From Candidatus Portnoybacteria bacterium (GTDB taxonomy: Bacteria; Patescibacteriota; Minisyncoccia; Portnoybacterales; GWB1-42-6), in NCBI GenBank assembly GCA_028688325.1, contig JAQTYI010000001.1, positions 31,088 through 95,087 on the forward strand: 64,000 nt of DNA. The letters run 5' to 3'. A model generated the notes under the pieces. That model was not told where the DNA came from and ran no database searches. It saw only the letters and a list, made by a program, of their open reading frames with translations. Shown here one piece after another: positions 1 to 64,000 of this stretch. The position numbers and the translations under genes were made by a program. Positions within the stretch are counted from its first letter, which is position 1, and the number at the start of each line of letters is the position of its first letter.

Positions 1-1538
1 ATCGTGGCTGGATCTTTCGGATTGGGATAAGCAGGCCGCAGAAAGAAAATCACGGGCGCCAAATTCTTGGGCAAATCCACGCCTTCGCCGTAATTGGCAA
101 CCGTGCCAACAAGCACACTTCCTTCGCCTTGTTGAAATTTCCTGGCCGCTTCCCTTGGCTTAATGCCATTCCCGTAGCTGATGGCGTCCACGCCTTCCTC
201 GCCGGCCAGCATCAGAAACTTCTCCCGCTCTTTATTTGACACAACCACCACCAAAGAGCGCGAACCGGCATCCTGCAAATCTCGACAGGCCTTTGCTATC
301 TTGCGCAATGACCGGGTTAAATCCTGGCGGCTGCGCGATTTCACGGCCAGATTGGGAGTATCCGAGGGAATCAGTATCTTAGCGTTCTCAACCGGAAAAT
401 CTGATTCAAAAGCATAGAAAGGAAACTTGATCCCCGATTCAAATCCCAATGTCTCCGCGTCACCGATAGTCGCCGAATAAGCCAGAGTCCGAGACGCTAA
501 TATCTTTTTGATAAGCGGAGCCACATAATAAGCCCTGATGACCAAACGATACTGCGTCTTGCTGTTCTCGCCGATCTCTTGCTCATAATAACCGTAGGTA
601 TAATTTAACGGCTTGCGATTGTCCGTTTCCAAGGAATACTCCAGCGACCGCAGATAGCGCGTCAAGCTTCTTGTTATCACTTCCGCGCGCTTCAATGTTT
701 CGTGCTGTTTTAACGCGTCAATCTTGCCATTTTTCATGGCCTGACGAACAGCGCGCATCATCGACCTTGAATCAATGCCGTAAAGATCGGACAGAAGATT
801 GTTTATTTCCGCCGGTTCAAGTAAAGTGGCGGTTCCCGGCTGTCGTTTTTTTACGACCTTCATCATCTTCCGGCGAAAACTGTCCAAAATCTGCGCCTCT
901 TGAATATCGGCATTGTAGAATAGATCCACCGCTTTCTCAAGATGATAATCAGTGATTTCGTAGCTCAAAGAGCCGCGGAATACCCTGGCGATCTGATGCA
1001 CTTCGTCGATTACCAGCCCGGCCGTCTCTCCCCATTCTTCCGAAAAAAGATGAGTGAAAAGATAAAAAGCCATGGTGCAGACCACGATGCCGCCTTGTTT
1101 GGCGTTCCATTTGTCGCCCAAATATGGGCAGGGCTCGGCGCCAGCCACTTCCGTTTCGCCCGTTTCCGCATCAACACGATGAGGACAATCAAGCAAAGAG
1201 CAGGGCGCTGCTTCGGCGGAAATCTCTCCGTTGTAATACAAACACGGATACTCGTTCCGGCCATACATCACTTTGACGTCCGGATGCAGTTTTTTGGCCT
1301 GATCCACAAGGGTCTTGTTGGGCGTGATGTAAAAAAGCGAAGTTTGCCCAGCCGCTTCCAGCGTTTTCAAAAATGTGTAGCCGATAGCGGTTTTTCCGGT
1401 GCCGGTTGGCAATTCCAGCAGCAGCGAACAATCATGTTTTTCAAGCAACATCAACGCTTTTCCCTGATTACCCATAATCTTCGGGTAACGATTCTTCGGC
1501 CAATGCGCCAAAAAATCCAGATGTTCCAGATGTTTCAT
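1..1538 (-). CDS. DinG/XPD (Rad3)-family ATP-dependent DNA helicase with Fe-S domain; 3' end runs off the window
   Basis: Manual reverse translation gives a continuous ORF from the ATG at 1536-1538 to position 1. It has a Walker A-like PTGTGKT, a DEAH-type box VIDEVHQ, a four-Cys cluster (C..C..C..C) typical of XPD/DinG Fe-S helicases, and a C-terminal YGEGVDLP motif. It is missing from the ORF track because no stop lies inside the window. Confidence 0.8.
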   Translation of the reverse strand, partial: MKHLEHLDFLAHWPKNRYPKIMGNQGKALMLLEKHDCSLLLELPTGTGKTAIGYTFLKTLEAAGQTSLFYITPNKTLVDQAKKLHPDVKVMYGRNEYPCLYYNGEISAEAAPCSLLDCPHRVDAETGETEVAGAEPCPYLGDKWNAKQGGIVVCTMAFYLFTHLFSEEWGETAGLVIDEVHQIARVFRGSLSYEITDYHLEKAVDLFYNADIQEAQILDSFRRKMMKVVKKRQPGTATLLEPAEINNLLSDLYGIDSRSMMRAVRQAMKNGKIDALKQHETLKRAEVITRSLTRYLRSLEYSLETDNRKPLNYTYGYYEQEIGENSKTQYRLVIRAYYVAPLIKKILASRTLAYSATIGDAETLGFESGIKFPFYAFESDFPVENAKILIPSDTPNLAVKSRSRQDLTRSLRKIAKACRDLQDAGSRSLVVVVSNKEREKFLMLAGEEGVDAISYGNGIKPREAARKFQQGEGSVLVGTVANYGEGVDLPKNLAPVIFFLRPAYPNPKDPAT

Positions 1539-1634
1539 TGTATTCTCCTTTCAAAGAACTTTCTTGGGAATCTTTTCTAAGGAAAAGATGGCTCCCTTTC
1601 CAAAAATTCCATGGCTGAAATTCTTGGAAAGAGT

Positions 1635-2298
1635 GGTGAGAATCAGTTTTGATTCTCACCCCATAGATTGCCGGACTGAACCGTACACTGCGACACGGAA
1701 CGGTACCTATCCGGACATAAAATTATATAAAGAAAAGAATTTTAATGTAATAATGATGGTAGGAGTTCAAATGAACTCCTACCCCGCACAAAGCAATTCC
1801 GGACCGCACGCCACACTACCGAAGCGTAGCACGCATCACATTGCCTTCATTATTTTTAGTTATGGCAGAACATGATTATCAGAGGTTCTGCCCCACGCCT
1901 AGGTCCGCTAAACTACGCCCCGCACCAGCATGCTGGACATTACCTAACCCTACAAAAAAGAACTTTTCAAAAACTTCAATGACTTGAAATCTTTGAAAAA
2001 TTGACAGGAGTTCTTTTTAAAAAACTCCTGCCCCGAAGAACGCTGCGGCATACTCAACGCTACTGCACCAGAGCGAACTAAGCCGCGCGCAATCATATAA
2101 CATATATGGGTAGTTTTAAAAATTTAATTTTGGCGGGGATTAAATTTCACCCCGCCCCATGCAGGAGTGAAGATTGCTCCACTGCAGAATACTCTGCGCT
2201 GCGATACCAGATTTTTATAAAGAACTTTTCAAAAAATTCAAGCAAGTTGAATACTTTGAAAAATTGGCAGGGAATTTTTTAGATTCCCTGCCCCGAAC
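1635..2298 (-). repeat. Array of six periodically spaced GC-clamped hairpins (F 1635-1660, A 1759-1782, E 1864-1892, B 2005-2030, D 2133-2156, C 2268-2290), each followed on the plus strand by CCCC(G/A)NN; on the minus strand each reads GGGG-stem-loop-stem followed by an A/U-rich tract (terminator-like)
   Basis: Read directly from the sequence. The stems differ between copies but all keep Watson-Crick pairing, e.g. caggagtt/aactcctg versus cagggaat/attccctg versus ggcagaac/gttctgcc. Spacing between hairpins is 118-140 bp. Copies B and C share about 80 bp of flank (aagaacttttcaaaaaNttcaa..ttgaa..ctttgaaaaattgNcagg). Confidence 0.6.
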
Positions 2299-2353
2299 CG
2301 AACAGGAGCGAAACGCGCGATACTTAAGACCGCTTAACACTACTTAGCTCCGA

Positions 2354-2941
2354 TTAGACAGCTTTCTTTGATTCCCACGATTCGATCCTGAACCGACCGA
2401 AAGGTCCGCGCCGCGCCGGCCGAAAATCACCCAGACCGACAGATGAGCCGGCCCTTTCCACGAGCGTTTTGGCCTTGTCTTCAGCGCAGGCCTTCTCATC
2501 AATCGTGAAAGTCGCCGAGAAGACCCATTTGTCAAACCGAGGCCGCACGATGCAGACCGTGATGCCCTTGCCGGGAATAATCCCTCTTCTCTTGTCCGTT
2601 TTCCATTTTTCCTCCTGATTGTGGAAAGGAAAAAAGATTTCCTCAATGGCCAGGAAAGACGGTAACAAAGTCGTATCCTTGGTGGAGATGGCCCGTTTTC
2701 CCTCCAACTTCACCAAACGGCCGGCTTCCACCAGGCAACTGAAAAGATAGCTGGCCGGGATACCGATTATTCCATTTTCGTTCTTGATCACCTTTTTGGC
2801 TGCTTCCTGATCCGGCGTCTTGTCGGCATCCTTGGCTTTCCTGGCGCCTGCTCCGCCAAAAAGCTCGTTTAACATGTCATCCGTCGCCGGATTCATCAGA
2901 ATCGGCGATACTCCCGTGAATTTGGCCTTTACAGTAATCAT
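2354..2941 (-). CDS. Hypothetical 195-aa protein with RAMP-superfamily (Cas6/Cas7-like) hallmarks
   Basis: Strong Shine-Dalgarno site (aaaggagg, 5-nt spacer) before the ATG. The N-terminus is a beta-strand (ITVKAKFTGVSPILMN) followed by GIPASYLFSCLVEAG, which resembles the RAMP IPGSSxKGxLR box. Near the C-terminus is a glycine-rich loop, VGLGDFRPARRGPFGRF (GxG-x7-GxFG). The assignment comes from motifs only. Confidence 0.35.
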   Translation of the reverse strand: MITVKAKFTGVSPILMNPATDDMLNELFGGAGARKAKDADKTPDQEAAKKVIKNENGIIGIPASYLFSCLVEAGRLVKLEGKRAISTKDTTLLPSFLAIEEIFFPFHNQEEKWKTDKRRGIIPGKGITVCIVRPRFDKWVFSATFTIDEKACAEDKAKTLVERAGSSVGLGDFRPARRGPFGRFRIESWESKKAV

Positions 2942-3186
2942 ATTGCCTCCTTTGCGTTTAAGGTCCGTCGAGCATAAATTGTTTGAAAGAACCCCTAAAA
3001 TCCATCGCCAAAAGCGATTATATACAGTATCATATTATGAATATTGTGTCAACCTATTGCCAAAAACATATTTTATGATAATATATAGAAGCTAAAAACT
3101 AATTCACGCCAAATAAAATACACGCTACGCAAAACGCCATTTGGCGTAGATTAGCGTTTATTGATTAGCGTAAAGTAGCTTCTATA

Positions 3187-3444
3187 ATGAAAAAAGACAT
3201 CCATCCCCAGTATTATCCCGAAGCCAAGGCCACTTGCGCCTGCGGCAATTCGTTCATCACCGGCTCGACCAAGCCAGAATTGAATGTGGAAATCTGCGCC
3301 CAGTGCCATCCGTTTTATACGGGCAAGGAAAAACTCATCGACACGGCCGGACGCGTTGACCGCTTCCGCAAGATGCAGGCCAAAAAGACCGACATCTCCG
3401 CCAAAAAAGGCGTGAAAAAAGAACGGATAAAGAAACAGAAATAA
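3187..3444 (+). CDS. rpmE: 50S ribosomal protein L31
   Basis: [10 protein letters not shown] start and a CxxC...CxxC zinc-ribbon pattern typical of L31. Confidence 0.9.
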
Positions 3445-3454
3445 TAAAGACAAG

Positions 3455-3580
3455 ACATTTATTGTTCGAGTGAGCGCAACGAATCGAGAGCTGTAAAAGA
3501 CGGAAATTTAACTTCTCGACTTCAGTTTACCCTGAGCTTATCGAAGGGCTTGAAGAATGAATTTCCGTCTTTTTAAAATT
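3455..3580. repeat. Palindromic intergenic element: 13-bp perfect outer stem aaaagacggaaat/atttccgtctttt enclosing the ttattgttcgag..cttctcgact core; a related copy lies at 51775-51835
   Basis: Inverted repeats read from the sequence; the core is shared with the region at 51775-51835. Confidence 0.5.
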
Positions 3581-3582
3581 CT

Positions 3583-4323
3583 ATGGCCAAAGGCGTCATT
3601 TTAGAAATTCGCGCTGGAGCCGGCGGAGACGAAGCCGCGATTTTCGCGGCTAATCTTTTCCGGATGTATTCAAGATACGCCCAATCGCAAGGTTGGAGCT
3701 TTTTGGTTATAGACGAAAGCCGCAATTCCATCGGCGGGCTCAAAGAAATAACCATGGAAATAACGGGCGCGGAGTCCTATGAACAGCTGAAAAATGAAAG
3801 CGGCGTGCATCGCGTCCAGCGGGTTCCCAAAACCGAAAAGAACGGCCGGGTGCACACTTCCACCGCCACTGTCGCCATCCTGCCCAAAGTTGACGCGGCC
3901 GAGATTAGAATCAATCCGCAAGACCTGCAAATTGACGCGGTGCGCTCTTCGGGACCGGGCGGACAAAATGTCAACAAACGCTCCACTGCCGTGCGAATAG
4001 TGCACTTGCCCACCAACACGGTCGTTTTTTCGCAGACCGAGCGTTCGCAGGCGCAAAACAAAGAAATTGCCATGGAGATCTTGCGCGCCAAGGTCTACGA
4101 AAATATGCGCAACAGGGAAATGGCCAGCTTGAGCCAGGAACGAAGAGCGCAAATCGGCACAGCCGACAGGTCCGAGAAAATACGCACCTACAATTATCCG
4201 CAAAACCGCATCACGGACCACCGCATCGGCAAAAGCTGGCACGACCTGGAAACTATCATCGACGGAAAAATGGATCCGATAGTCAAGGCCTTCCGCATAA
4301 CCGCTGATAAAACGGATTTGTAA
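3583..4323 (+). CDS. prfA: Peptide chain release factor 1 lacking the N-terminal domain 1
   Basis: The sequence aligns to RF1 from about residue 108 onward. It has the PxT (PKT) anticodon-mimic motif of the RF1 type and a GGQ motif. An in-frame TAA lies two codons upstream of the ATG, so the ORF cannot extend 5'. Confidence 0.85.
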
Positions 4324-4463
4324 CGGATTGGCGGGATATTTCGATTCTATCCGTGATATCATCCAAAAAGCAGCAATGTCTGCGGCTTAGCTCTTAACAA
4401 TTCAATATCCAGGAGGAAGCAAAGGTCGTAAATTTTATTATCAATAATTTTTAATTTATCGCT

Positions 4464-5066
4464 ATGGACCCAGCCCAACAGAATTTCTCCATGCCCGGGC
4501 CTCAGTTTGGCAACGGCTCAAATGGCGACTGGCTCAAGAGAAACTCGCACAGGATAGCTTACGCCCTGGTAGCCCTACTGCTTGCCACGGGCGGATTCTA
4601 TTTCTACCGGAGCTACCAAGACAGAACCGCTTTGCTTGAACCGGATTTAAAAGGAATCGTCGCTTTGCCGGCGCCTTCCAGCAGCTCCCCTGCTCAAGCA
4701 AACACGGAAAAGGCAAAAGGCGCCCCGAGCCCGGCTCCGCAAGCCAAGCAAGCCGGCCAAGACATCGTCGCCATCGCCGCCAAAGGCAACGGCGCGACCC
4801 ATCTGGCCCGACAGGCGCTTAAAGAATACCTGAAAGACAAACCGGAACTTGCTCAGAAACTGAAACCGGAGCACCGCATCTTTATCGAGGATTATCTGCA
4901 AAAACATTTGCCCAACAAGCCAAAAACCCTGCGCATCGGCCAGCAACTGACTTTTTCCGCCGATGATTTCCAGGCCGCGATAGATAAGGCCTTGGCCTTA
5001 AACGACAATCAGCTCAAAAATCTCAACAAATATGTTCCCCTCGTTCCTTCTTTAATGACAATCTGA
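4464..5066 (+). CDS. Hypothetical membrane-anchored protein (one predicted TM, Ala/Pro/Gln-rich linker)
   Basis: ORF with a hydrophobic segment (IAYALVALLLATGGFYFY) and no recognisable family. Ends in TGA. Confidence 0.55.
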   Translation: MDPAQQNFSMPGPQFGNGSNGDWLKRNSHRIAYALVALLLATGGFYFYRSYQDRTALLEPDLKGIVALPAPSSSSPAQANTEKAKGAPSPAPQAKQAGQDIVAIAAKGNGATHLARQALKEYLKDKPELAQKLKPEHRIFIEDYLQKHLPNKPKTLRIGQQLTFSADDFQAAIDKALALNDNQLKNLNKYVPLVPSLMTI

Positions 5067-5167
5067 AATAGCATTGCTTGCCGTCCCGAATTTATTTCGG
5101 GATCTCTGTGATTCTGAAACAAGTTCAGAATGACAAATTTTAGACAATATCAAGAAACAATCCAAAC

Positions 5168-5206
5168 TAAAAACCGTCCCGCAACTGCGGGACGGTTTTT
5201 AGTTGC
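5168..5206. terminator. Bidirectional intrinsic terminator between convergent genes
   Basis: aaaaaccgtcccgcaactgcgggacggttttt: a perfect 10-bp stem with A-run and T-run flanks. Confidence 0.7.
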
Positions 5207-5212
5207 TTTCTG

Positions 5213-6526
5213 CTATCTGGCGATGATATTCAGCTGGTCCTGGATAACGCCCGCCATTTCCATCACCTTGTCCCCGTAGAAAGAATATGTGGGATTGTTC
5301 CAGCGCTTGCCTGCGAAATAAATTTGCGCGGCCTTCCATTCGGCATTATAAGTTTGTGCGGCCGCCCCCGCCTGCGTCAATTTAACGCTGGCCGCCACAA
5401 ACGCGTCTTCAATGTTCCAGGGATCGGGAGGATTGTGGCCGGTAAGTTGAGCGACTTTATCCGCATAAGACAGCCAGACCGTAGGCAAAAATTGCGCCGG
5501 GCCCATAGCCCCGCCCCAGCCGTAAGCCGGCTTGCGCGAAACCGGAGTTTTATCCGGATCGAGGTTCAACGAATCGCATATCTGAACGAATGCCTGTTGG
5601 TCCCTGGCATGCATATCGCGCCGCCAAGTGCCGGTGCCCACTTTTTCTCCCCAGCTGGACTCGTTCTTCAGCACCGCCAGCAAAAATGCCGGCCTGATAC
5701 CGGTCAAGTTGGACGCTTGTTTGGCATACTGATACGCTTTTTCCAGCGTCATTGACAACCCGACTCCTTCAAGCAAATACAGATTTTTTCTGATCGCCTC
5801 GGCGTCGGCCTTGGCCTTTCTTGCCAGGGCTTGATAGTTCGATTCTTGCCCTTTGGTTTGCGCCAATAAATTCTTCTTATCATTTTGCTGCGCAGCCAGC
5901 GCCCGGCGCTGAATTTCCTGCAACACATTCAATTGATTCATTTCGTCGCGCCTGTCTTCCAAAATTTGCCGGTCGTTTTCCAGGGTGATTTTTGATTGCT
6001 GTATGGCCGTCATGCTTTCCTGCATGCCTTTTTGGATGTTCTGCAAAGAACTCGCTCTGTCAAAAATATCCGACAATTTTTCGTTGCCCAATATCATCTC
6101 CAGCGTTCCCTGCTGGTCGGCCTCATACACCGCCCGGACATATTCGGCGAGCAGCTGTCTTTCTCTGTCAAGCTTTAATTCGGCCTGGCCCAGAGCTAAA
6201 TTCTTGTCTGAAATCCCGGCTTCAACCGCGCGGATATCCAGAGCGGTGCGCCGTATCTCGAGCCCGGCCGCTTTAATTTTACTGTCCAGCAAGGAAATCT
6301 CCCTTTTTAAAGTGCCGCCTTGTTGTTGCAAATCTGAAATATTGGCGCGATATATATCGATTTGCTTTTGAATCTCGTCTATCTGCTGGCGCAAATTATT
6401 TTTTTGATCATCGGCAAGCGTGGCTGAAGCAAAACCAAAAGGAGAAAAAACCGAAACAAAAAACCACCCCGCCGCAAAAAGCAGAGTGGCCTCGTGGAAA
6501 AATTTATTTTTAAAAAGTTTTCCCAT
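5213..6526 (-). CDS. Secreted coiled-coil protein with a C-terminal lytic transglycosylase (MltB-like) domain
   Basis: N-terminal signal/TM segment, a long Gln/Leu-rich coiled coil, then a C-terminal region with an ES catalytic motif (LKNESSWG) and GAMGPAQFLP resembling the MltB motif GAMGQxQFxP. Confidence 0.6.
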   Translation of the reverse strand: MGKLFKNKFFHEATLLFAAGWFFVSVFSPFGFASATLADDQKNNLRQQIDEIQKQIDIYRANISDLQQQGGTLKREISLLDSKIKAAGLEIRRTALDIRAVEAGISDKNLALGQAELKLDRERQLLAEYVRAVYEADQQGTLEMILGNEKLSDIFDRASSLQNIQKGMQESMTAIQQSKITLENDRQILEDRRDEMNQLNVLQEIQRRALAAQQNDKKNLLAQTKGQESNYQALARKAKADAEAIRKNLYLLEGVGLSMTLEKAYQYAKQASNLTGIRPAFLLAVLKNESSWGEKVGTGTWRRDMHARDQQAFVQICDSLNLDPDKTPVSRKPAYGWGGAMGPAQFLPTVWLSYADKVAQLTGHNPPDPWNIEDAFVAASVKLTQAGAAAQTYNAEWKAAQIYFAGKRWNNPTYSFYGDKVMEMAGVIQDQLNIIAR

Positions 6527-6547
6527 CCCGAAAAATTTTTAAAGCGA

Positions 6548-7231
6548 TTATTTTACTTGTTCCGCTTCCGCTTCGGCGGCAGCGGCAGCAGCCGCTTTTT
6601 CTTCCTCGCCGACGACCTTAACTTCGGCTACCGCTTCAACCGGCTTGACTTCCAATTCTTCCATCTCTTTGTCGGAACGCGGCGGCGACACCAAGGCGAC
6701 CGTTTCTTCCAAGTCGGCCAGAATCTTAACGCTGCCAGACAGCGCCAAATCCTTGATGTGAATTTTATCCTCGAATGTCGCCAGCGAAGAAATATCAACT
6801 TTGATTTCCTTGGGCAAGTCCTGCGGCAGCGCTTCAACTTCAACTTCCTGCATGGCGCGGACTAAAACGCCGCCGTCCGCCTTCACCGCCGGCGATTCGC
6901 CGATAAACACGAAAGGAACCTTGGCTTTCATCTTTTCATCCATTTTCACCTCAAAAAAATCCGCGTGTATCACCTGGCCGTTCAAAATATCTCGTTCAAG
7001 ATCGTGGATAAAAACATTGCGCTTTTTGCCGTCCACAGACAGGGACAAAAGAGTGGTTTCGCCGGCTTCCTTGAAAATGCCTTCAAAATCCTTGGCATTA
7101 ACCGTAATAGATATCGGTTTTTTCCCGTGGCCGTATAAAACAGCCGGAATAAATCCGGTTTTTCTCAAAGCGCTCACTTTTTTGCCAAGGATAATCCTTG
7201 GGTCGGCTTTTAGTTCCAACATGAAATTCAA
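6548..7231 (-). CDS. rplY: 50S ribosomal protein L25/general stress protein Ctc
   Basis: N-terminal L25 fold motifs (RKTGFIPAVLYGHGK..ISI) and an acidic/Ala-rich C-terminal tail typical of the Ctc form. Confidence 0.85.
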   Translation of the reverse strand: MNFMLELKADPRIILGKKVSALRKTGFIPAVLYGHGKKPISITVNAKDFEGIFKEAGETTLLSLSVDGKKRNVFIHDLERDILNGQVIHADFFEVKMDEKMKAKVPFVFIGESPAVKADGGVLVRAMQEVEVEALPQDLPKEIKVDISSLATFEDKIHIKDLALSGSVKILADLEETVALVSPPRSDKEMEELEVKPVEAVAEVKVVGEEEKAAAAAAAEAEAEQVK

Positions 7232-7328
7232 TTAACAATTAACAATTAACAATGTATCACAATCTTGGGGTAAAAACAAGTACCGCTTTTAAAAAGCGGC
7301 CTTATTGCTTATTACCGGCTGTTTGCCG

Positions 7329-7538
7329 TCAATTAACTTTGATTATTTGCACAGGGCAAATTTCCGCGCTTTCCTTGGCGCAATCGGCCGCTTCGGCTTC
7401 CAGTTCCATATTCTCGCCGTTCATTTTGCCGCCAACAATGGAAGCCAGGCCGTCATCGGCCATAAAAAAATATTTCGGGCAAACTGCGGCGCAACTTCCG
7501 CAACCGATGCATTTTTGTCTTTCTTGGGTTATTTTCAT
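7329..7538 (-). CDS. Small 4Fe-4S ferredoxin
   Basis: CIGCGSCAAVCP (CxxCxxCxxxCP) plus a second C..CP pair; 69 aa. Confidence 0.7.
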   Translation of the reverse strand: MKITQERQKCIGCGSCAAVCPKYFFMADDGLASIVGGKMNGENMELEAEAADCAKESAEICPVQIIKVN

Positions 7539-7656
7539 TCAACCCGGCGCCAATACGCGAACTTTACGAATGCCACGAAATTATTGGCGGCATTCATGCA
7601 TCATTTGCACATTGGCGTCGCTTTATAAATTACAAATTAAATTCTATCACAAATCT

Positions 7657-8769
7657 TCATAAAAGGCGATTCTTGTTTTTATGCTCCGCCAGCGACTCAT
7701 TCACGAACTTCTTTATTTTATCCTTAAAAACTTCCTTGTCGAACCTCTCTGCCTGCTGGCTGATGTATCTGGCGTTAAAATCAACCGGATTGAATTTCTT
7801 GAGCGCGCCAATCAATGCTTCGGGCGTTTGCTCGTCAAAAAATATGCCGGTTTTGCCTTCCTCCACTATTTCCAGCGCCCCGCCGCCGCGGAATGCTATC
7901 ACGGGCCGGCCCGCGGCCATGGCCTCAACGGCGGAAATGCCGAAATCCTCTTCTTGCGGAAAAATGAACGCCCGGCAATGCGCAAAATAATTAGGCAATT
8001 CCTTTTCCGCCACCAAGCCCGTAAATTCAATGTTCGGACCGGCTATTTTCCGAAGATGCCTCCTGTCCGGCCCGTCGCCGATAATTTTCAGCGGCCAGCC
8101 CAATTTGTTAAAAGCGACGATGGCCAGGTCGATTTTTTTATACGGCAAAAATCTGGCCAGCATTAAAAAATAGTCGTTATTTTTTCCGCTCAAATAAAAT
8201 CGCCTGGTTTTAACCGGCGGACAAACAACCTCCGCTCGCCGGCCGTAATATTTTTTAATGCGCGAAGCGACAAATCGGGAATTGGCCAGATAAACATCGG
8301 GCCTGGCCGAAGCCGCTTCGTCCCAAAGACGCAGATAATTCAAGAAAGGCGGGATGAACCGCTTGATCAGATTTGGATAACTGAACTCGTTTATGTATTT
8401 TTGGCTGTCGTCCCAAACATACCTGGTTGGCGTATGGCAATAGCAGATATGCAGCGTCCCCGGCCGGGTGATGATGCCCTTGGCGAAACTGGCCGAGTCA
8501 GAAATCACCAGGTCGTATTTCGCTAAATCGAACTGTTCAACAGCTAAGGGCATCAGCATCAAAAACGGCCGGTGATGGGATTTGACCATCGGTATCTTTT
8601 GCAAAAATGATGTTTTTATCTTGCGCCCTTCAAAAGCCGACCCCGTGCGCCGCCTGTCATAGACCAAAGTAAAAATGGGCGCTTCCGGCCAAATTTCACA
8701 AAAGGCCTCCAGCACCCGCTCGGCTCCGCCGTATTGATTTAAATAGTCGTGCACCAGCGCAACACGCAT
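7657..8769 (-). CDS. Glycosyltransferase family 4 (GT-B fold)
   Basis: N-terminal HDYLNQYGGAERV and C-terminal GT4 motifs (E..G.P.I; ..FPQEEDFGISAVEAMAAGRPVIA). Confidence 0.8.
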   Translation of the reverse strand: MRVALVHDYLNQYGGAERVLEAFCEIWPEAPIFTLVYDRRRTGSAFEGRKIKTSFLQKIPMVKSHHRPFLMLMPLAVEQFDLAKYDLVISDSASFAKGIITRPGTLHICYCHTPTRYVWDDSQKYINEFSYPNLIKRFIPPFLNYLRLWDEAASARPDVYLANSRFVASRIKKYYGRRAEVVCPPVKTRRFYLSGKNNDYFLMLARFLPYKKIDLAIVAFNKLGWPLKIIGDGPDRRHLRKIAGPNIEFTGLVAEKELPNYFAHCRAFIFPQEEDFGISAVEAMAAGRPVIAFRGGGALEIVEEGKTGIFFDEQTPEALIGALKKFNPVDFNARYISQQAERFDKEVFKDKIKKFVNESLAEHKNKNRLL

Positions 8770-8797
8770 AAAAAATTTAATAGTAAAATTGTATTTT

Positions 8798-8990
8798 CAA
8801 GCCGCCCATAGCGAAAAAATAATCAGAAAATCGAGATGAGCGAGTCGTTTAAAATCGCGTGCTATGGTGGGGCCCCAAGCGTCAGCTTGGGGCGTTGCGG
8901 ATAGCGATTTTAGATGAGCGAATCCGATTTTCTTTATTTTTTACGCTCGGGCGCGGTCTTTTGGCTACTTTTCTGCTGACAGAAAAGTAG
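8798..8990. repeat. About 200-bp structured intergenic repeat family, copy 1
   Basis: Shares ccgcccatagcgaaaa..aatcgagatgagcgag..cgtttaaaatcgc..ggggccccaagcgtcagcttggggcg..gcgattttagatgagcgaatccgatttt..ctacttttctgNNNNcagaaaagtag with the copies at 17907, 42311 and 49781, and more distantly with the copy at 62121. Confidence 0.75.
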
Positions 8991-9000
8991 CAAGATGATT

Positions 9001-10422
9001 TTATTTTCTCCTCCCCAACAGCACCACCAACGGCGTTTTAAATATTATCTTCAGATCCAGCCACAGAGACCAATTCTCGATATAATAAGCATCCAATTTC
9101 GCCTCTTCATCGAAATCTATTTCCGAGCGCCCAGAAATTTGCGCCAGCCCCGTGATGCCGGGCTTAACATTGAAAACTTTTTTATGCCACCTCTCATATT
9201 TGGCAACCTCTTTGGGCATATGCGGCCGGGGCCCGACCAAGCTCATATTACCAAAAAGCACATTAAAAAATTGCGCCAGTTCATCCAAGCTTGAGGCCTC
9301 CAGAAAACGGCCGAATTTCGTGCGGCGCGGATCGTTTAGAACCTTAAACACGGGGCCCTGCCGTCCGCTCTGCTTGGCGGCCAATTCATCTTCAAGCTCG
9401 CTGGCCTTGCCGTCTTTATCATACTGAGAACCGGTGCAATACTCTATTTTCATTGACCGGAATTTATAGGTATTGAAAATACCGTCCGGCCCGACGCGCT
9501 CATTTTTATATATCACGGGGCCCGGAGAATCCAGCTTCACCAGAGCCGCCACCACGGCCATGATGGGCGAAAAAATCACAATGCCGAAAATCGAACCGAA
9601 AAAGTCCAGCACTCTTTTGATTATTTTTCCCCAACCGTCAAGCGCCGTGCGCTTTAATTCAACCAGCGGAATTCCCGCCAGCGAGTCAAATTCGACATTA
9701 ATGGTCAGCGTCTGGAACAAATTGGGCACGAATTTAAAGGATAAGCGCCTCTCTTCGCAAAAATCGATCAGGCCCAAGACCTGCTCGCGGGCAAAATCGG
9801 GATTAGCCAGCATAACATCGTCTATCGATTCGCGCTTCACCGCTTCTTTTATTTTATCCAGGTCTAAATCCTGAAAATGTCCGGCCACATTATAGCCAAG
9901 AGATTTTTCGTCTTCCATTTCGCTTATCAATTCCTGCGATATCCTGTCTCCGCCCACGACCAAAATATTATGAACGCCGTATTTATAACGCGTGACTAAA
10001 AATCTTTGGATGGCGCGAACGACTATCCTGCCAAACAACACGAAAAATATCGCCAATATCCAGGCCGCGAATATCAAAAAACGAGAGTCAAACCATTCCC
10101 GGCGGATAAAACTATAAATAATCACCACGGCTAACCCCGCCGAAGCGCCAATGAGAATGCGCGCAAAGTTCTCCAAGATGCCGTTGGCGCGGCGTATCTC
10201 ATAAAGCCCGGACAGCGCGAAAATAATCAGCATAAAAAAGCCGATGAGCGCCGTTAAGCCCAGATATTTTTCCAGAGGCAAATTGATGCCAAAAAGCACC
10301 GGCCGCAAGCTGGCAACCAAAGAGCTTGTGCGCAGCCAATAAGCCGCCAGCCCGGCCAGCAATAGCATCAGATAATCCACCGGCACCAGCGCGGCTGTAA
10401 AAATTAGTTCGGATCGTTTCAT
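9001..10422 (-). CDS. Polyprenyl-phosphate sugar phosphotransferase (WbaP/bacterial sugar transferase family)
   Basis: N-terminal multi-TM region plus the C-terminal Bac_transf signature (VGPRPHMP..KPGITGLAQISGRSEI..WSLWLDLKIIFKT). Confidence 0.85.
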   Translation of the reverse strand: MKRSELIFTAALVPVDYLMLLLAGLAAYWLRTSSLVASLRPVLFGINLPLEKYLGLTALIGFFMLIIFALSGLYEIRRANGILENFARILIGASAGLAVVIIYSFIRREWFDSRFLIFAAWILAIFFVLFGRIVVRAIQRFLVTRYKYGVHNILVVGGDRISQELISEMEDEKSLGYNVAGHFQDLDLDKIKEAVKRESIDDVMLANPDFAREQVLGLIDFCEERRLSFKFVPNLFQTLTINVEFDSLAGIPLVELKRTALDGWGKIIKRVLDFFGSIFGIVIFSPIMAVVAALVKLDSPGPVIYKNERVGPDGIFNTYKFRSMKIEYCTGSQYDKDGKASELEDELAAKQSGRQGPVFKVLNDPRRTKFGRFLEASSLDELAQFFNVLFGNMSLVGPRPHMPKEVAKYERWHKKVFNVKPGITGLAQISGRSEIDFDEEAKLDAYYIENWSLWLDLKIIFKTPLVVLLGRRK

Positions 10423-10474
10423 TTACTTGTATTCTACTCCCAAAATCGCCTTAAAATCAAGATTACTGCCAGCT

Positions 10475-10502
10475 TGACAACATTTAAAACAAATTATAAA
10501 AT
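10475..10502 (+). promoter_or_regulatory. Sigma-70-type promoter for the RNase P RNA
   Basis: TTGACA, 16-nt spacer, TAAAAT; placed about 4-8 nt upstream of the GAAGTCC start of the RNA. Confidence 0.55.
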
Positions 10503-10505
10503 ATT

Positions 10506-10948
10506 GAAGTCCAAGCAAATCGGGCAATCGCCCTTCGCTACGCGAAGGGAGGAAAGTCCGAACTCTCTCTCCCTGCCACGGCGGGGTTAAAAAAGGTAGC
10601 GGCTAACAGCCGTCCATCGTAAGATGCGAGGTGCGAACAGTGACGATTTTATCCGAAAGGATAAAATCGCCCTCCGAAGCTTTACGCGTAGGAGGGCGCA
10701 ATTTGACCATAAGAAATTGCAAAATTTCCAAAGTCAAAATGAAACGGCAAAATCCTTACCGGGTGCAAGATCAAACTATGAGACCGCAAGCTTGGTTCTC
10801 ATAAGACAAGTAGATCGCCCGAGCCCCGCAGCAATGCGGGGCCCAGACAGATGATTGCCCATTCGCTCGTTGCATCGCCCAGGACTTGTCCTGAGCGAGC
10901 GCAGCGAGTCGAAGGACAAAATTCGGCTTATAGATTTGTTTGGACAAT
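10506..10948 (+). ncRNA. rnpB: RNase P RNA (bacterial type A-like)
   Basis: 5' GAAGUCCAAGC (P1); P3 hairpin cccttcgc-ta-cgcgaaggg; P4 5' strand AGGAAAGUCCGAAC; P4 3' strand ACAAAAUUCGGCUUAUA near the 3' end; the closing strand gatttgtttggac pairs with gtccaagcaaatc. A terminator hairpin follows at 10949-10980. Confidence 0.75.
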
Positions 10949-10984
10949 AAAAAATCGCTTCGAAAGAAGCGATTTTTTTATTTG

Positions 10985-11190
10985 AATTATTTTATGCCTC
11001 ACAACCAGTACTTCCCCGCCGGTGCGCTTAAGCATGGTCGTCAGAATTCTAATGCTGGTGGTTTTACCCGCGCCGTTCGGCCCCAAAAAAGCGAATATTT
11101 CGCCTTGAGCGACACTAAAAGAAGCGTGTTTTACCGCTTCAAAATCGCCGAACTTTTTGACCAGATCATTGACCTCTATGATATTCATAT
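10985..11190 (-). pseudogene. N-terminal fragment (about 68 aa) of an ABC-transporter ATP-binding protein
   Basis: MNIIEVNDLVKKFGDFEAVKHASFSVAQGEIFAFLGPNGAGKTTSIRIL.. (Walker A), then loss of similarity. The ORF runs into the rnpB 3' end and terminator. A normal ABC ATPase is longer than 220 aa. Confidence 0.5.
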
Positions 11191-11192
11191 TT

Positions 11193-11822
11193 TCAGCGCA
11201 TCTGCTCCAATTTTTGATCAATCACTTTTTTAAAATCATCGAATGGCAAGGCGCCTATGAGTTTTTGTCCGTTAATGAAAAAGGTTGGCGTGGAATCAAC
11301 TCCGCGGCCGGAGCCCTCCTCATACCACTTGGCCAGCTTGCCCTCATCTTTATTGGCATCGAAACAAGCGTTGAATTTTTGGCTGTCCAAGCCGGCATTG
11401 ACCGCCATATTTTTCAAGTCGCCTTCATTGGAAATCTGATCCTGGTGGGAAAAAAGATAGTCGTGATAAACGACAAATTTATTCTGCTCTTGGCCGCAGA
11501 GCGCGGCGCGGCCCAGCTCATAAGGCGGCAGAACATAGATTATTATTTTGACTTTCCCGGTTTTCACATATTCTTCTTTTATCTGTTCCAGCGCGCCGGA
11601 GGCGAAACGGGCGCAAGCGGGGCAAATGAAACTGGTATATTCTTCCATGGTTACGGGCGCGGAAGAATCCCCGATTAAAATTCCGGATTCAAAAGCGCCG
11701 GTCGGAGAAATTACCGGCTGAGACACTCTCGCAACGGGAGCTTGTTTTGAATAATACCAGCCGCCGCCTATTAATAAAGCGGCCAGAATAATTGCAATGG
11801 TGATAATTTTTTTATCGGACAT
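11193..11822 (-). CDS. DsbA-family thiol:disulfide oxidoreductase, membrane-anchored
   Basis: N-terminal TM segment and a thioredoxin-fold active site CPAC (FICPACARF). Confidence 0.75.
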   Translation of the reverse strand: MSDKKIITIAIILAALLIGGGWYYSKQAPVARVSQPVISPTGAFESGILIGDSSAPVTMEEYTSFICPACARFASGALEQIKEEYVKTGKVKIIIYVLPPYELGRAALCGQEQNKFVVYHDYLFSHQDQISNEGDLKNMAVNAGLDSQKFNACFDANKDEGKLAKWYEEGSGRGVDSTPTFFINGQKLIGALPFDDFKKVIDQKLEQMR

Positions 11823-12138
11823 ATTATTTGTTTTATGATATAAAATCCGTTTTTAAATCCTGCCCGGCCCGGCTATTCGTCAATTAATTGCTGCTGCGCT
11901 TTGCCTCGCTTTACCAGAATGTTCCGGTAATAATTTTCCGGGGAAGAAACAAAATCGTGATAAACATGCAAAAAATAAAAAATACTCGCCACTTCCAAAA
12001 TAATCACCGCCACCAGCCCGAATTTTATCGGCGTTCTTTCCATAGTTTCCGCGAACAACGCCAATGCCGGCCAATAACACCGGTAAGTTTATCTTTTTCG
12101 CGTTATTGGGCGTTAAGTTCGCGTTATTGGCAACTACC

Positions 12139-12807
12139 CTAAGCTCTAATATATTTTTCCCAGCGCTCAAAAAGCCCGGCGGTGGCCCGCACATCGTCGG
12201 CACAGTATTTGGCAATCTCCAAATATTTGCCTTTCTTGAAATATTCCTGCACTTTGTCGCCGCTCATGCCCTCGGTCTTGGCGCTGTCCAGTTTGAATGT
12301 CCGGCAATAAAAATCAAGCGAAAAACGCCGAAAGGCGCCGTAAAAAGTCAGTTGATCCAACAGATCGATATGCTCATCGTCTTTATAACGGTAAGGCATC
12401 AAATTCCTGGTCGGCCGCACCTTCAGGACGCCTGAGCGCAACATAATATATGGGCAATCAAAGCCCCGCCCGTTAAAGGTGATGAACTGGTTGTAGTTTT
12501 TGATTTCCTGCCAAAACTTTTCCAAGATTTCTTTCTCGCCCATAGCCAAATATTCCATGCCGCCCTCTATCACCGGTTCTGTGTTTTTCCCCGGCGACTG
12601 AAAATAAACCCGCCCCTTGTTCGTATCGGGGTTTAAAAGGCAAATGGCGGCGATTTCTCCGGTCAGGGGCCAAAGGCCGAGTTTTTCTTTGACCTCTTTA
12701 TTTTTCTTTTCGTCTTCGCCGGATTTTAAAATATACTTTTGCGCTTCCTCCGGCAATTCGTCAAAATTGGCGCCAATGGTTTCAATGTCAAAAACTATTC
12801 GACTCAT
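12139..12807 (-). CDS. DEDD-type 3'-5' exonuclease (RNase H-like, PolB-exonuclease-like/YprB family)
   Basis: Exo I motif FDIETIG and RNase H-like fold motifs further downstream; 222 aa. Confidence 0.6.
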   Translation of the reverse strand: MSRIVFDIETIGANFDELPEEAQKYILKSGEDEKKNKEVKEKLGLWPLTGEIAAICLLNPDTNKGRVYFQSPGKNTEPVIEGGMEYLAMGEKEILEKFWQEIKNYNQFITFNGRGFDCPYIMLRSGVLKVRPTRNLMPYRYKDDEHIDLLDQLTFYGAFRRFSLDFYCRTFKLDSAKTEGMSGDKVQEYFKKGKYLEIAKYCADDVRATAGLFERWEKYIRA

Positions 12808-12880
12808 AATGATAGATTTAAAAAAACAAACAAAAAAACATCCGTTTTTATTTCGCCTTTGATCAACTCTGTTGATTTTA

Positions 12881-13034
12881 TTAATCGCCCGCGAACTTTT
12901 GGCCCGGCTTGGCTTTGGTTTTGGCGCGGTGCGCCATATCTTGCCGTATACAGCGGTTTATTTCCTGCACATCGTCAAACTTGCCCTCTTTATCGCGCTT
13001 GACCCAAAAAGTTTTCTTGTGGGGCCTTAATTGG
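12881..13034 (-). CDS. Possible small basic protein (51 aa); not in the ORF track because it is shorter than 60 aa
   Basis: Manual translation: MKRTQLRPHKKTFWVKRDKEGKFDDVQEINRCIRQDMAHRAKTKAKPGQKFAGD. The intergenic location is otherwise empty. Confidence 0.25.
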
Positions 13035-13113
13035 GTTCTTTTCATTTCGCAAATAGGCACGAATCAATCACATATTTCACGAATATATTAGTGCAATTTG
13101 TGAAAAATTCGCG

Positions 13114-13893
13114 TTAATTAGCGATTGATACCTTTTTCATTATATCACCCTGCTGGATTTTTAGCACTACATCCATACCTTCAATCACCCGGCCAAAAAC
13201 CGTGTGTTTCCCGTCTAAATGCGACTGGGCCGATTCGGTCACGATGAAAAATTGGCTGCCGTTGGTATCAGGACCGGAATTAGCCATAGCCAGCACGCCA
13301 GCTTCCATTTTGTGCGAAGCGAGATCCCGCGTATATTTATATCCCTGCGCTTGATATGATTTTATGGTGTCTTCCGAGAGCCCCAGCGACCAAGGGTTTA
13401 TTTCATCCGCGAAAGAATATCCCGGCCCGCCCGTGCCGTCGCCCTTGGGGTCGCCGCCCTGGATGACAAAACCCGGCACTACGCGATGGAATGTCAGCCC
13501 GTTATAAAATCCCTTACCCGCCAAATTAACGAAATTCGCCACGGTTTTTGGCGCGTCTTTGGTGAAAAGTTCCAGCTTTATATTACCCCTCTCAGTTTGT
13601 ATCATCATTATTTTATTGGTTAAATTTTCTTGATTATTGCCGGCCTGCGGCGAGAAAGACGGGAATGCCTGCTCCGGCGAGACGCTCGCTATCGGCGAAG
13701 GCGAGAGCAAGGAGGGATTCAGCCCAGCCAGTCGCCAATTCAAGAATTTGGTTATGCCGAATATCAGTGCAGCCAGAACTACGAGTCCCGCCAGCACGCC
13801 GATAATAATGCTCTTATTGCGCTGCCGGCGCAATTCATCTTGCTGCTCGGCCTCTATTTTTTTCTGTTCGCGGATCTTTTGTATTTTTCCCAT
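13114..13893 (-). CDS. Cyclophilin-type peptidyl-prolyl cis-trans isomerase with N-terminal membrane anchor
   Basis: [25 protein letters not shown] and an [15 protein letters not shown] cyclophilin signature. Confidence 0.85.
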
Positions 13894-13894
13894 A

Positions 13895-14371
13895 TTATTT
13901 GCTTATCTGATATATTGCCGCGCCGAAAGCCACGGAAACATTCAATGATTCTTTTTGGCCCCTCATCGGTAAAAAAACGATTTTATCGCACCTTTTTAAA
14001 ATTTCCCTCGAAAGCCCCTTAACCTCGTTTCCCAGTACCAGCGCCAAAGGAAAGCGTGGCTTGAATTTAAAAATATTTTTCGCTTGTGAGTTTTTTTCCA
14101 GCGCCACGATTTGATAGCCATTCTTTTTCAAATCATCCAGCGCCCGCCAGGTCTGCCAAACGCGCTCATACGGCACGGCTTGTTCCGCGCCCAAAGCCGT
14201 TTTGGCCAGCTTGGAATGGGGCGGATGAGCGCTGTAGCCGCCTAAAATTATTTTACCGACGCCCGCCCCGTCCGCCGTGCGAAAAATAGACCCCACATTA
14301 AAAGCGCTGCGGATATTATGGCAAACAACGATTATTTTATTTGTCAATTTTTTCGTCGATTTCCTTGGCAA
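13895..14371 (-). CDS. SpoU/TrmH-family RNA 2'-O-methyltransferase
   Basis: SPOUT motifs: [25 protein letters not shown], and a C-terminal S.NVSVA.GAAIY segment. Confidence 0.8.
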
Positions 14372-14759
14372 TCTTTTCTTCTCCTTTCTTGACCGCGCCC
14401 AGCTGATTTTCTATTTTGCTGAGTAATTTTTTTATCTCATCCACTCTTTCAACCAGGGTTAGTGTTTCTTCAAGACGAACCTCGGTAACTTTTCTCCGAC
14501 CGCGCCAAGCGCCTATCAAAACTTCATCCCCAATGGCGATCGCCACCAGCAGGCCCGAAATCAATAAAATCGCTAACCCAAAAAAAATCGAAACCCAGGG
14601 ACTTAAGTTCACCCCGTCGGCCAAGTGCCAAACCCCCCGCCAGGTCAAAACGATGCCCACAATCCCGACCAGCGCATAAAGCAACGGCCAATGGCTCAGC
14701 CAATGACGGACCTTATCTTCCAGAATATCAAAAAATTTGTAAATTTTATCAAATAGCAT
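14337..14759 (-). CDS. Hypothetical membrane protein
   Basis: Two or three hydrophobic helices and a C-terminal coiled-coil-like tail. Overlaps the downstream gene by 35 nt. Confidence 0.45.
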   Translation of the reverse strand: MLFDKIYKFFDILEDKVRHWLSHWPLLYALVGIVGIVLTWRGVWHLADGVNLSPWVSIFFGLAILLISGLLVAIAIGDEVLIGAWRGRRKVTEVRLEETLTLVERVDEIKKLLSKIENQLGAVKKGEEKIAKEIDEKIDK

Positions 14760-14878
14760 GCTGTGTATTTTGACATCGTTCGGCTAATATGCCCCGTCGG
14801 ACGCATTAGCCTCCCTGGTCAAAAGAAAAAAGTGCCGACCCGACCTGCGGGCTTGTTAAAAAGATTATACTCGGAAAT

Positions 14879-15124
14879 TTATTCTCTGACAAATAAATTG
14901 TAAACCCAGGCGAAAAACCAGCCCAAAATAAAACCGATAACGGCGTGTTCTATCGCCATCACCAAAGCGCCGGCCCAGGAATAGGAAACCCAGTGCAACG
15001 CCGCGGCGCGGGTTAAGATATCGCTGGCGCGGCACGTCAGCAAAGAAAAAGCCATCACCAAAAACACGATAAGCGCGTCAAAAATCGCAAAAGCCCAGGC
15101 CAAAGCAATTTTATCAAATTTCAT
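14879..15124 (-). CDS. Hypothetical small membrane protein
   Basis: 81-aa ORF, predominantly hydrophobic. Confidence 0.4.
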   Translation of the reverse strand: MKFDKIALAWAFAIFDALIVFLVMAFSLLTCRASDILTRAAALHWVSYSWAGALVMAIEHAVIGFILGWFFAWVYNLFVRE

Positions 15125-15176
15125 ATGTTTATGTGGAAATATTAGTTTACCGGTTCGACCGCGCCGGCTAAATAGC

Positions 15177-16016
15177 TTATTTCTGGCAGGCGGGGCAAAA
15201 ATGCGCCGAGCGCCCTCCTATTTTTATCCTTGCCACCCTGCCTTTACATTTTACACAATTTTCCCCTTCTCTGCCATAAACTTTCAACTTTGCCAGAAAC
15301 CCTCCCTTGCGGCCGAAGGCGTCCAAATAGTTGTTGGCCGAGGTGCCTTTCGATCGTATGGCTTCGGGCAATATCTTTTTAATGCCTTGATAGATTTTTT
15401 TTATCTCTCCCTTCTTCAGCGACTGGTTGCGCCGCAAGGGATGAACGCCCGCAAAGAATAATATTTCATCCGAATAAATGTTGCCGATGCCGGCGATAGT
15501 TTTCGGGTCCATTAAAAATTGCTTGATTTTTGCTTTGGGCTTTTTGGCCAGCAACGCTTCAAAATCGGCTAAGGCGAAATCTTTTTCCAGGGGCTCCGGC
15601 CCCAAGCCCTCTTTTATGAAAAATTCACCGAGTTTATTCGTGTCTGCCAGCTTAATATACCCGAACTGGCGCAAGTCGTTGAATAACAAACGGGTTTTAT
15701 CGCTGAAATGAAAAACCAGATGCGTGTGCTTGCTTTCTGCCATTAACTGTTTATTGCTTGCCGTTGACTGATATACCATCTGCCCCGTCATTTTAAGGTG
15801 CGCCAAAAAACTCCAGCCATTATCCAGTTCAAAAACCAATAATTTAGCGCGCCGACCGACTTTTCTTATTTTTGCACCTTTAAGGGCGCGCTTAAATTGC
15901 GCCAGCGGCGTTTTAACCATTTTAGCCAAGCGCACTTCAACTTCTTTTATTTTTTTTCCGCCAATCAACTTGGAAAGCTGCCGGCTGATTGTTTCAACTT
16001 CGGGCAATTCTGGCAT
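15177..16016 (-). CDS. mutM: Formamidopyrimidine-DNA glycosylase
   Basis: The N-terminus after Met is PELPEVE, with Pro2 as the catalytic nucleophile; H2TH domain; C-terminal zinc finger CxxC..CxxC. The ORF-track start 30 nt upstream (MNIAEFLLPGM) lies inside a MITE. Confidence 0.85.
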   Translation of the reverse strand: MPELPEVETISRQLSKLIGGKKIKEVEVRLAKMVKTPLAQFKRALKGAKIRKVGRRAKLLVFELDNGWSFLAHLKMTGQMVYQSTASNKQLMAESKHTHLVFHFSDKTRLLFNDLRQFGYIKLADTNKLGEFFIKEGLGPEPLEKDFALADFEALLAKKPKAKIKQFLMDPKTIAGIGNIYSDEILFFAGVHPLRRNQSLKKGEIKKIYQGIKKILPEAIRSKGTSANNYLDAFGRKGGFLAKLKVYGREGENCVKCKGRVARIKIGGRSAHFCPACQK

Positions 16017-16150
16017 ACCAGGTAGTAGAAATTCGGCTATATTCATAAATCCAAACGGACTTAATTAGTTTTGCCAAATTCTATGGTTTTATCAAACTCT
16101 ACCAGTCAGCGATGATTCGGTTAAACCGCCGAATTTTCACTACCTGGTAT
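16014..16150. mobile_element. MITE copy 1a with 20-bp terminal inverted repeats (cataCCAGGTAGTAGAAATT ... AATTTTCACTACCTGGtat), flush against the mutM start codon
   Basis: Perfect TIRs read from the sequence; ATA flanks on both sides, consistent with a 3-bp target-site duplication; the internal sequence is about 80% identical to copy 1b at 48770. Confidence 0.65.
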
Positions 16151-16252
16151 AAATTCAAGCTTATATCTGTTGCTTATATTTTACTCGCCAAACGCCGTAA
16201 AGCCAAGGTATGGGCGAAATAAAAAAGGGAGCCGCATGGACTCCCCGACCGG

Positions 16253-16645
16253 TCATTCATTGCCGGCCACTTCATAAAAAAAGTACAAACACCGCGCTGT
16301 TTTTACGGCAAAATCCTTTCTTTCCCGGAGCAAGGACAGCGGCCGCAGCAGAGCAGAAGACACTTCTTCTATTTGGCCAAGCCGCTGATCAATAAAATAT
16401 ACCACGACCTGCCTCCCCCGCTTTTCTTCGCTCACGGCTATATAGACCTTCCCTTTGTCATAACTGACACAACCCGTCTCCCTGATCATCGTTTTTACTT
16501 CCCCAACTACTTCGTCGACTGTTTTCAGGTAGGCAGCCGACTTTTCGCCGCCATCGAACAAAATTAATCTTTCGGCCTCGCTTTTATCAGAAATCGCAAA
16601 AAGAGCAAAACAAACCGTCAACAACCACCATATTGCCTTTTTCAT
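16253..16645 (-). CDS. Hypothetical secreted protein (signal peptide MKKAIWWLLTVCFALFAIS)
   Basis: ORF using an internal Met that starts a classic signal peptide. Confidence 0.4.
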   Translation of the reverse strand: MKKAIWWLLTVCFALFAISDKSEAERLILFDGGEKSAAYLKTVDEVVGEVKTMIRETGCVSYDKGKVYIAVSEEKRGRQVVVYFIDQRLGQIEEVSSALLRPLSLLRERKDFAVKTARCLYFFYEVAGNE

Positions 16646-16676
16646 AGCTCCTCCTTTGCCTTTGCCGTAAAAAAGT

Positions 16677-17894
16677 TTATAAAAGAACCTTGCCGCCAAT
16701 AATCACCCCGCAAACATCCCCGCCTTGCGCCGCATAGACCAAATGCGAGACCATATTATGACGCGGCTTTAGGCGCGGTTTGTCAAAGTCAATCAATACT
16801 ATATCGGCCTGCTTGCCGATGTCAATGGAACCGATATTTTTATCAATTTTCAACGCTTTGGCGCCGTTTATGGTCGCCATGTCCAAAATTGTCTGTGCGT
16901 CGGCCGCAGCGGGGTTTCTTTCGTCCCATTTATGGATCAGCGCGGCGATTTTCATCTCGCCAAACATATCCAGACAATTATTTGACGCCGGTCCGTCTGT
17001 GCCCAGTGCCACATTAACCCCGGCCTTCAATAATTTTCCCAGCGGCGCGACACCCGAAGATAGTTTCAAATTGGAAACCGGACAATGCGCCACGCTCACT
17101 TTTTGTTTGGCTAAAATTTTTATTTCCTTTTCGCTCAACCAACAGCAATGGGCCGCCACAACATTACCGCCCAAAAATCCTATTTTTTCCAAATATTCAA
17201 CCGGTTGGCATTTGTGTTTTGCCAGGCAATTTTTTACCTCCTCCTCTGTCTCCGATAAATGAATATGCAGCAACAGATCGTTGTCATCGGCAAATTTTTT
17301 ACACCAGCGCAAGGTCTCCTCGCTCACCGCATAAATCGAATGCGGAGTCAAAACCAGTTTTATGTCTTCACCCGTTTTCGATTTTAAGCGTTCGTATTCC
17401 GCGGCAATTTGCGCCGGACCAATGTCCATTCCGCCGCTATCCAACGCCGTCAAACCGACAAAATCCTGCAAACCTATCTCCCGCGCCGCCCTTATTTCCT
17501 GCGCCGGCTGCCAATACATATTATTGAAAGTCGTCGTGCCGCTTTGCAGCATTTCTTGGCAAGCCATTTTCGTTCCCCGACAAATATCTTCCGGCCCCAA
17601 TTTTGCCTCGGCCGGCCAAATCTTTTTTTCCAGCCAATCATTAAGCGGCATATCGTCGGCAAAACCTCTCAATAGCGACATGGCTGCGTGAGTGTGCGCG
17701 TTGATGAGTCCAGGAATCGCCACTTTGCCGCGCCCGTCGATTGTTTTCTTTTTCGCCTTGGCATATTTTTTCTCTAATTTAGCACTTTGGCCGATATCGG
17801 CGATTTTATTCCCCTCAGCCAAAATAGCGCCATCTTCAATGATTTGGCGCTTGCTGTTTTGGGTTACGATGGTTGTGTTCTTAATGAATATCAC
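16677..17894 (-). CDS. Amidohydrolase-family deaminase (MtaD/SAH-MTA deaminase-like chlorohydrolase)
   Basis: Metal-binding HxH (INAHTHAAM), HLSE, and C-terminal D.G..DIVL motifs of the amidohydrolase superfamily. Confidence 0.75.
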   Translation of the reverse strand: MIFIKNTTIVTQNSKRQIIEDGAILAEGNKIADIGQSAKLEKKYAKAKKKTIDGRGKVAIPGLINAHTHAAMSLLRGFADDMPLNDWLEKKIWPAEAKLGPEDICRGTKMACQEMLQSGTTTFNNMYWQPAQEIRAAREIGLQDFVGLTALDSGGMDIGPAQIAAEYERLKSKTGEDIKLVLTPHSIYAVSEETLRWCKKFADDNDLLLHIHLSETEEEVKNCLAKHKCQPVEYLEKIGFLGGNVVAAHCCWLSEKEIKILAKQKVSVAHCPVSNLKLSSGVAPLGKLLKAGVNVALGTDGPASNNCLDMFGEMKIAALIHKWDERNPAAADAQTILDMATINGAKALKIDKNIGSIDIGKQADIVLIDFDKPRLKPRHNMVSHLVYAAQGGDVCGVIIGGKVLL

Positions 17895-17906
17895 CTTGTT
17901 TTTTCT

Positions 17907-18136
17907 CCGCGCATACGAAAAACTTTAAGACAAAATCGAGATGAGCGAGGCGTTTAAAATCGCGTGCTGTGGCGGGGCCCCAAGCGTCAGCTTGGGGCGT
18001 TGTGCATAGCGATTTTAGATGAGCGAATCCGATTTTGTTAAAGTTTTATCGCCGCACGGGAACTCTTTTGCTACTTTTCTGGTTACAGAAAAGTAGATTA
18101 AATTATATTAACCTGGATTCCCGCTTTCGCGGGAAT
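17907..18136. repeat. About 200-bp structured intergenic repeat family, copy 2
   Basis: See copy 1. This copy adds a terminal hairpin attcccgc-tttc-gcgggaat. Confidence 0.75.
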
Positions 18137-18150
18137 GACAGCCGGAGATA

Positions 18151-19185
18151 TTAATTCAGGTTCAACGAATGTATATCCAAAATATATCCCCGATAATCGC
18201 CGCTGCCGACATATTTATAGGTCGGCAAGCCGATGAGCTGGCCGGCCGAATTTATCGCCGCGCCGCCGGAATTGCCCCTGTCAATTTGCGCGTCCGTGCC
18301 AAAATATATATCGCCGGAAGTCAGATTACTGATTATCCCCTTGGTCACGGAAAAATTGAATTTGGCCGATTCCGGGAAGCCGACGATGTAAACCGGATCG
18401 CCGATCTGCGGCTGGCCAACAGCCGACCGAAAAAATTGAAAAGAGTTCAAAATGGGCGCGTTCTGCGTCTGGCCGCCGGCATCCTGATAGATTACATCCT
18501 GAACTTTCAGCAAGGCCGCATCGCGTCCGCTAAAATACCCTGCCACCACCGCCCGATATTCCCTTTTATAGCTCTGGCTGGCGGTGTCATAATCGCCGCT
18601 AAAAAGCACCAGGCAGTAATCGGGCGTTTGCCCGGAAGAAAGCTGCGCCACATGCTGATTGGTTAAGATTTTTCCATCGCTGCTTATCAAAACTCCCGAA
18701 CCCAATTGCCAGGCGCCCAGAGATTTATTTTCACAAGCGATTTGCACCACCTTTTCACTGGCTTTCCATGTTTGTATCAAATTAGCATCACCTCCCGCAA
18801 AGGGCGTTTGGCCGCTTTGCGCCTGAAGCTGCTGCAATTGTTTTTCCAGCGAACTGATTTTTTGGTTTGCGCTGCTTAACGCTTCTTGCGTTTTCAGGTC
18901 CGGCGCTGGAGAGGGCGAAGCGAAAGTCAATGCAACGGCCGAAGGTTGTTTTTTCAGCGCCTCAACTTCTCTTCTTAATTGATCAATCTCCGATTGAGTT
19001 GAAGTTCCGTTGGTATTCAACGATTTAGGAACCAAAGAAAAATCCAATTTTAAATTATTCTGGCCGCCAAAAACTGAGGTAATTTCCCTGAAGATCTTGG
19101 TTTGATATTTGTATATTAAAAAACCGGCCGCACCGACGGCCATTAAAGAAATGGTGACCAAAAAAATAAAATATCTCCTGCTCAT
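18151..19185 (-). CDS. Trypsin-like serine protease (HtrA/S1C-like, no PDZ domain) with N-terminal TM and coiled coil
   Basis: Catalytic triad contexts LTNQHV (His), DAALLKV (Asp) and GNSGGAAIN (Ser). Confidence 0.7.
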   Translation of the reverse strand: MSRRYFIFLVTISLMAVGAAGFLIYKYQTKIFREITSVFGGQNNLKLDFSLVPKSLNTNGTSTQSEIDQLRREVEALKKQPSAVALTFASPSPAPDLKTQEALSSANQKISSLEKQLQQLQAQSGQTPFAGGDANLIQTWKASEKVVQIACENKSLGAWQLGSGVLISSDGKILTNQHVAQLSSGQTPDYCLVLFSGDYDTASQSYKREYRAVVAGYFSGRDAALLKVQDVIYQDAGGQTQNAPILNSFQFFRSAVGQPQIGDPVYIVGFPESAKFNFSVTKGIISNLTSGDIYFGTDAQIDRGNSGGAAINSAGQLIGLPTYKYVGSGDYRGYILDIHSLNLN

Positions 19186-19189
19186 TTTA

Positions 19190-20422
19190 TTACAATGTAA
19201 ACAGATAATAAAACAATAAAACATCGCCCAAAACCAGAAGAACCATAGTCAGCCACCCGCCAAACACGCTTAAGCGCGTGCAGCAAAAATTTCCCATTAC
19301 TTTAGGTTCTCTGGCCAAGCGCAAAATTAAATAGATTATGACCGGCGTTATAGCGCCGACCATTACCTGCGAATAAAATAACGCCTTGATGGGGTTCAAG
19401 TCAAACAGCAACGCGGCCAGACAGAAAACAAAACCGAATGTTATCATCCCGTAAAACCCTTTGGCTTGGCTCGGTTTCCGGTTCAAACCCTCGGGCAGCT
19501 TGAAAAATTCGGCTATGCCATAAGCCGAAGAAACCGCCAAAATAGGAATTGCCAAAATACCCGAACCGATAAGGCCCAAACCGAACAGTTTCGTGGCCCA
19601 CGGCCCGGCCACCGGCGCCAACGCCCGGGCGATGTCTTTAACGGTCAAAATATTTATATCGGTCTTGAGCATAACGCTGGCGCTGGCCACGATGACAAAA
19701 AACGCCGCTAAGGCGCTGTAAATAAATCCCAGCACCACCGCCCGGCTCGAAGAGCTGATCTGCTTTGCGCCTCGCGCCTCTTCGATTTCCTGTTCCGTCT
19801 GCCAAAAAAACGCGTAGGGAGAAAAACTGGTTCCTATCAAGCCCAAGGCCGCCATAAAATACGCAATATTAAATTTTATCGGCGGATAAATGATCGATTT
19901 GAAAATCAAGCCCCAATCGGGCTTAGCCAGGATGCCGGCAAAAAAATAAGCCAGAATGATGCCGGCGAACCAGAAAAAATACCGGGCGATCTTTTTATAG
20001 CTGTCAAAAACTATCACATACCAGACGAAGATTATCAGCGGAACGATGAAATAAATATAATTCCAGCTGGTTAAAAGCTGGAAACCCGCGGCCATGCCGA
20101 TAATATCGGCCACCAGCGTCAGAAGATTGGCCACGACCAAAACCAACACCGCCAAAAGGGCCACGCGCCGGCCGAAATGTTCCTTTATCAAAGTTATGAG
20201 CCCCTTTTTGGTAACATCGCCTATTCGCGCCGTTATCTGATGGATGGCGATAAGCAGAGGAGTTGAAACCAAAAGAAGCCAGAGCTGAGAAAACCCCGTT
20301 GTCGCACCGATCACCGAGTAAGTGGAAATGCTTGACGGATCGTCATCCGCGCTGGCCGTTATGATGCCCGGCAGATAGGACCGGCGAAATCGTTTTATCG
20401 GTTTTAAAAAATAGTGGAGCAT
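19190..20422 (-). CDS. NRAMP-family divalent metal (Mn2+/Fe2+) transporter
   Basis: GIITASADDDPSSISTYSVIGATTGF..LWLL matches the NRAMP DPGN-region consensus; 10-11 predicted TM helices. Confidence 0.7.
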   Translation of the reverse strand: MLHYFLKPIKRFRRSYLPGIITASADDDPSSISTYSVIGATTGFSQLWLLLVSTPLLIAIHQITARIGDVTKKGLITLIKEHFGRRVALLAVLVLVVANLLTLVADIIGMAAGFQLLTSWNYIYFIVPLIIFVWYVIVFDSYKKIARYFFWFAGIILAYFFAGILAKPDWGLIFKSIIYPPIKFNIAYFMAALGLIGTSFSPYAFFWQTEQEIEEARGAKQISSSSRAVVLGFIYSALAAFFVIVASASVMLKTDINILTVKDIARALAPVAGPWATKLFGLGLIGSGILAIPILAVSSAYGIAEFFKLPEGLNRKPSQAKGFYGMITFGFVFCLAALLFDLNPIKALFYSQVMVGAITPVIIYLILRLAREPKVMGNFCCTRLSVFGGWLTMVLLVLGDVLLFYYLFTL

Positions 20423-20555
20423 ACAATTAAAGTATATCTAAATTACCGCTAAAAATAAAGATTCGGGCGCAAAACTTTAACCTGGCGCTAAAACCCCGCC
20501 ATGGCGGGGTTTTAGCGCTTTACTCAAACGCTTATTTATCCGTTAATTTACCGAT

Positions 20556-21524
20556 TCACTTCGTCTTCACCGGCGTCAACGGCGCCTCGCCAGATAGTAC
20601 CGCGATAATATTTTTGGCCGCCAATTCGCTCATGGCCGAGCGGGTTTCTTCCGTGGCCGAAGCGATATGGGGCACAAGTACCGTATTTGGCAACTCGGCC
20701 AATCCCGGCGCCATTTTCGGCTCTTGCTCATAGACATCCAAGGCCGCGCCTTTTATCTCGCCGGCTTTTAATGCCTCCACCAATGCGGCTTCATCAACTA
20801 TCGGACCGCGGGAAGTGTTGACCAGGTATGCCGTCTTTTTCATCATCTTCAATTTTTCAGCGTTTATCAGGTGCTTGGTTTCCGGTGTCATCGGGACATG
20901 GATAGAAACGAAATCCGATTGCTGCAACAAAGTATCCAAATCCGCGAACTGCAGATTATATTTTTTCTCCAGCTCCTCATTACGCTTGGCATCATAATAT
21001 AAAATTTTCATTTCGAAGCCATCAAACATCCTCTTGGCCACGGCCGCGCCGATCCGGCCAAAACCCACTAATCCTAAGGTCTTCCCCACCAAGTCATTCC
21101 CCAAAAACATCATCGGCCCCCAGCCCATATATTTGCCGTCGCGCATGAACTGGTCCGCCTCGACCACCCGCCGGGAAATGGCGAATATCAAGGCAATCGC
21201 CATTTCGGCGACCGACTCGGTCAGAACATCGGGGGTATTAGTAATAATCACATTATGCGCCGCCGCGTCTTTTAAATTTATGTTATCGTAGCCCACCGCG
21301 TAGTTGGCGATGATTTTCAACTGCGGCCCGGCCGCGTCCATCAATTCCGCGTCCATTTTATCGGTCAGTAAAGATAAAATTGCGTCCACGCCTTTAACTT
21401 TGGCCAGCAATTGTTCGCGCGGCAAGACCCCGTCAACGGCCGACACTTCCACTTCAAAGCCCTTTTCCTGGAGTATTTTTATACCGGCTTCCGGAAGGCG
21501 CCGGGTCACAAAAACTTTTGGCAT
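20556..21524 (-). CDS. D-isomer-specific 2-hydroxyacid dehydrogenase (glyoxylate/hydroxypyruvate reductase-like)
   Basis: NAD-binding GLVGFGRIG and catalytic motifs (R..G, E, H in PHIAS). Confidence 0.85.
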   Translation of the reverse strand: MPKVFVTRRLPEAGIKILQEKGFEVEVSAVDGVLPREQLLAKVKGVDAILSLLTDKMDAELMDAAGPQLKIIANYAVGYDNINLKDAAAHNVIITNTPDVLTESVAEMAIALIFAISRRVVEADQFMRDGKYMGWGPMMFLGNDLVGKTLGLVGFGRIGAAVAKRMFDGFEMKILYYDAKRNEELEKKYNLQFADLDTLLQQSDFVSIHVPMTPETKHLINAEKLKMMKKTAYLVNTSRGPIVDEAALVEALKAGEIKGAALDVYEQEPKMAPGLAELPNTVLVPHIASATEETRSAMSELAAKNIIAVLSGEAPLTPVKTK

Positions 21525-21560
21525 ATGTTTTACTTTCTTAATTTAAAATAATTATTCGTA

Positions 21561-22433
21561 TTATGCTTTACCGGCCGAACCGAACATCCTGATCTTTTCC
21601 GCCACCACTTTTTTAACCTCCTCAAAACTGTGCTCCAAAATCTTATACGGCGTGGTTTCGTCGGGTTTTTCCGCCAATTCCTTATCCAATCCGGCTTTAT
21701 AGGCCAAGCGAAGTTCCGTGTTGATGTTGACTTTCGCGATTCCCATCTCTATCGCCTTTTTAACATCTTCAGCTGGAATGCCGGAACCCCCGTGCAAAAC
21801 TAAAAACGCCTTATCGCCAATAGCTTCTTTAATCTCCGCCAGGCGCTTCAAGTGCAGTTTTTCTTCGCCCGCCGCGAAAACGCCATGCGCGTTACCGATA
21901 ACCACGGCCAAGGAGTCCACGCCTGTTCTCTCAATAAAATCCAACGCCTGTTCCGGGCTAGTCAGATCACTTTCTTTAATTTCCAGTTTTTCCTTATGCA
22001 AAGATGAGGCGCCCCGCAGATAACCTAGCTCCCCCTCCACGATAATTTCCCGGTCAAAAGTTTTTTCCACCTGCCGGATGTATTTTACGACTTCATTCGT
22101 CTGCGCCAAGTTCTTCTCATAGGGCAAAGAAGAGCCGTCAAAATGCACGGCGTTGTAGCCCGCGGCCACGACTTTTTTTATTATCTCCAGGCTCTTGCCA
22201 TGGTCCAGATTCAAAATTATCGGCAATTTGGTCGCCTCGCGCCAGGCCTCAACCAAAGCAGCGGCTTCGCGCATACCGATAAAACCCGCCTCCCCCTCGG
22301 AAGTTGAAACGATTATCGGCGATTTCAATTCTTGCGCCGCGGCCACAATGGCCTTTAAAATTTCCGCGGTGGAAAAATTAAAGGAACCCACGGCGTATTT
22401 TCCTTGTTGGGCTTTTTTTAGAATTTCTTTCAT
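21561..22433 (-). CDS. fba: Class II fructose-bisphosphate aldolase
   Basis: Zn-binding LNLDHG, VLHGGSG and the class II FBA/tagatose-bisphosphate aldolase family fold. Confidence 0.85.
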   Translation of the reverse strand: MKEILKKAQQGKYAVGSFNFSTAEILKAIVAAAQELKSPIIVSTSEGEAGFIGMREAAALVEAWREATKLPIILNLDHGKSLEIIKKVVAAGYNAVHFDGSSLPYEKNLAQTNEVVKYIRQVEKTFDREIIVEGELGYLRGASSLHKEKLEIKESDLTSPEQALDFIERTGVDSLAVVIGNAHGVFAAGEEKLHLKRLAEIKEAIGDKAFLVLHGGSGIPAEDVKKAIEMGIAKVNINTELRLAYKAGLDKELAEKPDETTPYKILEHSFEEVKKVVAEKIRMFGSAGKA

Positions 22434-22437
22434 ATTT

Positions 22438-22900
22438 TAACTACTAAATACTAATTTTTACGAATATACTAAAAATTATTTAATATTCAAAACTCTTTTA
22501 AATTTAACTCCAGTTTTTGAGAAGTGAGCAATAATTCCCAGCATCAAACCCTTGGCTTTTAAATAAGAATACAGCTGGCTAATATCTTTTTTAGAAAAAT
22601 AATCCCTGACTTTAATTTCTAAAACTATTTTGTCGTCGATCAAAAAATCGAAAAAATACTTTCCCACTATGCTCCCGCGATAGTTAATTTTTACCGGCAA
22701 TTGCTCAATAAAAACGATCCTTTCTCGTTCCAAATCTTTAGCTACTGCTCTTTGATAAAAAACTTCTTTGTGGTTGCTGCCAATATTGCTCCATACATTA
22801 AACAAAATACCCACAATCTTATAAGATAACTCCGGATATACCAAATCATCCCTTATCTTCACCATTTTGTATATTAGTACAAATTAGTATTTAGTAGTTA
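22438..22900. mobile_element. 463-bp cassette bounded by perfect 20-bp inverted repeats (TAACTACTAAATACTAATTT) that carries the GxxExxY gene
   Basis: The left TIR at 22438-22457 is the reverse complement of 22881-22900. The cassette fills the gap exactly between the fba start codon (22433) and the stop codon of the upstream 422-aa gene (22898-22900). Confidence 0.65.
22476..22865 (-). CDS. GxxExxY-family protein (PD-(D/E)XK-like)
   Basis: YPELSYKIVGILFNVW..G.....EVFYQRAVAKDLE..KINYRG matches the GxxExxY family pattern; 129 aa. Confidence 0.7.
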   Translation of the reverse strand: MVKIRDDLVYPELSYKIVGILFNVWSNIGSNHKEVFYQRAVAKDLERERIVFIEQLPVKINYRGSIVGKYFFDFLIDDKIVLEIKVRDYFSKKDISQLYSYLKAKGLMLGIIAHFSKTGVKFKRVLNIK

Positions 22901-24166
22901 CAACTCGATGAATCCTTTCTCAATATTGTTCAAAACTAATTCCCTCAACTTTTCCTCCCCCATAAATTCCATGAATATCTTATTCCACAGCGATTCCTGC
23001 TGGTGATAAAGATATTTTCCAAGACCCCCGTGGGTCAAGGCCACGATATTGTCTATCAGATCAAAGCTCACGATTTCTTCGCCTTTTTTACCGGCCAGGA
23101 ATATATCGCCGGCAAAATCATCGGCGCCACGCCAAAATTCCATATCGGCTTGCGGATATTTTTCCGCCAAAAGATCCATTTCTTTTTCCGCCCGCAGCCA
23201 ATGTAAATTCTCCGTGTTCACATGGGGCTCAAAAAGCCGCGGATCCTGAGGATCCGCCTTGGCCAAATATCTTTGGATAACTCTCCAAGATATTTTTCCG
23301 TCCTGCAAAGCGGCGCCCGATGCTTTGCCGGAAAGTAAATCCACAATGTTTTTTCCAAAGTCCGGCCGCTTTGCGTATCGCCTGAACAACTCGCAATAAA
23401 AATCGATTTCGTGAATATAGTGCAAGACCAAACTGAATGTTTCCGCGATCCGGCCGGGAGCGTAGACATGGACGCCGCCGTTCCCGTTAGAGGCCTCGGG
23501 GATGATAAAAACAAGGCCAAGCTCTTTCAAGTGGCTGATGTGATGAAGCTTTTTGCCGACAAATTTAGCGCCGATCTTCGCCCATTTTTCAGAAAGCACG
23601 CGCACTTTTATTTCCCTTTCTTCAAAATTATCCGCGGTTAAGTCATTATACGGCCTGAAAAATGTTTCGTTCAGCCAACGCTCGTTTTCCACAAAGCGCA
23701 AGGCGGCAAAAACTTCATACAAATTCTCCTTGGCCAGCATTTCTTGCACGCCGGCGTACCCTAAATCGCCCAAAATATTTTTGGGCGGATTCAAGAACAA
23801 AAAATCGCGCAGTTTTTCTTCTTGCAAAAAAAATCCGTTTTTTACGCCAGAAATTTCCTTTATCTTGCCTATCATGACTCCGCAGCCGTCCTGCTTGCTC
23901 AGATCCGGCTCGCCCAAAAATTCATAGAATGCCTTGTCGGCTTCTTTGGTTTTTTCAAAAAGCTTCGCCTGCACCAATTGAGCATCGGCTTTTTCTTCCG
24001 CTATGCCGAGTTCCTTTAATTTTTGCTTGACTATAGCTTCGTTCTCCTTGCAAATTTTTTCGGCCACGCCGGTTGTGCCGGTCAATTTTTCCATTTTGGC
24101 GAAAATCTCGGCCAAAACGCTTTCGGGCGAACGCAATAATGCGGCGATTTTTTGGACTGGTGTCAT
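22898..24166 (-). CDS. Hypothetical protein (422 aa), no family recognised
   Basis: Long uninterrupted ORF between the mobile cassette and the sugar-kinase gene. Confidence 0.5.
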   Translation of the reverse strand: MTPVQKIAALLRSPESVLAEIFAKMEKLTGTTGVAEKICKENEAIVKQKLKELGIAEEKADAQLVQAKLFEKTKEADKAFYEFLGEPDLSKQDGCGVMIGKIKEISGVKNGFFLQEEKLRDFLFLNPPKNILGDLGYAGVQEMLAKENLYEVFAALRFVENERWLNETFFRPYNDLTADNFEEREIKVRVLSEKWAKIGAKFVGKKLHHISHLKELGLVFIIPEASNGNGGVHVYAPGRIAETFSLVLHYIHEIDFYCELFRRYAKRPDFGKNIVDLLSGKASGAALQDGKISWRVIQRYLAKADPQDPRLFEPHVNTENLHWLRAEKEMDLLAEKYPQADMEFWRGADDFAGDIFLAGKKGEEIVSFDLIDNIVALTHGGLGKYLYHQQESLWNKIFMEFMGEEKLRELVLNNIEKGFIEL

Positions 24167-24176
24167 TTTATGGAAT

Positions 24177-25169
24177 TTATTTTTTTATACCCTGCGCGGA
24201 TACTTGCACCTTTTCCCAGGGCCCCCATTCTCCTTTTTTCAACAAGCCGTTTTTGGCGCCAAGCTTTTGAATCGTGCCAGTGGCGTTGGCTGTGCCGAAT
24301 TGTATGGCCTCGCTGACTGAGCCGCCGTTGATTATCGTTGCCGCAAAGCCAGAACCGAACGCGTCGCCCGAGCCCGTGCGATCAACATAGCCGGATTCGG
24401 GAATCCCGGCCCGATAAATGTTCTTGCCGTCCGAGACCGCCACGCCGTCTTTTCCCTTGCTCATCACTGCGATACCCGGCACCAGTTCGTCAAATTTTTT
24501 GAACAGTTCCTCTTCTTCCTTAAAATAAATGCCGGTTATCAGTGTGGCTTCTTCTTGATTAACCAATAAAATGTCTATTTTGTTCAAAAGTTTTTTTAAA
24601 ACATCCAGGTCTTTTGTTAGCTGATCGTGGCCGGGATTTACCGCCAATTTGATTTTATTATCCGCGGCAAAATTAATTATCGGCTCAAATGTTTTTGATG
24701 CCTCGCCCGACAACCCCGAAAGATAGAACCACCTGGACCGCTTCAGCCGCTCAAAAGGAATATCTTCCAGCGATAAAAGATGCGACGCCCCCTCATACAC
24801 CAAAATGCTCCTGTCTTTGCCGAGAGCGGATAAAATTATGGAATGGGGCGTGCTCGCCTTTTGAGTCGTCTTTATAAAACTGCAATCAACGCCCAAATCG
24901 TTCATTTCGCGAAATACTTCCAGCCCGCTTTGGTCATTGCCTATAAGCCCGACATACGCGGTTTCCAGCCCTTGCAGCGCAAACGACGCGGCACAATTTG
25001 TGCCGCCTCCGCCCGTGGCGAAAACCAATTCTTCAATGTAAATTTTCCCGCCCGCTTCCACGGCCAAGGCCTTGCCGGTCACAAATTCCGGACTATCAAT
25101 GATTTTAAATTCCTTGCCGCGCACGAAAATATCGCGTGTGGCCGAGCCGAAAGTTATTACATCATACAT
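24177..25169 (-). CDS. PfkB-family carbohydrate kinase (ribokinase/fructokinase-like)
   Basis: PfkB signature 2 DRTGSGDAFGSGF and an N-terminal GG motif (ATGGGGTN). Confidence 0.8.
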   Translation of the reverse strand: MYDVITFGSATRDIFVRGKEFKIIDSPEFVTGKALAVEAGGKIYIEELVFATGGGGTNCAASFALQGLETAYVGLIGNDQSGLEVFREMNDLGVDCSFIKTTQKASTPHSIILSALGKDRSILVYEGASHLLSLEDIPFERLKRSRWFYLSGLSGEASKTFEPIINFAADNKIKLAVNPGHDQLTKDLDVLKKLLNKIDILLVNQEEATLITGIYFKEEEELFKKFDELVPGIAVMSKGKDGVAVSDGKNIYRAGIPESGYVDRTGSGDAFGSGFAATIINGGSVSEAIQFGTANATGTIQKLGAKNGLLKKGEWGPWEKVQVSAQGIKK

Positions 25170-25212
25170 AAATTATGATCTGTCATTCTGGCGAAAGCCA
25201 GAATCCAGGTTT

Positions 25213-25470
25213 TTATAATTCGTAATACAAATCGCGCCATTGAGGATTTATTTTTTCAATCAATTCTATTTTCCATTTTCTTTTCCAATTTTTCAGTTGT
25301 TTTTCTCTATTTAAAGCGCTGTATGCATCATTGATATAATCATAATAAACAAGCGAATGTAACTTGTATTTCTTAGTAAAGCCCATCGACCGCATTACTT
25401 TTATGTTCCCAAATCCTTTTTTTCAAATTAGAAGTAACTCTTATATATAAAGTACCGTTTCACCCGCCAG
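25213..25470 (-). pseudogene. Degraded GIY-YIG nuclease-family gene (multiple frameshifts)
   Basis: The track ORF (MGFTKKYKLHSLVYYDY..REKQLKNWKRKWKIELI) matches the C-terminal half of small GIY-YIG proteins. Upstream, YYVYILAGG (the GIY-YIG N-terminus) and LKKRIWEHKSN lie in two other frames separated by stops. Confidence 0.5.
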
Positions 25471-25535
25471 CAAGAATATAAACATAATAATTCTTCAAAT
25501 TCATTCCTGGATGCCGGGTCAAGCCCGGCATGATA

Positions 25536-27791
25536 CTAATTGATAGCTTTTTTTATCTGCTCCAATATCCCCTGCGGATCAAATTGCGCCAGTTTATAAA
25601 CATCCGCCACCGGTCCGGATTTAAGAAATTTGTCTATCTCCAGAGTCCGCTTTTCATAATCGGCCGGCAGCATAAACGGGTCCAAAAAGCCCGACCAGCC
25701 GTTATGGATAGTGATGACAATTTTCCTGTCTTCATCCGAAAAGATTTCCTCGGCTTTGGCCGGATTGTTCCTGCGCAGTTCCACAAAAAGCTCAGGCGAG
25801 GTCACCGCCACGATCTTAACATCCGAGTCCTTTTCCAGCTCCGGCAGGATTTCCAAGGTATTGGCCAGCGATTGCCCGCCGCAGATCGCCAAACAAATCT
25901 TACGCTTGCCGTTGTTTGCAAACGGCTTAAAAACATACGCGCCGTTAACCGCTTCCCTGGCCGCGGGAACCGTAAAATCGCCATACGCCCCATCTCCGCG
26001 CTTCAAAACAGGCGTCAGCGGACGCATCACGGAAAAAGCCACCGGCTCTTGTTTGGCCATCGCGTAAAAAAGCATTTCTACCGCTTCGTTGGCGTCCATG
26101 GGCTTATAAACTTTGATGCCGGGATACGCGTCAAAAAGCGCCATCCAGAAAAGCCCCTGATGGGTCGGGCCATCTTCACCCGTCTCGGGGCCATCGTGCG
26201 CCGCCAACATGATGAAAAATCCGTTCATAGCGGGATTGACCATATTGTTGATTATCGCCATGCGCACCGCGTTGCCCATCATGGAAGTAAAAACGCCGTA
26301 GGTTGAAAAAATGCTCATGGCCTTAAAACCGCCCGGCAAAATATCCTGCGTGATAGTTGCCGACATCATCGCCATATTGGGCTCGGCGATGCCGAATCTG
26401 AATCCCCTGCCCAACGGATTTTTCGCATTGACTATGCCGTAGATATTTTCCGCGGCCGCCGTCAGGGTTGATTTTGCCAGATCATCCGAGCCGGCGTAAA
26501 AAAACGCGCTCTGCCCCATCATCCATTTAAAGAATGCCTCGGTCGCTTTCCGGACAGCCGCCGGCTCGCCTTCTTTGAAAACCAGCTCCGGCGGCAAAAC
26601 AGCCGGCCGCTTGATGGAACGGTAATCGGCCATGGGTCTGCCGGCCAATGCCGCTTTCATCTTTTCCGCCAGCTCGCTTTCGGGTTTCAACATTTTTTTG
26701 CTGACTTCCATGCGCTCCAGAACATAAAACACATCATCGCGCGTAAGCTTGGATAAAACGACTTTGACATCGTCGGCGGTTTGCCCTTCAACGCCCGGAA
26801 TATCAAAACCGAGTTTTTTCATTATCTCGACATATTCCGGGTGCGGCGCCGGCGTGCCATGCGAATCGGCCGTGCCTTCCAATTTTCCGTAATCCTTGCC
26901 TTTGATGGTATGACAGACAACCGCCGTGGGCCGGCCATTGCCAAAACCCGCGCACGCTTTTTTGTACGCTTGCGCCAATTCCAAAACATTGTGGCCGTCA
27001 ACTTCTATAACATTCCAGCCAAAACCCAGCCAATGGTTCAGATACGGAGTTGAAATAACATCGGTAATAGGACCGTCAATGCCAAAGCCGTTCCAGTCCA
27101 CCGAGACAATGATATTATCGCCGCCCATGGAAACGATGGTATTTCGCGCTTCGTAGCTTATGCCTTCTTCGGTTTCCGCATCGCCAGATAGAACGAAAAC
27201 TTTTCCATCCAGGCCATTGGTTTTTTGCAGCATCGCCAAAGCCAGCGCGCAGGAAAGGCCGTGTCCGGATGAGCCGGTTGATGCGTCAGCCAAAGGATAT
27301 TTTGACTCCACATGGCCGCTCGGGCCGTCGCAGCGCCGGAACTTTTCCAGGCAAACCGGCAAGTCAAAACCCAAAATTTCCTTATCGGCCTTGGTGCCGC
27401 CTTTTTCTATAACATCATATATTAAAGCCAAAATCGCATGATGCAGCGGCGTGCAGTGGCCCGCGGACCAGACAACCCTGTCGCGGCCGGGGTTTTTCGG
27501 CGCCATCGGATCAAAAGCCATCACGCCCGAAAATATCATCGCCAAAAGCTGTTCCACCTTGGAAGAAGAACCGCCTGGATGTCCGGATTTTATGCCATCG
27601 ATCGCGGCGAACGCCAAACCGCGGATAATTTTTGCCAGCCGATTTATTTTTTCCACATCGAGACCCTCGATCGGCGCCAATTCCAAACCTTTAATATTCA
27701 AATATACTCCGCCTTCGGATTTGAATTCAAATCTTTGCGGCTCGGCCCGTTTTAAAGCATCCAGGTCTTTTTGCTCGAGAATATTATACAT
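25536..27791 (-). CDS. tkt: Transketolase
   Basis: TPP-binding N-terminus GHPGGSSS, DGHN motif, and pyrimidine-binding and C-terminal domains. Confidence 0.85.
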   Translation of the reverse strand: MYNILEQKDLDALKRAEPQRFEFKSEGGVYLNIKGLELAPIEGLDVEKINRLAKIIRGLAFAAIDGIKSGHPGGSSSKVEQLLAMIFSGVMAFDPMAPKNPGRDRVVWSAGHCTPLHHAILALIYDVIEKGGTKADKEILGFDLPVCLEKFRRCDGPSGHVESKYPLADASTGSSGHGLSCALALAMLQKTNGLDGKVFVLSGDAETEEGISYEARNTIVSMGGDNIIVSVDWNGFGIDGPITDVISTPYLNHWLGFGWNVIEVDGHNVLELAQAYKKACAGFGNGRPTAVVCHTIKGKDYGKLEGTADSHGTPAPHPEYVEIMKKLGFDIPGVEGQTADDVKVVLSKLTRDDVFYVLERMEVSKKMLKPESELAEKMKAALAGRPMADYRSIKRPAVLPPELVFKEGEPAAVRKATEAFFKWMMGQSAFFYAGSDDLAKSTLTAAAENIYGIVNAKNPLGRGFRFGIAEPNMAMMSATITQDILPGGFKAMSIFSTYGVFTSMMGNAVRMAIINNMVNPAMNGFFIMLAAHDGPETGEDGPTHQGLFWMALFDAYPGIKVYKPMDANEAVEMLFYAMAKQEPVAFSVMRPLTPVLKRGDGAYGDFTVPAAREAVNGAYVFKPFANNGKRKICLAICGGQSLANTLEILPELEKDSDVKIVAVTSPELFVELRRNNPAKAEEIFSDEDRKIVITIHNGWSGFLDPFMLPADYEKRTLEIDKFLKSGPVADVYKLAQFDPQGILEQIKKAIN

Positions 27792-27803
27792 AACAAACTT
27801 TTC

Positions 27804-28538
27804 TTAAATTATTTTTTTAAAATCTTCCAGCGCCTTAGCGGGATCGTCGTCGGCAAAAATCGCCGAGCCAACAACTAAAAAACCAGCGCCGGCTTCAGCC
27901 AGCTTTAAAATATTTTCTTTATTCACTCCTCCATCCACTCCTATTTTAACATCGGGATACTTTTGCCGCAATAAAATAATTTTGGGGATAACGCTCTCTT
28001 CGAATTTTTGCCCGCCCTGCCCCGGCTTGACGCTCATCAGAAGAACCATATCAATCTCGCTGATGAAATTATTCAGCACGGTTATCGGCGTTTCCAGGTT
28101 CAGCGCCACGCCGAATTCCTTGTTGTTCCTGTGCGCTTCTTGCGCAAGATTGGAAATCGGAAAACCCGCGCCAACCTGCGTTTTATACGGTAAAATTTCG
28201 TGATTGTGTATTTTCTCTATCGCCTCCCAATGCAAAATGACTCGTCCGACCTTGCTGTTTAGCCACTCATTCAAAACCCGATGGGGATTATCCACCATCA
28301 AGTGCGCCTCCAAAAAAAGATTTGTTTCTAATTTTTCCAGATCATTTACTGAGGGTTTACCCTGAGCGAGTCCCGAGCCGTGGTCGAGGAACGAGTCGAG
28401 GGGCCAGGTTTTATCGGACACAAAAATACCGTCCATAACATCAAGCTGAACGGTCTTCGCGCGCCTCTCAACGAGTTTGATTTTTTCCTTTAACTCGTTA
28501 AAATCTTTAGCAATGATGGCGGGAATGATTTCTGACAT
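27804..28538 (-). CDS. rpe: Ribulose-phosphate 3-epimerase (with an extra segment that matches a palindromic repeat)
   Basis: IIPAIIAKDF, DVMDGIFV, HLMV and VDGGVN..GAGFLVVGSAIF motifs. It is about 20 aa longer than typical Rpe. The extra segment coincides with the repeat ccctgagcgagtcccgagccgtggtcgaggaacgagtcgagggg at about 28355-28400. Confidence 0.8.
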   Translation of the reverse strand: MSEIIPAIIAKDFNELKEKIKLVERRAKTVQLDVMDGIFVSDKTWPLDSFLDHGSGLAQGKPSVNDLEKLETNLFLEAHLMVDNPHRVLNEWLNSKVGRVILHWEAIEKIHNHEILPYKTQVGAGFPISNLAQEAHRNNKEFGVALNLETPITVLNNFISEIDMVLLMSVKPGQGGQKFEESVIPKIILLRQKYPDVKIGVDGGVNKENILKLAEAGAGFLVVGSAIFADDDPAKALEDFKKII

Positions 28539-28544
28539 AAATTC

Positions 28545-28640
28545 CTAATGTCTAATGAAATACCCAATGCCAAATGTCCAAATGTCCCGCAGAGCGGGAC
28601 TGAATTAGAAATTAGTAATTAGAAATTTGACATTTTTATT
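28545..28640. repeat. AT-rich ATGACA/TGTCAT-rich palindromic intergenic element
   Basis: Member of a family also present at 30965-31135, 31860-31990, 32805-32890, 36535-36715 and 62600-62695. All are tandem aaatgacNaa units arranged as long imperfect palindromes at gene boundaries. Confidence 0.5.
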
Positions 28641-29076
28641 CTTCCATCTCCTCCGCTTTCCTCAGCCGTCTTATATGCCGCTCGTCTTCGGAAAATTCCG
28701 TATCCAGCCAAATCTTCACGGCTTTCTTGGCGGTCTCGGCATCCGTCACCCGGCCGCCCAGGCATATCACATTTGCGTTCAGATGATCCGCCGCGTCCTG
28801 AGCCGTAAATTCGTTATAGACGACAACAGCCCGGATTCCCGCCACTTTATTGGCGGCCATGCACATCCCCTGCCCCGTGCCGCAGATCAAGATCCCGCCG
28901 GCGTTTTCATCCTGCACAACTTGCTCGGCTAATTTTAAAGCATAGTCGGGATAATCGTCCGCCAAGTCCAATTCGTCGGCACCCAAATCAACCGTTTCAT
29001 AGCCCTCTTTGGCCAAAAATTCTTTTAATTCCTCTTTTAGCGGATACCCGCCATGATCCGCGGCGATGTAAAGCAT
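28636..29076 (-). CDS. rpiB: Ribose-5-phosphate isomerase B
   Basis: RpiB/LacAB family: ADHGG, ILICGTGQGM, CLGGRV. Confidence 0.85.
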   Translation of the reverse strand: MLYIAADHGGYPLKEELKEFLAKEGYETVDLGADELDLADDYPDYALKLAEQVVQDENAGGILICGTGQGMCMAANKVAGIRAVVVYNEFTAQDAADHLNANVICLGGRVTDAETAKKAVKIWLDTEFSEDERHIRRLRKAEEMEE

Positions 29077-29084
29077 AATTAATC

Positions 29085-29172
29085 GTCATCCTGAGCACAT
29101 TCGCTCCGCTCAGTATAAACTCCGCGAAGGATCTATAATAGATTCTTCGGGCTACGCCCTCAGAATGACAAA
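29085..29172. repeat. Palindromic element of the gtcatcctga...cagaatgac family (intergenic copy)
   Basis: cgtcatcctgagcac..gaaggatctataatagattcttcggg..cctcagaatgacaa. An in-frame homologue lies at 43253-43356 inside the GT39 gene. Confidence 0.6.
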
Positions 29173-29177
29173 TTATT

Positions 29178-29822
29178 TTATTTTGACATTTTTCTTCTCC
29201 ATTCCTCAATCTCCTTATGATTCCCTCCCAATAACACCTCCGGCACCTTCCAATCATTAAACTCCTCGGGTCTGGTATATTGCGGATATTCCAGATAACC
29301 ATCAGATGAGAAACTTTCCTCTGCTAAACTATCTTCTTTACCCAAAACGCCTGGTAAAAGCCGCGCCACAGCATCCACCACTATCATAGCAGGAATCTCG
29401 CCGCCCGTCAGCACAAAATTACCCACAGACAGCTCTTCGTCCACTATATGCTCCGCTACCCGCTCGTCCACCCCTTCGTAGCGCCCGCAAATCATTATCA
29501 AGCGGTCATATTCGGCCAGCCGCCTGGCATCAGCTTGCGTGAACGGTTTCCCTTTGGCGGAAAACAATATTAGGCGATCATTACTCTTTTTCTTTATGGC
29601 TTTAACGGCTTTATAAATCACATCCACCTTCATCACCATTCCCGGCCCGCCGCCATAAGGACTATCATCCACTTTTTTATGCTTGTCGCTCGCCCACTTG
29701 CGCAAATCATGCGCCTTGATTTTTATCAACTTTTTCTTCTGCGCCCGCGCCAAAATGCTCTCGCCAAAATACGAGTCGAAGATTTTCGGAAAAATTGTAA
29801 TGATGTCAAATTTCATAGACAA
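29178..29822 (-). CDS. trmD: tRNA (guanine37-N1)-methyltransferase
   Basis: SPOUT/TrmD motifs: DIITIFP, YGGGPGMVM, GRYEGVDERV. Confidence 0.9.
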   Translation of the reverse strand: MSMKFDIITIFPKIFDSYFGESILARAQKKKLIKIKAHDLRKWASDKHKKVDDSPYGGGPGMVMKVDVIYKAVKAIKKKSNDRLILFSAKGKPFTQADARRLAEYDRLIMICGRYEGVDERVAEHIVDEELSVGNFVLTGGEIPAMIVVDAVARLLPGVLGKEDSLAEESFSSDGYLEYPQYTRPEEFNDWKVPEVLLGGNHKEIEEWRRKMSK

Positions 29823-29883
29823 AACAAAAGCCGCGCTATTTATAGAATAGCACGGCTTTTGCGTAATTGCGAAGCAAATTCGA

Positions 29884-30210
29884 TTAGAATTTCAGATCGT
29901 CAACCATCTGGTCGACATTTCTCGCAGGGGCTTCGGAGCGTTCGCGGACGACTCTGCCGCCTTCCGGCTCTTCGATCTTGAAATTGATGCGAGCGTTGTG
30001 CTTGGCACCAATGACTCGAAGCAGTGTGCGGATTGCGCGAGCTGTGCCACCCTGGCGGCCGATAACCTGACCCATATCCTGGGGATTGACCTTGAGAGTC
30101 AAAAGAACTCCCATTTCGTCAATCTTGCGGTCGGTTGAGACCTCTTCCGGGTGATCAACTAAACCCTTGATCACAAACTCCACAAACTCCTGATCGGCGT
30201 ATTTAGCCAT
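29884..30210 (-). CDS. KH-domain RNA-binding protein (YlqC-like)
   Basis: GxxG KH motif (VIGRQGGTARAIR) and the conserved rpsP-KH-trmD gene order. Confidence 0.8.
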   Translation of the reverse strand: MAKYADQEFVEFVIKGLVDHPEEVSTDRKIDEMGVLLTLKVNPQDMGQVIGRQGGTARAIRTLLRVIGAKHNARINFKIEEPEGGRVVRERSEAPARNVDQMVDDLKF

Positions 30211-30340
30211 ATCTTTCTTTCCGTATATTTATGTAATTTTTAATTTAGTAGCCGACCTGTCCATCCGTTTATGGCGGAGAACTGTCTACTATTATCCACA
30301 ATATAGCATTTTAAAAATGTAGTGTCAATTTTCTCGCATT

Positions 30341-30380
30341 CTCTCCCCTCTTTTCGTAAAGAGGGGTTGGGGGGGAGATT
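30341..30380. repeat. Poly-G/poly-C palindromic element (intergenic copy of the family inserted in miaB/gatB/gatA/miaA)
   Basis: ctctcccctcttttcgtaaagaggggttgggggggagatt. Confidence 0.5.
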
Positions 30381-30557
30381 TAGTTTCTTATTTTTTTACA
30401 AATAAAAAAGGAGAACGGTTTTCCGCTCTCCTCTCGCGTTATTCAAAAAAGTAAATAAAATTCACGCAGTCATAAAATTCACGCAGTCAGAGTGCGTGAG
30501 ATTACTCTATTATAGGTCCTTCGGTCGCTGCTGCTCCCTCAGGATGACAGAATACCG

Positions 30558-30962
30558 TTATTCTGTTTTAACTTCTTCCGCCGATTTTTCTTTTTTCGGC
30601 TCTTGCGCAACAGGGGCTTCGGCCGACTTGGCTTTGGCATCCTCGGCGGCCTTGATCGCGTCGGCTTCTTTCGCTTTTCTGGCTTCAACGGTTTTTTTCT
30701 TTGGGTGCCAGGCCTTGACTTTGGCGCCGGTGATTATTTTCTCGTTCACGAAAAGATTATGCACGGTGTCGGACATCTGCGCGCCCTTGGAAATCCAGTA
30801 CTGGATGCGTTCTGTTTTCAATTGCTTGGCTTTCTCTATCGGGCTATAGGAACCTAATATTTCGATGAACTTCCCGTTAACGGGATTTGTTTTCTCAGTC
30901 AAAACAACCCTGAACGAGGGTTGATTCTTTTTGCCGATCCTGGTCAATCTGATTACGAGCAT
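30558..30962 (-). CDS. rpsP: 30S ribosomal protein S16 with a Lys/Ala/Glu-rich C-terminal extension
   Basis: MLVIRLTRIGKKNQPSFRVV S16 N-terminus. Confidence 0.9.
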   Translation of the reverse strand: MLVIRLTRIGKKNQPSFRVVLTEKTNPVNGKFIEILGSYSPIEKAKQLKTERIQYWISKGAQMSDTVHNLFVNEKIITGAKVKAWHPKKKTVEARKAKEADAIKAAEDAKAKSAEAPVAQEPKKEKSAEEVKTE

Positions 30963-30964
30963 AA

Positions 30965-31135
30965 AATATAAAATTAATTAACTATTAAAAGATATACGAA
31001 AAACGATAAAATGTCAAATGACGAATGACTAATGACAAATCAATTTCAAAGCCCAAAATCCAAATTTTGACATTGGACATTAGGATTTTATTTGTCATTT
31101 GTCATTGGAAATTAGTCATTTAAGACAAGTTCCTT
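30965..31135. repeat. AT-rich ATGACA/TGTCAT palindromic intergenic element
   Basis: aaatgtcaaatgacgaatgactaatgacaaatc ... gacattggacattagg ... tttgtcatttgtcattgg. Confidence 0.5.
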
Positions 31136-31162
31136 CGCTTCGTTCAGGATGACAAATTGGCC

Positions 31163-31912
31163 CTACTTCCCGCTCGCCCCGTTCCACCCCTTGGCCGCCA
31201 GCGCGTTTTCAGCCGCTTTTTGCTGGGCATCCTGCTTGGAAACCCCCTCGCCCTCAGCTACCAGCTCATCATTCAAATATACCCCTATCTTAAAATTCTT
31301 TGCGTGATCCGGCCCCCACTCTTTCAAGACCTCGTAGCTCGGCGTGATGCCCGCCCGCTCCTGCGCCTCTTCCTGGAACATGCTTTTGGCGTCGCGATAC
31401 GCTCCTTCTTTCAGAATTTCCGGCAGATGAGCCAAGATATTTTTTTCTATGAACTCGCCCGCCACCTCGATTCCCTGGTCCAGGAATATCGCGCCGATAA
31501 GCGCTTCCATCGTGTTGGCTAAAATATACTGGCGCGCCCGGCCGATATCTTTGGATTCGCCGCGGCTTAACATCAAAAAATCATTAAGACCGATGGCTTC
31601 GGCGATTTCCGCTAATTTTTTAGCGTTGACCAAAGCGGCGCGCCAATTGGTCAGCTCGCCTTCGGGATTGGGATAGGTCGCGTAGAGATGCTTGGTGACG
31701 ACCAATTCCAGCACCGCGTCGCCCAAAAATTCCAACCGCTCGTTATGGGGCAACTGGAAATCAGGATTTTCATTCAGAAAAGACCGGTGCACGAACGCCT
31801 GCTGCAGCAGATCCTTATTTTTAAAAGATACGCCTATCTTATTCTCGAGTTTAAATAGCTCCTTCATTACAAAATCCAAATGACAAAATCCAAATGACCA
31901 ATCAATGACCAA
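31163..31912 (-). CDS. rnc: Ribonuclease III
   Basis: ERLEFLGDAVLELVV RNase III signature and a C-terminal dsRBD. Confidence 0.9.
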   Translation of the reverse strand: MVIDWSFGFCHLDFVMKELFKLENKIGVSFKNKDLLQQAFVHRSFLNENPDFQLPHNERLEFLGDAVLELVVTKHLYATYPNPEGELTNWRAALVNAKKLAEIAEAIGLNDFLMLSRGESKDIGRARQYILANTMEALIGAIFLDQGIEVAGEFIEKNILAHLPEILKEGAYRDAKSMFQEEAQERAGITPSYEVLKEWGPDHAKNFKIGVYLNDELVAEGEGVSKQDAQQKAAENALAAKGWNGASGK

Positions 31913-31990
31913 GCCCTAAATCCCAAAAATTCATTTTGACATTAGGATTTGGGATTTTATTTGTCATTGGGACTTTGACATTTGACATTA
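31860..31990. repeat. AT-rich ATGACA/TGTCAT palindromic intergenic element
   Basis: aaatccaaatgacaaaatccaaatgacc..cctaaatcccaaa..tttgggatttt..gtcattggg..gacatttgacatt. Confidence 0.5.
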
Positions 31991-31994
31991 AAAA

Positions 31995-32432
31995 TTACTC
32001 GTCTTTCTGCGGCTCGCCAATCTCGCGGTATACGGTTCCCAAAACTCCGTTGACGAATTTGCCCGATGATTCGCCACTAAAACTCTTGGCCAGTTCAATG
32101 GCTTCATTGATAGCCACTTTTGGCGGCACCTCCCGGCGGTCGCCCAGCAAAAGCTCATAAAGTCCCAAGCGCAAGATGTTGCGGTCGGTGATGGTTATCT
32201 GCTCCAAGGGCCATTCCGGAGCGGATTTTTCGATTATCTTATCGAGCTTGGGATAATTTTCCGCCACGCCCTTAACCAGCCGCTGGATGAAATCCGCGCC
32301 GTCCATTCCGGGCCCAAATTCAGCCGTATTTTTAGCCACCGCTTCCTTTAATTTATTCTCGTCCTTGCCCCAAAAATCCCACTCATAGAGCGATTGCATG
32401 GCGATGGATCTGGCAAGGTGTCTGTTGGCCAT
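31995..32432 (-). CDS. nusB: Transcription antitermination factor NusB
   Basis: R.R.AR..A.Q.LY N-terminus and the NusB fold; 145 aa. Confidence 0.85.
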
Positions 32433-32447
32433 ATTTTCCTTATGTCA

Positions 32448-32535
32448 TTCCGAGTATAGCGAGGAATCTCCCGCGAATGCGGGGCCGCCCATTCGGGCGA
32501 GATCCCTCGTCGCTACGCTCCTCGGGATGACAATC
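32448..32535. repeat. About 90-bp imperfect palindrome of the gtcattcc...gggatgac family
   Basis: gtcattccgagtatagcgaggaatctcccgcgaatgcgggg..gagatccctcgtcgctacgctcctcgggatgacaa. Confidence 0.55.
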
Positions 32536-32798
32536 TATTTATGCTCGTGTTCTTCATGAGCGGCTTCTTCCTGCGCCGCCAGCTCTTTCTGGCGCTTTTT
32601 CTGCTCGCGCTTGGTGAGCTTTTTCATCACATCCAAAACTTCGCGGCCTTTATAAGTGCCGCAATTTTTGCAGGCGATGTGCGGCAAAACGGGCTGGCCG
32701 CATTTAGGGCAACTCTTAACTCCTGTTGTTTTCAGCGCTTGGTGAGACCGCTGCCTGTTTCTTTTTGATTTGGTGTGTCGTTGTCGTGGTACCGGCAT
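32535..32798 (-). CDS. rpmF: 50S ribosomal protein L32
   Basis: MPVPRQRHTKSKRNRQRSH start, CPKCG..C..CG zinc ribbon; an acidic/His tail is added. Confidence 0.85.
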   Translation of the reverse strand: MPVPRQRHTKSKRNRQRSHQALKTTGVKSCPKCGQPVLPHIACKNCGTYKGREVLDVMKKLTKREQKKRQKELAAQEEAAHEEHEHK

Positions 32799-32891
32799 AT
32801 CTTTAAAATTTCTAAATCCTAATTTCTAATTTCTAAACCAATCCTCGCTCCGCGAGGACTTCATTAGACATTAGATATTAGAAATTTGTCA

Positions 32892-34970
32892 TTATTTAGT
32901 GAACGGTATCAGCCCCATATTGTCCAAATAGCTTCTGGCGCTTTTGTTGTTCGGCTCAATTTCCAAAACTTTTTGCCAGGCGCGGCGCGCTCCGGAAAAA
33001 TCCCCCTCCTGATAATAAATCCTGCCCAGCGGCAGATAAGCATCAATATATCCGTCGTCCAATTCTATCGCCTTTTTGAAATAGGCCTTGCTTCGTTCGG
33101 TATCGTTTTTTGCCTCGCAGAGCATCCCGTTCGCCAGCCAAACCTGCTTGGCGCCGGGATTTTGTTCCAGCGCCCGGTCAAATGCCTGAATGGCCAAATC
33201 GTTAAGGCCCGCTGTTTGGAAAAACGAACCCAAACGCACTGAATCAAAAAAATCATTGTCGACCAAGTATTTGTAAATATACCGGCCTAAATTTTCTTGA
33301 TTCAAGGCGTATTTGAGGATCAAGGGTTTATTGGCTTGATTGTCCCGGGCCCAGATAACGATTGCCGAGTCGAGATAAACCATCTTCCAGCCGCTCCTTT
33401 GCACCATCCGGCGAATAAATGATTGCCCCCAGGGAGTCGCGTCGGTATGGGCGAAAAAAACAAAATTTATCCCATAGGTATCATCTGCGTATTTTTGCCA
33501 GGCCGCATCGCCTGTCTGCATCGGAATATATACCGATTGAAAAAAATCCGCCGGATACGCTTCGGGCCGGCCGTCAATAAAAACTTTGTAATCGGGCCAG
33601 GCCTTCCAAATAAGAAAACCGCCGATATCAAAATTATTGAACATGGGGCCGGAAACCCTATTCTGTTTTAAAAAATCAATCGCCGCATCCGCTCCCGCCG
33701 GGATGCCCAAGCCGAAGCGCTCGCTTTCCATTGATTTTAAGTAAAAACGGTTGGAAACAACCGAGTAAATACTCCCAATTAAAATAACAAAAATAAGGGC
33801 AATGGTCAAGAGATGCGCGACGCCTCTCAGCCGGATTTTCTCCCATCTGGCAAAATATCTGGCATATTGCTCGCGAGCACAAGCAAAATTAGCCGATAAA
33901 ACCGGGATAGCCGCCAGCCCCAACAACGGAAAATTGCGTATAGCCGACCAAGAAGTTATAACGAAAAATACCGATAAAAACAAATAAAACGGCCTCATCT
34001 TGCGCCAATTGAACAAAAAAGAGACAGCCAGCGCCGCCAGCGTTATTTTAAAAAAAATGATCGCGGGATTGAACATCAGCTTCTCCAAAAAGAACGGCGA
34101 CTGATTTTCCGCGATGGAATAGCCGTAGTTGTTAAAAATATAAAAGGGATAAAGTGCGCCGCGCCAAACATTGGGGTTTGCCAGCGCCGCCGCGCCGGCG
34201 AGCAACCCAAGCAAAATAACCTGCGCCATATAACGGTCCAATTTTTTCTGCCGCGCCAAAAGATACACGGCGCGGCGGCGCATCCAGAGCCGATCCAGAA
34301 AAAAGAAAAATATCAGCGCAAGGCCGTAGATAAAAGAAATATGCAAATTGACCCAAAGCAGCTCCAGCGGGATAAGTAGCCAAAAAGACCGGGAGATTTT
34401 TTCTTTATTTTTGTCCAGGATAAAAAGAAACAGAGCGAAAAGCAAAAATCCGAAGGTCTCGGGCCTGATATCCGTGCGCTCCAAAATCAATCCCGCGCCG
34501 AGAATTGCCGCCAAAATGGAAAAAATTAAATATTTTTTTCGCCAAGCCAGCTTCCAGACCAGCGCAAACGCCGCCAAAATGATTAAAGCGTTAAAAATTA
34601 TGAGGCCCTTAATGCCAATGGCCAAAGACAGCAAATAATAAATGACTTCGCTCAGCCAGTGATGATTGACGAATGGAAAGTTGGGATTGGTATAAGAAAA
34701 AAAGTTGGTATCCGGGATCTGCTTAGTATGCCAAATTAATTCGCCCAATTTCAAATGCCGGCCCAAATCCTGATTCACGGCCGAAGCGCTGTGAATTAAA
34801 AAAACCGCCAATGTCATCAAGACCAGCTCGACTAATATCCACTTCGAAACGACCGGCCAGCCGAGATCAAACTGGCGGCGATCGACGCTTTTTTTATTTT
34901 TTGGCGCCTCGACCGGCTGCGAAAATCTTTGATCGTCGGGGATCAATTGAAACATATTTTTATTATACAT
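32892..34970 (-). CDS. Large polytopic membrane protein with C-terminal TPR repeats (putative glycosyltransferase/oligosaccharyl-transferase-like)
   Basis: More than 10 hydrophobic helices, then TPR-like repeats (AIQAFDRALEQNP, AYFKKAIELDDGYIDAY, ARRAWQKVLEIEPNN). Confidence 0.55.
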   Translation of the reverse strand: MYNKNMFQLIPDDQRFSQPVEAPKNKKSVDRRQFDLGWPVVSKWILVELVLMTLAVFLIHSASAVNQDLGRHLKLGELIWHTKQIPDTNFFSYTNPNFPFVNHHWLSEVIYYLLSLAIGIKGLIIFNALIILAAFALVWKLAWRKKYLIFSILAAILGAGLILERTDIRPETFGFLLFALFLFILDKNKEKISRSFWLLIPLELLWVNLHISFIYGLALIFFFFLDRLWMRRRAVYLLARQKKLDRYMAQVILLGLLAGAAALANPNVWRGALYPFYIFNNYGYSIAENQSPFFLEKLMFNPAIIFFKITLAALAVSFLFNWRKMRPFYLFLSVFFVITSWSAIRNFPLLGLAAIPVLSANFACAREQYARYFARWEKIRLRGVAHLLTIALIFVILIGSIYSVVSNRFYLKSMESERFGLGIPAGADAAIDFLKQNRVSGPMFNNFDIGGFLIWKAWPDYKVFIDGRPEAYPADFFQSVYIPMQTGDAAWQKYADDTYGINFVFFAHTDATPWGQSFIRRMVQRSGWKMVYLDSAIVIWARDNQANKPLILKYALNQENLGRYIYKYLVDNDFFDSVRLGSFFQTAGLNDLAIQAFDRALEQNPGAKQVWLANGMLCEAKNDTERSKAYFKKAIELDDGYIDAYLPLGRIYYQEGDFSGARRAWQKVLEIEPNNKSARSYLDNMGLIPFTK

Positions 34971-34996
34971 TAAAATAATGATAAATAAAAAATCGC

Positions 34997-35728
34997 TTAG
35001 CCATCAAAAGATTCTTTTTTACAAGGCACGAAACTCCGCCGATGTATGGAGCAGGCGCCGTATTGTCCGATGGCCGCCATATGCGCTCGCGTGCCATAGC
35101 CCTTATGAGAATCAAAGCCGTATTGCGGAAATTTGGCATGATATTTTAACATCAGCCGGTCGCGCGTGACTTTGGCGATAATGGAGGCCGCGGCGCAAGA
35201 CCAGATCTTTTCGTCTCCGCGAGTTACGGCTTTTTGGCTGACAGACAGGTCTTCCAATAAAAAATTGCCGTCCAGCAGGAGATAATCCGGCTCCCCTTTC
35301 AAGTCAACCAGCGCCCGCTTCATCGCCAGCTTTGTCGCTTCCAGAATATTTATCCGGTCGATTATTTTTTCCGAAACGATGCCGATGCCATATTTTATAT
35401 CGGGGCTGGCGGCCAAGATTTCAAACCACCTTTCTCGCTGATTGGCGGAAAGCTTTTTAGAATCGCGGATTTGAAGCCGCTTTTCTGTCCTTCTCGCGCC
35501 ACGCCCCTCGGTAGCCATGGGCGAAGGAGGGAAAGCGGGACTCCAGGGCCTGGATCCCGGGTCAAGCCCGGGATGACAAATCAGGACCGCCGCAGCAACC
35601 ACCGGTCCGGCCAGCGGCCCGCGGCCGACCTCGTCCAGGCCGACCACAAAATCATAGCCCTGCCGCCAAAGCTTTTGCTCATAACTGAAATCCGGATTTA
35701 TGGATTTTTGCTCTGCCAGTATTATCAT
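34997..35728 (-). CDS. rnhB: Ribonuclease HII carrying an in-frame insert of about 30 aa encoded by a palindromic repeat
   Basis: GLDEVGRGPLAGPVVAAAV...DSKKLS are RNase HII motifs. The extra CHPGLDPGSRPWSPAFPPSPMATEGRGARR maps onto the repeat ccagggcctggatcccgggtcaagcccgggatgacaa at 35530-35577. Confidence 0.85.
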   Translation of the reverse strand: MIILAEQKSINPDFSYEQKLWRQGYDFVVGLDEVGRGPLAGPVVAAAVLICHPGLDPGSRPWSPAFPPSPMATEGRGARRTEKRLQIRDSKKLSANQRERWFEILAASPDIKYGIGIVSEKIIDRINILEATKLAMKRALVDLKGEPDYLLLDGNFLLEDLSVSQKAVTRGDEKIWSCAAASIIAKVTRDRLMLKYHAKFPQYGFDSHKGYGTRAHMAAIGQYGACSIHRRSFVPCKKESFDG

Positions 35729-35793
35729 GGCACAATTCTAACATATTTTGCTGCTTGCTTGTGCGGCAAAGCAAAATTGCCTATAATATAAAG

Positions 35794-35930
35794 CATATGC
35801 CAGGTAGTGAAAATTTGACGGGTTATTTTTTCCGTAAAAATCCTGCCGAATCTTTACAACCTCGGCAAATATGTATATATAATAAATTTGACTTATTAAT
35901 TATTTAGTCAAATTTCTACTACCTGGTATG
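35794..35930. mobile_element. MITE copy 1c (same 20-bp TIRs as 1a and 1b, divergent interior), flush against the start codon of the 35928 ORF
   Basis: catatgCCAGGTAGTGAAAATT ... AAATTTCTACTACCTGGtatg; TATG/ATG flanks consistent with a target-site duplication. Confidence 0.6.
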
Positions 35931-36533
35931 GCGGAAAATAAATTAGGCCTCAATTGGTCGGCCGCGGAAAAAGCCCTGGCCGAAGGAACTTTTTCTGGCT
36001 ACAAAATCGGCATACTGGAAACCGAAAAGATATTCGAGGAGTTGCTCAAGAATAAGCAGATCCCCGGCGGCTCAACCGAACGCAAAATAAAATACATTCA
36101 GCGCTTTTTAAGCTTGCCGGATAAGCTGGATTACAGCCAGCATGTTTATGAGCGCATCCTGCACGAGCCGCATTTTGAGATATCGCGCGAAGAAACAAAG
36201 CACATAATTTCCGGCTACTGGCAGGCCATGCTGGACATTGAAGAAGCGGTCGCCTCTTTGAGCATGCGGGAAAAAATTTCACTAAGAGCCCGATATATTT
36301 CAGCTATGGCGGTAAAAAATGCGCGCAATGTTGTTTTGGCGATTTTGGGCGTCTCCGCTGTTATCTGGTTCCTGGCCGAAACGAATATCGGCAAAAAGAT
36401 CGCCTCTGTAATTATTGCCGCCAATCATTTTTTTATTTTTAAATTTCTGTTCTGGACAATGGTCATATTGGCAATACTGCTGGTCATCGGCGGCGTACTG
36501 TATTTTTTGACAAGAAGGAAGAAGCGCTTTTAG
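35928..36533 (+). CDS. Hypothetical membrane protein (C-terminal TM helices)
   Basis: ORF whose ATG immediately follows the MITE TIR. Confidence 0.5.
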   Translation: MAENKLGLNWSAAEKALAEGTFSGYKIGILETEKIFEELLKNKQIPGGSTERKIKYIQRFLSLPDKLDYSQHVYERILHEPHFEISREETKHIISGYWQAMLDIEEAVASLSMREKISLRARYISAMAVKNARNVVLAILGVSAVIWFLAETNIGKKIASVIIAANHFFIFKFLFWTMVILAILLVIGGVLYFLTRRKKRF

Positions 36534-36534
36534 A

Positions 36535-36715
36535 ATGCCAAATGACGAATGCCTAATGACTAATCAATACCAGCTTCGCTGGTATCCCGCAGTTGCGGGA
36601 TGATTGCCGAGGCAATCAAAGCTCAAAATCCAAATTTGACATTGAGGCATTGGGATTTTATTTGTCATTAGTCATTGGAAATTTGTCATTTCATAAAATT
36701 TTACCAAATCACATC
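36535..36715. repeat. AT-rich ATGACA/TGTCAT palindromic intergenic element with three central mini-hairpins
   Basis: ccaaatgacgaatgcctaatgactaatcaa..taccagcttcgctggta..tcccgcagttgcggga..gattgccgaggcaatc..gacattgaggcattggg..tttgtcattagtcattgg. Confidence 0.5.
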
Positions 36716-36720
36716 CGATA

Positions 36721-39700
36721 ATGAAGTTTACCCACCTCCATGTCCACTCCCACTATTCCCTGCTCGACGGTCTCGCCAAGATAGACGGGCTTGTCGACCG
36801 CGCGCTGAAATTAGGAATGGATTCGCTGGCTTTAACCGACCACGGCTCGCTTTACGGCGCGGTGGAGTTTTACAAAAAAGCCAAAGCCAAGGGGCTAAAG
36901 CCCATAATCGGTACGGAGCTTTATGTGGCGCCGGAAAAACTGACTGATAAGCGCCCTCGCATAGATGATAAAAATTACCATTTAATCTTGTTGGTTAAAA
37001 ACAAGACCGGATATCAAAATCTGGTTTTTTTGATGACCGAGGCCTGGCTCAAGGGATTTTATTACAAGCCCCGCATCGACAAGGACTTGCTGCGCGGCCG
37101 CGCCGAAGGCCTCATCGCCTCTTCCGCGTGTTTGGCCGGTGAAATTCCTCAGGCCATATTAAAAGGCAATCTCGATAAAGCGAAAGAGTTGGCTTTGGAA
37201 TACCAGGAAATTTTCGGCGCAGGCAATTTTTTTCTGGAATTGCAACACCATGCCAATTTGCCCGAGCAAGCCAAGGTCAACGCCGAACTTATAAAAATAA
37301 GCAAGAAAACCGGCGTGCCGCTGGTCGCGACAAACGATGTTCATTATCTAACTCCCGATCAGGCCCAAGCCCAGGATATATTGATGCTGGTCAACACCAA
37401 CGCGGATATCGACGACCCGGAACGCCTGTCGATGAGAGACAATGATTTTTCTTTGCGCCCACCACAGCAATTGATCGATTATTTCCAAGATGTTCCCGAA
37501 GCCATCTCAAACACACAAAAAATCGTCCAGCAATGCAACTTTGAATTCGAGCTGGGCAAATACCAGCTGCCGCATTTTAAAGTGCCGACCAAACAAACGC
37601 CCGAAGCGTTCTTGAAAGAACTTGCCTACAAAGGCATCAGCCACCGCTATCCAGGACAGACCAGCCAAGAAGTTCTGGAGCGGCTTGAATATGAGCTGGG
37701 AGTCATCAACAAGATGGGCTTCGCTTCGTATTTTTTAATCGTGCAAGATTTTGTCAATTGGGCAAAAAACCAGGGCATAGGTGTCGGCCCCGGCCGCGGT
37801 TCGGCCGCCGGCTCCATTGTCGCCTACCTTTTAAACATCACAGAGATAGAACCCTTAAAATACGACTTGCTGTTTGAAAGATTTTTGAATCCCGAACGCA
37901 TTTCCATGCCGGATATCGATTTGGATTTTGCCGACAATCGCCGGGACGAGGTCATCGCGTATGTGCGCCAAAAATACGGCGATGACCATGTGGCTCAGAT
38001 CATCACCTTCGGAACTATGGCGGCCCGCGCGGCCATCCGCGACACCGGCCGCGCCATGGGCGTGGCGTATCTCCTTTGCGACCAAGTGGCCAAAAGTATT
38101 CCCTTCGGCCTGACGCTGGACAAAGCTCTCACCGACTCCCAGGAATTCAAACAGCTTTATGATTCCGACGAGCAAGTCAAAAAACTTATAGATACCGCCT
38201 TGGTGTTGGAAGGCGTGGCGCGCCACGCTTCCACCCACGCGGCTGGAGTCCTTATTACCAAAGACCCGTTAAATACCATCGTGCCCTTGCAGCGGCCGAC
38301 GCAAGACAGGGAAAACGGCGGCAATGTTTCCCAATACGAAATGCATGCCATTGAAGACCTGGGTCTTTTGAAAATGGACTTTTTGGGGTTGAAAACCCTA
38401 ACCCAGATAGAAAATACTGTTAATATCATCAAAAATACCAAGGGCGAAAAAATAAATGCGGGCGCGCTGGCGTTGGATGATAAAAAAACCTACAAGCTTC
38501 TGCAAGAAGCGAAAACCACGGGCGTGTTCCAGCTGGAATCGGGCGGAATGAAACGGAATCTGAAGGAATTAAAGCCCACGGTTTTTGAAGATATTATCGC
38601 CATGGTGGCATTATACCGGCCCGGCCCGATGGACTTCATTCCGGATTTCATCGCGCGCAAACACGGCCACAAAAAAATCGAATATATCCACCCGGCGCTG
38701 GAAGGCATCATCGGCAACACCTACGGCGTCGTCGTCTATCAAGAGCAAGTCATGGCCATTGCCAGCCGCTTGGCCGGCTTTACCATGCCCGAAGCCGACA
38801 CGCTGCGCAAAGCCATGGGCAAAAAGATAAAAAAACTCATGGACGAGCAGCGCGAAAAACTCATCCAGGGCATGACGCGCAATAATATCACCGGCGGCAT
38901 CGCCGAAAAGATATGGGAATTCATCGAGCCCTTTGCCCAATATGGCTTCAACAAAGCGCACGCCACCTGCTACGCCCTGCTCGGATATCAGACCGCGTAT
39001 CTTAAAGCCCACTACCCGACGGAATTTATGGCCGCGTTGATGAATTCCGAATCCGACGATATCGAGCGCATCGCTTTTTTAGTGGACGAATGCCGACAGA
39101 TGAAGATCGATGTTCTGCCGCCCGACATCAATGAAAGTTTGGGTTCGTTTACCGTGATGAAAGACGGCGCCATCCGTTTCGGGCTGAAGGCCGTGAAAAA
39201 TGTCGGTTCCAATGTGGTGGATGCCATTGTTAAAGAAAGAAAACAAAACGGCGCGTTCAAAACCATCGCCGAAGTCATTGAAAGAGTGAAGGACAAGGAC
39301 TTGAACAAAAAATCTTTGGAAAGCTTAATAAAATGCGGCGCGCTGGACGCCATCGGCGAACGCGGCCAATTTTTGGCGAACCTTGAAGCGTTGTTAAACT
39401 ATGCCCGCGAAGTCCAACGGCCAAAGACCAACGGCCAAGCCAGCTTATTTGGCGGAGCGGAAAATAAAAATCTTCTGCCGCCGCTGAAATTGCAGGAGGC
39501 GGCTCCGGCCGGCAAGAAAGAAAAGCTGGACTGGGAGAAAGAATTGCTGGGGCTTTATGTTTCCGAGCATCCGGCCAGGGAATACGAAAAAGTCATTTTA
39601 CAGCGCGCTTTTATGCCGTCCAAGCTGACGCACGAAATGGTCGGCAAATCCTTGAAAGTCGGCGGCGTTTTGAGCCATGTTAAAAAAATAATCACCAAAG

Positions 39701-39915
39701 CGGGAAAGCCAATGCTATTTGTGGGGTTGGAAGATGAAAAAGCCAAACTGGAAATTCTGGTCTTCCCCAAAATGCTGGAGCGCACTCCGACTTTCTGGCA
39801 GGAAGGCAAAGTCGTGATTGTTTCGGGGCGACTGGACGACAAAGAAGGCAATTTCAAACTCCTTTGCGAAGAAGTGCAGGAGCTGAACGCCAACCACCTC
39901 AAAAACGCGCAGTAA
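36721..39915 (+). CDS. dnaE: DNA polymerase III alpha subunit
   Basis: PHP domain (HLHVHSHYSLLDG), polymerase core (GVGPGRGSAAGS), OB-fold; 1064 aa. Confidence 0.9.
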   Translation: MKFTHLHVHSHYSLLDGLAKIDGLVDRALKLGMDSLALTDHGSLYGAVEFYKKAKAKGLKPIIGTELYVAPEKLTDKRPRIDDKNYHLILLVKNKTGYQNLVFLMTEAWLKGFYYKPRIDKDLLRGRAEGLIASSACLAGEIPQAILKGNLDKAKELALEYQEIFGAGNFFLELQHHANLPEQAKVNAELIKISKKTGVPLVATNDVHYLTPDQAQAQDILMLVNTNADIDDPERLSMRDNDFSLRPPQQLIDYFQDVPEAISNTQKIVQQCNFEFELGKYQLPHFKVPTKQTPEAFLKELAYKGISHRYPGQTSQEVLERLEYELGVINKMGFASYFLIVQDFVNWAKNQGIGVGPGRGSAAGSIVAYLLNITEIEPLKYDLLFERFLNPERISMPDIDLDFADNRRDEVIAYVRQKYGDDHVAQIITFGTMAARAAIRDTGRAMGVAYLLCDQVAKSIPFGLTLDKALTDSQEFKQLYDSDEQVKKLIDTALVLEGVARHASTHAAGVLITKDPLNTIVPLQRPTQDRENGGNVSQYEMHAIEDLGLLKMDFLGLKTLTQIENTVNIIKNTKGEKINAGALALDDKKTYKLLQEAKTTGVFQLESGGMKRNLKELKPTVFEDIIAMVALYRPGPMDFIPDFIARKHGHKKIEYIHPALEGIIGNTYGVVVYQEQVMAIASRLAGFTMPEADTLRKAMGKKIKKLMDEQREKLIQGMTRNNITGGIAEKIWEFIEPFAQYGFNKAHATCYALLGYQTAYLKAHYPTEFMAALMNSESDDIERIAFLVDECRQMKIDVLPPDINESLGSFTVMKDGAIRFGLKAVKNVGSNVVDAIVKERKQNGAFKTIAEVIERVKDKDLNKKSLESLIKCGALDAIGERGQFLANLEALLNYAREVQRPKTNGQASLFGGAENKNLLPPLKLQEAAPAGKKEKLDWEKELLGLYVSEHPAREYEKVILQRAFMPSKLTHEMVGKSLKVGGVLSHVKKIITKAGKPMLFVGLEDEKAKLEILVFPKMLERTPTFWQEGKVVIVSGRLDDKEGNFKLLCEEVQELNANHLKNAQ

Positions 39916-39927
39916 GCAGAATTATTA

Positions 39928-39957
39928 TTGACAGCGTTCGCCTAAAAAGCGTAAAAT
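39928..39957 (+). promoter_or_regulatory. Sigma-70-type promoter (TTGACA, 18-nt spacer, TAAAAT) driving the thrS leader
   Basis: Read from the sequence immediately after the dnaE stop. Confidence 0.5.
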
Positions 39958-39963
39958 GTATTC

Positions 39964-40182
39964 ATAAACGAGCAATAAAGCGGACTCACCAACCCCTCGA
40001 CAGACCCAGGGCAAGCCGTCCAAAGCTGTCAACGCTCACGCGGGATACCGGCGCGCTGGTATTATAAAGAGTCCGGCTTTTATCTTAAAGCCGGAAAATT
40101 GGGTGGAACCGCGAGGTATAAAAATACCCCGTCCCAAATATCTTCTTAATTGAAGATTTTTAGGACGGGGCTTTCTTTTTAA
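39964..40182 (+). ncRNA. Putative T-box leader (Thr specifier ACC) upstream of thrS
   Basis: AAAATTGGGTGGAACCGCGAGG at 40095-40116 matches the T-box consensus AAUUAGGGUGGNACCGCG. A candidate specifier ACC-A lies in gactcACCAacc. An intrinsic terminator follows at 40127-40180 (ccccgtcc...ggacgggg plus a T-run). Confidence 0.5.
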
Positions 40183-40360
40183 TTCTACTGCGCACGGTCG
40201 GGATAAAAGAAATCCCATGTTTTCCGATCCATGGGCTCCAGATCGACGCAACCGCAGCTTCGGCAGTCCACGATCATCCTTACGACATTTAATTCTTTAC
40301 CGTCCGGACTTGCCTGCGGCCATTCCTGAAACATCGCTGAACATTGCCCTTTGTCAGCGA

Positions 40361-40468
40361 CTAATGTACCGCACACTGCGGACAGCACCAAACAACATCT
40401 TCCGGCAATTCCACTGAGCCGCCGCAAGCCAAATAGCCCAAACCTATCCTGGTTTTTACACCGCTCAT
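40361..40468 (-). CDS. Small Cys-rich ORF (35 aa, CxxC) with a strong Shine-Dalgarno site; may be a frameshifted, longer zinc-ribbon/rubredoxin-like gene
   Basis: aaaggaggagaat-ATG; MSGVKTRIGLGYLACGGSVELPEDVVWCCPQCAVH. The overlapping 80-aa track ORF (40185-40427) in another frame carries CRSCGC. Confidence 0.3.
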   Translation of the reverse strand: MSGVKTRIGLGYLACGGSVELPEDVVWCCPQCAVH

Positions 40469-40523
40469 ATTCTCCTCCTTTAAGAACTGTATTTATACCA
40501 CTTATTAACTTTAATAAAAAACT

Positions 40524-42278
40524 ATGTCAACTAAAAACGAAAGTCAATTGGAAATCCTCCGCCATTCTGCGGCTCATGTTCTCGCCGCCGCGGTTTTAGA
40601 GATGTTCCCCGAAGCCAAATTTGCCATCGGGCCAAATATTGAAGACGGGTTTTATTATGATTTCGATCTGCCCCGCACGCTAATACCGGAAGACCTGGCT
40701 TTGCTGGAAGAAAAAATGTGCGCGATAATCGGGCAGGATCTGCCTTTTGAAAAAAGCGAAGCGGATGCAAAAGAAGCTATAAAGCTGTTCAAAAAAGCCG
40801 GCCAGCCGTATAAGGTTGAACTGATAGAAGACCTGGCCAAAAATGAAGGCGCAGAGAATGTCTCGCTTTATAAATCCGGCCCATTCGTGGACCTGTGCCG
40901 CGGCCCGCATATTGAATCGGCCGGTAAGATAAAACCGGACGCTTTCAAATTGCTCAAAATTTCCGGCGCTTATTGGCGCGGCAGCGAAAAAAATAAGATG
41001 CTCCAGCGCATCTACGGCACGGCCTGGGAATCAAAAAAGGACTTGGCCGCGTATTTGAACCGCCTGGAAGAAGCGGCCAAACGCGACCACCGAAAAATTG
41101 GCAAAGACCAGGACTTATTTTCTTTCCATGATGTGGCCCCGGGCATGCCGTTTTTTCATCCCAAGGGAACCGTCATTTATAATCTGCTAAAAAACTTCTG
41201 GGTTGAAGCGCAAAAAGAATTTGGTTACGATAATATCCTCTGCCCCTCAATGCTGGATGTGGCCATCTGGAAAAAATCCGGCCACTGGGACCACTATAAA
41301 GACGATATGTATTTCATCAAAGCCGGAGAAGACGAGAAAGAATACGCCTTGCGGCCCATGGATTGCCCGGGCGCCATTTTGATATATAACAATTCTTTGC
41401 ATTCTTATCGCGAACTCCCCTTGCGCTATGCCGAACCGGGACTCATTACCCGTAAAGAAAAGTCCGGCCAACTAAACGGCCTCTTGCGCGTGCAGCAATT
41501 TGTGCAGGATGACGCGCATATCTTTTTAACTGAGGGACAGATAGAACAAGAAGTGAAAAATGTCATCAATTTAGTAGATAAAATATATAAGCCGTTCGGT
41601 ATCAAGTATAAAGCGTATCTTTCTACCAGACCCGATGATTATATGGGCGACATCAAATCATGGGAAAAAGCCGAAAACGCGTTAAAAAATATTTTGGATG
41701 AAGTTTACGGACAAGATAATTACGGCCTAAAAGAAAAAGACGGCGCATTTTATGGGCCCAAAATCGACTACCAGCTGGAAGACGCCATTGGCCGCACCTG
41801 GCAGTGCGCCACCATCCAGCTGGACTTCCAAATGCCGGAAAAATTCGGCTGCCGCTATATTGATAATGAAGGCAAAGAGCAACGACCCGTAATGATACAT
41901 CGCACTATTATGGGCGCATTTGAGCGCTTTATGGGCATCCTGATAGAGCATTATGCCGGCGCCTGGCCCGCGTGGCTGGCGCCTGAACAGGCCTGGCTCT
42001 TGCCCATCGGCGAAAAGCATACCGACTATGCCAACTCGGTCGCGCAAAAACTCCGCGCCGCCGGCATTCGCATTGCCGTCAAAAATGAAAGCGACACTAT
42101 CGGCAAAAAGATCCGCGCAGGCGAACAACAAAAGGTATCGTATCTTCTGGTTATGGGCGATAAAGAAATCGCCGCCGATTCCGTCGCCGTGCGCGAACGA
42201 GGCAAGGGAGACCTGGGGGCAATGAAGGTTGAAGATTTTGTTGAAAAAATAAAAGAAGAGATCGACAATAAATCATAG
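40524..42278 (+). CDS. thrS: Threonyl-tRNA synthetase (lacks the N-terminal TGS domain)
   Basis: Editing-domain HSAAH, class II aaRS motifs, C-terminal anticodon-binding domain; 584 aa. Confidence 0.9.
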   Translation: MSTKNESQLEILRHSAAHVLAAAVLEMFPEAKFAIGPNIEDGFYYDFDLPRTLIPEDLALLEEKMCAIIGQDLPFEKSEADAKEAIKLFKKAGQPYKVELIEDLAKNEGAENVSLYKSGPFVDLCRGPHIESAGKIKPDAFKLLKISGAYWRGSEKNKMLQRIYGTAWESKKDLAAYLNRLEEAAKRDHRKIGKDQDLFSFHDVAPGMPFFHPKGTVIYNLLKNFWVEAQKEFGYDNILCPSMLDVAIWKKSGHWDHYKDDMYFIKAGEDEKEYALRPMDCPGAILIYNNSLHSYRELPLRYAEPGLITRKEKSGQLNGLLRVQQFVQDDAHIFLTEGQIEQEVKNVINLVDKIYKPFGIKYKAYLSTRPDDYMGDIKSWEKAENALKNILDEVYGQDNYGLKEKDGAFYGPKIDYQLEDAIGRTWQCATIQLDFQMPEKFGCRYIDNEGKEQRPVMIHRTIMGAFERFMGILIEHYAGAWPAWLAPEQAWLLPIGEKHTDYANSVAQKLRAAGIRIAVKNESDTIGKKIRAGEQQKVSYLLVMGDKEIAADSVAVRERGKGDLGAMKVEDFVEKIKEEIDNKS

Positions 42279-42310
42279 AGTTCCTCGCGCATATAAAGAA
42301 CCTTATCATT

Positions 42311-42587
42311 CAAGCCGCCCATAGCGAAAATGGGGGTTGTTCTGCCGCGCATACGAAAAACTTTAAGACAAAATCGAGATGAGCGAGGCGTTTAAAATCG
42401 CGTGCTGTGGCGGGGCCCCAAGCGTCAGCTTGGGGCGTTGTGCATAGCGATTTTAGATGAGCGAATCCGATTTTGTTAAAGTTTTATCGCCGCGCGGGAA
42501 CTCTTTTGCTACTTTTCTGGTTACAGAAAAGTAGATTAAATTATATTAACCTGGATTCCCGCCCCGCATTTGATGCGGGGCGGGAAT
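42311..42587. repeat. About 200-bp structured intergenic repeat family, copy 3 (extended)
   Basis: Nearly identical to copy 2. The terminal hairpin is lengthened to attcccgccccgca-tttga-tgcggggcgggaat, with pairing preserved. Confidence 0.75.
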
Positions 42588-42600
42588 AACAATATATACG

Positions 42601-44103
42601 ATGAATCTCCTTAAAAAATCCTGGCCGTTCATATTCCTGACAGCTTTATCGCTCATAATCCACTTCTCCTTTTTAAGCTACCCCAGCCAGGTGGTTTTTG
42701 ACGAGGTGCATTTTGGCAAGTTCGCGGCCGCCTATTCCACGGGCCAGTATTATTTTGACATCCATCCGCCGCTTGGCAAACTGATGATAGCGGGTTTTAC
42801 AAAATTGGCCGGCATTGATCCGGTTTTTGATTTTAACAACATCGGCGAGAATATGCCCGCCGGCACTCTTTTTGCCATGAGATTTCTGCCCGCGCTTTTT
42901 GGCGCACTTTTTGTTTTGGCCTTTAGCTGGTTGGCGTGGCTCGCAACTCGCGACAAAAAAATCGCCCTACTGGCCGGTTTTTTGATATTGCTGGATAACG
43001 CTTTTTTAGTGCAATCAAAATTCATTCTGGTGGATATTTTTATGCTGTTTTTTGAAGTTTTAACGCTCTGTTTTTTCTTCCTGTGGCAAAGGCAAAAAAG
43101 CTTTGGCGCAAAATGGTTTTCATATTTATTCTTGACCGCAATATTTTTCGGACTGACAATTTCCATTAAATGGACAGGGTTGGCGACTATCGGCATCATT
43201 GGCGTTATTTTGTTTATAAAAATATTTAGCAAAAAAATATCTATCTACTTAAGTCATCCTGAACCGCCAGTGGGCGGTGAAGGATCTTTAATAGATTCTT
43301 CGGCCTCGACGGAGTTTATGCTGAGTGAAACGAATGTGCTCGGCCTCAGAATGACAAAATTAAACTTGCTCAAAGAATGGCTGGTTGGTTTTTCTGCTAT
43401 CATACTTATCGGTTTCCTCGTATACCTCATCCCCTTCTATATCCACTTCGACCTTCTCCCCAACTCCGGCCCGGGCGATGCTTTTATGAGCCCGCAATTC
43501 CGGCAGGAACTGCAATACGGCCGCGCCAATGTTTATCAGCCGCTGCCCTTTTGGCAAAAATTTACAGAGCTCAATAAAACCATGTATACGGCCAGTACCA
43601 ACCTGACCACCGAGCATCCTTTTGGCAGCAAGTGGTATAGTTGGCCGCTGAATAGCAAGCCCGTCTATTATTGGAATAGGGATGAAATTGCGAGCCGCCC
43701 CGACTGGCAAGCCAAGATATTTTTTTCCGGCAACCCTGCAATCTGGCTCATAGCGGCCATAGGCATAATTTTCGTTCTAATAAAACTAGCAACCAAAAAA
43801 GGTCGGCGCGATTTCGGTCCGTTTTTTTTTATTTTATTGATAGCTTATTTTGCCAATCTCCTGCCGTTCATTTTTATTAAACGGGTGGCGTTTCTATACC
43901 ACTATCTGCCCCCGGCGATTTATGCCAATTTTATTTTGACTCTGCTCCTGGCTAAGCTCTGGCCGAAAGAAAAAAACTTTTTTACCGCGGCTATAATTTT
44001 TGTTATTCTCGGATTCATCCTGCTCTCGCCGCTTTCTTACGGCTGGCCGATGCCGCCAAAACTCGATTGGGCGGAAACAAACTTCATCGGTCTTTTTCAT
44101 TAA
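42601..44103 (+). CDS. GT39/PMT-family (ArnT-like) membrane glycosyltransferase with an in-frame insert of about 35 aa encoded by a palindromic repeat
   Basis: The FDEVHFGKFAAAY PMT motif and many TM helices. The extra SHPEPPVGGEGSLIDSSASTEFMLSETNVLGLRMTKL maps to the gtcatcctga...cagaatgacaaa repeat at 43253-43356. Confidence 0.7.
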   Translation: MNLLKKSWPFIFLTALSLIIHFSFLSYPSQVVFDEVHFGKFAAAYSTGQYYFDIHPPLGKLMIAGFTKLAGIDPVFDFNNIGENMPAGTLFAMRFLPALFGALFVLAFSWLAWLATRDKKIALLAGFLILLDNAFLVQSKFILVDIFMLFFEVLTLCFFFLWQRQKSFGAKWFSYLFLTAIFFGLTISIKWTGLATIGIIGVILFIKIFSKKISIYLSHPEPPVGGEGSLIDSSASTEFMLSETNVLGLRMTKLNLLKEWLVGFSAIILIGFLVYLIPFYIHFDLLPNSGPGDAFMSPQFRQELQYGRANVYQPLPFWQKFTELNKTMYTASTNLTTEHPFGSKWYSWPLNSKPVYYWNRDEIASRPDWQAKIFFSGNPAIWLIAAIGIIFVLIKLATKKGRRDFGPFFFILLIAYFANLLPFIFIKRVAFLYHYLPPAIYANFILTLLLAKLWPKEKNFFTAAIIFVILGFILLSPLSYGWPMPPKLDWAETNFIGLFH

Positions 44104-44120
44104 AGGCGTTCTGTGATAAA

Positions 44121-44597
44121 ATGCGGTTATATATGCCGACCAAGAGAAAATATCCTTACAATCGCGAACGGCTCTTGTTGACCGCCCTGGTCGCGGTAAC
44201 ATTTTTCGGCTTCCTTTTGTGGTCCATAGAACAAACCGCGTCCGAACAAGAAGACCTTCTAACCGCCTCCGCGATCATCAGCTTTCCAAACAGCAACAGA
44301 TCGATCAGGGCCTTGTCACCAAAGATTGGCGCCGCCATAAAAAGCCCCGTGGTAATTTCAGGGCGCGCCTCTGTTTTTGAAGCGGTGTTGCAAGCAAGGA
44401 TAAAAGACGCTTCCGGCCTGACCCTGGCACAAACGAAAATCATGGCAAAAGAGGGGCAGAAAATGTCGCCCTTCAGCGCTTCGGTAAAATACAAAAAGCC
44501 GACCAGGCCCAAAGGAACGATTGAAGTTTTCTCTCTTTCCGCCAAAGACGGCTCCGAGATCAACAAAATAACTATTCCGGTCGTTTTTAAAGATTAG
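44121..44597 (+). CDS. Hypothetical membrane-anchored protein
   Basis: ORF with one N-terminal TM segment and no recognisable family. Confidence 0.45.
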   Translation: MRLYMPTKRKYPYNRERLLLTALVAVTFFGFLLWSIEQTASEQEDLLTASAIISFPNSNRSIRALSPKIGAAIKSPVVISGRASVFEAVLQARIKDASGLTLAQTKIMAKEGQKMSPFSASVKYKKPTRPKGTIEVFSLSAKDGSEINKITIPVVFKD

Positions 44598-44696
44598 TAA
44601 TCGCTAATTTGCGCGAATTGACACGAATAAAAAACGAATAATATCGATGCGGCGGCGCTTGTAAAAGAGCCGCTGTTTTGTTAGTATGCCAACGAT

Positions 44697-46022
44697 ATGA
44701 ACTATTTTACCATTACCTATGGCTGTCAAATGAATAGGTCCGACAGCGAGAAAATCACGACCCGCCTCCGTAAAATGGGTCACCAACCGGCCAAAAACGC
44801 GGCTCTGGCCGAATTAATAGTGGTTAATCTTTGTTCGGTCAGAGAAAGCGCCGTCCATCGCGCGCTGGACCAGATACATAAACTATCTGATGGTCGAAAA
44901 AAAATAATCGCGGCCGGATGCATTCTGCCGCAAGACAGAAAAAAGCTGGCTGCCAAAAATATCGCTATCTGGCACCCGGATGATTATTTTTCGCAAGTCC
45001 CCCTGCGGGAAAGCGAATTCAGCGTGTTCGTGCCGATAATGACCGGCTGCAACAACTTCTGTTCTTATTGCGCCGTGCCCTTCACGCGGGGCAGAGAAAA
45101 ATCACGCCCCGCCAAAGAAATAATCGCCGAAATAAAAAAACTGCTCAAAAACGGAGCTAAAGAGATAATTTTGCTTGGGCAGAATGTGAATTCTTATAAA
45201 GATACCGCCGAAACATTTAATCCCCCCACCCCCCTTTTGCGTAAGGGGGGCGAAAAACCCGTATCTGCCTCCCTTGTAAAAAGGGGGGCGGGGGGATTAA
45301 AAAATACCTCGATCGACTTTCCGGCCCTATTAATAATAATCAACGCCCTCTCCGGCAACTTCCGCCTTTCCTTCATCACTTCCCATCCCAAAGATATGTC
45401 GGATAAGCTGATTGAAACGATGGCCAAGTGTAAAAAAATTATTCCTTATTTGCATTTGCCCGTTCAAAGCGGCGACGACAAGATCTTGCGGGCTATGAAC
45501 AGACATTATAGTGTCGCGCATTATAAAAATTTGATAAAAAAGATCCACTCCTCCTTTGCCCGCTGGCGGGCTTCGGAGGACAAGCCGCCCTTTTCTCCCA
45601 TAGCCATCTCCACCGACATAATTGTTGGCTTTCCCGGCGAAACTGCTAAACAATTTCAAAACACGCTAAAACTGATAAAGAATGTTAATTTTGATATGAT
45701 ATATTTTGCCCGGTATTCTCCGCGATCCGGCACCGCGGCCGCCAAATTAAAAGACAATGTTTCGCCGAAAGAAAAAAGACGCCGGGCGCAAGTGATAAAT
45801 TCCCTGCTAAAAAAACAGGCACTGGAGTTGAATAAAAAATATATCGGGCAAGAAGTCGAGATACTGGTGGAAAAAGTCGACGCGAACTGGGCCCGGGGAA
45901 AAACTTCAACTAACAAGGAAGTGATGTTGCCGCGAAAAAAATTGAAGATAGGACAATTTACAACGGTAAAAATAACCGAAGCCGCCGCTTGGCATTTGAA
46001 GGGATTAGAAAAGCCGCGCTAA
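44697..46022 (+). CDS. miaB: MiaB/RimO-family radical-SAM methylthiotransferase (likely tRNA i6A37 methylthiotransferase) with an in-frame insert of about 25 aa
   Basis: N-terminal MTTase domain (YGCQMN), radical-SAM CNNFCSYC, TRAM domain. The insert TFNPPTPLLRKGGEKPVSASLVKRGAGGLK is encoded by the poly-G/C palindrome at 45218-45300. Confidence 0.85.
   Translation: MNYFTITYGCQMNRSDSEKITTRLRKMGHQPAKNAALAELIVVNLCSVRESAVHRALDQIHKLSDGRKKIIAAGCILPQDRKKLAAKNIAIWHPDDYFSQVPLRESEFSVFVPIMTGCNNFCSYCAVPFTRGREKSRPAKEIIAEIKKLLKNGAKEIILLGQNVNSYKDTAETFNPPTPLLRKGGEKPVSASLVKRGAGGLKNTSIDFPALLIIINALSGNFRLSFITSHPKDMSDKLIETMAKCKKIIPYLHLPVQSGDDKILRAMNRHYSVAHYKNLIKKIHSSFARWRASEDKPPFSPIAISTDIIVGFPGETAKQFQNTLKLIKNVNFDMIYFARYSPRSGTAAAKLKDNVSPKEKRRRAQVINSLLKKQALELNKKYIGQEVEILVEKVDANWARGKTSTNKEVMLPRKKLKIGQFTTVKITEAAAWHLKGLEKPR
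45218..45300. repeat. Poly-G/poly-C palindromic element inserted in frame in miaB
   Basis: aatccccccaccccccttttgcgtaaggggggcgaaaaacccgtatctgcctcccttgtaaaaaggggggcggggggatt. Confidence 0.7.
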
Positions 46023-46204
46023 CATTAAGTCAGCCGGCCATCTAATATACATGTATTCTGACCTTGCTTGAGCGGCGCGAATTTTGGCGTGCCGCCTTTG
46101 CCGGCCGTAAATAAAACGCGTTTTCCGCACAAAAGAACTATAACAACAAAAAAGTGCCGTTTTCGGCGCCTTTTATACACTCATTTTAACTTTTTACCGA
46201 ACCT

Positions 46205-47224
46205 ATGTCAAAGCCAACTTATCCCCAAAAACCGATAATCGTCGTGGTCGGCCCCACGGCCTCGGGAAAATCCGACTTAGCAGTTAAGCTCGCTAAAAAA
46301 TTCAACGGCGAGGTTATTTCGGCCGATTCGCGCCAGGTTTACAAAGGCATGGATATCGGCACGGGAAAGGTGCCTCTCTCAAGTCCCCCCCTTGCGCAAA
46401 GGGGGGCCAGGGGGGTTAAACCTGCTGGCTACTACGGCGGCATTGCACATTATTTAATCGATGTGGCCTCGCCAAGCCGCCGATTTACCGCCGGGCAATA
46501 CAAAAAACTGGGGCAAGCAGCAATAAAAAAGATACAAGACAAAAACAAGATTCCCATCGTTTGCGGCGGCACCGGATTTTATATCCGCATGCTTGTGGAC
46601 GATCTGCAAGTTCCGGCCGTCAAGCCGGACTTAAAACTGCGCGCCAAATTGGAGAAAAAGACAACACAAGAACTATTCGCCGAGCTTAAAAAACTGGATC
46701 CGCGCCGCGCCGCGGAAATCGACCGCGCCAATCCCCGTCGGCTCGTTAGGGCGCTGGAGATAATTTATCTAACTGGCAAACCCGTGCCGCCGCCCCCCCC
46801 CTCTGTCATTCCGGGCTTGACCCGGAATCCAGAACCTGGATCCCGCATCAAGTGCGGGATGACAAATAATAATGTATTGTTCCTCGGCATCCGCCTCCCC
46901 CGACCCAAACTCGCCAAACGCATCAAAGCGCGCCTGGCTAAACGCCTTAAACAAGGAATGCTCGCCGAAGTCAAAAAACTCCGCGCGCAGGGCGTTTCCT
47001 GGAAACGACTGGACAGCTTCGGCCTGGAGTACCGCTGGCTGGCGAAATTTTTGCAAAACAAAATCTCCTATGAGGAGATGGTTGAGCGCCTGCAAAAAGA
47101 TATAGAACATTATGCCAAACGGCAGATGACCTGGTTTGGCCGCGATGAACGGATTCGCTGGATAAAAAATTCTGCGCAAGCGGAAAAATTTATGGCCAAA
47201 TTCTTGAAAAAATCAGCTCTCTAG
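46205..47224 (+). CDS. miaA: tRNA dimethylallyltransferase with two in-frame repeat-derived inserts
   Basis: P-loop GPTASGKS, and SADSRQVYKGMDIGTGK. Insert 1 at about 46384-46420 is LSSPPLAQRGARGVKPA (poly-G/C family). Insert 2 at about 46790-46866 is PPPPPSVIPGLTRNPEPGSRIKCGMTNN (gtcattcc...gggatgac family). Confidence 0.85.
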   Translation: MSKPTYPQKPIIVVVGPTASGKSDLAVKLAKKFNGEVISADSRQVYKGMDIGTGKVPLSSPPLAQRGARGVKPAGYYGGIAHYLIDVASPSRRFTAGQYKKLGQAAIKKIQDKNKIPIVCGGTGFYIRMLVDDLQVPAVKPDLKLRAKLEKKTTQELFAELKKLDPRRAAEIDRANPRRLVRALEIIYLTGKPVPPPPPSVIPGLTRNPEPGSRIKCGMTNNNVLFLGIRLPRPKLAKRIKARLAKRLKQGMLAEVKKLRAQGVSWKRLDSFGLEYRWLAKFLQNKISYEEMVERLQKDIEHYAKRQMTWFGRDERIRWIKNSAQAEKFMAKFLKKSAL

Positions 47225-48772
47225 TTTTTTCTTCAACATCCCAACCACCACCTGAGGATTGGCCTTGCCCTTCGTGGCGGCCATGACTTTGCCGACAAGA
47301 AACATCAGCGAGTTTTGCTTGCCTTTTTTAAAGTCCGCCACCGGGCCGGGGTTGGCGCTTAAAACTTCTTCGATTGCCAGATTCAGCTCTTCCTCATCGC
47401 TCACCTGGCCCAAGTCCTTTTCGGCAATGACATGCGAGGGATCCGCTCCCGTGGCGAACATTTCCGCCAGCACCGTTTGCGCGCCGGAAGATGAAACCAC
47501 GCCTTGCGCTGTCAGTTTGATGAACTCGGCGAATTTGGCCGGTGTGATTTTTACGGCGGAAAAATCATTGCCCGACTGATAAACCAGCCGCTGGAGCTCC
47601 GTAATCAAATAGTTCACCGCCAGTTTTGCCGATTTGGCATAGTCAATTTTCGGCTCGGCCATTTTAGCCAAAGCCGCCAATTCGCTGGCCGTTTTTTCAA
47701 AATAATTTCCCAGATCGAAATTAACGACTAAAACATCGATATCTCCGGCCGACAAACCGTATTCTTTGGCGAATCTCTCCCTTTTTTGCGCCGGCAATTC
47801 CGGAAGCTCTTTTTTCAATTCCTCGCTCAAGATCACCAACCCCTTTAGCGGCGGCAGATCCGGCTCGGGAAAATAGCGGTAATCATGCGCCTCTTCTTTC
47901 GCGCGCTGACTGAATGTCTCGCCTGTTGCATCATCCCAACCGCGCGTTTCCTGAATTATCTTTTCGCCCGCTTCCAACGCCTCGGTTTGCCTTTTTATCT
48001 CATAGTCAATCGCCCGCTCAACTACTCGAAAAGAGTTTAGATTTTTTATCTCTACCTTCGTCCCTAATTTCTTTAACCCTCCTGCTTCCCCCTTTACAAG
48101 GGGGGCAGATACGGGTTTATCTCCCCCCTTACGCAAAAGGGGGGTTGGGGGGTTAAAGTCCACGGGCCGTATACTAATATTGACTTCGCACCTCATCTGC
48201 CCTCGCTCCATATCCGCATCGGAAATTCCCAAATATCTAAAAATTAATTGCAACTCCTGGCAAAATTTGCGTGCCTGAGCGCCGGATTTTATATCGGGCT
48301 CTGTTACCAATTCCATCAACGGCACGCCGGCGCGGTTTAAATCCACAAGCGAATAGTCAGCTCCCTTGGGATGCGTTAATTTGCCGGTGTCCTCCTCAAG
48401 ATGTATCCGGGTTATCCTGACGCGGGCTTTTTCATCGTTTTCTCCGATATCCAAATACCCGCCTTCAATTAGCGGCTGGTCGTATTGTGAGATCTGGTAA
48501 CCCTTAGGCAAATCGGGGTAAAAGTAGTTCTTGCGGTCGAACTTGGATGTGTCGCCGATCTGGCCTCCCAGGGCCAATCCCGCCTTTAGAACCATATGCA
48601 CCGCTTCCTCGTTGATGACAGGCAAGGTTCCGGGCTGGCCGGAGCAGACGGGGCAGATATCAACATTGGGCTCGGTTTCAAGGCCCAGCCCGTTGGGACA
48701 AGAACAAAACATCTTGCTCTTGGTTTTCAGCTCGGCGTGGATTTCCAGGCCTATAGTCGGTTCGTATTTCAT
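47213..48772 (-). CDS. gatB: Asp-tRNA(Asn)/Glu-tRNA(Gln) amidotransferase subunit B with an in-frame insert of about 25 aa
   Basis: Starts MKYEPTIGLEIHAEL and has GatB/YqeY domains. The insert DFNPPTPLLRKGGDKPVSAPLVKGEAGGLK is encoded by the element at 48073-48156. The track start (MNITEFLLPGM) lies inside MITE 1b. Confidence 0.9.
   Translation of the reverse strand: MKYEPTIGLEIHAELKTKSKMFCSCPNGLGLETEPNVDICPVCSGQPGTLPVINEEAVHMVLKAGLALGGQIGDTSKFDRKNYFYPDLPKGYQISQYDQPLIEGGYLDIGENDEKARVRITRIHLEEDTGKLTHPKGADYSLVDLNRAGVPLMELVTEPDIKSGAQARKFCQELQLIFRYLGISDADMERGQMRCEVNISIRPVDFNPPTPLLRKGGDKPVSAPLVKGEAGGLKKLGTKVEIKNLNSFRVVERAIDYEIKRQTEALEAGEKIIQETRGWDDATGETFSQRAKEEAHDYRYFPEPDLPPLKGLVILSEELKKELPELPAQKRERFAKEYGLSAGDIDVLVVNFDLGNYFEKTASELAALAKMAEPKIDYAKSAKLAVNYLITELQRLVYQSGNDFSAVKITPAKFAEFIKLTAQGVVSSSGAQTVLAEMFATGADPSHVIAEKDLGQVSDEEELNLAIEEVLSANPGPVADFKKGKQNSLMFLVGKVMAATKGKANPQVVVGMLKKKLES
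48073..48156. repeat. Poly-G/poly-C palindromic element inserted in frame in gatB
   Basis: The reverse complement is nearly identical to the miaB copy (ttaaccccccaaccccccttttgcgtaaggggggagataaacccgtatctgccccccttgtaaagggggaagcaggagggttaa). Confidence 0.7.
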
Positions 48773-48903
48773 ACCAGGTAGTAGAAATTCGGTTATATTC
48801 ATAAATCCATACGGATTTTTAAATTGCCGAATTCTATAGTTTTATCAAATTTTGCCAATTAGTGATAGTTAACTAAACTGCCGAATTTTCACTACCTGGC
48901 ATA
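48770..48903. mobile_element. MITE copy 1b with 20-bp TIRs, flush against the gatB start codon
   Basis: cataCCAGGTAGTAGAAATT ... AATTTTCACTACCTGGcat; the interior is about 80% identical to copy 1a; ATA flanks. Confidence 0.65.
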
Positions 48904-48911
48904 TCTATATT

Positions 48912-49754
48912 CTACTCTTTTTTTGAAGCCAAATAAACATTCCTCAAAAGCAGTGCTACGGTCAATGGGCCAAGGCCTCCCGGCACCGGCGTTAAAAACG
49001 CCGCCTTGCCTTCTACGCTTTTTGCGTCTACATCTCCTGCCACCTTACCGTCGTGATACCGAGTGACACCGGCGTCTACTAAGATTGCGCCTTCTTTTAT
49101 CATCTCTCCTTTTATCATCTGCGGACAGCCGCAAACCGATATCAAAATATCCGCTTCTTTTATTTTTTTTTCCGCGCCAAAAACCACGCAGGTATTGCGC
49201 ACCATATAATCAATATCCGCCCCTTCGCGCTTTAAAATTATTTTCAAGGTCTCTCCGAATTTTTCGGAGTTCACCAGCGCCAACATCTTCTTACTGTCAA
49301 ATTTATTTTTCATCGCCGCCTGCAATACCGCCAGGATGGCCGAGGGCAAGACCGGTATCAGATTTTCTTTGCTCCTTTCCAGCAGTTTTTTATTTTCCTT
49401 GTGAAATCCATCAACATCCTTGGCCGGATCAATGGCATCAATAATTCTGTCGACATTCAAGACCGCCGGCAAGGGCAGTTGGACGATTATGCCGTTAACA
49501 TCCGTATCCTCGTTTAAATGTTTGATATAAGAGGTTATTTCATCTTCCTTGGCTTGAGCACCGAACCTGTGCTCAACCGCTTCGATGCCCACCTTGGCGG
49601 CGGCCGCCTTTTTCAGTTTTATATAAAGCTTGGAGGCCTCATCATCGCCGACCAAAACAATCGCCAGCTTTGGTGCTCTTTTTTCCTTGCTCACACTTTC
49701 TTTCAATTCCTTTAAAATTTTATTGGCCAGTGCTTTACCGTTGAAAAGTTTCAT
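48912..49754 (-). CDS. folD: Bifunctional methylenetetrahydrofolate dehydrogenase/cyclohydrolase
   Basis: FolD motifs (K..A...GI, NGIIVQLPLP, GVTPGGVGP). The internal Met (MKLFNGKAL) is preferred because the upstream ATG lies inside repeat copy 4. Confidence 0.85.
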   Translation of the reverse strand: MKLFNGKALANKILKELKESVSKEKRAPKLAIVLVGDDEASKLYIKLKKAAAAKVGIEAVEHRFGAQAKEDEITSYIKHLNEDTDVNGIIVQLPLPAVLNVDRIIDAIDPAKDVDGFHKENKKLLERSKENLIPVLPSAILAVLQAAMKNKFDSKKMLALVNSEKFGETLKIILKREGADIDYMVRNTCVVFGAEKKIKEADILISVCGCPQMIKGEMIKEGAILVDAGVTRYHDGKVAGDVDAKSVEGKAAFLTPVPGGLGPLTVALLLRNVYLASKKE

Positions 49755-49780
49755 TAAATTTATAAATAATGATTCGGATT

Positions 49781-49973
49781 CCCCACCCATAGCGAAAAAA
49801 TAATCAGAAAATCGAGGCGAGTTGAGCGTCTAAATTTGCGTGCTGTGGTGGGGCCCCGACCGTCAGGTCGGGGCGTTGCGGATAGCAAATTTAGCGAGAC
49901 GAGCCAGATTTTCTTTATTTTTTACGCTCGGGCGCAGGTCTTTTGGCTACTTTTCTGCCTGCCAGAAAAGTAG
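49781..49973. repeat. About 200-bp structured intergenic repeat family, copy 4
   Basis: The central hairpin is ccccgacc-gtca-ggtcgggg here versus ccccaagc-gtca-gcttgggg in copies 1-3: compensatory changes with pairing preserved. The distal hairpin is ctacttttctg-cctgc-cagaaaagtag. Confidence 0.75.
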
Positions 49974-49985
49974 CGAGGAAAAAAA

Positions 49986-51215
49986 CTAATATCTAAAATC
50001 CTTATATATAGGAAACTTCTTTACCAGTATTTCCACTTCCTTTTTTATCTCACTCCGCAATTTTTTATTCTCAAAATCCTTAAGCAACTGAGCGATCAGC
50101 CCCGCTAAAAATGCCGCGTCTTTTTCCTTAAATCCCCTGGTGGTAATGGCCGGCGAGCCCAAACGGATGCCGGAAGGATTGAACGGCGGGCGCGGATCGT
50201 TGGGAATAGAATTGCAATTTAAATATATGCCGAGTTTATCCATTTCATTTTGCACTTGGCGCATATCCAAATTAAAATCAGTCAGATCCAAAACCATTAG
50301 ATGATTATCGGTGCCGCCGCTGACAACTCTTATTCCTTGCTCTGCAAATTCCTGCGCCATAGCATGGGCGTTTAAAATGACTTGGTGCTGATATTTTTTA
50401 AATGCCGGCGCCATCGCTTCCAAAAAACAAATCGCCTTGGCCGCCACGATATTATCCAGTGGCCCGCCCTGCGTGCCAGGGAAAACGCCTTTATCAATAA
50501 GACGCGCCAGCTCTTTTTTGCACAGTATCAGCCCGCCGCGCGGGCCGCGCAAGGTTTTATGGGTCGTTGAAGTAACAACATCGCAATGCGGAAAGGGATG
50601 ACTATGCTCGCCCGCGATAACCAGACCCGCGATATGGGCGATATCCGCCATCAGATAAGCGCCGACTTTTTTGGCGATCTTTGAAAAACCCTCGAAATCC
50701 AGCTTGCGCGAATACGAGGTCGTACTGACGACTATGAGCTTGGGTTTCTGCTCCAATGCGATTTTTTCCACCTTCGCCAGATCGACAAGCTCGGTTTTTG
50801 CGTCAACTCCGTAATGCGCAAAATTATACATCTGTCCGGAAAAATTGACTGGCGAGCCGTGCGTCAAATGCCCGCCGTTGGCCAAACTGAAGCCCAAAAT
50901 TTTATCGCCGGGTTTGAGCAGCGCCAGGTAAACCGCGGCATTGGCTTGGGAACCGGAATGCGGCTGAACATTGGCGTGCTCGGCGCCAAATAACTTTTTG
51001 GCGCGCTCCACGGCCACGCTTTCTATCTCATCAATGAACTCATTGCCGCCGTAATATCTTTTGCGCGCATAACCCTCCGAGTATTTATTGGACAAGGGCG
51101 TTCCCATAGCGCGCAAGACCTCCTCGGAAGCGTAGTTTTCCGAAGGAATCAAAGTCAGCCCGTCCCGCTGGCGAACAATCTCTTTTTTGATTAACTTGTT
51201 TATTTTTTTATCCAT
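49986..51215 (-). CDS. glyA: Serine hydroxymethyltransferase
   Basis: PLP-binding HKTLRGPRGG and SHMT N-terminal motifs. Confidence 0.9.
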   Translation of the reverse strand: MDKKINKLIKKEIVRQRDGLTLIPSENYASEEVLRAMGTPLSNKYSEGYARKRYYGGNEFIDEIESVAVERAKKLFGAEHANVQPHSGSQANAAVYLALLKPGDKILGFSLANGGHLTHGSPVNFSGQMYNFAHYGVDAKTELVDLAKVEKIALEQKPKLIVVSTTSYSRKLDFEGFSKIAKKVGAYLMADIAHIAGLVIAGEHSHPFPHCDVVTSTTHKTLRGPRGGLILCKKELARLIDKGVFPGTQGGPLDNIVAAKAICFLEAMAPAFKKYQHQVILNAHAMAQEFAEQGIRVVSGGTDNHLMVLDLTDFNLDMRQVQNEMDKLGIYLNCNSIPNDPRPPFNPSGIRLGSPAITTRGFKEKDAAFLAGLIAQLLKDFENKKLRSEIKKEVEILVKKFPIYKDFRY

Positions 51216-51264
51216 AATCTTTCCGCGTTAATCCGTGTATTGTTAAATCCGCGTCAATCAGCGA

Positions 51265-51690
51265 TTATATTATTCCGCTGCTCCCAAATCTTTTTTCTCC
51301 CCTATTGGTCGCCGGCATTTCCTGAACTTCTTCAATTTCCGGCATCTCTATCTTTTGGATAAGCAACTGGGCAATTTTTTGCCCCTTTTTTATCTCAAAG
51401 TCCTCTTGGCTCAGGTTAACCAGGCCTATCAGATATTCGCCGGTATAGTTGCTGTCATAAACCCCGCCCAGCGTCTTTATGCCGAATTTATGCGACGGCC
51501 CGCCTTTATCCCAAATAAGACCGACAAAGCCATCCGGAATTTTAATGGCTATTCCGGTCGGACAGGAAATCCTTTGCCCGGGCTTTAAAACAACATCTTG
51601 CGATGAATAGATATCCATTCCCGCATCCCCCTCGCTCCCAAAGTTCGGCAACTTCGCCTCGGCTGATAATTTTTTAACCTGAATTTTCAT
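51265..51690 (-). CDS. dut: dUTP diphosphatase
   Basis: dUTPase motifs (G.DIYS, GLIWDKGG, GVYDSNYTGE, RGEKRFGSSG). Confidence 0.85.
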   Translation of the reverse strand: MKIQVKKLSAEAKLPNFGSEGDAGMDIYSSQDVVLKPGQRISCPTGIAIKIPDGFVGLIWDKGGPSHKFGIKTLGGVYDSNYTGEYLIGLVNLSQEDFEIKKGQKIAQLLIQKIEMPEIEEVQEMPATNRGEKRFGSSGII

Positions 51691-51839
51691 CTTAAAATTT
51701 GAAACGGCGCAAATAAAAAAGGGGTTCTTGATATTTAATTTATACCAGAAAACCCCCGTTTAATCAATGACGCTATTTTTATTGTTCGAGCTTGTCGAGA
51801 ACTATTTTAACTTCTCGACTCCGCTCTAAGAATAATTGA

Positions 51840-53261
51840 CTATACCTTCCTTTCAGAAAAATAATCCCCCGACTTGCGCAAATCGATGTCGCGGCCGCAA
51901 TAACGCGCCCCCTCGGCGCATTTGCCTGTCTTAAAGCACGGCGGCTCAAGCACACTCAAAAGGGATGCTTTATTGCCGCGAATCGATTCTATGCCTTGAC
52001 GCAGACCACGACCGAGATGATATATCTCCTCCTGGGCGCACCAGCAAAGACGCTTGCCCTGCTCGTGAAAAATGGCATTGAGCGAGCCCTTCTTGTCGTA
52101 GGACACCATCGCCCCATAAGGCGCGATAGCCGCGGATAGGGTTGGCGGCAAGGATTTGGCCAAATCCAGCCATGCATACAGATATTCCTTGGCAATTCCG
52201 GCCATATTCGGCAGCATCGCGATAACCGGCGGCAGATAAAAATTGCCCGTCAAAACCGGCTTGCCGCGGCGAATGGTGCGATGGCGCTGGTCCTGGCCCA
52301 TGCAGGCCAAAGAAATTTCCACCGAGGTTTTCACATCATGGATATTGTTATCCATATATTCGGGCAGAAAATGAAGCAAGTCCACCGGATACATATCTTC
52401 CGGCTCGGGAAGGACAATCTGGCCATCAATATCGCCCAGATTTGCCAAAATTAATCCCGGTTTGAATTTTACCCGGCTGTCAATCCGCAAAATATTTGGC
52501 GACCAAGTCCGGCCCCGGCGGGAAAACATATAAGCGACTTCCGGGTGGCGCGCCAAAACCAGATCCGCCATTTTTTGCGTCAGATGCATTAAGCCCGGAG
52601 TCCAGGCCGCTTTATAAAGAGACACCAAACCGATCAGGTCAAAAGTATGATCAAACCCGGTCGGAAAAATCGCTGAGATGAACGAGCGCAGCTGTTCCTG
52701 TGCGATTTTGGGAGCATTGGCCTCTATATACTTTGCCGGGGCATTGGGCCGCTCCTTGGCGATGGTTTGGGCGGTTAGCTTCGTCGCCGCTTCGATATGG
52801 CGATGGTAAATTTCTACGCCATTTTTTGCGAAATCCATTACCCGCTTCAACGACTCCGCCGGCAAGTCCGGCCAGAGTATCCGGATGTATTCTTCGATGG
52901 AAGGAAAATCTGGATTCAAAAACATTTTGGCGCAAAAACGGCCGCTGCGCTGGTCGGAATTGTAGAAAGGATGATCCAGGTGCGCGCCGAGCGTGATATC
53001 GCTTACCGCGATGCCTTCGATGTCAAAGGTGAAATAATGATGCTCCAGGGTCGTGTGATGGCTGGTTTCAAAAAGACGGCCTTTCACATTGATCTGGCTG
53101 CCCAATTTTGGCGACTCGGCCTGATAACATTTTTGCGCCGCGTGGCTGGCCAAGAGCAAAAGACCGTCCCTCTTTTTAAACAACGCCGAAATCACACGAT
53201 AAATTCTGTCCTGCCATCTTTCCACTAATATTGTTTCTGCTCTTAATTTTACTTCTATCAT
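51840..53261 (-). CDS. Tandem ThyX-like (flavin-dependent thymidylate synthase family) fusion protein with a Cys-rich C-terminal tail
   Basis: N-terminal half: HHTTLEHHYFTFDIEGI..HLDHPFYNSDQRSGRF aligns to the ThyX segment HETPFEHIVFTF..FRHRIASYNELSGRY, but the RHR motif is replaced by LDH. C-terminal half: EISLACMGQDQRHRTIRRG retains RHR. The tail has CWC..CFKTGKC..C. Confidence 0.55.
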   Translation of the reverse strand: MIEVKLRAETILVERWQDRIYRVISALFKKRDGLLLLASHAAQKCYQAESPKLGSQINVKGRLFETSHHTTLEHHYFTFDIEGIAVSDITLGAHLDHPFYNSDQRSGRFCAKMFLNPDFPSIEEYIRILWPDLPAESLKRVMDFAKNGVEIYHRHIEAATKLTAQTIAKERPNAPAKYIEANAPKIAQEQLRSFISAIFPTGFDHTFDLIGLVSLYKAAWTPGLMHLTQKMADLVLARHPEVAYMFSRRGRTWSPNILRIDSRVKFKPGLILANLGDIDGQIVLPEPEDMYPVDLLHFLPEYMDNNIHDVKTSVEISLACMGQDQRHRTIRRGKPVLTGNFYLPPVIAMLPNMAGIAKEYLYAWLDLAKSLPPTLSAAIAPYGAMVSYDKKGSLNAIFHEQGKRLCWCAQEEIYHLGRGLRQGIESIRGNKASLLSVLEPPCFKTGKCAEGARYCGRDIDLRKSGDYFSERKV

Positions 53262-53285
53262 CTTTTCCTCCTTTTTATGATTATC

Positions 53286-53891
53286 CTATAAAACCGCTAA
53301 GATTTCTTGATGCACCGCTTCCGCGCTTTTTTCTCCGTCAACCACGGCAAACGCTTTGCTGAAACGCTTTGACCGAGCCAACATTTCGTAATTGGCCGCC
53401 ACCTTCCGCATCTTTTCCAACTTCTCAAAGATACGAATATTTGTTCCTCTGCCGTTTATCCGGCGCAAGCATTCTTCGGGATCAACACGCAAAAGAACGA
53501 CCTTATCCGGGCAGAGGAAATCATCGTTAAGCGACAACAGCTTGCGCAATGGCACATCGATGCTGCCAAACGCCACGGAAGAAAAGGCATATCGGTCGCT
53601 CACGACTATTTTGCCTTCCCGCAACATCGGAATAACTTCTTCTTCTAAGTGCTCGGAGCGGTCTTGCGCGAATAATTCCTGTAATTTTAAAGGAGCTGCT
53701 TGTTCCCTGCCTTCCAGAATATCCTTTATTTTCTTTCCCGCTCCCGTGCGCTGAGTCGGCTCTTTAGTTAAAAAAACAGGCAAGCCGCGCTCGGCAAAAT
53801 GCTTTTTCAAGCGCCTGGCCTGTTCGCTTTTGCCCGAGCCGTTCAAGCCCTCAAGAACGATAAATCTTCCTCCGTAAAGATTTTGTTTCAT
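53286..53891 (-). CDS. tmk: Thymidylate kinase
   Basis: P-loop GLNGSGKS, DRY-like motif, lid region. Confidence 0.85.
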   Translation of the reverse strand: MKQNLYGGRFIVLEGLNGSGKSEQARRLKKHFAERGLPVFLTKEPTQRTGAGKKIKDILEGREQAAPLKLQELFAQDRSEHLEEEVIPMLREGKIVVSDRYAFSSVAFGSIDVPLRKLLSLNDDFLCPDKVVLLRVDPEECLRRINGRGTNIRIFEKLEKMRKVAANYEMLARSKRFSKAFAVVDGEKSAEAVHQEILAVL

Positions 53892-53971
53892 AATTCCTCC
53901 TGCGTTATGAGATACACCTAATTTACTTCAATGGAACAAAAAAAGCAAGAATGATTTTTTCGCTTTTTTTA

Positions 53972-54490
53972 TCATTGCTTGTCATAATTTTCCAAAGAAT
54001 CGTCGATTATATCAAGCTTGACTTTCGCCTTCTTGAAAAGCTCCCGGCTTTGTGCGTCGGCGTGGTATCTTTTCTGCGCCACTACCCTTTTGATGCCGAC
54101 CCTGGCAATGCGCCTGGCGCAATTGATGCAGGGGGTCATTTTGCAATAAAGCGTGGCCCCGCGCAGAGCGATGCCGTCCATGGCCGCCTGTAAAATGGCG
54201 TTCTCTTCAGCGTGCAGAGTGCGCACGCAATGTTGGGACTGATTGCCTTTATTGTCAATAAGAGTAACCATCAAATGCCCCGCCTCGTCGCAATGCTTGT
54301 CTCCTGGAGCCGAACCGACATAACCGGTGGTTAATATGGTATTTTTATCGCTCACTATTATCGCACTGCTTCTCCCGCGATCGCAGGTGGCGCGCCTGCT
54401 CAACGGCTCTATTAATCCCAAAAAATACTCGTCCCAATTCGGCCGGCTGTATTTTATAATCTTTGATTCGAGTTTTGCTTTTTTTGCCAT
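53972..54490 (-). CDS. dCMP deaminase (ComEB-like)
   Basis: Zinc-binding HAE and PCINC motifs. Confidence 0.85.
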   Translation of the reverse strand: MAKKAKLESKIIKYSRPNWDEYFLGLIEPLSRRATCDRGRSSAIIVSDKNTILTTGYVGSAPGDKHCDEAGHLMVTLIDNKGNQSQHCVRTLHAEENAILQAAMDGIALRGATLYCKMTPCINCARRIARVGIKRVVAQKRYHADAQSRELFKKAKVKLDIIDDSLENYDKQ

Positions 54491-54605
54491 AAAGATAGTG
54501 ATTGGCTGCTTAAAAAAGACAAATTATTGTCATGCCGAACTTGTTTCGGCATCTCAGCCATGGATCCTGAAACAAATTCAGGATGATAAAAATATAAAAA
54601 ATGCT

Positions 54606-55151
54606 CTAATTCTTTAAAATCTCGTCCACTTGTTTATACAATTCCTCATAACTCCCATTATTGTCTATTAAAAAATCAGCGCGGTTTTTCAGATCCTTTA
54701 TTTGCAGCTCCGACTCATCTTCATTCGCCTTCTTGAAATCATCGAAGGTTTTCTTGGCATCATCCGCATTTTCTCCTCTCTTCACGATACGCTCATAACG
54801 GATATTCATATCGGCCTCCAAATAAGTCAGCTTGAATTTCGGATTGGCTTTTAAAAATTTTATATCGGCCAAACGGCGGATACCGTCGATGACTATAACT
54901 TCGCCGGCCTCTTTTTTTACGTCTTCCGCCATGACCTGCGCGAATAGATCTTCGCCGAAGCTCTGGCGCAAGACAGTAGACAATTTTTGCATGTTGTCGC
55001 GCGATTGTTCCAGCGACAACCTGTCCAGCACATCGCGCAGCATTGTTGAAAAACGCCGGGTTTTGGCGCTATATTTTTCCGTCGCGTATTTGGCGACAGT
55101 CCCCTTACCCGAAGCCATTTCTCCCGCCAGCCCCAAAATTATTTTCATCAT
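54606..55151 (-). CDS. P-loop nucleoside/nucleotide kinase-family protein (dNMP/adenylate-kinase-like)
   Basis: Walker A GLAGEMASGKGT; its position in the thymidylate cluster suggests a nucleotide kinase. Confidence 0.5.
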   Translation of the reverse strand: MMKIILGLAGEMASGKGTVAKYATEKYSAKTRRFSTMLRDVLDRLSLEQSRDNMQKLSTVLRQSFGEDLFAQVMAEDVKKEAGEVIVIDGIRRLADIKFLKANPKFKLTYLEADMNIRYERIVKRGENADDAKKTFDDFKKANEDESELQIKDLKNRADFLIDNNGSYEELYKQVDEILKN

Positions 55152-55264
55152 TTCGATAGAGTTTATCTTCGTCAGTATACTAAATTTACACCGCCCAAAA
55201 ACAAAAAGCAAGCTCCGCTGGAAGCTTGCTTTTATGCCCAACTATTGATGTCTGACATCAATAG

Positions 55265-55687
55265 TTACTCTACCTTAATGCCCATACTGCGCGCCGTTCC
55301 TTCCACTATTTTCATAGCGGCTTCGATGTCGTTTGCGTTCAGGTCGGCCATCTTTTTCTCGGCTATTGTCTTGATCTGATCTTTTGAAACTTTGCCGACT
55401 TTTTCCTTTAAAGGATTGGCTGCGCCTTTTTCAATGCCGGCCGCCTTGCGCAGCAAATCCGCCGCGGGCGGGGTCTTGAATTTCAGCTCGTATGTCCGGT
55501 CCTCGTAGATTATGACTTCCACCGGAATGACATCGCCGATGTTCTTTTTCGTGCCCTCGTTGAAACGGCTGCAAAATTCCATCAGGTTAAGCCCGTGGGG
55601 GCCCAGCGCTTGGCCCACCTTTTGGCCGGGAGTCGCCTGTCCCGCGGGCAACTGCATTTTCAATAATGTTTTTACTTTTTTTGCCAT
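55265..55687 (-). CDS. rplK: 50S ribosomal protein L11
   Basis: [26 protein letters not shown]. Confidence 0.9.
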
Positions 55688-55734
55688 AAATTTATTTAAT
55701 ACGCGGCCAGAAGCGTGCGGCGTATTTTTACTGT

Positions 55735-56277
55735 TTATATCTTTTTAATCTGTAAAAAGTCCAGCTCCACCGGCGTTTCGCGCCCGAACATGGAAATCAG
55801 CACTTTCAGGCGGCCGCGCTCTTCATCAACCTCCGCCACCTTGCCGTCAGTGTCCTTGAACGGCCCGTCCACGATCTTAACCGAATCGCCCAAAACGATA
55901 TCCATTTTATATTTGGGCTCTTCAACGCCCATCCGTTTTTGCAATTCTTTTATCTCTTCGGGCGAAATGGGAGTGGGAGTTGTGCCTGAGCCCACAAAAC
56001 CCGTAACTCTCGGGGTATTGCGCACAACATACCAGGAGTCGTCCGTTACAATCATTTCCACCAGGACATATCCGGGATAGATCTTTTCTTCCACCACTTT
56101 CCTTTTACCCGCTTTAATTTTGATCTTTTTCTCAATCGGAACCAGAACACTGAAGATCTTATCTTCCATGCCCATTGAGTCAATGCGCTGGCGCAGATTG
56201 CGCGCCACCGCTTCTTCGTATCCGGAATAAGTATGCAGAACATACCAATTCCGCCCCCTTGAGACCTGTTTTGCCAT
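55735..56277 (-). CDS. nusG: Transcription termination/antitermination factor NusG
   Basis: NGN domain ([11 protein letters not shown]) and a KOW motif (GD.V.I..GPFKD..G.V). Confidence 0.9.
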
Positions 56278-56291
56278 AATAAAAATTTTTG

Positions 56292-56477
56292 CTAAATAAT
56301 GAACTTATTCATCAACAGTTGAAAGACGAAATCCGCCAAGCCCAAAAACAAAGCCGCGCCCAGTGAAATTCCAACCACCGTCAAAGTATAGTTGTAGGTT
56401 TCCTGGCGCGTGGGCCAGGTGACTTTTTTAAGCTCAGCTTTCACCTCGCTGAAGAATGTGATGATGCGATTGAACAT
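56292..56477 (-). CDS. secE: Preprotein translocase subunit SecE
   Basis: 61 aa with a single TM segment, KKVTWPTRQE, and the conserved secE-nusG-rplK order. Confidence 0.8.
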   Translation of the reverse strand: MFNRIITFFSEVKAELKKVTWPTRQETYNYTLTVVGISLGAALFLGLADFVFQLLMNKFII

Positions 56478-56534
56478 ATTCGTATTTTTTTGTTTTTTAA
56501 AACCCCCTCGCGGGGGTTAAAGTATCTATGCTGT

Positions 56535-56563
56535 AGAATACTCTCCGCCGCTTTATCTGTCAA
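56535..56563 (-). promoter_or_regulatory. Sigma-70-type promoter for secE-nusG-rplK (TTGACA, 17-nt spacer, TATTCT); the 5'-UTR carries a poly-G/C hairpin (56497-56522)
   Basis: Read on the minus strand. The UTR hairpin aacccccgcgagggggtt belongs to the poly-G/C repeat family. Confidence 0.45.
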
Positions 56564-56588
56564 TAGTTTATAAACAACAACATAATAT

Positions 56589-56700
56589 GTCATTCCCGCC
56601 CCACATCAAGTGGGGGTAAACTCCAGCGGGAATCCAGGGCCTGGATCCCGGGTCCCGCCTTCGCAATGCTTCGGCGAGGCAAGCAAGCCCGGGATGACAA
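56589..56700. repeat. Composite palindromic repeat (gtcattcccgc..gcgggaatcc + agggcctggatcccggg..cccgggatgacaa), intergenic
   Basis: Same modules as the in-frame copies in rnhB (35530-35577) and miaA (46804-46866). Confidence 0.6.
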
Positions 56701-56712
56701 AATTATATATAT

Positions 56713-58872
56713 TTATATATCCAAATTCACAACATTCTTAGCATGCGTTTGAATAAATCTCTTCCTAGGCGCGACTTCATCGCCCATCAGAATATCGAAA
56801 ACTTTATCCGCTTCTTTGGCATCGGCGATGTTCACCTGTTTTAACATGCGCCTGGCCGGATCCATAGTGGTTTCCCAAAGCTGCCCCGGATTCATTTCTC
56901 CAAGACCTTTATAGCGCTGGACGCTGACGCCGCTGATTTTTTCTTCATCTTCCATAACCTCGCTCTCGCTTTCTTCCGCTTCTTCTTTGGCCACCTTGCC
57001 GCCTTTGGCCGCAGCTTTAGCCGCCGCTTTATCCGCTTTCAACTTTTTGAATTCCCCTATCAATTTATCCCTTTCGGCTTCATCATACGCATATCTAACA
57101 TCTTTGCCTTTAGCCACGCGAAAAAGTGGCGGCTGGGCGATATAAATATTTCCCGCGTCTATCAAGGGCTGAAAATATCGGAAAAACAAAGTCAAAAGCA
57201 AGGTGCGGATATGCGCGCCGTCCACATCGGCATCGGTCATAATGACGATGCGGTGATAACGCAATTTTGATATGTCGAAAGAATCGGCAATAGCCGTGCC
57301 AAGGGCGATTATCAACGCCTTAACTTCTTTGGAGGTTAAGGCCTTATCCAGCCGCGCTTTTTCCACATTCAAAATTTTTCCGCGCAACGGCAGTATCGCC
57401 TGGAATTTCCGGTCGCGGCCTTGCTTGGCCGAGCCGCCGGCCGAATCCCCCTCAACTATGAAGAGTTCCGATTCTTCCGGCTTGCGCGAAGAGCAATCGG
57501 CCAATTTTCCCGGCAAGGCCAAGCCCTCCAGAATGCCTTTTCGCAAAACGGTATCCTTGGCCGCTTTGGCCGCCTGGCGAGCCTTGGATGCCAAAATACA
57601 GGTGCCTAAAATTTCCTTGGCGTCATTGGGATTTTTTTCCAGATATTCTTCCAGGCCGTAGGCCACAACGGTATCTACCGCCGTGCGCGCTTCTGGATTG
57701 CCCAGCTTCGCTTTGGTTTGGCCTTCAAATTGCGGCTCGCGCAATTTCACGGAAATCACGGCCGTTATTCCCTCGCGCACATCATCGCCCGTCAGATTCT
57801 CGTCGGAACTTTTCAGGAAATTATTCTTGCGGGCATAATCATTGAGCCCGCGCGTCAAAGCGGTGCGAAAACCCGTTAAGTGCATGCCGCCTTCAATGGT
57901 ATAAATATTATTGGCAAAGCTCATTTCGTAGCCCTGCAGATCATCGGTGTATTGAAACGCAACTTCCACTTGAAGACCCTCTTCTTCGCGATTAACATAA
58001 AAAATGTTGGTGTGGCGGACTTCGTTGTCATTGTTCAAAAATTTTACATAAGAGACGATTCCGCCTTCAATGAAAAAGCCGTATGAGCGCTCGCCCTTGT
58101 CTGGGCCGCGCTCTTCCATGATGATTTTTTTCTTGCCAGCCACCTGGCAGACGCCGAAAAATTCCTCGGCTTTTTTATTAACCTGGCGTAAGTCGCGGAT
58201 AATTATCTTGGTGCCCTTCACAAGGTATGCCTGCTGGCGTAAATGCCCGATAATGGTGTCCCGGTTGAATCTGATATCTTTGAAAATTTCCGGATCCGGT
58301 TCAAAATAAATGGTGGTGCCCTGCGCGTCGCACTTGCCGACTTTTTTCACACTGTGCTTGGGCTTGCCTTTGGAATATTCCTGAACATACAAAGAGCCGT
58401 CGCGGCAGACCTCCGCGCGCAGCCAAATGGACAAAGCGTTGACCACAGAAACGCCCACTCCGTGCAAACCGCCGGAAATTTTATATGACTCTCCTCCGAA
58501 TTTTCCGCCCGCGTGCAAGGTGCAAAGCACGGTTTCCAAGGCCGATTTTTTCGTTTGCTTGTGAATGTCCACCGGAATGCCGCGACCGTTGTCTTTCACG
58601 CGAACGCGATTTTGCGGCAAAAAAGACACTTCGATTTCCGAAGCGAAGCCGGCCATGGCCTCATCGAGAGAGTTATCCACCACTTCCCAAACCAGATGAT
58701 GCACGCCGTCTATGCCCGTTGAGCCGATATACATTCCCGGGCGTTTGCGCACCGGGTCCAAGCCCTCCAAAACATAAATATCCTTGGCTTCATAAGAAGC
58801 GTTGGCAACATTGCCATCGCCGCCATCGCCGCCGTTGCCGTTCTTGCCGTTTTGGCCGTTATTTTTTGCCAT
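56713..58872 (-). CDS. gyrB: DNA gyrase subunit B
   Basis: GHKL ATPase, TOPRIM (EGDSAGGS), and a Gly/Asn-rich N-terminal extension. The start is taken at MAKNNG. Confidence 0.9.
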   Translation of the reverse strand: MAKNNGQNGKNGNGGDGGDGNVANASYEAKDIYVLEGLDPVRKRPGMYIGSTGIDGVHHLVWEVVDNSLDEAMAGFASEIEVSFLPQNRVRVKDNGRGIPVDIHKQTKKSALETVLCTLHAGGKFGGESYKISGGLHGVGVSVVNALSIWLRAEVCRDGSLYVQEYSKGKPKHSVKKVGKCDAQGTTIYFEPDPEIFKDIRFNRDTIIGHLRQQAYLVKGTKIIIRDLRQVNKKAEEFFGVCQVAGKKKIIMEERGPDKGERSYGFFIEGGIVSYVKFLNNDNEVRHTNIFYVNREEEGLQVEVAFQYTDDLQGYEMSFANNIYTIEGGMHLTGFRTALTRGLNDYARKNNFLKSSDENLTGDDVREGITAVISVKLREPQFEGQTKAKLGNPEARTAVDTVVAYGLEEYLEKNPNDAKEILGTCILASKARQAAKAAKDTVLRKGILEGLALPGKLADCSSRKPEESELFIVEGDSAGGSAKQGRDRKFQAILPLRGKILNVEKARLDKALTSKEVKALIIALGTAIADSFDISKLRYHRIVIMTDADVDGAHIRTLLLTLFFRYFQPLIDAGNIYIAQPPLFRVAKGKDVRYAYDEAERDKLIGEFKKLKADKAAAKAAAKGGKVAKEEAEESESEVMEDEEKISGVSVQRYKGLGEMNPGQLWETTMDPARRMLKQVNIADAKEADKVFDILMGDEVAPRKRFIQTHAKNVVNLDI

Positions 58873-58888
58873 AATAATTTTACTTGTT

Positions 58889-59266
58889 TTATTGTTCTTT
58901 CTCTTGGTATAAAAACGCCATTTCAATGGCAGCGGTTAAGATCAAAAAGATCAGCGCCGTCCACCAATAAAAAACCCGGTAAACATTCATTATTAAAAAT
59001 CCGACCAGCAACAAAGCGAGCAGGGTCCCTTCGCGGAACGAAACCGTCAGCAAGCTGTCGGACAACCTTCCCGCGCGCCGGCCGCGCCAGTAAAAACCGG
59101 CCAGACCGAACCCCCCGCACAGCGCCAGAAATAAGCTGGAAAACAGCAAAATTAAAATACCGGCGCCTCCGCCGTCGGGCGAAACAAACCATAAAATTGC
59201 CGTAAAAGAAATTAGAGCCAAAAAACTGGCCAGACCAATGCCCCAGAGATACGATTTTAAGGTCAT
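58889..59266 (-). CDS. Hypothetical small membrane protein
   Basis: 125 aa, about four hydrophobic helices. Confidence 0.45.
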   Translation of the reverse strand: MTLKSYLWGIGLASFLALISFTAILWFVSPDGGGAGILILLFSSLFLALCGGFGLAGFYWRGRRAGRLSDSLLTVSFREGTLLALLLVGFLIMNVYRVFYWWTALIFLILTAAIEMAFLYQEKEQ

Positions 59267-59436
59267 TTTCCGCGTTTATTTTATACTTTAATTTTAGTAT
59301 ATTTTCAATCAAAAAACAAGCACCGAATGTGGATAAAACACGCAGCAAACACACAGGGTAAAATAACCTAAAAAACCGCCCAAACAGGCGGTTTTCTGCG
59401 GCGGGGCTTACACCCCTTCGCTCACTTTGTTCGCTG

Positions 59437-59512
59437 CGGGCCGTACGGGATTCGAACCCGTGGTCTTCTCCGTGACAGGGAGACGCGTTAAGCCTGGCTA
59501 CGCTAACGGCCC
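59437..59512 (-). tRNA. tRNA-Asp (GTC)
   Basis: Manual fold: acceptor GGGCCGT/ACGGCCC, D arm GCGTAGCCAGGC, anticodon loop CTGTCAC, T arm GGTTCGAATCC. CCA is not encoded. Confidence 0.85.
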
Positions 59513-59537
59513 ATAAACATTTTCACGATAAAACTCG

Positions 59538-59611
59538 TAGCTGCGAGTGGACTCGAACCACTGACCTGGCGCTTATGAAGCGCCCGCTCTAACCGACTGA
59601 GCTACGCAGCC
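59538..59611 (-). tRNA. Elongator-type tRNA-Met (CAT), or Ile2 if the C34 is lysidinylated
   Basis: Acceptor GGCTGCG/CGCAGCT with G1·U72, D arm GCTCAGTCGGTTAGAGC, anticodon loop TTCATAA, T arm AGTGGTTCGAGTCCACT, pyrimidine11:purine24. Confidence 0.85.
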
Positions 59612-59805
59612 CAACTACGCTCCGATTTTCATCGGAGCTTCGATGGGCAAGTGATGTAATAAATAAACTTCTTGCCCTTCCGAAGCTCAAATGCAATTTG
59701 GGCGAAGGAGGGAGCTACGCAGCCATGCACCCTCTCTATAAAAAATAATAACGCCTGAACTAAATTCTGTCACCATTTAATTTACGGCGCTAATATTTTA
59801 ATATG

Positions 59806-59876
59806 TTGCGGGGCCCGGAATTGCACCGGGGTCTGGGGCTTATGAGACCCCCGAGATACTTCTTCTCTACCCCGCG
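59806..59876 (-). tRNA. Initiator-like tRNA-Met (CAT) with atypical D and T loops
   Basis: C1xA72 mismatch, A11:U24, and an acceptor/anticodon arm very similar to E. coli tRNA-fMet (CGCGGGG..CTCATAA..CCCCGCAA). The D loop AGAAGTA lacks G18G19 and the T loop is TGCAATT (G55). Confidence 0.6.
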
Positions 59877-59892
59877 ATAAGTTGACCTTGAC

Positions 59893-59921
59893 AGTATAAC
59901 TAAAAATATTGAATTTAGCAA
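59893..59921 (-). promoter_or_regulatory. Promoter for the tRNA cluster (TTGCTA, 17-nt spacer, TATACT) 16 nt upstream of the initiator tRNA
   Basis: Read on the minus strand. Confidence 0.45.
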
Positions 59922-59971
59922 GCTGAATTAAATAAAAATAACCTGCAAAATAATGAGGTTATCTTTATTTA

Positions 59972-60003
59972 AGCACTTTTAAGCTATAGCTTAAAAGTGC
60001 TTA
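59972..60003. terminator. Perfect 15-bp palindrome aagcacttttaagct-at-agcttaaaagtgctt downstream of the 60021 gene
   Basis: Read from the sequence; the flanks are A/T-rich. Confidence 0.5.
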
Positions 60004-60020
60004 AATGCGCTTATTCGCCC

Positions 60021-60545
60021 TTACGACAAATACTCCAATTCCCTCAATGCCGCTTCAAAATCGGCGATTGTTTTTTCCGCTTCTTCCTGCGATAAATGGA
60101 AATTGGGCTGATGCACTATCATATCGCGGGTCCTGTGCCCTTCCCAAACTTTATCCACGCTCCCAACTTCTTGAACCTCTATTTGTTTCAATCGCTCTTC
60201 AAAAGTGGCGCCGGGCAGACCCATGCGCTTTAAAATTTCGTCCATTAAATTGTCGGCCTCAATGACCGCCAGTTTCAAGTTCGCCTCGTCCCCTTTTTGC
60301 AAGCGCGCTTTCACTTGCTCCCAGCGCTGATTGGGATTCAGCCCGTAAGCAAAATTTTTAGCCAAAGCGCCCTCCCTTATCCACCAGCCCGCGTCCGATC
60401 GTTTCAGCAAAACCACTATCATCCATAAAAGCAATACGGAAACCAGCCAGCTGGTAATTTGCAATATCAAAACTATCGCGCTGATATTGGCAGAGCCGAA
60501 ATAATTGACTATCAGGTCATAGAGATCCAGAAAATATGTGATCAT
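60021..60545 (-). CDS. Hypothetical membrane protein
   Basis: 174-aa ORF with an N-terminal TM pair. Confidence 0.45.
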   Translation of the reverse strand: MITYFLDLYDLIVNYFGSANISAIVLILQITSWLVSVLLLWMIVVLLKRSDAGWWIREGALAKNFAYGLNPNQRWEQVKARLQKGDEANLKLAVIEADNLMDEILKRMGLPGATFEERLKQIEVQEVGSVDKVWEGHRTRDMIVHQPNFHLSQEEAEKTIADFEAALRELEYLS

Positions 60546-60596
60546 ACTTACAATTATTATATAAAATTTCTACTTTATTTGCTACTCGCCCCATCT

Positions 60597-60627
60597 TGTC
60601 ATCCCGGCTCAAGGCCGGGATGACAAA
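60597..60627. repeat. Short perfect palindrome ttgtcatcccggcc-tcaa-ggccgggatgacaa (gtcat family)
   Basis: Read from the sequence. Confidence 0.55.
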
Positions 60628-60655
60628 AAAAGAAAAAATAGATGCTATTCGCAGA

Positions 60656-62113
60656 TTAGAATCGCATTGCGTCTTCAATGGTTTGAGCAACCCGAAAAAT
60701 CAAGTCCTCCGAAAAATGCGGGCCGATTATTTGCAGACCGACGGGTAATTTTCCGATCTTGCCGCAAGGCATTGATAGGGCCGGCACACCGGCCAAATTC
60801 ACCGGCACGGTGTAGATATCGGATAGATACATCGTCACGGGGTCGTTGATCTTCTCGCCTATTTTAAAAGCGGTCGTTGGCGCCACCGGCGTCATTATCA
60901 AGTCAACTCCGGCAAACGCCTTTTTAAAGTCATCGGCGATCCTGGTGCGCACTTTTTGCGCGCGCAGATAATAAGCGTCGTAGTAACCGGAAGACAAAGA
61001 ATAAGTTCCCAGCATAATGCGCCGGCGCGCCTCCGCACCCAAATACTGGCCGCGACTTTGCAAATAGACATCCAGTAAGCCGCTAAGCGCTGATTGCTTA
61101 TCGCTAATCGCGGATGTGCCGTATTTTATCCCGTCAAAACGCGCGAGATTCGCCGAGACCTCCGAAGCCATAATAATATAATAACAGGCCAAGGCATACT
61201 CGGAATAAGGCAAACTTATTTCCACGATTTTAGCCCCAAGCGCGGTCAATTTGCCGATGGCGGCGCTTACCAGTTTTTCCACCTCCTTATTAAGGCCTTT
61301 GGCAAAATATTCTTTGGGGATCCCAATTTTCAAATTATTAACCCCCTTTAATCCCCCCTTTAAAAGGGGGGCTGGGGGGTTAGCGCTGGTCGCGTCGCGC
61401 GTATCTTTTCCTTTTATAGCGTCAAACACCATCTTGCAATCGGCCACATTCTTGGCTAACGGCCCTATCTGATCCAAAGAAGAAGCCATCGCCATAACGC
61501 CATAGCGCGACACCGCGCCGTAAGTCGGTTTAAATCCGACAACTCCGCAAAAAGAAGCGGGCTGGCGGATGGAACCGCCGGTGTCCGAGCCCAAAGAAAA
61601 AACGCATTCATCCGCCGCCACGGCCGCGGCCGAACCGCCCGAAGAGCCGCCGGGCACCCGCTCTAAGTCGTTGGGATTTTTAGTCGCCCCGTATGCCGAG
61701 TTCTCCGTGGAAGAGCCCATGGCGAATTCATCCATATTGGTCTTGCCTAAAAATATCACGCCCGCCGATTTTAATTTCCTGATGACCGTGGCGTCGTAGG
61801 GCGCCACATAATTGGCCAATATTTTGGAAGCTGCGATGCATTTTTCTCCTTCAACCAAAATATTATCTTTGATGGCGCAGGGCACGCCTTCAAGCGGCCC
61901 GATTTTCAAACCGGCGGCAATTTTTTCATCGACTTTTTCGGCTTGTTCAAGCGCCAGCTTTTCCGTCGTCGACAAATAAGCATGGACTTTGGCGTCCTCT
62001 TTTTTTATATATGACAAAAACCCCTTCACCAATGCCTTGGCGGTGAATTCCTTATTTTTAAGCCCATTGTGGACTTGGGAGATTGTCAGATTTTTTAATT
62101 CCATGGAGTTCAA
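60656..62113 (-). CDS. gatA: Asp-tRNA(Asn)/Glu-tRNA(Gln) amidotransferase subunit A
   Basis: Amidase signature (GGSSGGSAAAVA) and Ser-cisSer-Lys triad. The segment TSANPPAPLLKGGLKGVNN is encoded by a poly-G/C palindrome at 61338-61384. Confidence 0.9.
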   Translation of the reverse strand: MNSMELKNLTISQVHNGLKNKEFTAKALVKGFLSYIKKEDAKVHAYLSTTEKLALEQAEKVDEKIAAGLKIGPLEGVPCAIKDNILVEGEKCIAASKILANYVAPYDATVIRKLKSAGVIFLGKTNMDEFAMGSSTENSAYGATKNPNDLERVPGGSSGGSAAAVAADECVFSLGSDTGGSIRQPASFCGVVGFKPTYGAVSRYGVMAMASSLDQIGPLAKNVADCKMVFDAIKGKDTRDATSANPPAPLLKGGLKGVNNLKIGIPKEYFAKGLNKEVEKLVSAAIGKLTALGAKIVEISLPYSEYALACYYIIMASEVSANLARFDGIKYGTSAISDKQSALSGLLDVYLQSRGQYLGAEARRRIMLGTYSLSSGYYDAYYLRAQKVRTRIADDFKKAFAGVDLIMTPVAPTTAFKIGEKINDPVTMYLSDIYTVPVNLAGVPALSMPCGKIGKLPVGLQIIGPHFSEDLIFRVAQTIEDAMRF

Positions 62114-62120
62114 GTTTGCA

Positions 62121-62310
62121 AACCGCCCATACGAAAAATTTTGTTATAAATTCGCGATGAGCCGAGCGTCTAAAATCGCCGGCGGGACGAGAAAGCGAAA
62201 CGAGTTGTTCGCGGTGATTTTAGCGAGGCGAATTCGAATTTGTCAAAATTTTATCGTCAGGCGGCGGTTTTTCCGCCGCTTTGGCGTTTACCCCGTTCTA
62301 CGGGGCCGGC
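62121..62310. repeat. About 200-bp structured intergenic repeat family, copy 5 (divergent)
   Basis: Shares the 5' box aaccgcccatacgaaaa..gcgatgagc..gcgtctaaaatcgc and a two-hairpin 3' architecture (gcggcgg-ttttt-ccgccgc; ccccg-ttcta-cgggg), but with different stem sequences. Confidence 0.55.
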
Positions 62311-62329
62311 AAAAAAGCGGCAAAAGATT

Positions 62330-62611
62330 CTAATCAAAGACAGCTTTAACTTTTATATAATTATCTTTCGCCTCCGGCGCGTTGGCCAAAAGTTTTTTCC
62401 GGCTTTCTTCCTGCCGCTTGATTCCTTCGTCGCGGCGCATCACACTATTTAAGCCCGTCGCCTGCAAAGTCGGCTCAACGCCTTCGACATCAACTTCCTT
62501 TAATTTATCGATAAAATCCAAAATCGCCGTCAAATCTTTGGCGAATTTTTTTTCGTCTTCCCGACTCAATCCTAAGCGGGCTAATTTGGCGATATGGGCT
62601 ACATCAAACAT
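62330..62611 (-). CDS. gatC: Asp-tRNA(Asn)/Glu-tRNA(Gln) amidotransferase subunit C
   Basis: 93 aa; V.HIAKLARL..E.....DL..IL.F...L GatC pattern; directly upstream of gatA. Confidence 0.85.
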   Translation of the reverse strand: MFDVAHIAKLARLGLSREDEKKFAKDLTAILDFIDKLKEVDVEGVEPTLQATGLNSVMRRDEGIKRQEESRKKLLANAPEAKDNYIKVKAVFD

Positions 62612-62695
62612 ATAAACCCGACACTAATCCACGAATTGGCACGAATGACACTAATTGATTCGTGCCATTCGTGTGTCATTTGTGTATTGGTGTCG
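62600..62695. repeat. AT-rich palindromic intergenic element (ggcacgaatgacac / gtgtcattcgtgcc)
   Basis: Overlapping inverted repeats between the gatC start and the ligA stop. Confidence 0.45.

Positions 62696-64000
<1,305 letters not shown>

Follow-up and report, generated by a model that had tools for sequence, protein, structure and literature searches.

The hairpin repeat found in five copies in the window, the 64-kb (64,000 nt) stretch of Candidatus Portnoybacteria DNA analysed here, is an undescribed and probably mobile DNA element of the ultra-small Patescibacteria. It is approximately 190–205 bp in length, non-coding, and interspersed, and its orientation follows the direction of replication, not the direction of the neighbouring genes. 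The chances are about even that it is a non-autonomous DNA element that combines a single strand folded at the replication fork with a one-way transcription module. Patescibacteria genomes are tiny, with hardly any sequence between the genes, and very little is known of their promoters, terminators, and mobile DNA.

Copies of the repeat and their distribution

As the initial annotation had reported, the repeat is a real five-copy family. A repeat search and a covariance model (CM) built from the copies agree on five and only five copies in the window. All are + strand, with CM scores of 138–216 bits, and with the filters off the CM search gave no further match in the window above 34 bits. The copies were said to sit in short gaps between housekeeping genes, which is borne out by Pfam annotation of the neighbours; the occupied gaps are tiny, and copies are spaced 7–24 kb apart along the chromosome, approximately one per 10–20 kb.

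Copy c1 (8800–8992, +, the model strand; 211.9 bits) lies between a GT1 glycosyltransferase gene (7657–8769, −) and a sugar transferase gene (9001–10422, −). Copy c2 (17905–18097, +; 212.7 bits) is flanked by an amidohydrolase gene (16677–17894, −) and a trypsin-like protease gene (18151–19224, −). Copy c3 (42343–42535, +), identified by the CM, is between thrS (40524–42278, +) and a PMT gene (42601–44103, +), both of them lagging-strand genes; c2 and c3 are 98 % identical across 227 nt, at unrelated loci. Two solo 5′-box remnants can be read upstream of c3, tcgcgcatataaagaa (42285–42300, +) and ccgcccatagcgaaaa (42315–42330, +). It is the second of these that lies at 42311, where this copy was first placed, and the intact copy runs from 42343. 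Box remnants also adjoin copies in loci L135, L021, L030, L020, L014, and L022. Copy c4 (49781–49975, +; 197.8 bits) is between folD (48912–49790, −) and glyA (49986–51215, −), and copy c5 (62121–62322, +; 138.4 bits) is between gatA (60656–62113, −) and gatC (62330–62611, −). The apical domain of c5 is divergent, and there is an additional mini-hairpin inside the loop of its second hairpin.

A copy opens with a 155-nt imperfect hairpin, which a T-run separates from a second hairpin of 28 nt (hairpin 2). In c1, folding and RNAalifold place the long hairpin at 8802–8956 (+), with the T-run tctttt directly 3′ of it (8957–8962, +) and hairpin 2, gctacttttctg-ctga-cagaaaagtagc, at 8964–8991 (+). 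The flank profile shows that this is followed by a semi-conserved A-then-T-rich tail, aagatgattttat (8992–9004, +), which in c1 includes the stop codon of the upstream gene (9001–9003, −) and which is missing from empty sites. From the base upward, the c1 hairpin has a GC clamp (ccgccc/ggcgcgg), an A/T tract, and a 7-bp stem (aaaatcg/cgatttt), followed by an internal region with bulges and two tandem G.A motifs (assigned through inspection of c1 and c4), a 9-bp stem (taaaatcgc/gcgatttta), a G.T-rich helix, and an apical GC hairpin (ccccaagc-gtca-gcttgggg). In terms of the parts previously listed, this one 155-nt hairpin has the 'box' and 'aatcgagatgagcgag' as its 5′ arm and 'gcgattttagatgagcgaatccgatttt...acgctcgggcgcgg' as its 3′ arm, and 'hairpin 1' is the tip only.

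The searches gave 43 copies in 41 genome loci and 109 in 120 metagenome loci, which after removal of redundancy leaves 122 sites from Patescibacteria MAGs and metagenomes. Its known hosts are a Patescibacteria clade, Portnoybacteria-like CPR bacteria, and the family is usable as a clade marker. MAGs with the family include JACQXN01, JAHKAK01, JAHIST01, JAZDMV01, JAKLIA01, and JAQTTM01, and there are close relatives without it. No match to the element was found by blastn against 72,556 plasmids and 50,697 phages, it is absent from the viral contigs searched, and literature searches did not find a CPR repeat or ncRNA like it. At the gathering threshold, Rfam 15 identifies only RNase P RNA and three tRNAs in the whole window, leaving the repeat unmatched as had been expected, and an E-value scan of 8750–9010 returned chance matches only (E > 3). 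One copy is divided across two contigs, L041 (at its end) and L036 (at its start), and copies are a likely source of contig breaks in CPR MAGs.

Orientation relative to replication

Relative to both flanking genes, the element is in the opposite direction at 63 sites and in the same direction at nine. The GC skew of the flanks is negative in the model orientation at 57/58 of the 'opposite' sites and also at 6/8 of the 'same' sites; at the 'same' loci, the per-gene skew marks the flanking genes as lagging-strand. With GC skew and gene-strand bias taken as a proxy for replication direction, in place of mapped origins, approximately 100 out of 103 sites (~97 %) share one orientation. The whole window has a single skew sign, and c3 is still on the + strand inside a block of lagging-strand genes. 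Likewise, all five copies found via folD synteny (5/5) obey the orientation rule, two of them in a lagging block. Where the element is between two lagging-strand genes, seven to eight sites follow replication and one follows the genes. The lock could have been produced by selection, with head-on firing as one thing that might be selected against, and not by the mechanism of insertion.

Promoter-like and terminator-like signals

A sigma70-type match is present on the reverse strand of the element, the lagging-strand template; it is made up of an A/T tract, TTGAnA, a spacer usually of 18 nt, and TAAAWT, and is directed with the fork; this promoter and the terminator described below are predictions from consensus matches. 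Matches of at least 9/12 are present on the reverse strand in 94/112 copies, on the model strand in 4/112, and in 12 % of shuffles. The sequence pattern used to gather copies includes the −10 box in complementary form, and the figures from the 112 copies for the 18-nt spacer and the invariant −10 are therefore inflated, the unbiased copies having spacers of 18–20 nt. Of the 13 copies outside the search pattern, seven have at least 9/12 at the 18-nt spacer and 11 reach this with spacers up to 20 nt, at positions that are not always homologous. The invariance of a 12-nt segment of the 3′ arm (79/80) was dropped as a spacing constraint, since the length of this internal segment is fixed by the collection pattern.

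The match in c5 is TTGACA-18-TAAAAT (11/12; 62217–62246, −), directed at gatA. TTAACA-18-TAAAAT is present in c2 (18012–18041, −), directed at the start of the amidohydrolase gene, and in c3 (42450–42479, −), where it is antisense into the 3′ end of thrS. The −35 boxes are weak in c1, which has TAAAGA (8936–8931), an 18-nt spacer, and the −10 TAAAAT (8912–8907) in the segment 8907–8936 (−), and in c4, which has TAAAGA-18-TAAATT (49888–49917, −). The promoter-like match is directed into a gene start at 68/78 sites (87 %).

On the model strand only (+ in the window), the GC-clamped hairpin and T-run look like an intrinsic terminator. A run of T4–T7 is at most 10 nt from the base of the hairpin in 111/112 copies; the stem is unusually long for a terminator and a simple terminator scanner makes no call. 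If the element does bring along a promoter and a terminator that works one way, this high-copy repeat, which sets adjacent genes 200 bp apart, would be one of the chief causes of rewired operons in CPR bacteria.

The promoter-like boxes, as consensus matches, fall within base-paired stem on the reverse strand, and on that strand only, which is a likeness to a class of single-strand promoters. The M13 minus-strand origin is reportedly of this hairpin-promoter kind. In Frpo/ssi and sso elements, hairpins of 50–350 nt, acting on one strand in an orientation-specific manner, rebuild a duplex −35, −10, and A/T-rich upstream tract with their complements (PMC11541004, PMC4595007). The repeat may be a promoter or origin-like element of this type (sso, Frpo, M13 ori(−)), although this appears distinctly unlikely. 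The exposed lagging-strand template would fold, the stem would rebuild the duplex −35 and −10, and RNA polymerase would make a short RNA towards the loop; this RNA would prime or restart DNA synthesis, or serve in making the second strand when the element passes through a single-stranded intermediate. A single model would then cover the lock to replication as well as the hairpin and a promoter geometry specific to one strand, and the promoter-bearing strand is the lagging-strand template, as such a model requires. Just 3′ of the −10 on the reverse strand there is also a 10/13-nt C/A-rich bubble in type-A copies, but it is not kept in type-B copies. However, a spacing of 7–24 kb is far too sparse for routine priming of the lagging strand, and the empty gaps in close relatives make an essential host role unlikely. 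Frpo, sso, and M13 belong to plasmids, ICEs, or phages with a free single-stranded stage, whereas these copies are chromosomal and dispersed among housekeeping genes, with none in the leading region of a plasmid or carried by an ICE or a rolling-circle plasmid, and have no sequence similarity to plasmids or phages. The strand relation would be predicted equally if the promoter must run with leading-strand genes.

Insertion sites and mobility

In its behaviour the element resembles a dispersed or mobile repeat that is not autonomous. Filled and empty versions of the same gap can be paired (L017 with window positions 24167–24176, L015 with L135, L002 with L150, and L126 with L044), and the glyA/folD gap of c4 is occupied in L035, L023, L172, and L168 and empty in L167. 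Occupancy varies among close and more distant relatives alike, and many gene gaps of close relatives are without the element. One gene gap contains different subfamilies in genomes where the flanking proteins are 67–81 % identical. In some copies an optional module, a 115-nt palindrome, is nested at one fixed point between the long hairpin and hairpin 2; none of the 122 sites has an autonomous version with a gene at this point. Genes bracketed by two copies are unremarkable, namely GT2, YqeY, and a conserved hypothetical. There is no ORF inside the element, and full Pfam annotation of the window identifies no transposase, only housekeeping genes.

Terminal inverted repeats (TIRs) are absent, the ends (CCGCSC... 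and ...GCGGCA or GTAGCA plus the A/T tail) being alike over 4–5 nt only. Target-site duplications (TSDs) are likewise absent at all boundary offsets for k = 3–8, the best count being 9/99 at k = 3 with 3 expected, and no target motif is conserved in the flanks (information < 0.6 bit per position).

The initial annotation had offered a MITE as one reading. This holds as far as non-autonomous, dispersed or mobile behaviour is concerned, and the repeat is short, non-coding, and many-copy, with filled and empty sites, as for a DDE-transposon MITE; in the strict sense it does not hold, given the lack of TIRs and TSDs. Among the close comparisons are ERIC/IRU (127 bp) and the Correia/NEMIS repeats of Neisseria, which have TIRs and TA target duplications (PMC2229807, Table 1). 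In common with these, the element is a 100–200 bp, non-coding, high-copy, intergenic repeat with one long imperfect hairpin, in which some copies have an optional insert at a fixed point; Correia repeats also have putative promoters, and both families are co-transcribed with their neighbours with orientation-dependent effects (PMC2229807). Unlike them, the hairpin element has neither TIR nor TSD, has an extra 3′ hairpin, is from a different phylum, and shares no sequence similarity. We know of no report of replication-locked orientation for ERIC or Correia.

It is rather improbable that the element is a double-strand, MITE-like repeat, moved by cut-and-paste or otherwise and with an outward promoter as in Correia or ERIC, whose orientation bias came from later selection through loss of copies with an operon-facing terminator or a head-on-firing promoter. 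It is like those families in its size and intergenic position, in coding for nothing, and in its long hairpin, optional module, and promoter-like boxes (PMC2229807), and a promoter directed at gene starts at 68/78 sites would suit such selection. Besides the absence of TIRs and TSDs, the sites between lagging-strand genes follow replication (7–8 versus 1), where selection on gene expression would predict the reverse, and c3, a young copy by its 98 % identity to c2, is already replication-consistent while antisense to the local genes.

Covariation and the level of action

The c1 fold has a free energy of −98.2 kcal/mol (z = −9.6), and RNAalifold on the five window copies gives 73 pairs, with both sides changed in 19. 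The conserved, covariation-backed structure claimed initially is confirmed by an alignment of 112 copies, in which 93.0 % of cells are paired and 60/73 pairs show compensatory changes; none of 500 shuffles was as good (0/500) and slid controls pair at 43–51 %. In hairpin 2 (helix 9), 98.8 % of cells are paired across the 112 copies and 8/12 pairs have a compensatory change. The individual changes that had been pointed out, ccccaagc/gcttgggg versus ccccgacc/ggtcgggg and ctac../..gtag versus ccgc../..gcgg, are also correct.

The conclusion drawn from them, selection on RNA structure, is not supported. In the 59 Watson–Crick-dominated pairs there are 103 G.U cells, 66 A.C cells, and 82 other mismatches, versus 5770 Watson–Crick cells; G.U is therefore barely more common than A.C, unlike in a functional RNA. 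In addition, orientation follows replication, and the strand with the G.U pairs is without a promoter. Six alignment columns do have conserved G.U pairs on the model strand, as would suit a role of some kind for the RNA or for that strand. As DNA, the two strands fold about equally well; as RNA, the model strand folds better (−98 versus −80 kcal/mol). The flank profile shows no conserved promoter signal upstream on the model strand (information < 0.5 bit), and often only 5–15 nt separate the element from the neighbouring start codon. With neither a sign of a promoter nor room for one, a free-standing RNA gene is not supported.

A structured RNA, either a trans-acting multi-copy sRNA or a cis element in operon transcripts (RNase III site, stabiliser, or terminator), is very unlikely: although the very strong covariation, the better RNA fold and G.U columns of the model strand, the terminator-like hairpin with its U-run, the RNase III encoded in the genome (31163–31912), and the inevitable co-transcription of most copies with their neighbours are in its favour, the main stems show no preferential tolerance of G.U, there is no Rfam family, the model strand lacks a promoter and often has a start codon close by, and the direction of the flanking genes is ignored wherever replication and genes disagree, so that 87 % of sites have one strand in the mRNA and 13 % the other. 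The element looks like one that acts at the DNA level, rather than as a free-standing ncRNA gene, and gives rise to false calls of 'structured ncRNA' in covariation screens.

Proposed mechanism and related systems

In the non-autonomous DNA element proposed here, the hairpin would matter as folded ssDNA exposed at the replication fork. Spread, past or present, would be via a replication-coupled single-strand mechanism with a putative enzyme, analogous but not identical to the 'peel and paste' transposition of IS200/IS605. A resident copy would start or pass transcription directed with the fork, at 87 % of sites into a downstream gene start, and would stop transcription that opposes the fork.

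IS200/IS605 elements have a strong replication orientation bias since the lagging-strand template is where their active strand has to be (PMC5027513, PMC6006769). The element resembles IS200/IS605, PATEs, and REP/REPIN-RAYT in having no TIR or TSD, hairpins near both ends, asymmetric ends, and replication orientation bias. Unlike IS200/IS605, it has no conserved tetra- or pentanucleotide target beside its end, and its two hairpins (155 nt versus 28 nt) are dissimilar and unrelated. A cognate Y1 transposase with matching ends was not found in the 1.1 Mb of loci, where tblastn with TnpA/RAYT queries identified one IS200-type tnpA (L125), the end hairpins of which differ from and are unrelated to those of the element. 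At 190 nt it is also unlike REP sequences (20–40 nt), and it is without a GTAG or CGTC tag.

A near-absolute replication lock without the sequence hallmarks of IS200/IS605 would point to an unknown mechanism of single-strand mobilisation or to single-strand promoter hairpins in a chromosome. To our knowledge, such promoter hairpins have been seen so far only in plasmids, ICEs, and ssDNA phages. A bolder version, which we consider doubtful, is that the repeat represents a new class of fork-coupled ssDNA element. The template-strand hairpin would offer a sigma70 promoter, and either RNA polymerase would use it for priming or restart or an unknown recombinase would move the element without target motif, TIR, or TSD; the copies would then be polar 'valves' that launch co-directional and halt head-on transcription across a minimal CPR genome.

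Other resemblances were considered and rejected. A K-turn or box C/D-like reading of GAUGAGCGA has the bulge and G.A pairs in the wrong order, and a hammerhead core lacks C3 and U4 and has no Rfam match. Integron attC sites are not a match, there being no R/L boxes and the copies being outside cassette arrays. The ATAGCG in the box, similar to the ssoA CS-6 (TAGCGT), covaries as part of a stem, and likewise the GTAG of hairpin 2, which becomes GCGG through covariation, is stem sequence, not a REP tag. The 'hairpin 3' that had been included in the repeat (18114–18138 and 42552–42589) is not part of the element. It belongs to a separate REP-like hairpin family, which has at least nine copies in the window.

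Structure of the repeat

Exactly five copies of the main element were recovered in the window, in agreement with the initial annotation, using a repeat search and a covariance model (R1) built from the window copies themselves. All five, numbered c1 to c5 by position, are on the + strand, at 8800-8992, 17905-18097, 42343-42535, 49781-49975, and 62121-62322, with scores of 138-216 bits. The next-best R1 matches in the window, with filters off, are reverse-strand echoes of at most 34 bits. The third copy had been placed at 42311; that coordinate is a solo 5′-box remnant, as is 42285-42300, and the intact copy is c3. Over 227 nt, c2 and c3 share 98 % identity, and c1 and c4 have ~83 % identity to the other window copies.

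The element folds at -98.2 kcal/mol (z = -9.6), far outside chance. The ‘box’ and aatcgagatgagcgag, previously annotated as separate parts, together form the 5′ arm of one long imperfect hairpin of 155 nt (8802-8956 in c1), with gcgattttagatgagcgaatccgatttt...acgctcgggcgcgg as its 3′ arm and the former hairpin 1 as its apex. The base of this hairpin is a GC clamp. Above it come an A/T tract and a 7-bp stem, then an internal region that can be read as bulges and two tandem G.A motifs, and beyond that a 9-bp stem (taaaatcgc/gcgatttta), a G.T-rich helix, and the variable apical hairpin; there are at least three types of apical domain. The long hairpin is followed by a T-run (8957-8962 in c1), hairpin 2 (8964-8991 in c1), and a semi-conserved A/T tail. 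Hairpin 3 had been included in the element, and instead belongs to a separate REP-like family. At least 12 copies, belonging to different subtypes, have an optional palindromic module of ~115 nt (CTGCCCGCCGATAACCAAAGCT...AGCTTTGGCAGGCGCGGC) nested between the long hairpin and hairpin 2, always at one exact position (L031:1064-1180, L027:4230-4370, and also L023, L114, L116, L117, L137, L158, L077, and L051, all loci outside the window). The module may represent an optional domain, or else a separate element with this position as its target.

Distribution and turnover

The search of relatives proposed in the initial annotation was made with a pattern scan from the 3′ arm and then the covariance model. 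Among species-representative genomes it identified 43 copies in 41 loci, almost all in Patescibacteria MAGs, three Candidatus Portnoybacteria assemblies among them; in 120 metagenome loci it identified 109 copies. Merging of near-identical sites, with redundancy removed solely by shared 21-mers, left 122 non-redundant sites. The majority of copies are on MAG and metagenome contigs of 1-15 kb, and sequence statistics for the 3′ arm are biased, as sampling used a pattern from it. Copies are usually 5-40 nt from each neighbouring gene, supporting the earlier description of short gaps between housekeeping genes. Viral contigs and the records of phages and plasmids contained no match. Comparison with Rfam 15, also proposed previously, gave no match either when the whole window was scanned at gathering thresholds or when the element was scanned with E values up to 10, and no description of such an element was found in the literature. 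The main family is a widespread, undescribed, hairpin-forming non-coding dispersed repeat.

The family shows mobile-element-like turnover. In locus L017, a copy lies between orthologues of window genes that stand 10 nt apart (24167-24176), and ~200-bp insertions into 2-10-nt spacers are seen in comparisons of L015 with L135, L002 with L150, and L126 with L044. The gene gaps of c1, c2, and c4 are also filled in genomes with flanking proteins 67-81 % identical, but by different subfamilies. In the folD-syntenic sample, gathered through the gene neighbourhood of c4 (glyA/folD gap), those gaps are empty, or have a degraded copy or a different structured element. Remnants (5′-box or hairpin 2 fragments) adjoin intact copies. 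The element has no ORF and no terminal inverted repeat (TIR); there is no target-site duplication (TSD) at its boundaries and no conserved flanking motif around its copies. No transposase is present in the window. The sole IS200-type tnpA in 1.1 Mb of loci (148 aa; L125:2740-3310) is 5 kb from a main-element copy, thus a Y1 transposase is present on an element-bearing contig, however its own flanking hairpins (ccccgcgcctccgtgcgcgggg, ccccgccgctccgtcggcgggg) are unrelated to the main element.

Conservation of base pairing

Standard pairs make up 93.0 % of cells across 112 copies, with compensatory change in 60 out of 73 pairs (1086 cells); these values were reached by none of 500 shuffles, and control pairing with the 3′ partners slid by 1-3 columns was 43-51 %. 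The alignment is fitted to the model and this favours structure, nonetheless the margin is very large, and the result is similar on 46 copies. The conserved pairing with compensatory changes reported in the initial annotation is therefore supported.

In functional RNA, G.U is normally tolerated far better than A.C. Here, the 59 mostly Watson-Crick pairs contain 5770 Watson-Crick cells, 103 G.U, 66 A.C, and 82 other mismatches. G.U is not much better tolerated than A.C, and the pairing statistics do not look like those of RNA. There is conserved G.U in six columns on the model strand (the strand of R1, which is + in the window). When folded as DNA, both strands give the same hairpin with similar energy.

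Orientation and replication

Orientation of the main element is locked to replication, not to genes, with fork direction taken by proxy from GC skew and gene-strand bias, and with some sites possibly orthologous. The model strand is opposite to both flanking genes at 63 sites, where flank GC skew in the model orientation is negative in 57 out of 58, counting those with at least 2.5 kb of flank. It is the same as both flanking genes at nine sites (negative in six out of eight on the same basis), and at six sites the relation is mixed. In the ‘same’ loci the element is flanked by lagging-strand genes, with sense skew of at most 0.05, versus +0.1 to +0.35 for genes on the other strand of the locus (per-gene skews). 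Between two lagging-strand genes, seven to eight sites follow replication and one follows the genes. The window has one skew sign throughout and ~80 % of its ORFs on the - strand; the five copies are uniformly +, and this includes c3, which lies within the block of + strand genes at 36-47 kb. Five copies ascertained solely via folD synteny all obey the rule, two of them in a lagging block, and there are three exceptions (L053, L035:2379, and L151/L016) in ~103 sites. This pattern makes the model strand the C-rich one and puts its complement on the lagging-strand template.

Promoter-like and terminator-like sequences

A promoter-like box pair is present on the lagging-strand-template strand and a terminator-like layout on the other, both as consensus matches. 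Sigma70-like matches of at least 9/12 are found at one homologous position on the reverse strand in 94 of the 112 copies (at least 10/12 in 56); on the model strand the count is 4 out of 112, and among shuffles the share is 12 %. Typical boxes are TTGATA-18-TAAAAT or TTAACA-18-TAAAAT, the -35 box being in the outer stem, behind the A/T tract, and the -10 box opening the 9-bp stem. The palindromic partner on the model strand has a 22-24-nt spacer, due to the 5′ arm being 4-6 nt longer there than the 3′ arm. On the - strand of the window, c5 has an 11/12 match (62246..62217), c2 and c3 have TTAACA-18-TAAAAT, and c1 and c4 have a weak -35.

Because the collection pattern contains the -10 complement and fixes the 3′-arm length, -10 conservation and the 18-nt spacer figure, including the invariant 12-nt 3′-arm segment in 79 out of 80, are inflated by ascertainment; -35 box identity is not imposed by the pattern. 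Thirteen copies were not pattern-selected: eight are the second copy in their locus, and five come from folD synteny, two of which still match the pattern. Seven of the thirteen have an 18-nt spacer and at least 9/12, and 11 reach 9/12 or more when spacers of up to 20 nt are allowed, although some of these matches lie away from the homologous position; on the model strand no copy reaches 9.

On the model strand, 111 out of 112 copies have a T4-T7 run no more than a few bases beyond the GC-clamped hairpin, which is an intrinsic-terminator layout. The reverse strand has A-rich sequence in place of the T-run.

Relationship to known elements and possible function

In form, the main element most resembles ERIC/IRU and Correia elements; these are characterized by long hairpins, promoters, co-transcription, and an internal module that is optional (PMC2229807), but the main element differs from them in its lack of TIR and TSD. 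In behaviour, its nearest counterparts are IS200/IS605-type and REP/RAYT systems, with their hairpins, absence of TIR and TSD, and lagging-strand orientation bias (PMC5027513, PMC6006769), although it does not share their target motif, matching end hairpins, or cognate transposase. Its stem design resembles single-strand promoters and origins (PMC11541004, PMC4595007), but its location and sequence do not. The family is filed here as a bacterial interspersed palindromic repeat or non-autonomous element, outside any named family.

The best explanation, with about an even chance of being correct, combines folded single-stranded DNA at the fork, replication-coupled single-strand movement, and a one-way transcription module. 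The conserved pairing would serve folded single-stranded DNA at the replication fork. The element would move, or have moved, by a replication-coupled single-strand mechanism, which would account for the orientation lock and for the absent TIR and TSD. A resident copy may permit or start transcription running with the fork, and may halt transcription against it; the with-fork direction is into the start of the downstream gene at 68 out of 78 sites.

It is unlikely that the element is instead an sso/Frpo-like single-strand promoter; this would explain in one model why there is a hairpin, why the promoter geometry is confined to one strand, and why orientation is locked, and the strand relation is as that model demands. 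Against it, the copies are sparsely spread on the chromosome and relatives can dispense with them. An ordinary MITE with an outward promoter, its orientation bias due to selection, is likewise improbable, being contradicted by the missing TIR and TSD and by the lagging-gene sites. The MITE alternative in the initial annotation is partly correct, as to a dispersed non-coding repeat with mobile-like turnover, but not in the strict sense, given the missing TIR and TSD. Least probable is a structured RNA. In its favour are the covariation, the columns of fixed G.U, and the terminator-like layout, but it is contradicted by the wobble counts, the promoterless model strand, and the orientation rule, and the earlier attribution of compensatory changes to RNA-level selection is not supported.

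Other repeats and neighbouring genes

The REP-like family contains 25-45-nt hairpins (CCTGGATyCC[stem]-loop-[stem]GGrATGACA) in at least nine copies in the window, at 18114-18138, 25183-25207(-), 25508-25533, 35551-35576, 42552-42589, 46806-46831(-)/46837-46862(+), 54561-54586, and 56590-56636(-)/56629-56672. Its stems covary (CCCGGG, CCCGC, CCTGA, TCTGGC), copies are in both orientations, and two sets are head-to-head doublets, REPIN-like. An element of ~140 bp at 16014-16151 and 48770-48903, with a partial copy at 35901-35930, has ~23-bp terminal inverted repeats (ATACCAGGTAGTrGAAATTCGG) and is a MITE of the classical TIR type, with no relationship to the main family.

Outside the window, a 5′-box-like sequence (TTCCAAGCCCATAGC) is found 3′ of a copy, overlapping a sugar-transferase stop codon (L036:140-185, L041:3854-3900); in the window, tandem 5′-box remnants lie upstream of c3. 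The glyA/dut-folD gap in close relatives (L165:1349-1524, L169:9075-9269) has a different structured element (GAGCGAGGAT...AAACGCTCA...GAGCGGGCACGG-hairpin-GAGCGAG...), which in L165 begins with the 5′ box of the main family, GCGCATACGAAAAATTTTA. A main-family copy at L165:9483-9704 has foreign inverted repeats in place of its middle.

In a related MAG, gyrB (L166:1-1878, JBGGHE010000094.1) contains an intein (PF14890) that the window gyrB (56713-58926) lacks. The bacterial type A RNase P RNA at 10512-10946 (+) barely passes the Rfam threshold (109 bits versus 100), with several large insertions and missing helices. AT-rich palindromic intergenic repeats of GACATT/AATGTC-like units (28597-28637, 31007-31123, 31869-31992, 32804-32896, and 36531-36693) flank rpiB, rnc, nusB, rpmF, and dnaE. 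Between fba and the next gene, the window has a 129-aa PD-(D/E)XK gene (PF13366; 22476-22865, - strand) with AT-rich repeats either side, whereas this fba-adjacent gap contains a main-element copy in L017.

Follow-up and report, generated by a model that had tools for sequence, protein, structure and literature searches.

The three short repeats that adjoin start codons in the window (the whole 64,000-nt stretch of DNA analyzed here) are probably non-autonomous MITEs of a family specific to the ultra-small Patescibacteria (CPR), whose full-length form consists of terminal inverted repeats (TIRs) and a GIY-YIG nuclease and which inserts at the TATG of host start codons. The copies were found where a sequence-only reading of the same DNA had placed them, at mutM, at gatB and at a hypothetical gene, and they are non-coding and 126-130 bp long.

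Copy 1 (16018..16147, minus strand, 130 bp) is located at the start of mutM (Fpg; 15177..16016, minus strand, 279 aa from its true start), with the gene-proximal 20-bp TIR ('TAGAAATT' type) at 16018-16037, the distal TIR ('GTGAAAATT' type) at 16128-16147, a gene-side target-site duplication (TSD) at 16014..16017 that reads TATG on the minus strand and includes the mutM start codon 16016-16014, and a distal TSD at 16148..16151 that now reads TATA (G>A), all on the minus strand. Copy 3 (48774..48899, minus strand, 126 bp) belongs to the same subfamily and lies at the start of gatB (47213..48772, minus strand, 519 aa from its true start). Its TIRs occupy 48774-48793 (gene-proximal) and 48880-48899 (distal), both on the minus strand, and its TSDs read TATG on the minus strand at the gene side (48770..48773, including the gatB start codon 48772-48770) and at the distal side (48900..48903, 11 nt past the folD stop codon), where the duplication starts a 9-codon ORF (MPGSENSAV) spanning the 5' arm of the hairpin. 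Copy 2 (35800..35926, plus strand, 127 bp) represents a different subfamily with an unrelated interior and with TTTGAC/GTCAAA as the inner part of its TIRs (distal, 35800-35819; gene-proximal, 35907-35926; both plus strand). The ATG of its upstream TSD (TATG, 35796..35799, plus strand) starts a 37-codon ORF that ends within the element at 35907, and its gene-side TSD (TATG, 35927..35930, plus strand) holds the ATG that opens the hypothetical 201-aa gene (35928-36533, plus strand).

The gap between the end of the element and the host ATG was 1 nt at all three copies; the TIR had been said to end exactly at the ATG, and the two do adjoin, with this one nucleotide between them. The direct repeats described earlier as 3-4 bp of ATA or ATG are likewise a real duplication, the unit of which is the 4-bp TATG containing the start codon (TATG/TATG at gatB and the hypothetical gene, TATA/TATG at mutM). 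The 16-nt end motif had six matches in the window versus 0.16 expected from shuffles. For both MutM (MPELPEVE) and GatB (MKYEPTIGLEIH), the ATG next to the element corresponds to the conserved N-terminus of the homologues. The earlier argument from Pro2, by which MutM has to start at the flush ATG, is correct. The second in-frame ATG ten codons upstream ('MNIAEFLLPGM') is indeed present in the mutM and gatB copies, as had been noticed; it occurs in only 7 of 76 family members overall and is a subfamily accident, without the significance once attached to it. It yields a spurious annotation, NCBI listing the window MutM as 289 aa, and the ORF that opens at 16046 is artefactual, a product of the element. 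Such a false N-terminus would block the catalytic Pro2 of MutM.

The window copies are real insertions, because in close relatives the mutM and gatB sites have no element and one TATG each. The gatB site is empty in three relatives (L115, L116 and L117) with GatB 96%, 83% and 78% identical, and the mutM site is empty in L199 (MutM 86% identical, upstream flank near-identical), where a single TATG stands in place of the TATA of the window. Mobility is shown by these empty and filled orthologous sites together with the TSD, and the family has the terminal TIRs, the fixed-length TSD, the presence/absence polymorphism and the small size, lack of coding capacity and many copies of MITEs, in line with the MITE-like mobile element with 20-bp TIRs and TSD proposed from the sequence alone. 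A conserved, non-mobile cis-regulatory leader or riboswitch-like RNA of these genes would fit the constant position relative to the ATG and the strong predicted structure, and we regard it as next to impossible: it is refuted by the empty/filled site pairs with TSD in relatives, no relationship links the host genes, conservation is absent from the interior and only the 20-bp ends co-vary, and an Rfam scan of the whole window at the gathering threshold gave RNase P RNA and three tRNAs only, with no match at the copies.

A census limited to copies with near-consensus ends and an interior of 80-110 nt gave 118 unique copies, and the family was met at more than 113 loci, spread over 40 or more CPR assemblies (MITE sizes 113-142 bp; at least 17 copies in one genome, LBYG01). 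The family is widespread in CPR and appears to be restricted to Patescibacteria, and neither the MITE nor the full-length form was found in viral contigs. Identical 4-bp flanks, mostly TATG, were present in 76 of the 118 copies, and identical 5-bp flanks in 3 only. With gene models that were crude ORF calls, 90 of the 118 copies were at an ATG, 15 in a GAGG Shine-Dalgarno sequence and 13 elsewhere, which places about 89% at a translation start, and the orientation relative to the host gene was biased 76:12 (p = 1.6e-12) towards elements co-directional with the gene. In 48 of 71 cases an occupied TATG held the initial ATG of an ORF 100 aa or longer, compared with 6% of all TATG (p = 5e-41) and 18% of non-genic TATG (p = 9e-24). 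The non-random tie to start codons that the sequence-only reading had suspected was therefore borne out by the census; the TATG target, the orientation bias, the Shine-Dalgarno class of copies and the full-length GIY-YIG element go beyond that reading.

It is conceivable, if on balance doubtful, that selection only produced this distribution, with insertion at any TATG, no start-specific targeting, and start-codon insertions alone surviving in compact genomes. Such insertions are uniquely harmless to the ORF because the TSD regenerates the ATG, and GAGG is rare in AT-rich spacers outside Shine-Dalgarno sequences. Moreover, no extended target consensus was found, as occupied sites do not differ in context from ordinary T-ATG gene starts save for a mild C excess at +4/+5. 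However, occupied sites were about 4-fold enriched over other non-genic TATG, independent elements have struck and occupy the same mutM and gatB start codons in several other lineages, and an insertion between the promoter or initiation region and the ATG should rank among the more harmful intergenic ones. A TAnnnT box was present 6-9 nt upstream at about 35% of the sites, while many sites were without it, and all gatB orthologues have the box exactly 6 nt upstream. That insertion goes to the points where transcription of leaderless genes begins is therefore a candidate reading.

The TIRs are exactly 20 bp long, with 18 of 20 positions paired and pairing ending at position 21. They had been called perfect, which they are not: in 119 of 120 matches the two ends do not pair at positions 10-11, one carrying GA and the other AG. 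Co-variation is seen at positions 17-20, where 96-99% of the pairs are Watson-Crick, and the lack of strand bias in the G-T intermediates of the stem (4 vs 7) points to a constraint at the DNA level and not at the RNA level; selection on an RNA stem through G-U intermediates was rejected on the same counts. Per-position profiles of the family showed no conservation past the terminal 20 nt, and consensus scans yielded no promoter, Shine-Dalgarno or -10 box common to the copies. A subterminal TIR repeat near the gene-proximal end was also considered and rejected (weak enrichment, in some subfamilies only). The predicted RNA hairpin of the copies (-44 to -49 kcal/mol) takes in the host AUG, the single-stranded DNA hairpin is predicted at about -23 kcal/mol, and the z-scores of the predicted hairpin folds range from -4.6 to -6.5.

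These profiles bear on the functional idea of the sequence-only reading, in which the element is retained for a promoter, a leaderless start or, as with Correia elements, a regulatory RNA hairpin that it provides. We consider this very unlikely. The copies would be co-transcribed and would form very stable predicted hairpins including the AUG, and the gatB copy has an internal TTGGCA-16-TAGAAT match; however, conservation is confined to the 20-nt ends, promoter-like matches were no commoner in the copies than in shuffles and were not shared among them, the compensatory TIR changes carry no RNA strand bias, and in close relatives the same genes are expressed without the element. Correia elements of Neisseria are 100-150 bp long, have a 26-bp TIR, a TA duplication, promoter boxes and IHF sites, and are not known to favour start codons. 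The CPR family is similar in its size, TIRs, short TSD, many copies beside genes, presumed co-transcription and hairpins, whereas its TIRs differ in sequence and length, its 4-bp duplication is TATG including the start codon, it lacks a conserved interior motif, and it has an orientation bias and a nuclease-encoding partner.

This partner is a full-length form of 305-330 bp (typically about 310 bp) with the same 20-bp TIRs, the sole gene of which encodes a single-domain GIY-YIG nuclease of 85-93 aa (typically 88 residues) that is UPF0213/Ssn-like. It was first found at L063 5221-5526, and none is present within the 64,000-nt window. The nuclease ORF matched the Pfam GIY-YIG domain PF01541 (E = 4.6e-16) over nearly the whole protein. 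The protein has no separate DNA-binding domain; its catalytic-type residues are invariant, and the nearest solved structures are those of two UPF0213 proteins, BH0048 and EF2693, with SLX1 next. Among close homologues of the ORF, 66 of 80 were TIR-flanked on both sides, with the nuclease ATG about 7 nt inside one TIR and the stop codon overlapping the first base of the other (distal) TIR. Full-length elements are also located at start codons, co-directional with the host gene, with TATG flanks, the host ORF downstream and the host ATG 20 nt past the nuclease stop codon, and 23 of 43 copies have their upstream ATG in the reading frame of the nuclease. TIR pairs fall into two size classes, near 130 bp and near 310 bp, both forms occur in the same contigs, and in the loci examined GIY-YIG was the only ORF found between the TIRs. 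On this architecture, the 305-330 bp element is likely to be the autonomous partner of the MITEs, and its nuclease would be the mobilizing enzyme. An origin of the MITE interiors as deletion remnants of the nuclease gene was rejected, as no similarity was found and the TIRs alone are common to both.

A 4-bp TSD classically marks staggered double-strand cuts by DDE transposases and not the action of single-strand nucleases, and to our knowledge GIY-YIG enzymes are not known as transposases. It could accordingly be argued that these are ordinary MITEs moved in trans by an unseen conventional (e.g. DDE) transposase that prefers TATG, the GIY-YIG gene being a passenger or homing hitch-hiker: TIRs combined with a TSD of constant length are what DDE elements classically show, the interiors of the MITEs bear no relation to the nuclease element, and GIY-YIG enzymes are known as selfish homing genes. 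We think this unlikely. In about 1.1 Mb of CPR sequence around the copies there was no kb-size autonomous element, no TIR pair larger than 450 bp and no lone end linked to a transposase, and the fixed overlapping geometry of the 66 TIR-bracketed homologues, the TIR variants that shift in concert at both ends of the nuclease elements, and the other GIY-YIG genes that lie between their own, different inverted repeats all speak against a passenger. The family also falls outside the DDE insertion sequences with a 4-bp TSD (IS5, IS701 and IS1380 type), no DDE transposase gene having been found between the TIRs in the loci examined. The bare domain, the 4-bp TSD, the unrelated MITE interiors and the 23/43 proportion of in-frame upstream ATGs were counted against a nuclease-driven model.

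For the nuclease-driven element, which we prefer, we propose the following mode of insertion. Both forms integrate with a 4-bp TSD at a target that is overwhelmingly TATG, its ATG being the host start codon, while one subfamily targets the GAGG of the Shine-Dalgarno sequence; the element is co-directional with the host gene because its orientation relative to the non-palindromic target is fixed. The nuclease would mobilize both the full-length form and the MITEs, and it may recognize the stem of the paired TIRs in single-stranded DNA, including the invariant 2-nt mismatch, and cut at the TATG at the stem foot. The target duplication would spare the host ORF on the gene side, and the upstream copy of the ATG would retain the host initiation context and send ribosomes into the element; in full-length copies they would enter the nuclease ORF (about half of the copies have it in frame), in the MITEs a short ORF. 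This upstream translation would melt the hairpin that otherwise buries the host AUG and would let ribosomes start again at the host ATG. Clustering at start codons would then reflect TATG specificity together with the survival of gene-sparing insertions only, and exposure of single-stranded DNA at the promoters of leaderless genes may add to it. Melting by an upstream ORF cannot be universal, because the upstream TSD of the mutM copy is TATA and 12 of 88 copies are without an upstream ATG. Neither the length of the upstream ORF nor the coupling distance is a conserved feature in the MITEs, the distribution being broad and resembling that of the control frame. In this scheme, both the role of the nuclease in mobility and the consequences for host expression are inferences.

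Several known systems share parts of this organization. IS200/IS605 and REP/RAYT elements rely on HUH tyrosine transposases, single-strand 'peel and paste' and subterminal hairpins, and leave no TSD. They resemble the CPR family in very small size, DNA-hairpin recognition sites, short specific targets, strict orientation and non-autonomous palindromic derivatives; however, the GIY-YIG nuclease, the end-to-end TIRs and the 4-bp duplication place the CPR family outside this class. Free-standing and intron-encoded GIY-YIG homing endonucleases (I-TevI, Seg proteins) possess a DNA-binding domain apart from the catalytic one and use homologous repair to reach a single cognate allele; they likewise are selfish genes with a GIY-YIG catalytic domain that spread in genomes, whereas the CPR element has a bare catalytic domain, TIRs, a TSD and insertions at the starts of numerous genes that are not related. 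In CPR, small GIY-YIG genes have also been reported from rRNA genes, within insertions other than introns (PMC11270868). Translational bypass elements ('byps' of yeast mitochondria; T4 gene 60) lie inside coding sequences, and ribosomes hop over them. They offer an analogy only, in that a short mobile insert sits between identical codons of a translated or initiating region and the gene stays functional; the CPR insert is upstream of the ORF, and nothing indicates hopping.

In the literature on CPR MITEs, start-codon MITEs and GIY-YIG transposons, we found nothing closer than the Ssn family of site-specific single-stranded DNA nucleases with flanking NTS/SRM hairpin repeats (Chenal et al. 2025, PMC11893778), which appears to be the closest published analogue of the CPR nuclease element. 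Small GIY-YIG Ssn nucleases cut single-stranded DNA beside hairpin repeats that flank their own gene, the enzyme whose activity was demonstrated recognizes a DNA stem, its cut falling a few nucleotides beyond that stem, and the authors call this gene-between-repeats architecture identical to that of an insertion sequence (PMC11893778). Both systems have a small single-domain GIY-YIG protein of about 90-150 aa (85-93 aa here) and a gene between copies of a repeat that is also scattered genome-wide in many copies. However, the repeats here are two half-sites, the 20-bp TIRs, that pair across the gene, whereas Ssn has a self-contained hairpin on each side; the 4-bp TSD, empty sites, MITE derivatives and start-codon insertion of the present family are not reported for Ssn, and the host range here is CPR. 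No match to the published SRM motif (HGTCWY...RNCYNB) occurred in the 118 MITEs or in the 59 full-length elements. Among solved structures, the best relatives of the CPR nuclease are the UPF0213 proteins, and its kinship with Ssn proteins is putative.

Whether the family constitutes a new class of prokaryotic transposon is, in our judgement, evenly balanced; such an element of about 310 bp would carry a GIY-YIG transposase of about 88 aa, insert directionally at the start codon or Shine-Dalgarno sequence, borrow host signals and leave MITE offspring at the 5' ends of CPR genes. We know of no insertion sequence nearly as small, and, if the proposal is true, no smaller autonomous mobile element would be known. 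The nuclease fold on which such an element would be built is not known to drive transposition, and the family would link Ssn hairpin nucleases to real mobility with TSD, empty sites and MITE derivatives. A small protein that recognizes a defined DNA stem and TATG, as this one is predicted to do, could become a useful tool. The element corrupts CPR gene calls, and many nuclease ORFs are called from the host ATG in the same way. Insertion at a start codon with regeneration of the ATG is an unusual strategy, in which the host gene stays intact and its expression signals would be captured. Further, in CPR bacteria, which are mostly without Shine-Dalgarno sequences, it becomes a puzzle how ribosomes start at an ATG that lies at the foot of a hairpin predicted at -45 kcal/mol.

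The three MITE copies proposed in the sequence-only reading are real and lie where it placed them: copy 1 at 16018-16147 (-) before mutM, copy 2 at 35800-35926 (+) before a hypothetical gene of 201 aa, and copy 3 at 48774-48899 (-) before gatB. In the window their 16-nt end motif has six occurrences, where shuffled sequence would give 0.16; copies 1 and 3 are similar over their full length, while copy 2 resembles them at the ends only. Relative to the gene that follows, all three are oriented alike: the 'GTGAAAATT' end is distal, and after the 'TCTAC' end come one T and the gene's ATG. This flush ATG is the true start, since the N-termini of MutM (MPELPEVE) and GatB (MKYEPTIGLEIH) match those of homologues. 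The flanking direct repeats, previously given as 3-4 bp, do exist and are 4 bp long (TATG/TATG at gatB and the hypothetical gene, TATA/TATG at mutM). Elsewhere in the window, 10512-10946 (+) and 59437-59876 (-) carry a class A bacterial RNase P RNA (109 bits) and three clustered tRNA genes, and the spacer 7222-7252 between the divergent ORFs 6548-7222 (-) and 7252-7662 (+) holds three tandem TTAATTG repeats (caattaacaattaacaattaaca), which could be operator-like.

Empty and filled sites demonstrate that the family is mobile. At gatB, relatives with GatB 96%, 83% and 78% identical have a single (T)ATG and lack the element; the empty site of one of them (locus L117) reads gagTAAaattaaaaTATGaaatacgaaccg, and the filled site of the window gagTAGaatatagaTATG-element-TATGaaatacgaaccg. 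At mutM, the window and a relative with MutM 86% identical, whose upstream flank is about 95% identical to the window's, give a clean pair of empty and filled sites, with 4 bp duplicated (empty, ...agcttgaattTATGccggaattgccc; filled, ...agcttgaattTATA-element-TATGccagaattgccc). Moreover, an independent copy of the same subfamily sits at the gatB start codon of a relative with GatB 71% identical, an independent diverged copy of 109 bp sits at the mutM start codon of a relative with MutM 82% identical, and a third MutM carries the extension MNIAEFLLPGM, the mark of an element at its start. In the closest relative (GatB 96% identical; L115 1320-1430), the folD-gatB spacer is about 310 bp versus about 10 bp and contains G/C-rich inverted repeats (cctcctcccctcagacgaggggagggttgggtggggtg ... 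caccaccccctctcaatctccccctcaactgagggggagagg) that resemble a different inserted repeat.

When species-representative genomes were scanned with both element ends as pattern, at least 113 loci with the element were found, all in MAGs of Patescibacteria/CPR (including Parcubacteria, Portnoy-, Yanofsky-, Lipton-, Doudna- and Berkelbacteria), and the first 80 span at least 40 assemblies; a search of 2.9 million viral contigs found no copy. The 4-bp flanks are identical in 76 of 118 unique copies and the 5-bp flanks in only 3, with TATG/TATG in 51. By position, 90 of the 118 adjoin an ATG, 15 lie in or beside a GAGG 4-9 nt 5' of an ATG and 13 lie elsewhere. Insertion duplicates TATG, with an orientation fixed relative to this non-palindromic target (76:12 relative to the gene at ATG sites, p = 1.6e-12). 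Loci were also rebuilt without the element, and occupied sites were compared with all TATG/CATA sites: 48/71 occupied sites coincide with the initial ATG of an ORF of 100 aa or more, against 6% of all TATG (p = 5e-41) and 18% of non-genic TATG (p = 9e-24), figures that are underestimates because the gene models are crude. The start-codon enrichment envisaged by the sequence-only reading is therefore borne out, and the element is strongly concentrated at translation starts.

Several loci have tandem elements with one TATG in common (...CCTGG TATG CCAGG...; L047 ~3966-4115, L133 1468-1832, L149 1474-1800, L158 ~1460-1790), as one would expect if every insertion recreates a usable target at each end. 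In locus L078 (5949-6207), a copy is broken within its TIR by an unrelated element that has inverted repeats of its own (GGCGCTGTTCG...CGAACAGCGCC) and has apparently duplicated 9 bp (ACTTTTCAC). TIR pairs of just 60-90 bp (L062 4401-4467 and about 13 more in L119-L198) are either mini-derivatives or deletion products.

The short form behaves as a MITE and has all the structural features of one. Conservation is confined to the outer 20 nt of each end, the AT-rich interior being essentially unalignable between genomes. The TIR is exactly 20 bp; changes at its positions 17-20 are fully compensatory (96-99% Watson-Crick), and positions 10-11 are mismatched, with GA at one end against AG at the other (119/120 matches), which makes the two ends distinguishable and introduces an internal loop of 2 nt into the stem. 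Strand bias is lacking among G-T intermediates (4 vs 7), so the constraint looks to be at the DNA rather than the RNA level. Each window copy is predicted to fold as RNA into a single long hairpin (-44 to -49 kcal/mol, z about -6), and the UAUG/UAUG flanks lengthen the predicted stem by 4 bp, placing the gene's AUG at its foot; the corresponding single-stranded DNA stem has a predicted energy of about -23 kcal/mol. It is neither a Correia element nor an IS200/IS605 derivative nor a DDE-family member: the features that define each of these were looked for and were absent.

The earlier suggestions of a promoter and of an in-frame upstream ATG fared less well. Profiles and scans found no conserved promoter in the element, nor a Shine-Dalgarno sequence or terminator. 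A promoter-like TTGGCA-16-TAGAAT match inside the gatB copy (48831-48858 (-), sense, 59 nt 5' of the ATG) is absent from the mutM copy and not above shuffle expectation. The extension MNI(A/T)EFLLPGM occurs in only 7/76 copies, and 'EFLLPG' is translated TIR; the upstream ORF of the MITEs has a median of about 21 codons and crosses the 5' arm in every case. Public annotation (P0241, NCBI) gives a 289-aa MutM starting MNIAEFLLPGM (ORF 15177-16046 (-)), whose first 10 residues are translated element end; such a protein could not use Pro2, and the same artefact recurs in other MutM and GatB entries (P0247, P0020). A Shine-Dalgarno-like 4-mer precedes 7 of the window's 54 long ORFs, and most starts have AT-rich sequence 5', often with a TAnAAT-like box a few nt upstream, so initiation in this organism seems mostly Shine-Dalgarno-independent or leaderless. 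At ATG-class insertion sites, Shine-Dalgarno sequences number 4/88.

TIR-pair sizes are bimodal, at about 130 bp and about 310 bp. Among odd-sized pairs, the 306-bp pair at L063 5221-5526 encloses an 86-aa ORF consisting of a GIY-YIG catalytic domain (PF01541, E = 4.6e-16), and relatives of this protein were found at 80 loci in metagenome contigs (60-100% identity), with a TIR within a few tens of nt on both sides of the ORF in 66 and on one side in 9 more. All 59 unique units, of 305-330 bp, have one architecture: the L-TIR, about 7 nt, the nuclease ATG (element position 28 in 28/59), an ORF of 85-93 aa, and a stop TA[GA] overlapping the first base of the R-TIR, which places the host ATG 20 nt past it. 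The compact unit has the same ends and targets as the MITEs: TATG/TATG flanks occur in 29/59 units and an upstream ATG in 43/59, and the flush ATG opens a host ORF of 60 codons or more in 37/59. In 23/43, this upstream ATG shares the frame of the nuclease ORF and reads into it without a stop, which is why many database entries for these nucleases have 98-103 aa. TIR variants (CCGGG.., TCAGG.., CCAGGA.., CCTAG..) vary jointly at both ends and retain the position 10-11 asymmetry. The active-site-type residues Y17, G19, R27, N32 and E63 are invariant, and the closest solved structures are two UPF0213 proteins and SLX1. A short copy lies within 3 kb in 10/80 nuclease loci; comparison of the two forms found nothing in common beyond the TIRs. 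In the Shine-Dalgarno-inserting subfamily, one full-length copy (L155) carries its AG-type end on the 5' side of the ORF, so the seemingly opposite MITEs at Shine-Dalgarno sites are probably co-directional with the host gene as well.

We infer that the GIY-YIG nuclease is the mobilising enzyme. In the Ssn system, small GIY-YIG proteins encoded between their own repeats bind a DNA stem in ssDNA and cut a few nt outside it (PMC11893778); the nuclease partner here is similar in kind, although the published repeat motif is not matched by our family. The two TIRs would pair as the stem recognised by the nuclease, with the gene or MITE interior as loop, TATG at the foot and the invariant mismatch marking the strand. 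Because the duplication restores the start codon, the host would tolerate the insertion. The upstream TATG would retain the host initiation context and direct ribosomes into the element; the long form would thereby have its nuclease expressed, with re-initiation possible 20 nt after the nuclease stop, and in MITEs translation through the 5' arm would open the hairpin. TATG specificity and survival of harmless insertions explain part of the start-codon bias; the 4-fold excess over other non-genic TATG, together with recurrent insertion at the same genes, suggests that targeting also contributes. One candidate is DNA that is single-stranded where leaderless genes have their promoters: about a third of sites have a TAnnnT box 6-9 nt upstream, and in every gatB orthologue the spacing is exactly 6 nt. 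Another is a preference for TATGCC, which mimics the left junction of the element itself.

More distantly related GIY-YIG genes (32-44% identity) are enclosed by inverted repeats of 17-18 bp that are their own and differ from the TIRs here (TTGCCCCGTTAGAGATA; ATCTTTCGCTAAAGCTAC), at L096 6175-6458, adjoining the thyA start codon, at L084 7515-7829, 3' of a tRNA gene's CCA end and 5' of GAGGAGG, and at L029 ~4830-5190. This arrangement suggests a wider superfamily of TIR-GIY-YIG mini-elements. GIY-YIG ORFs have also been noted in insertions of CPR rRNA genes that are not introns (PMC11270868), and these may be related. In the literature searched, nothing was found that describes a TIR element encoding a GIY-YIG protein, MITEs in CPR genomes, or insertion specific to start codons. 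There is a substantial chance that the family represents a new class of transposon.

Follow-up and report, generated by a model that had tools for sequence, protein, structure and literature searches.

In the 64,000-nucleotide stretch of a Candidatus Portnoybacteria (CPR) genome analysed here (henceforth the window), a run of minus-strand genes encodes a PfkB-family kinase, a conserved uncharacterised 422-residue protein with no Pfam hit, a class II fructose-bisphosphate aldolase (fba) and a 2-hydroxyacid dehydrogenase. A first-pass annotation had noted that a small GxxExxY gene lies between the 422-aa gene and fba in a 463-bp unit bounded by perfect 20-bp inverted repeats that exactly fills the stop-to-start gap. 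Inspection of the sequence confirmed this observation: TAACTACTAAATACTAATTT occurs at 22438-22457 (+) and as a perfect reverse complement at 22881-22900. These are the only two matches in the window even with three mismatches allowed, and 100 dinucleotide-preserving shuffles gave none. The repeat is longer than first described, as it extends to 39-nt arms (22435-22473 and 22865-22903) with 35/39 complementarity. The parts of the locus are as follows.

22898..24166, minus strand: upstream host gene for the 422-aa protein, with a TAA stop (22898-22900) that abuts the cassette.
22441..22897, minus strand: whole cassette (457 bp), bounded by the termini CTAC...GTAG.
22866..22897, minus strand: 5' arm, in gene orientation C TACTAA A TACTAA TTTG TACTAA TA TACAAA, followed directly by the ATG at 22865-22863.
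22476..22865, minus strand: GxxExxY/PDDEXK_3 gene, 129 aa, the only ORF of at least 60 aa wholly inside the unit.
22441..22472, plus strand: 3' arm, read on the plus strand as the mirror image of the 5' arm, C TACTAA A TACTAA TTTT TACGAA TA TACTAA, beginning 3 nt after the stop codon (22476-22478).
21561..22433, minus strand: downstream host gene fba, whose ATG (22431-22433) lies 7 nt beyond the cassette end.
21540..22960, no strand assigned: a ~1.4-kb tract comprising the last ~60 nt of the 422-aa gene, the cassette and all of fba, divergent from an otherwise near-identical locus (L127, see below).

Each end is therefore built from four copies of a hexamer at fixed spacing rather than being an arbitrary palindrome or a simple terminal inverted repeat. 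The unit has 29.6% G+C against 46-49% for its flanking genes, and 22401-22800 is the lowest-G+C bin of the window. The boundaries required one correction: the termini conserved among homologous elements (see below) are C22441 and G22897, giving an element of 457 bp. The outer TAA/TTA of the 20-mer is the host stop codon plus a coincidental match, since relatives have TGA or TAG at that position.

The 129-aa protein matches GxxExxY TIGR04256 at 88.7 bits (cutoff 35) and PDDEXK_3 PF13366 at 88.6 bits (cutoff 22), and no other Pfam or NCBIfam hit was found in the element. It is identical to a protein from a Candidatus Portnoybacteria MAG. Residues E34, Y37, D73, E83 and K85 are intact and invariant in 81 relatives, whereas the first G of the GxxExxY motif is N31 in this subclade. 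An AlphaFold model (pLDDT 92.8) predicts a minimal PD-(D/E)XK fold with an alpha-beta-beta-beta-alpha-beta core, whose nearest solved neighbours are only generic, at TM 0.4-0.57 (Cas4 SSO0001, lambda exonuclease, the tRNA-splicing endonuclease EndA, Hjc and I-Bth0305I). A sequence search of the PDB found nothing (best E ≈ 0.1). A profile search returned 11,980 representatives of 50%-identity clusters at E ≤ 0.001, including tandem-fused double-domain proteins that hint at a dimeric working unit. The gene has no Shine-Dalgarno sequence, a promoter and terminator scan was at background level, and no Rfam family matches in the cassette. No homologue was found in a phage collection, and a plasmid collection gave only ~30%-identical genes in other phyla.

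If the unit is mobile, related genomes should contain empty sites and other copies of its terminal repeat, the two predictions made when the repeat was first noted. We therefore fetched 80 loci encoding relatives of the 422-aa protein from species-representative genomes (loci are numbered with the prefix L) and measured the gap to fba. The 422-aa gene lies next to fba across Parcubacteria. In most of about 70 Parcubacteria loci the 422-aa stop and the fba start overlap (ATGA), abut or are separated by a few bases, indicating that the tight junction is ancestral. Among the nearest relatives of the window, L196 (79% identity in the 422-aa protein) has the pristine overlap GAGTT[ATGA]GAGAAATT with nothing inserted, and empty sites also occur in relatives at 60-65% identity (L010, L016 and L020). 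By contrast, L193 (79%, fully syntenic) has an unrelated 170-nt gene-less insert, and L191 (85%) has a GxxExxY cassette only 67% identical to that of the window.

We next asked whether the arms and the ORF travel together. The closest homologues (90, 83, 77 and 70% identity) sit in the same 422-aa|fba slot with conserved arms, while homologues at 62-68% identity sit between rpsG and fusA with arms homologous to those of the window. A metagenome scan added 80 more loci and, after removal of duplicates, the set contained 55 distinct elements of 442-546 bp (mostly 450-485 bp), bounded by (G)CTAC...GTAG(C). C precedes the first TAC in 93-96% of ends, and composition is flank-like beyond position -2. 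Clustering of the neighbouring proteins gave 18 upstream families, 20 downstream families and 28 upstream/downstream combinations; as several combinations have one unresolved side and may be duplicates, we count roughly 20-28 different junctions. By our reading of the sequences, these include S7|EF-G, 422-aa|fba, PilT-like|PilC-like, x|LigA, HtrA-like|ClpB, RecA|x, RpoC|x, PheS|x and ValS|x. The upstream same-strand stop lies 0-9 nt from the left end in 44 of 55 elements, and the downstream same-strand start lies 1-18 nt from the right end in 47 of 55. The unresolved cases are contig ends or slightly larger gaps, not opposing genes, and none is oriented against its neighbours where this can be resolved. 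Element G+C is below flank G+C in 52 of 52 cases (28.7% against 42.0%). Thus, both predictions came out positive, although only one copy lies in the window and copy number within one genome was not examined, and the interpretation of the unit as a mobile cassette is supported. It needs refinement in three respects: the ends are hexamer arrays, the TAA overlap is a coincidence, and occupation of this slot is old and shared with related lineages, with recombinational turnover rather than a recent jump.

A major question is whether the arms are maintained as a stem or as binding sites. We first read the changes seen on both arms (TACTAA in the window, TACGAA in L007 and TACGGA in L014) as compensatory covariation supporting a stem, but rejected this reading after family-wide statistics. 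Fifty of the 55 elements fit the four-hexamer grammar on both arms, with TACNNA hexamers spaced by 1 nt, 4-6 nt and then 2 nt. All eight hexamers are identical in 21 of these 50 elements and at least seven in 34, the words being TACGAA, TACTAA, TACAAA or TACGGA. Hexamer positions are 96% complementary between arms, whereas the spacers between the second and third hexamers are only 50% complementary, with a T bias in the 5' arm (61% T against 47% T in the 3' arm, top strand). In elements with mixed hexamers, same-position hexamers match between arms no better than different-position ones (0.60 against 0.58), and transition mismatches are split 11 to 11 between the sense-wobble and antisense-wobble classes. 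Selection therefore keeps every hexamer close to an element-specific word but does not keep arm positions paired, as predicted for iterated double-stranded DNA binding sites.

We wished to determine if the hexamer word is linked to the protein. On a neighbour-joining tree of the 55 proteins, hexamer classes form clades: TACAAA is monophyletic, TACGGA and TACAGA group together, the TACTAA clade of the window is distinct, and TACGAA makes up the rest. Slots are interleaved across the tree, S7|EF-G and 422-aa|fba each having been taken by several lineages. Physical linkage alone would produce this tracking. The informative points are the concerted change of all eight hexamers, which repeat homogenisation could also produce, and an independent TACTAA element (L189) that shares S30, K43, R47 and D88 with the window's clade. 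This is suggestive but not proof.

ORF-less relatives exist as well. Loci L098 and L126 each carry, in the adjacent S12|S7 junction, a 75-85-nt hairpin with both arms and GCTAC...GTAGC termini but no ORF, and its hexamer class matches the resident full element (TACGAA in L098 and TACAAA in L126). L132 and L149 have such a hairpin in tandem after the full element, and L064 keeps a solo arm in the 422-aa|fba slot. No further arms were found in the window itself.

The slot occupied in the window has also seen turnover. L127 comes from almost the same organism, with PfkB 98%, the 422-aa protein 96% and the dehydrogenase 96% identical, yet its cassette is 66% identical and its fba 80%. Nucleotide identity between the window and L127 is 95-100% from 24338 down to about 22960, falls to 53-85% across the last ~60 nt of the 422-aa gene, the cassette and all of fba, and returns to 88-97% from about 21540, with sharp breakpoints. 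The cassette and fba of the window instead resemble those of L001 (90% and 86%), whose 422-aa protein is only 66% identical; dN/dS between the two nuclease genes is 0.03, indicating strong purifying selection. With this value and its invariant catalytic residues, the nuclease looks active. This is an allelic swap of a TACTAA-type for a TACGAA-type cassette with co-replacement of the adjacent gene, a pattern expected from double-strand-break repair or homing but also compatible with ordinary recombination that merely includes the cassette. When we looked for elements more than 90% identical in different slots we found none (maximum 81%), so no recent jump was caught.

We also examined five distant family members outside CPR. 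A Bacteroides finegoldii GxxExxY at 27% identity (L199) lies between radA and the next gene with the layout stop, arm, ORF, arm, 5 nt, ATG; its 30-nt arms are 90% complementary and built from CACAGAGGA-like words. A Treponema copy has a 16-nt flanking repeat, and a Gemmatirosa copy is followed by a hairpin of CACGCGGAT words. Fusobacteria and Persicobacter copies show no clear flanking or adjacent repeat. The association with iterated-word repeats is thus recurrent but not universal.

Based on these findings, we favour, with moderate confidence, the view that the region is one copy of a family of minimal mobile cassettes, each consisting of a promoterless gene for a ~130-aa PD-(D/E)XK nuclease and two inverted ends of four hexamers, wedged between two co-transcribed host genes in their orientation. 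In this genome the copy belongs to the TACTAA subfamily and is an intact, long-resident member under purifying selection, whose local history includes a recombinational swap. The analysis itself demonstrates insertion into an ancestrally tight junction, the unity of arms and ORF, occupation of many slots, concerted evolution of hexamers within an element, the existence of ORF-less derivatives, the allelic swap at this slot, and an intact nuclease gene under purifying selection. By contrast, expression by read-through, though most likely, is inferred, as are binding of the hexamers by the nuclease and the biochemical route of movement. In this view the nuclease, probably as a dimer or higher oligomer, would recognise the arrays as double-stranded DNA sites at both ends of its own element, in the way transposon ends carry iterated binding sites, and its cleavage activity would drive spread; within a slot, spread would proceed by homing-like homologous recombination with co-conversion of flanking DNA, whereas movement to new slots would be a rarer, end-dependent event. 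No biochemical evidence exists that GxxExxY binds or cuts these hexamers, and cleavage of the cognate empty site (GAGTTATGAGAGAA; GAGTTATGAGAGAAATT) was not assayed. Moreover, PD-(D/E)XK enzymes hydrolyse DNA and do not have a recognised strand-transfer activity, so that a 129-aa nuclease as the sole transposition protein would be unprecedented. Nor is there a target-site duplication: the distribution of flanking direct repeats equals the cross-slot null, and the only long ones, TTATGA...TTATGA at the 422-aa|fba slot, do not generalise.

Other readings appear less likely. The arms might serve to pair in the polycistronic mRNA, forming a long stem that encloses the ORF and is cut by RNase III, as with ORF-bearing intervening sequences of 23S rRNA, thereby insulating the host operon or gating translation of the nuclease, with the hexamers incidental. 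Indeed, the arms of the window copy pair in the minimum-free-energy fold of the transcript (z = -4.4), the stem would sequester the ATG, the cassette is always in the orientation of co-transcription, and an rnc (RNase III) gene is present in the window at 31163-31912. However, the spacer, mirroring and wobble statistics argue against an RNA stem as the primary constraint, and a pure stem does not explain why each arm is four copies of one word or why TAC..A and the terminal C are conserved in sequence. We consider this reading unlikely as the main explanation, but it can coexist with it as a secondary property.

Less likely still is that the locus represents a resident host gene, for example a defence, repair or RNA-processing nuclease, that is vertically inherited and differentially lost, with the repeat as a local regulatory element. 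Synteny of the closest homologues (77-90% identity) at the same slot and strong purifying selection fit such a gene, but the many unrelated junctions interleaved on the protein tree, the consistently foreign G+C, the ancestral empty state, the swapped cassettes and the ORF-less derivatives do not. We regard as very unlikely that the ORF landed in the loop of a pre-existing generic hairpin. The genome is full of long AT-rich hairpins with iterated-heptamer arms, at least six of them in intergenic regions of the window, and ORF-less 100-250-nt iterated-motif inserts fill the 422-aa|fba slot in L012, L013, L018, L021, L033 and L056, with heptamers (GACGAAT, GACTAAT) resembling TACGAA and TACTAA. 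Yet the arms are homologous between unrelated slots, for example CTACGAAATACGAA... at S7|EF-G, PilT|PilC and 422-aa|fba, and share termini and spacing, so they move with the ORF; the generic hairpins of the window have a different word and none has CTAC termini. Finally, although AT-rich, low-complexity intergenic DNA inflates short repeats, a chance inverted repeat, the outcome named at the outset as fatal to the cassette reading, is refuted by the shuffles and by conservation of the repeat in every relative examined.

The element works most like a cross between a free-standing homing endonuclease gene and a TIR transposon/MITE system, but it is not a member of either. Like the seg/mob genes that undergo intronless homing in T-even phages, and PD-(D/E)XK homing enzymes such as I-Ssp6803I, it is a small nuclease gene alone between conserved genes, with presence/absence at the same site in close relatives, allelic replacement with co-conversion of flanking DNA, and a fold predicted to belong to the PD-(D/E)XK superfamily. 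Homing genes, however, have no terminal inverted repeats and stay at one cognate site, whereas here conserved iterated ends travel with the gene to many junctions and ORF-less derivatives exist. With insertion sequences and MITEs such as the Correia/NEMIS elements of Neisseria it shares terminal inverted repeats with conserved outermost bases, small size, insertion in operon gaps with co-transcription, occurrence at multiple sites alongside empty sites, and pairs of autonomous and ORF-less elements, and with Tn7 and Mu ends the multiple subterminal repeats of protein sites. It lacks a DDE, HUH, serine or tyrosine recombinase as well as a detectable target-site duplication, and at 457 bp it is smaller than any autonomous IS known to us; Tn7 TnsA is a PD-(D/E)XK nuclease but needs TnsB for strand transfer. 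The intact ORF of the window copy excludes it from the MITEs, although the ORF-less hairpins of L098 and L126 have no coding capacity. Its organisation recalls REPtrons, in which a RAYT (TnpA-REP) gene is flanked by inverted REP sequences, with REP/BIME hairpins scattered in intergenic regions: in both, a single small gene is bracketed by inverted hairpin-forming repeats and ORF-less copies lie in other junctions of the same genome. RAYT, however, is a HUH/Y1 single-strand transposase rather than a PDDEXK_3 protein, REPs are single palindromes rather than four-fold hexamer arrays, and REPtrons are essentially immobile as a unit. ORF-bearing intervening sequences of 23S rRNA likewise enclose a small ORF by a long stem inside a highly transcribed unit, but this element lies between protein-coding genes, there is no rRNA in the window, and the sequence statistics argue against selection for pairing; the suggestion that GxxExxY genes often occur in such sequences was not tested, nor was processing by RNase III measured. 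Integron gene cassettes also carry a promoterless single ORF with an imperfect-palindrome site, inserted co-directionally with minimal spacing, yet here no integrase or attI context was seen, the cassettes are not in arrays, and the repeats flank the ORF on both sides rather than forming one 3' attC.

GxxExxY/PDDEXK_3 is a large family, and the only functional statement we could find for it is "unknown, multiple transfers" (PMC3424549); papers mentioning GxxExxY or PDDEXK_3 do not describe this architecture, in a search that did not extend to subscription-only literature, and the family of cassettes is apparently undescribed. It is possible, though this is tentative, that GxxExxY cassettes are a new class of autonomous prokaryotic mobile element, at ~460 bp the smallest, in which a ~130-aa nuclease would be the only element-encoded mobility protein, reading four-hexamer arrays at each end with a DNA specificity that would co-evolve with them. 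The short ORF-less iterated-word hairpins that litter CPR and other intergenic junctions would then be its non-autonomous derivatives, and a function would be assigned to a family of about 12,000 clusters at 50% identity currently annotated as unknown. The window provides a concrete and testable anatomy, a nuclease gene with two arrays of a six-base word that changes in concert with the protein, together with natural controls in the form of empty sites, ORF-less derivatives, four hexamer classes and a mapped allelic swap. If the nuclease reads its own ends, it would be a minimal system for studying how DNA-binding specificity and target sites co-evolve, a new route by which streamlined CPR genomes with overlapping genes acquire intergenic DNA, and a possible source of compact sequence-specific nucleases. 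Our findings also warn annotators that small low-G+C genes wedged into conserved operons of uncultured bacteria may be mobile cassettes rather than operon members.

Across the 55 loci carrying a GxxExxY element, the gene upstream of the cassette ends in TAG in 22 of 44 resolvable cases, and the final G of this stop codon often doubles as the G of the GCTAC terminus. This reflects either a target preference for TAG or a stop codon supplied by the element end. In two element loci, L168 (1054-1919) and L172 (241-1278), the outer 5' arm lies 400-550 nt upstream of the GxxExxY ORF, with a host-type gene in between that encodes a pilin-like membrane protein in L168 and a SET-domain protein in L172. 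We consider this either cargo capture or a separate solo arm. Among the family representatives, proteins of about 260-280 aa that contain two GxxExxY domains in tandem occur repeatedly (P0259, P0267, P0285, P0290, P0294 and others), consistent with the single-domain protein working as a dimer.

Inspection of the intergenic regions of the window revealed three families of repeats, which are located as follows.

28540-28635, 31009-31121, 31870-31984, 32806-32894, 36534-36691 and 62619-62695, with a solo array at 7223-7251: ORF-less hairpins with iterated-heptamer arms.
8770-9000, ~17950-18150, 42279-42600, 49791-49985 and 62105-62329, and L015:4249-4457: a ~200-nt repeat family.
29077-29177, 32433-32534, 54491-54605, 60546-60655, 5067-5212 and 56278-56712: a palindrome family with TGTCATYCYGR-like ends.

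The first family is abundant and its arms are built from iterated heptamers (GACGAAT, GACTAAT, GACAAAT, GCCTAAT, TTCTAAT), often with a small G+C-rich hairpin in the loop. Similar iterated-word hairpins fill the slot between the 422-aa gene and fba in L012, L013, L018, L021, L033 and L056, six loci encoding relatives of the 422-aa protein. Their core, AC[GTA]AAT, resembles the hexamers of the cassette, but they lack CTAC termini. The second family (…AAAATCGAGATGAGCGAG…GTGGGGCCCC…CTACTTTTCTG-loop-CAGAAAAGTAG) is present at least five times in 64 kb and has no Rfam match, and what appears to be the same family, in reverse orientation, fills the 422-aa|fba slot of locus L015. The third family comprises palindromes with ends like TGTCATYCYGR…YCRGRATGACA, for example TTGTCATCCCGGCTCAAGGCCGGGATGACAAAA at 60546-60655.

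Repeats were also found within coding sequences, at the following positions of the window.

45216-45304 and 48069-48157 (also 46205-47224): an 89-nt inverted repeat (85%).
44697-46022: a miaB-like ORF.
47213-48802: a gatB-like ORF.

The miaB-like and gatB-like ORFs both encode ...FNPPTPLLRKGG(E/D)KPVSA(S/P)LVK...GGLK, and each copy of the repeat is itself a palindrome (45216-45238 / 45279-45301), while the miaA-like ORF has a similar SSPPLAQRGARGVKPAGY. This looks like in-frame insertions of palindromic elements in housekeeping proteins, reminiscent of the Rickettsia palindromic elements.

The 422-aa protein encoded upstream of the cassette (22898-24166) has no Pfam or NCBIfam hit, yet it is highly conserved, with many invariant residues, and is translationally coupled (ATGA overlap) to fba across Parcubacteria, next to a PfkB kinase. 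It is a candidate for an unrecognised sugar-phosphate pathway enzyme. When the window was compared with L127, a locus with near-identical flanking genes, a second short mosaic patch (23019-23138, 80% identity) was seen inside the otherwise 95-100% identical 422-aa gene.

In addition, the second-lowest G+C bin of the window (0.33) holds a 60-aa remnant (ORF 25213-25395, minus strand) matching the C-terminal part of a GIY-YIG nuclease domain (E = 0.005), in a 366-nt gap upstream of the PfkB gene (25170-25535), and intact GIY-YIG genes of ~86 aa sit upstream of rpsL in the loci L099, L100, L102, L106 and L108. These findings suggest that a second kind of small nuclease gene lives in CPR operon gaps.
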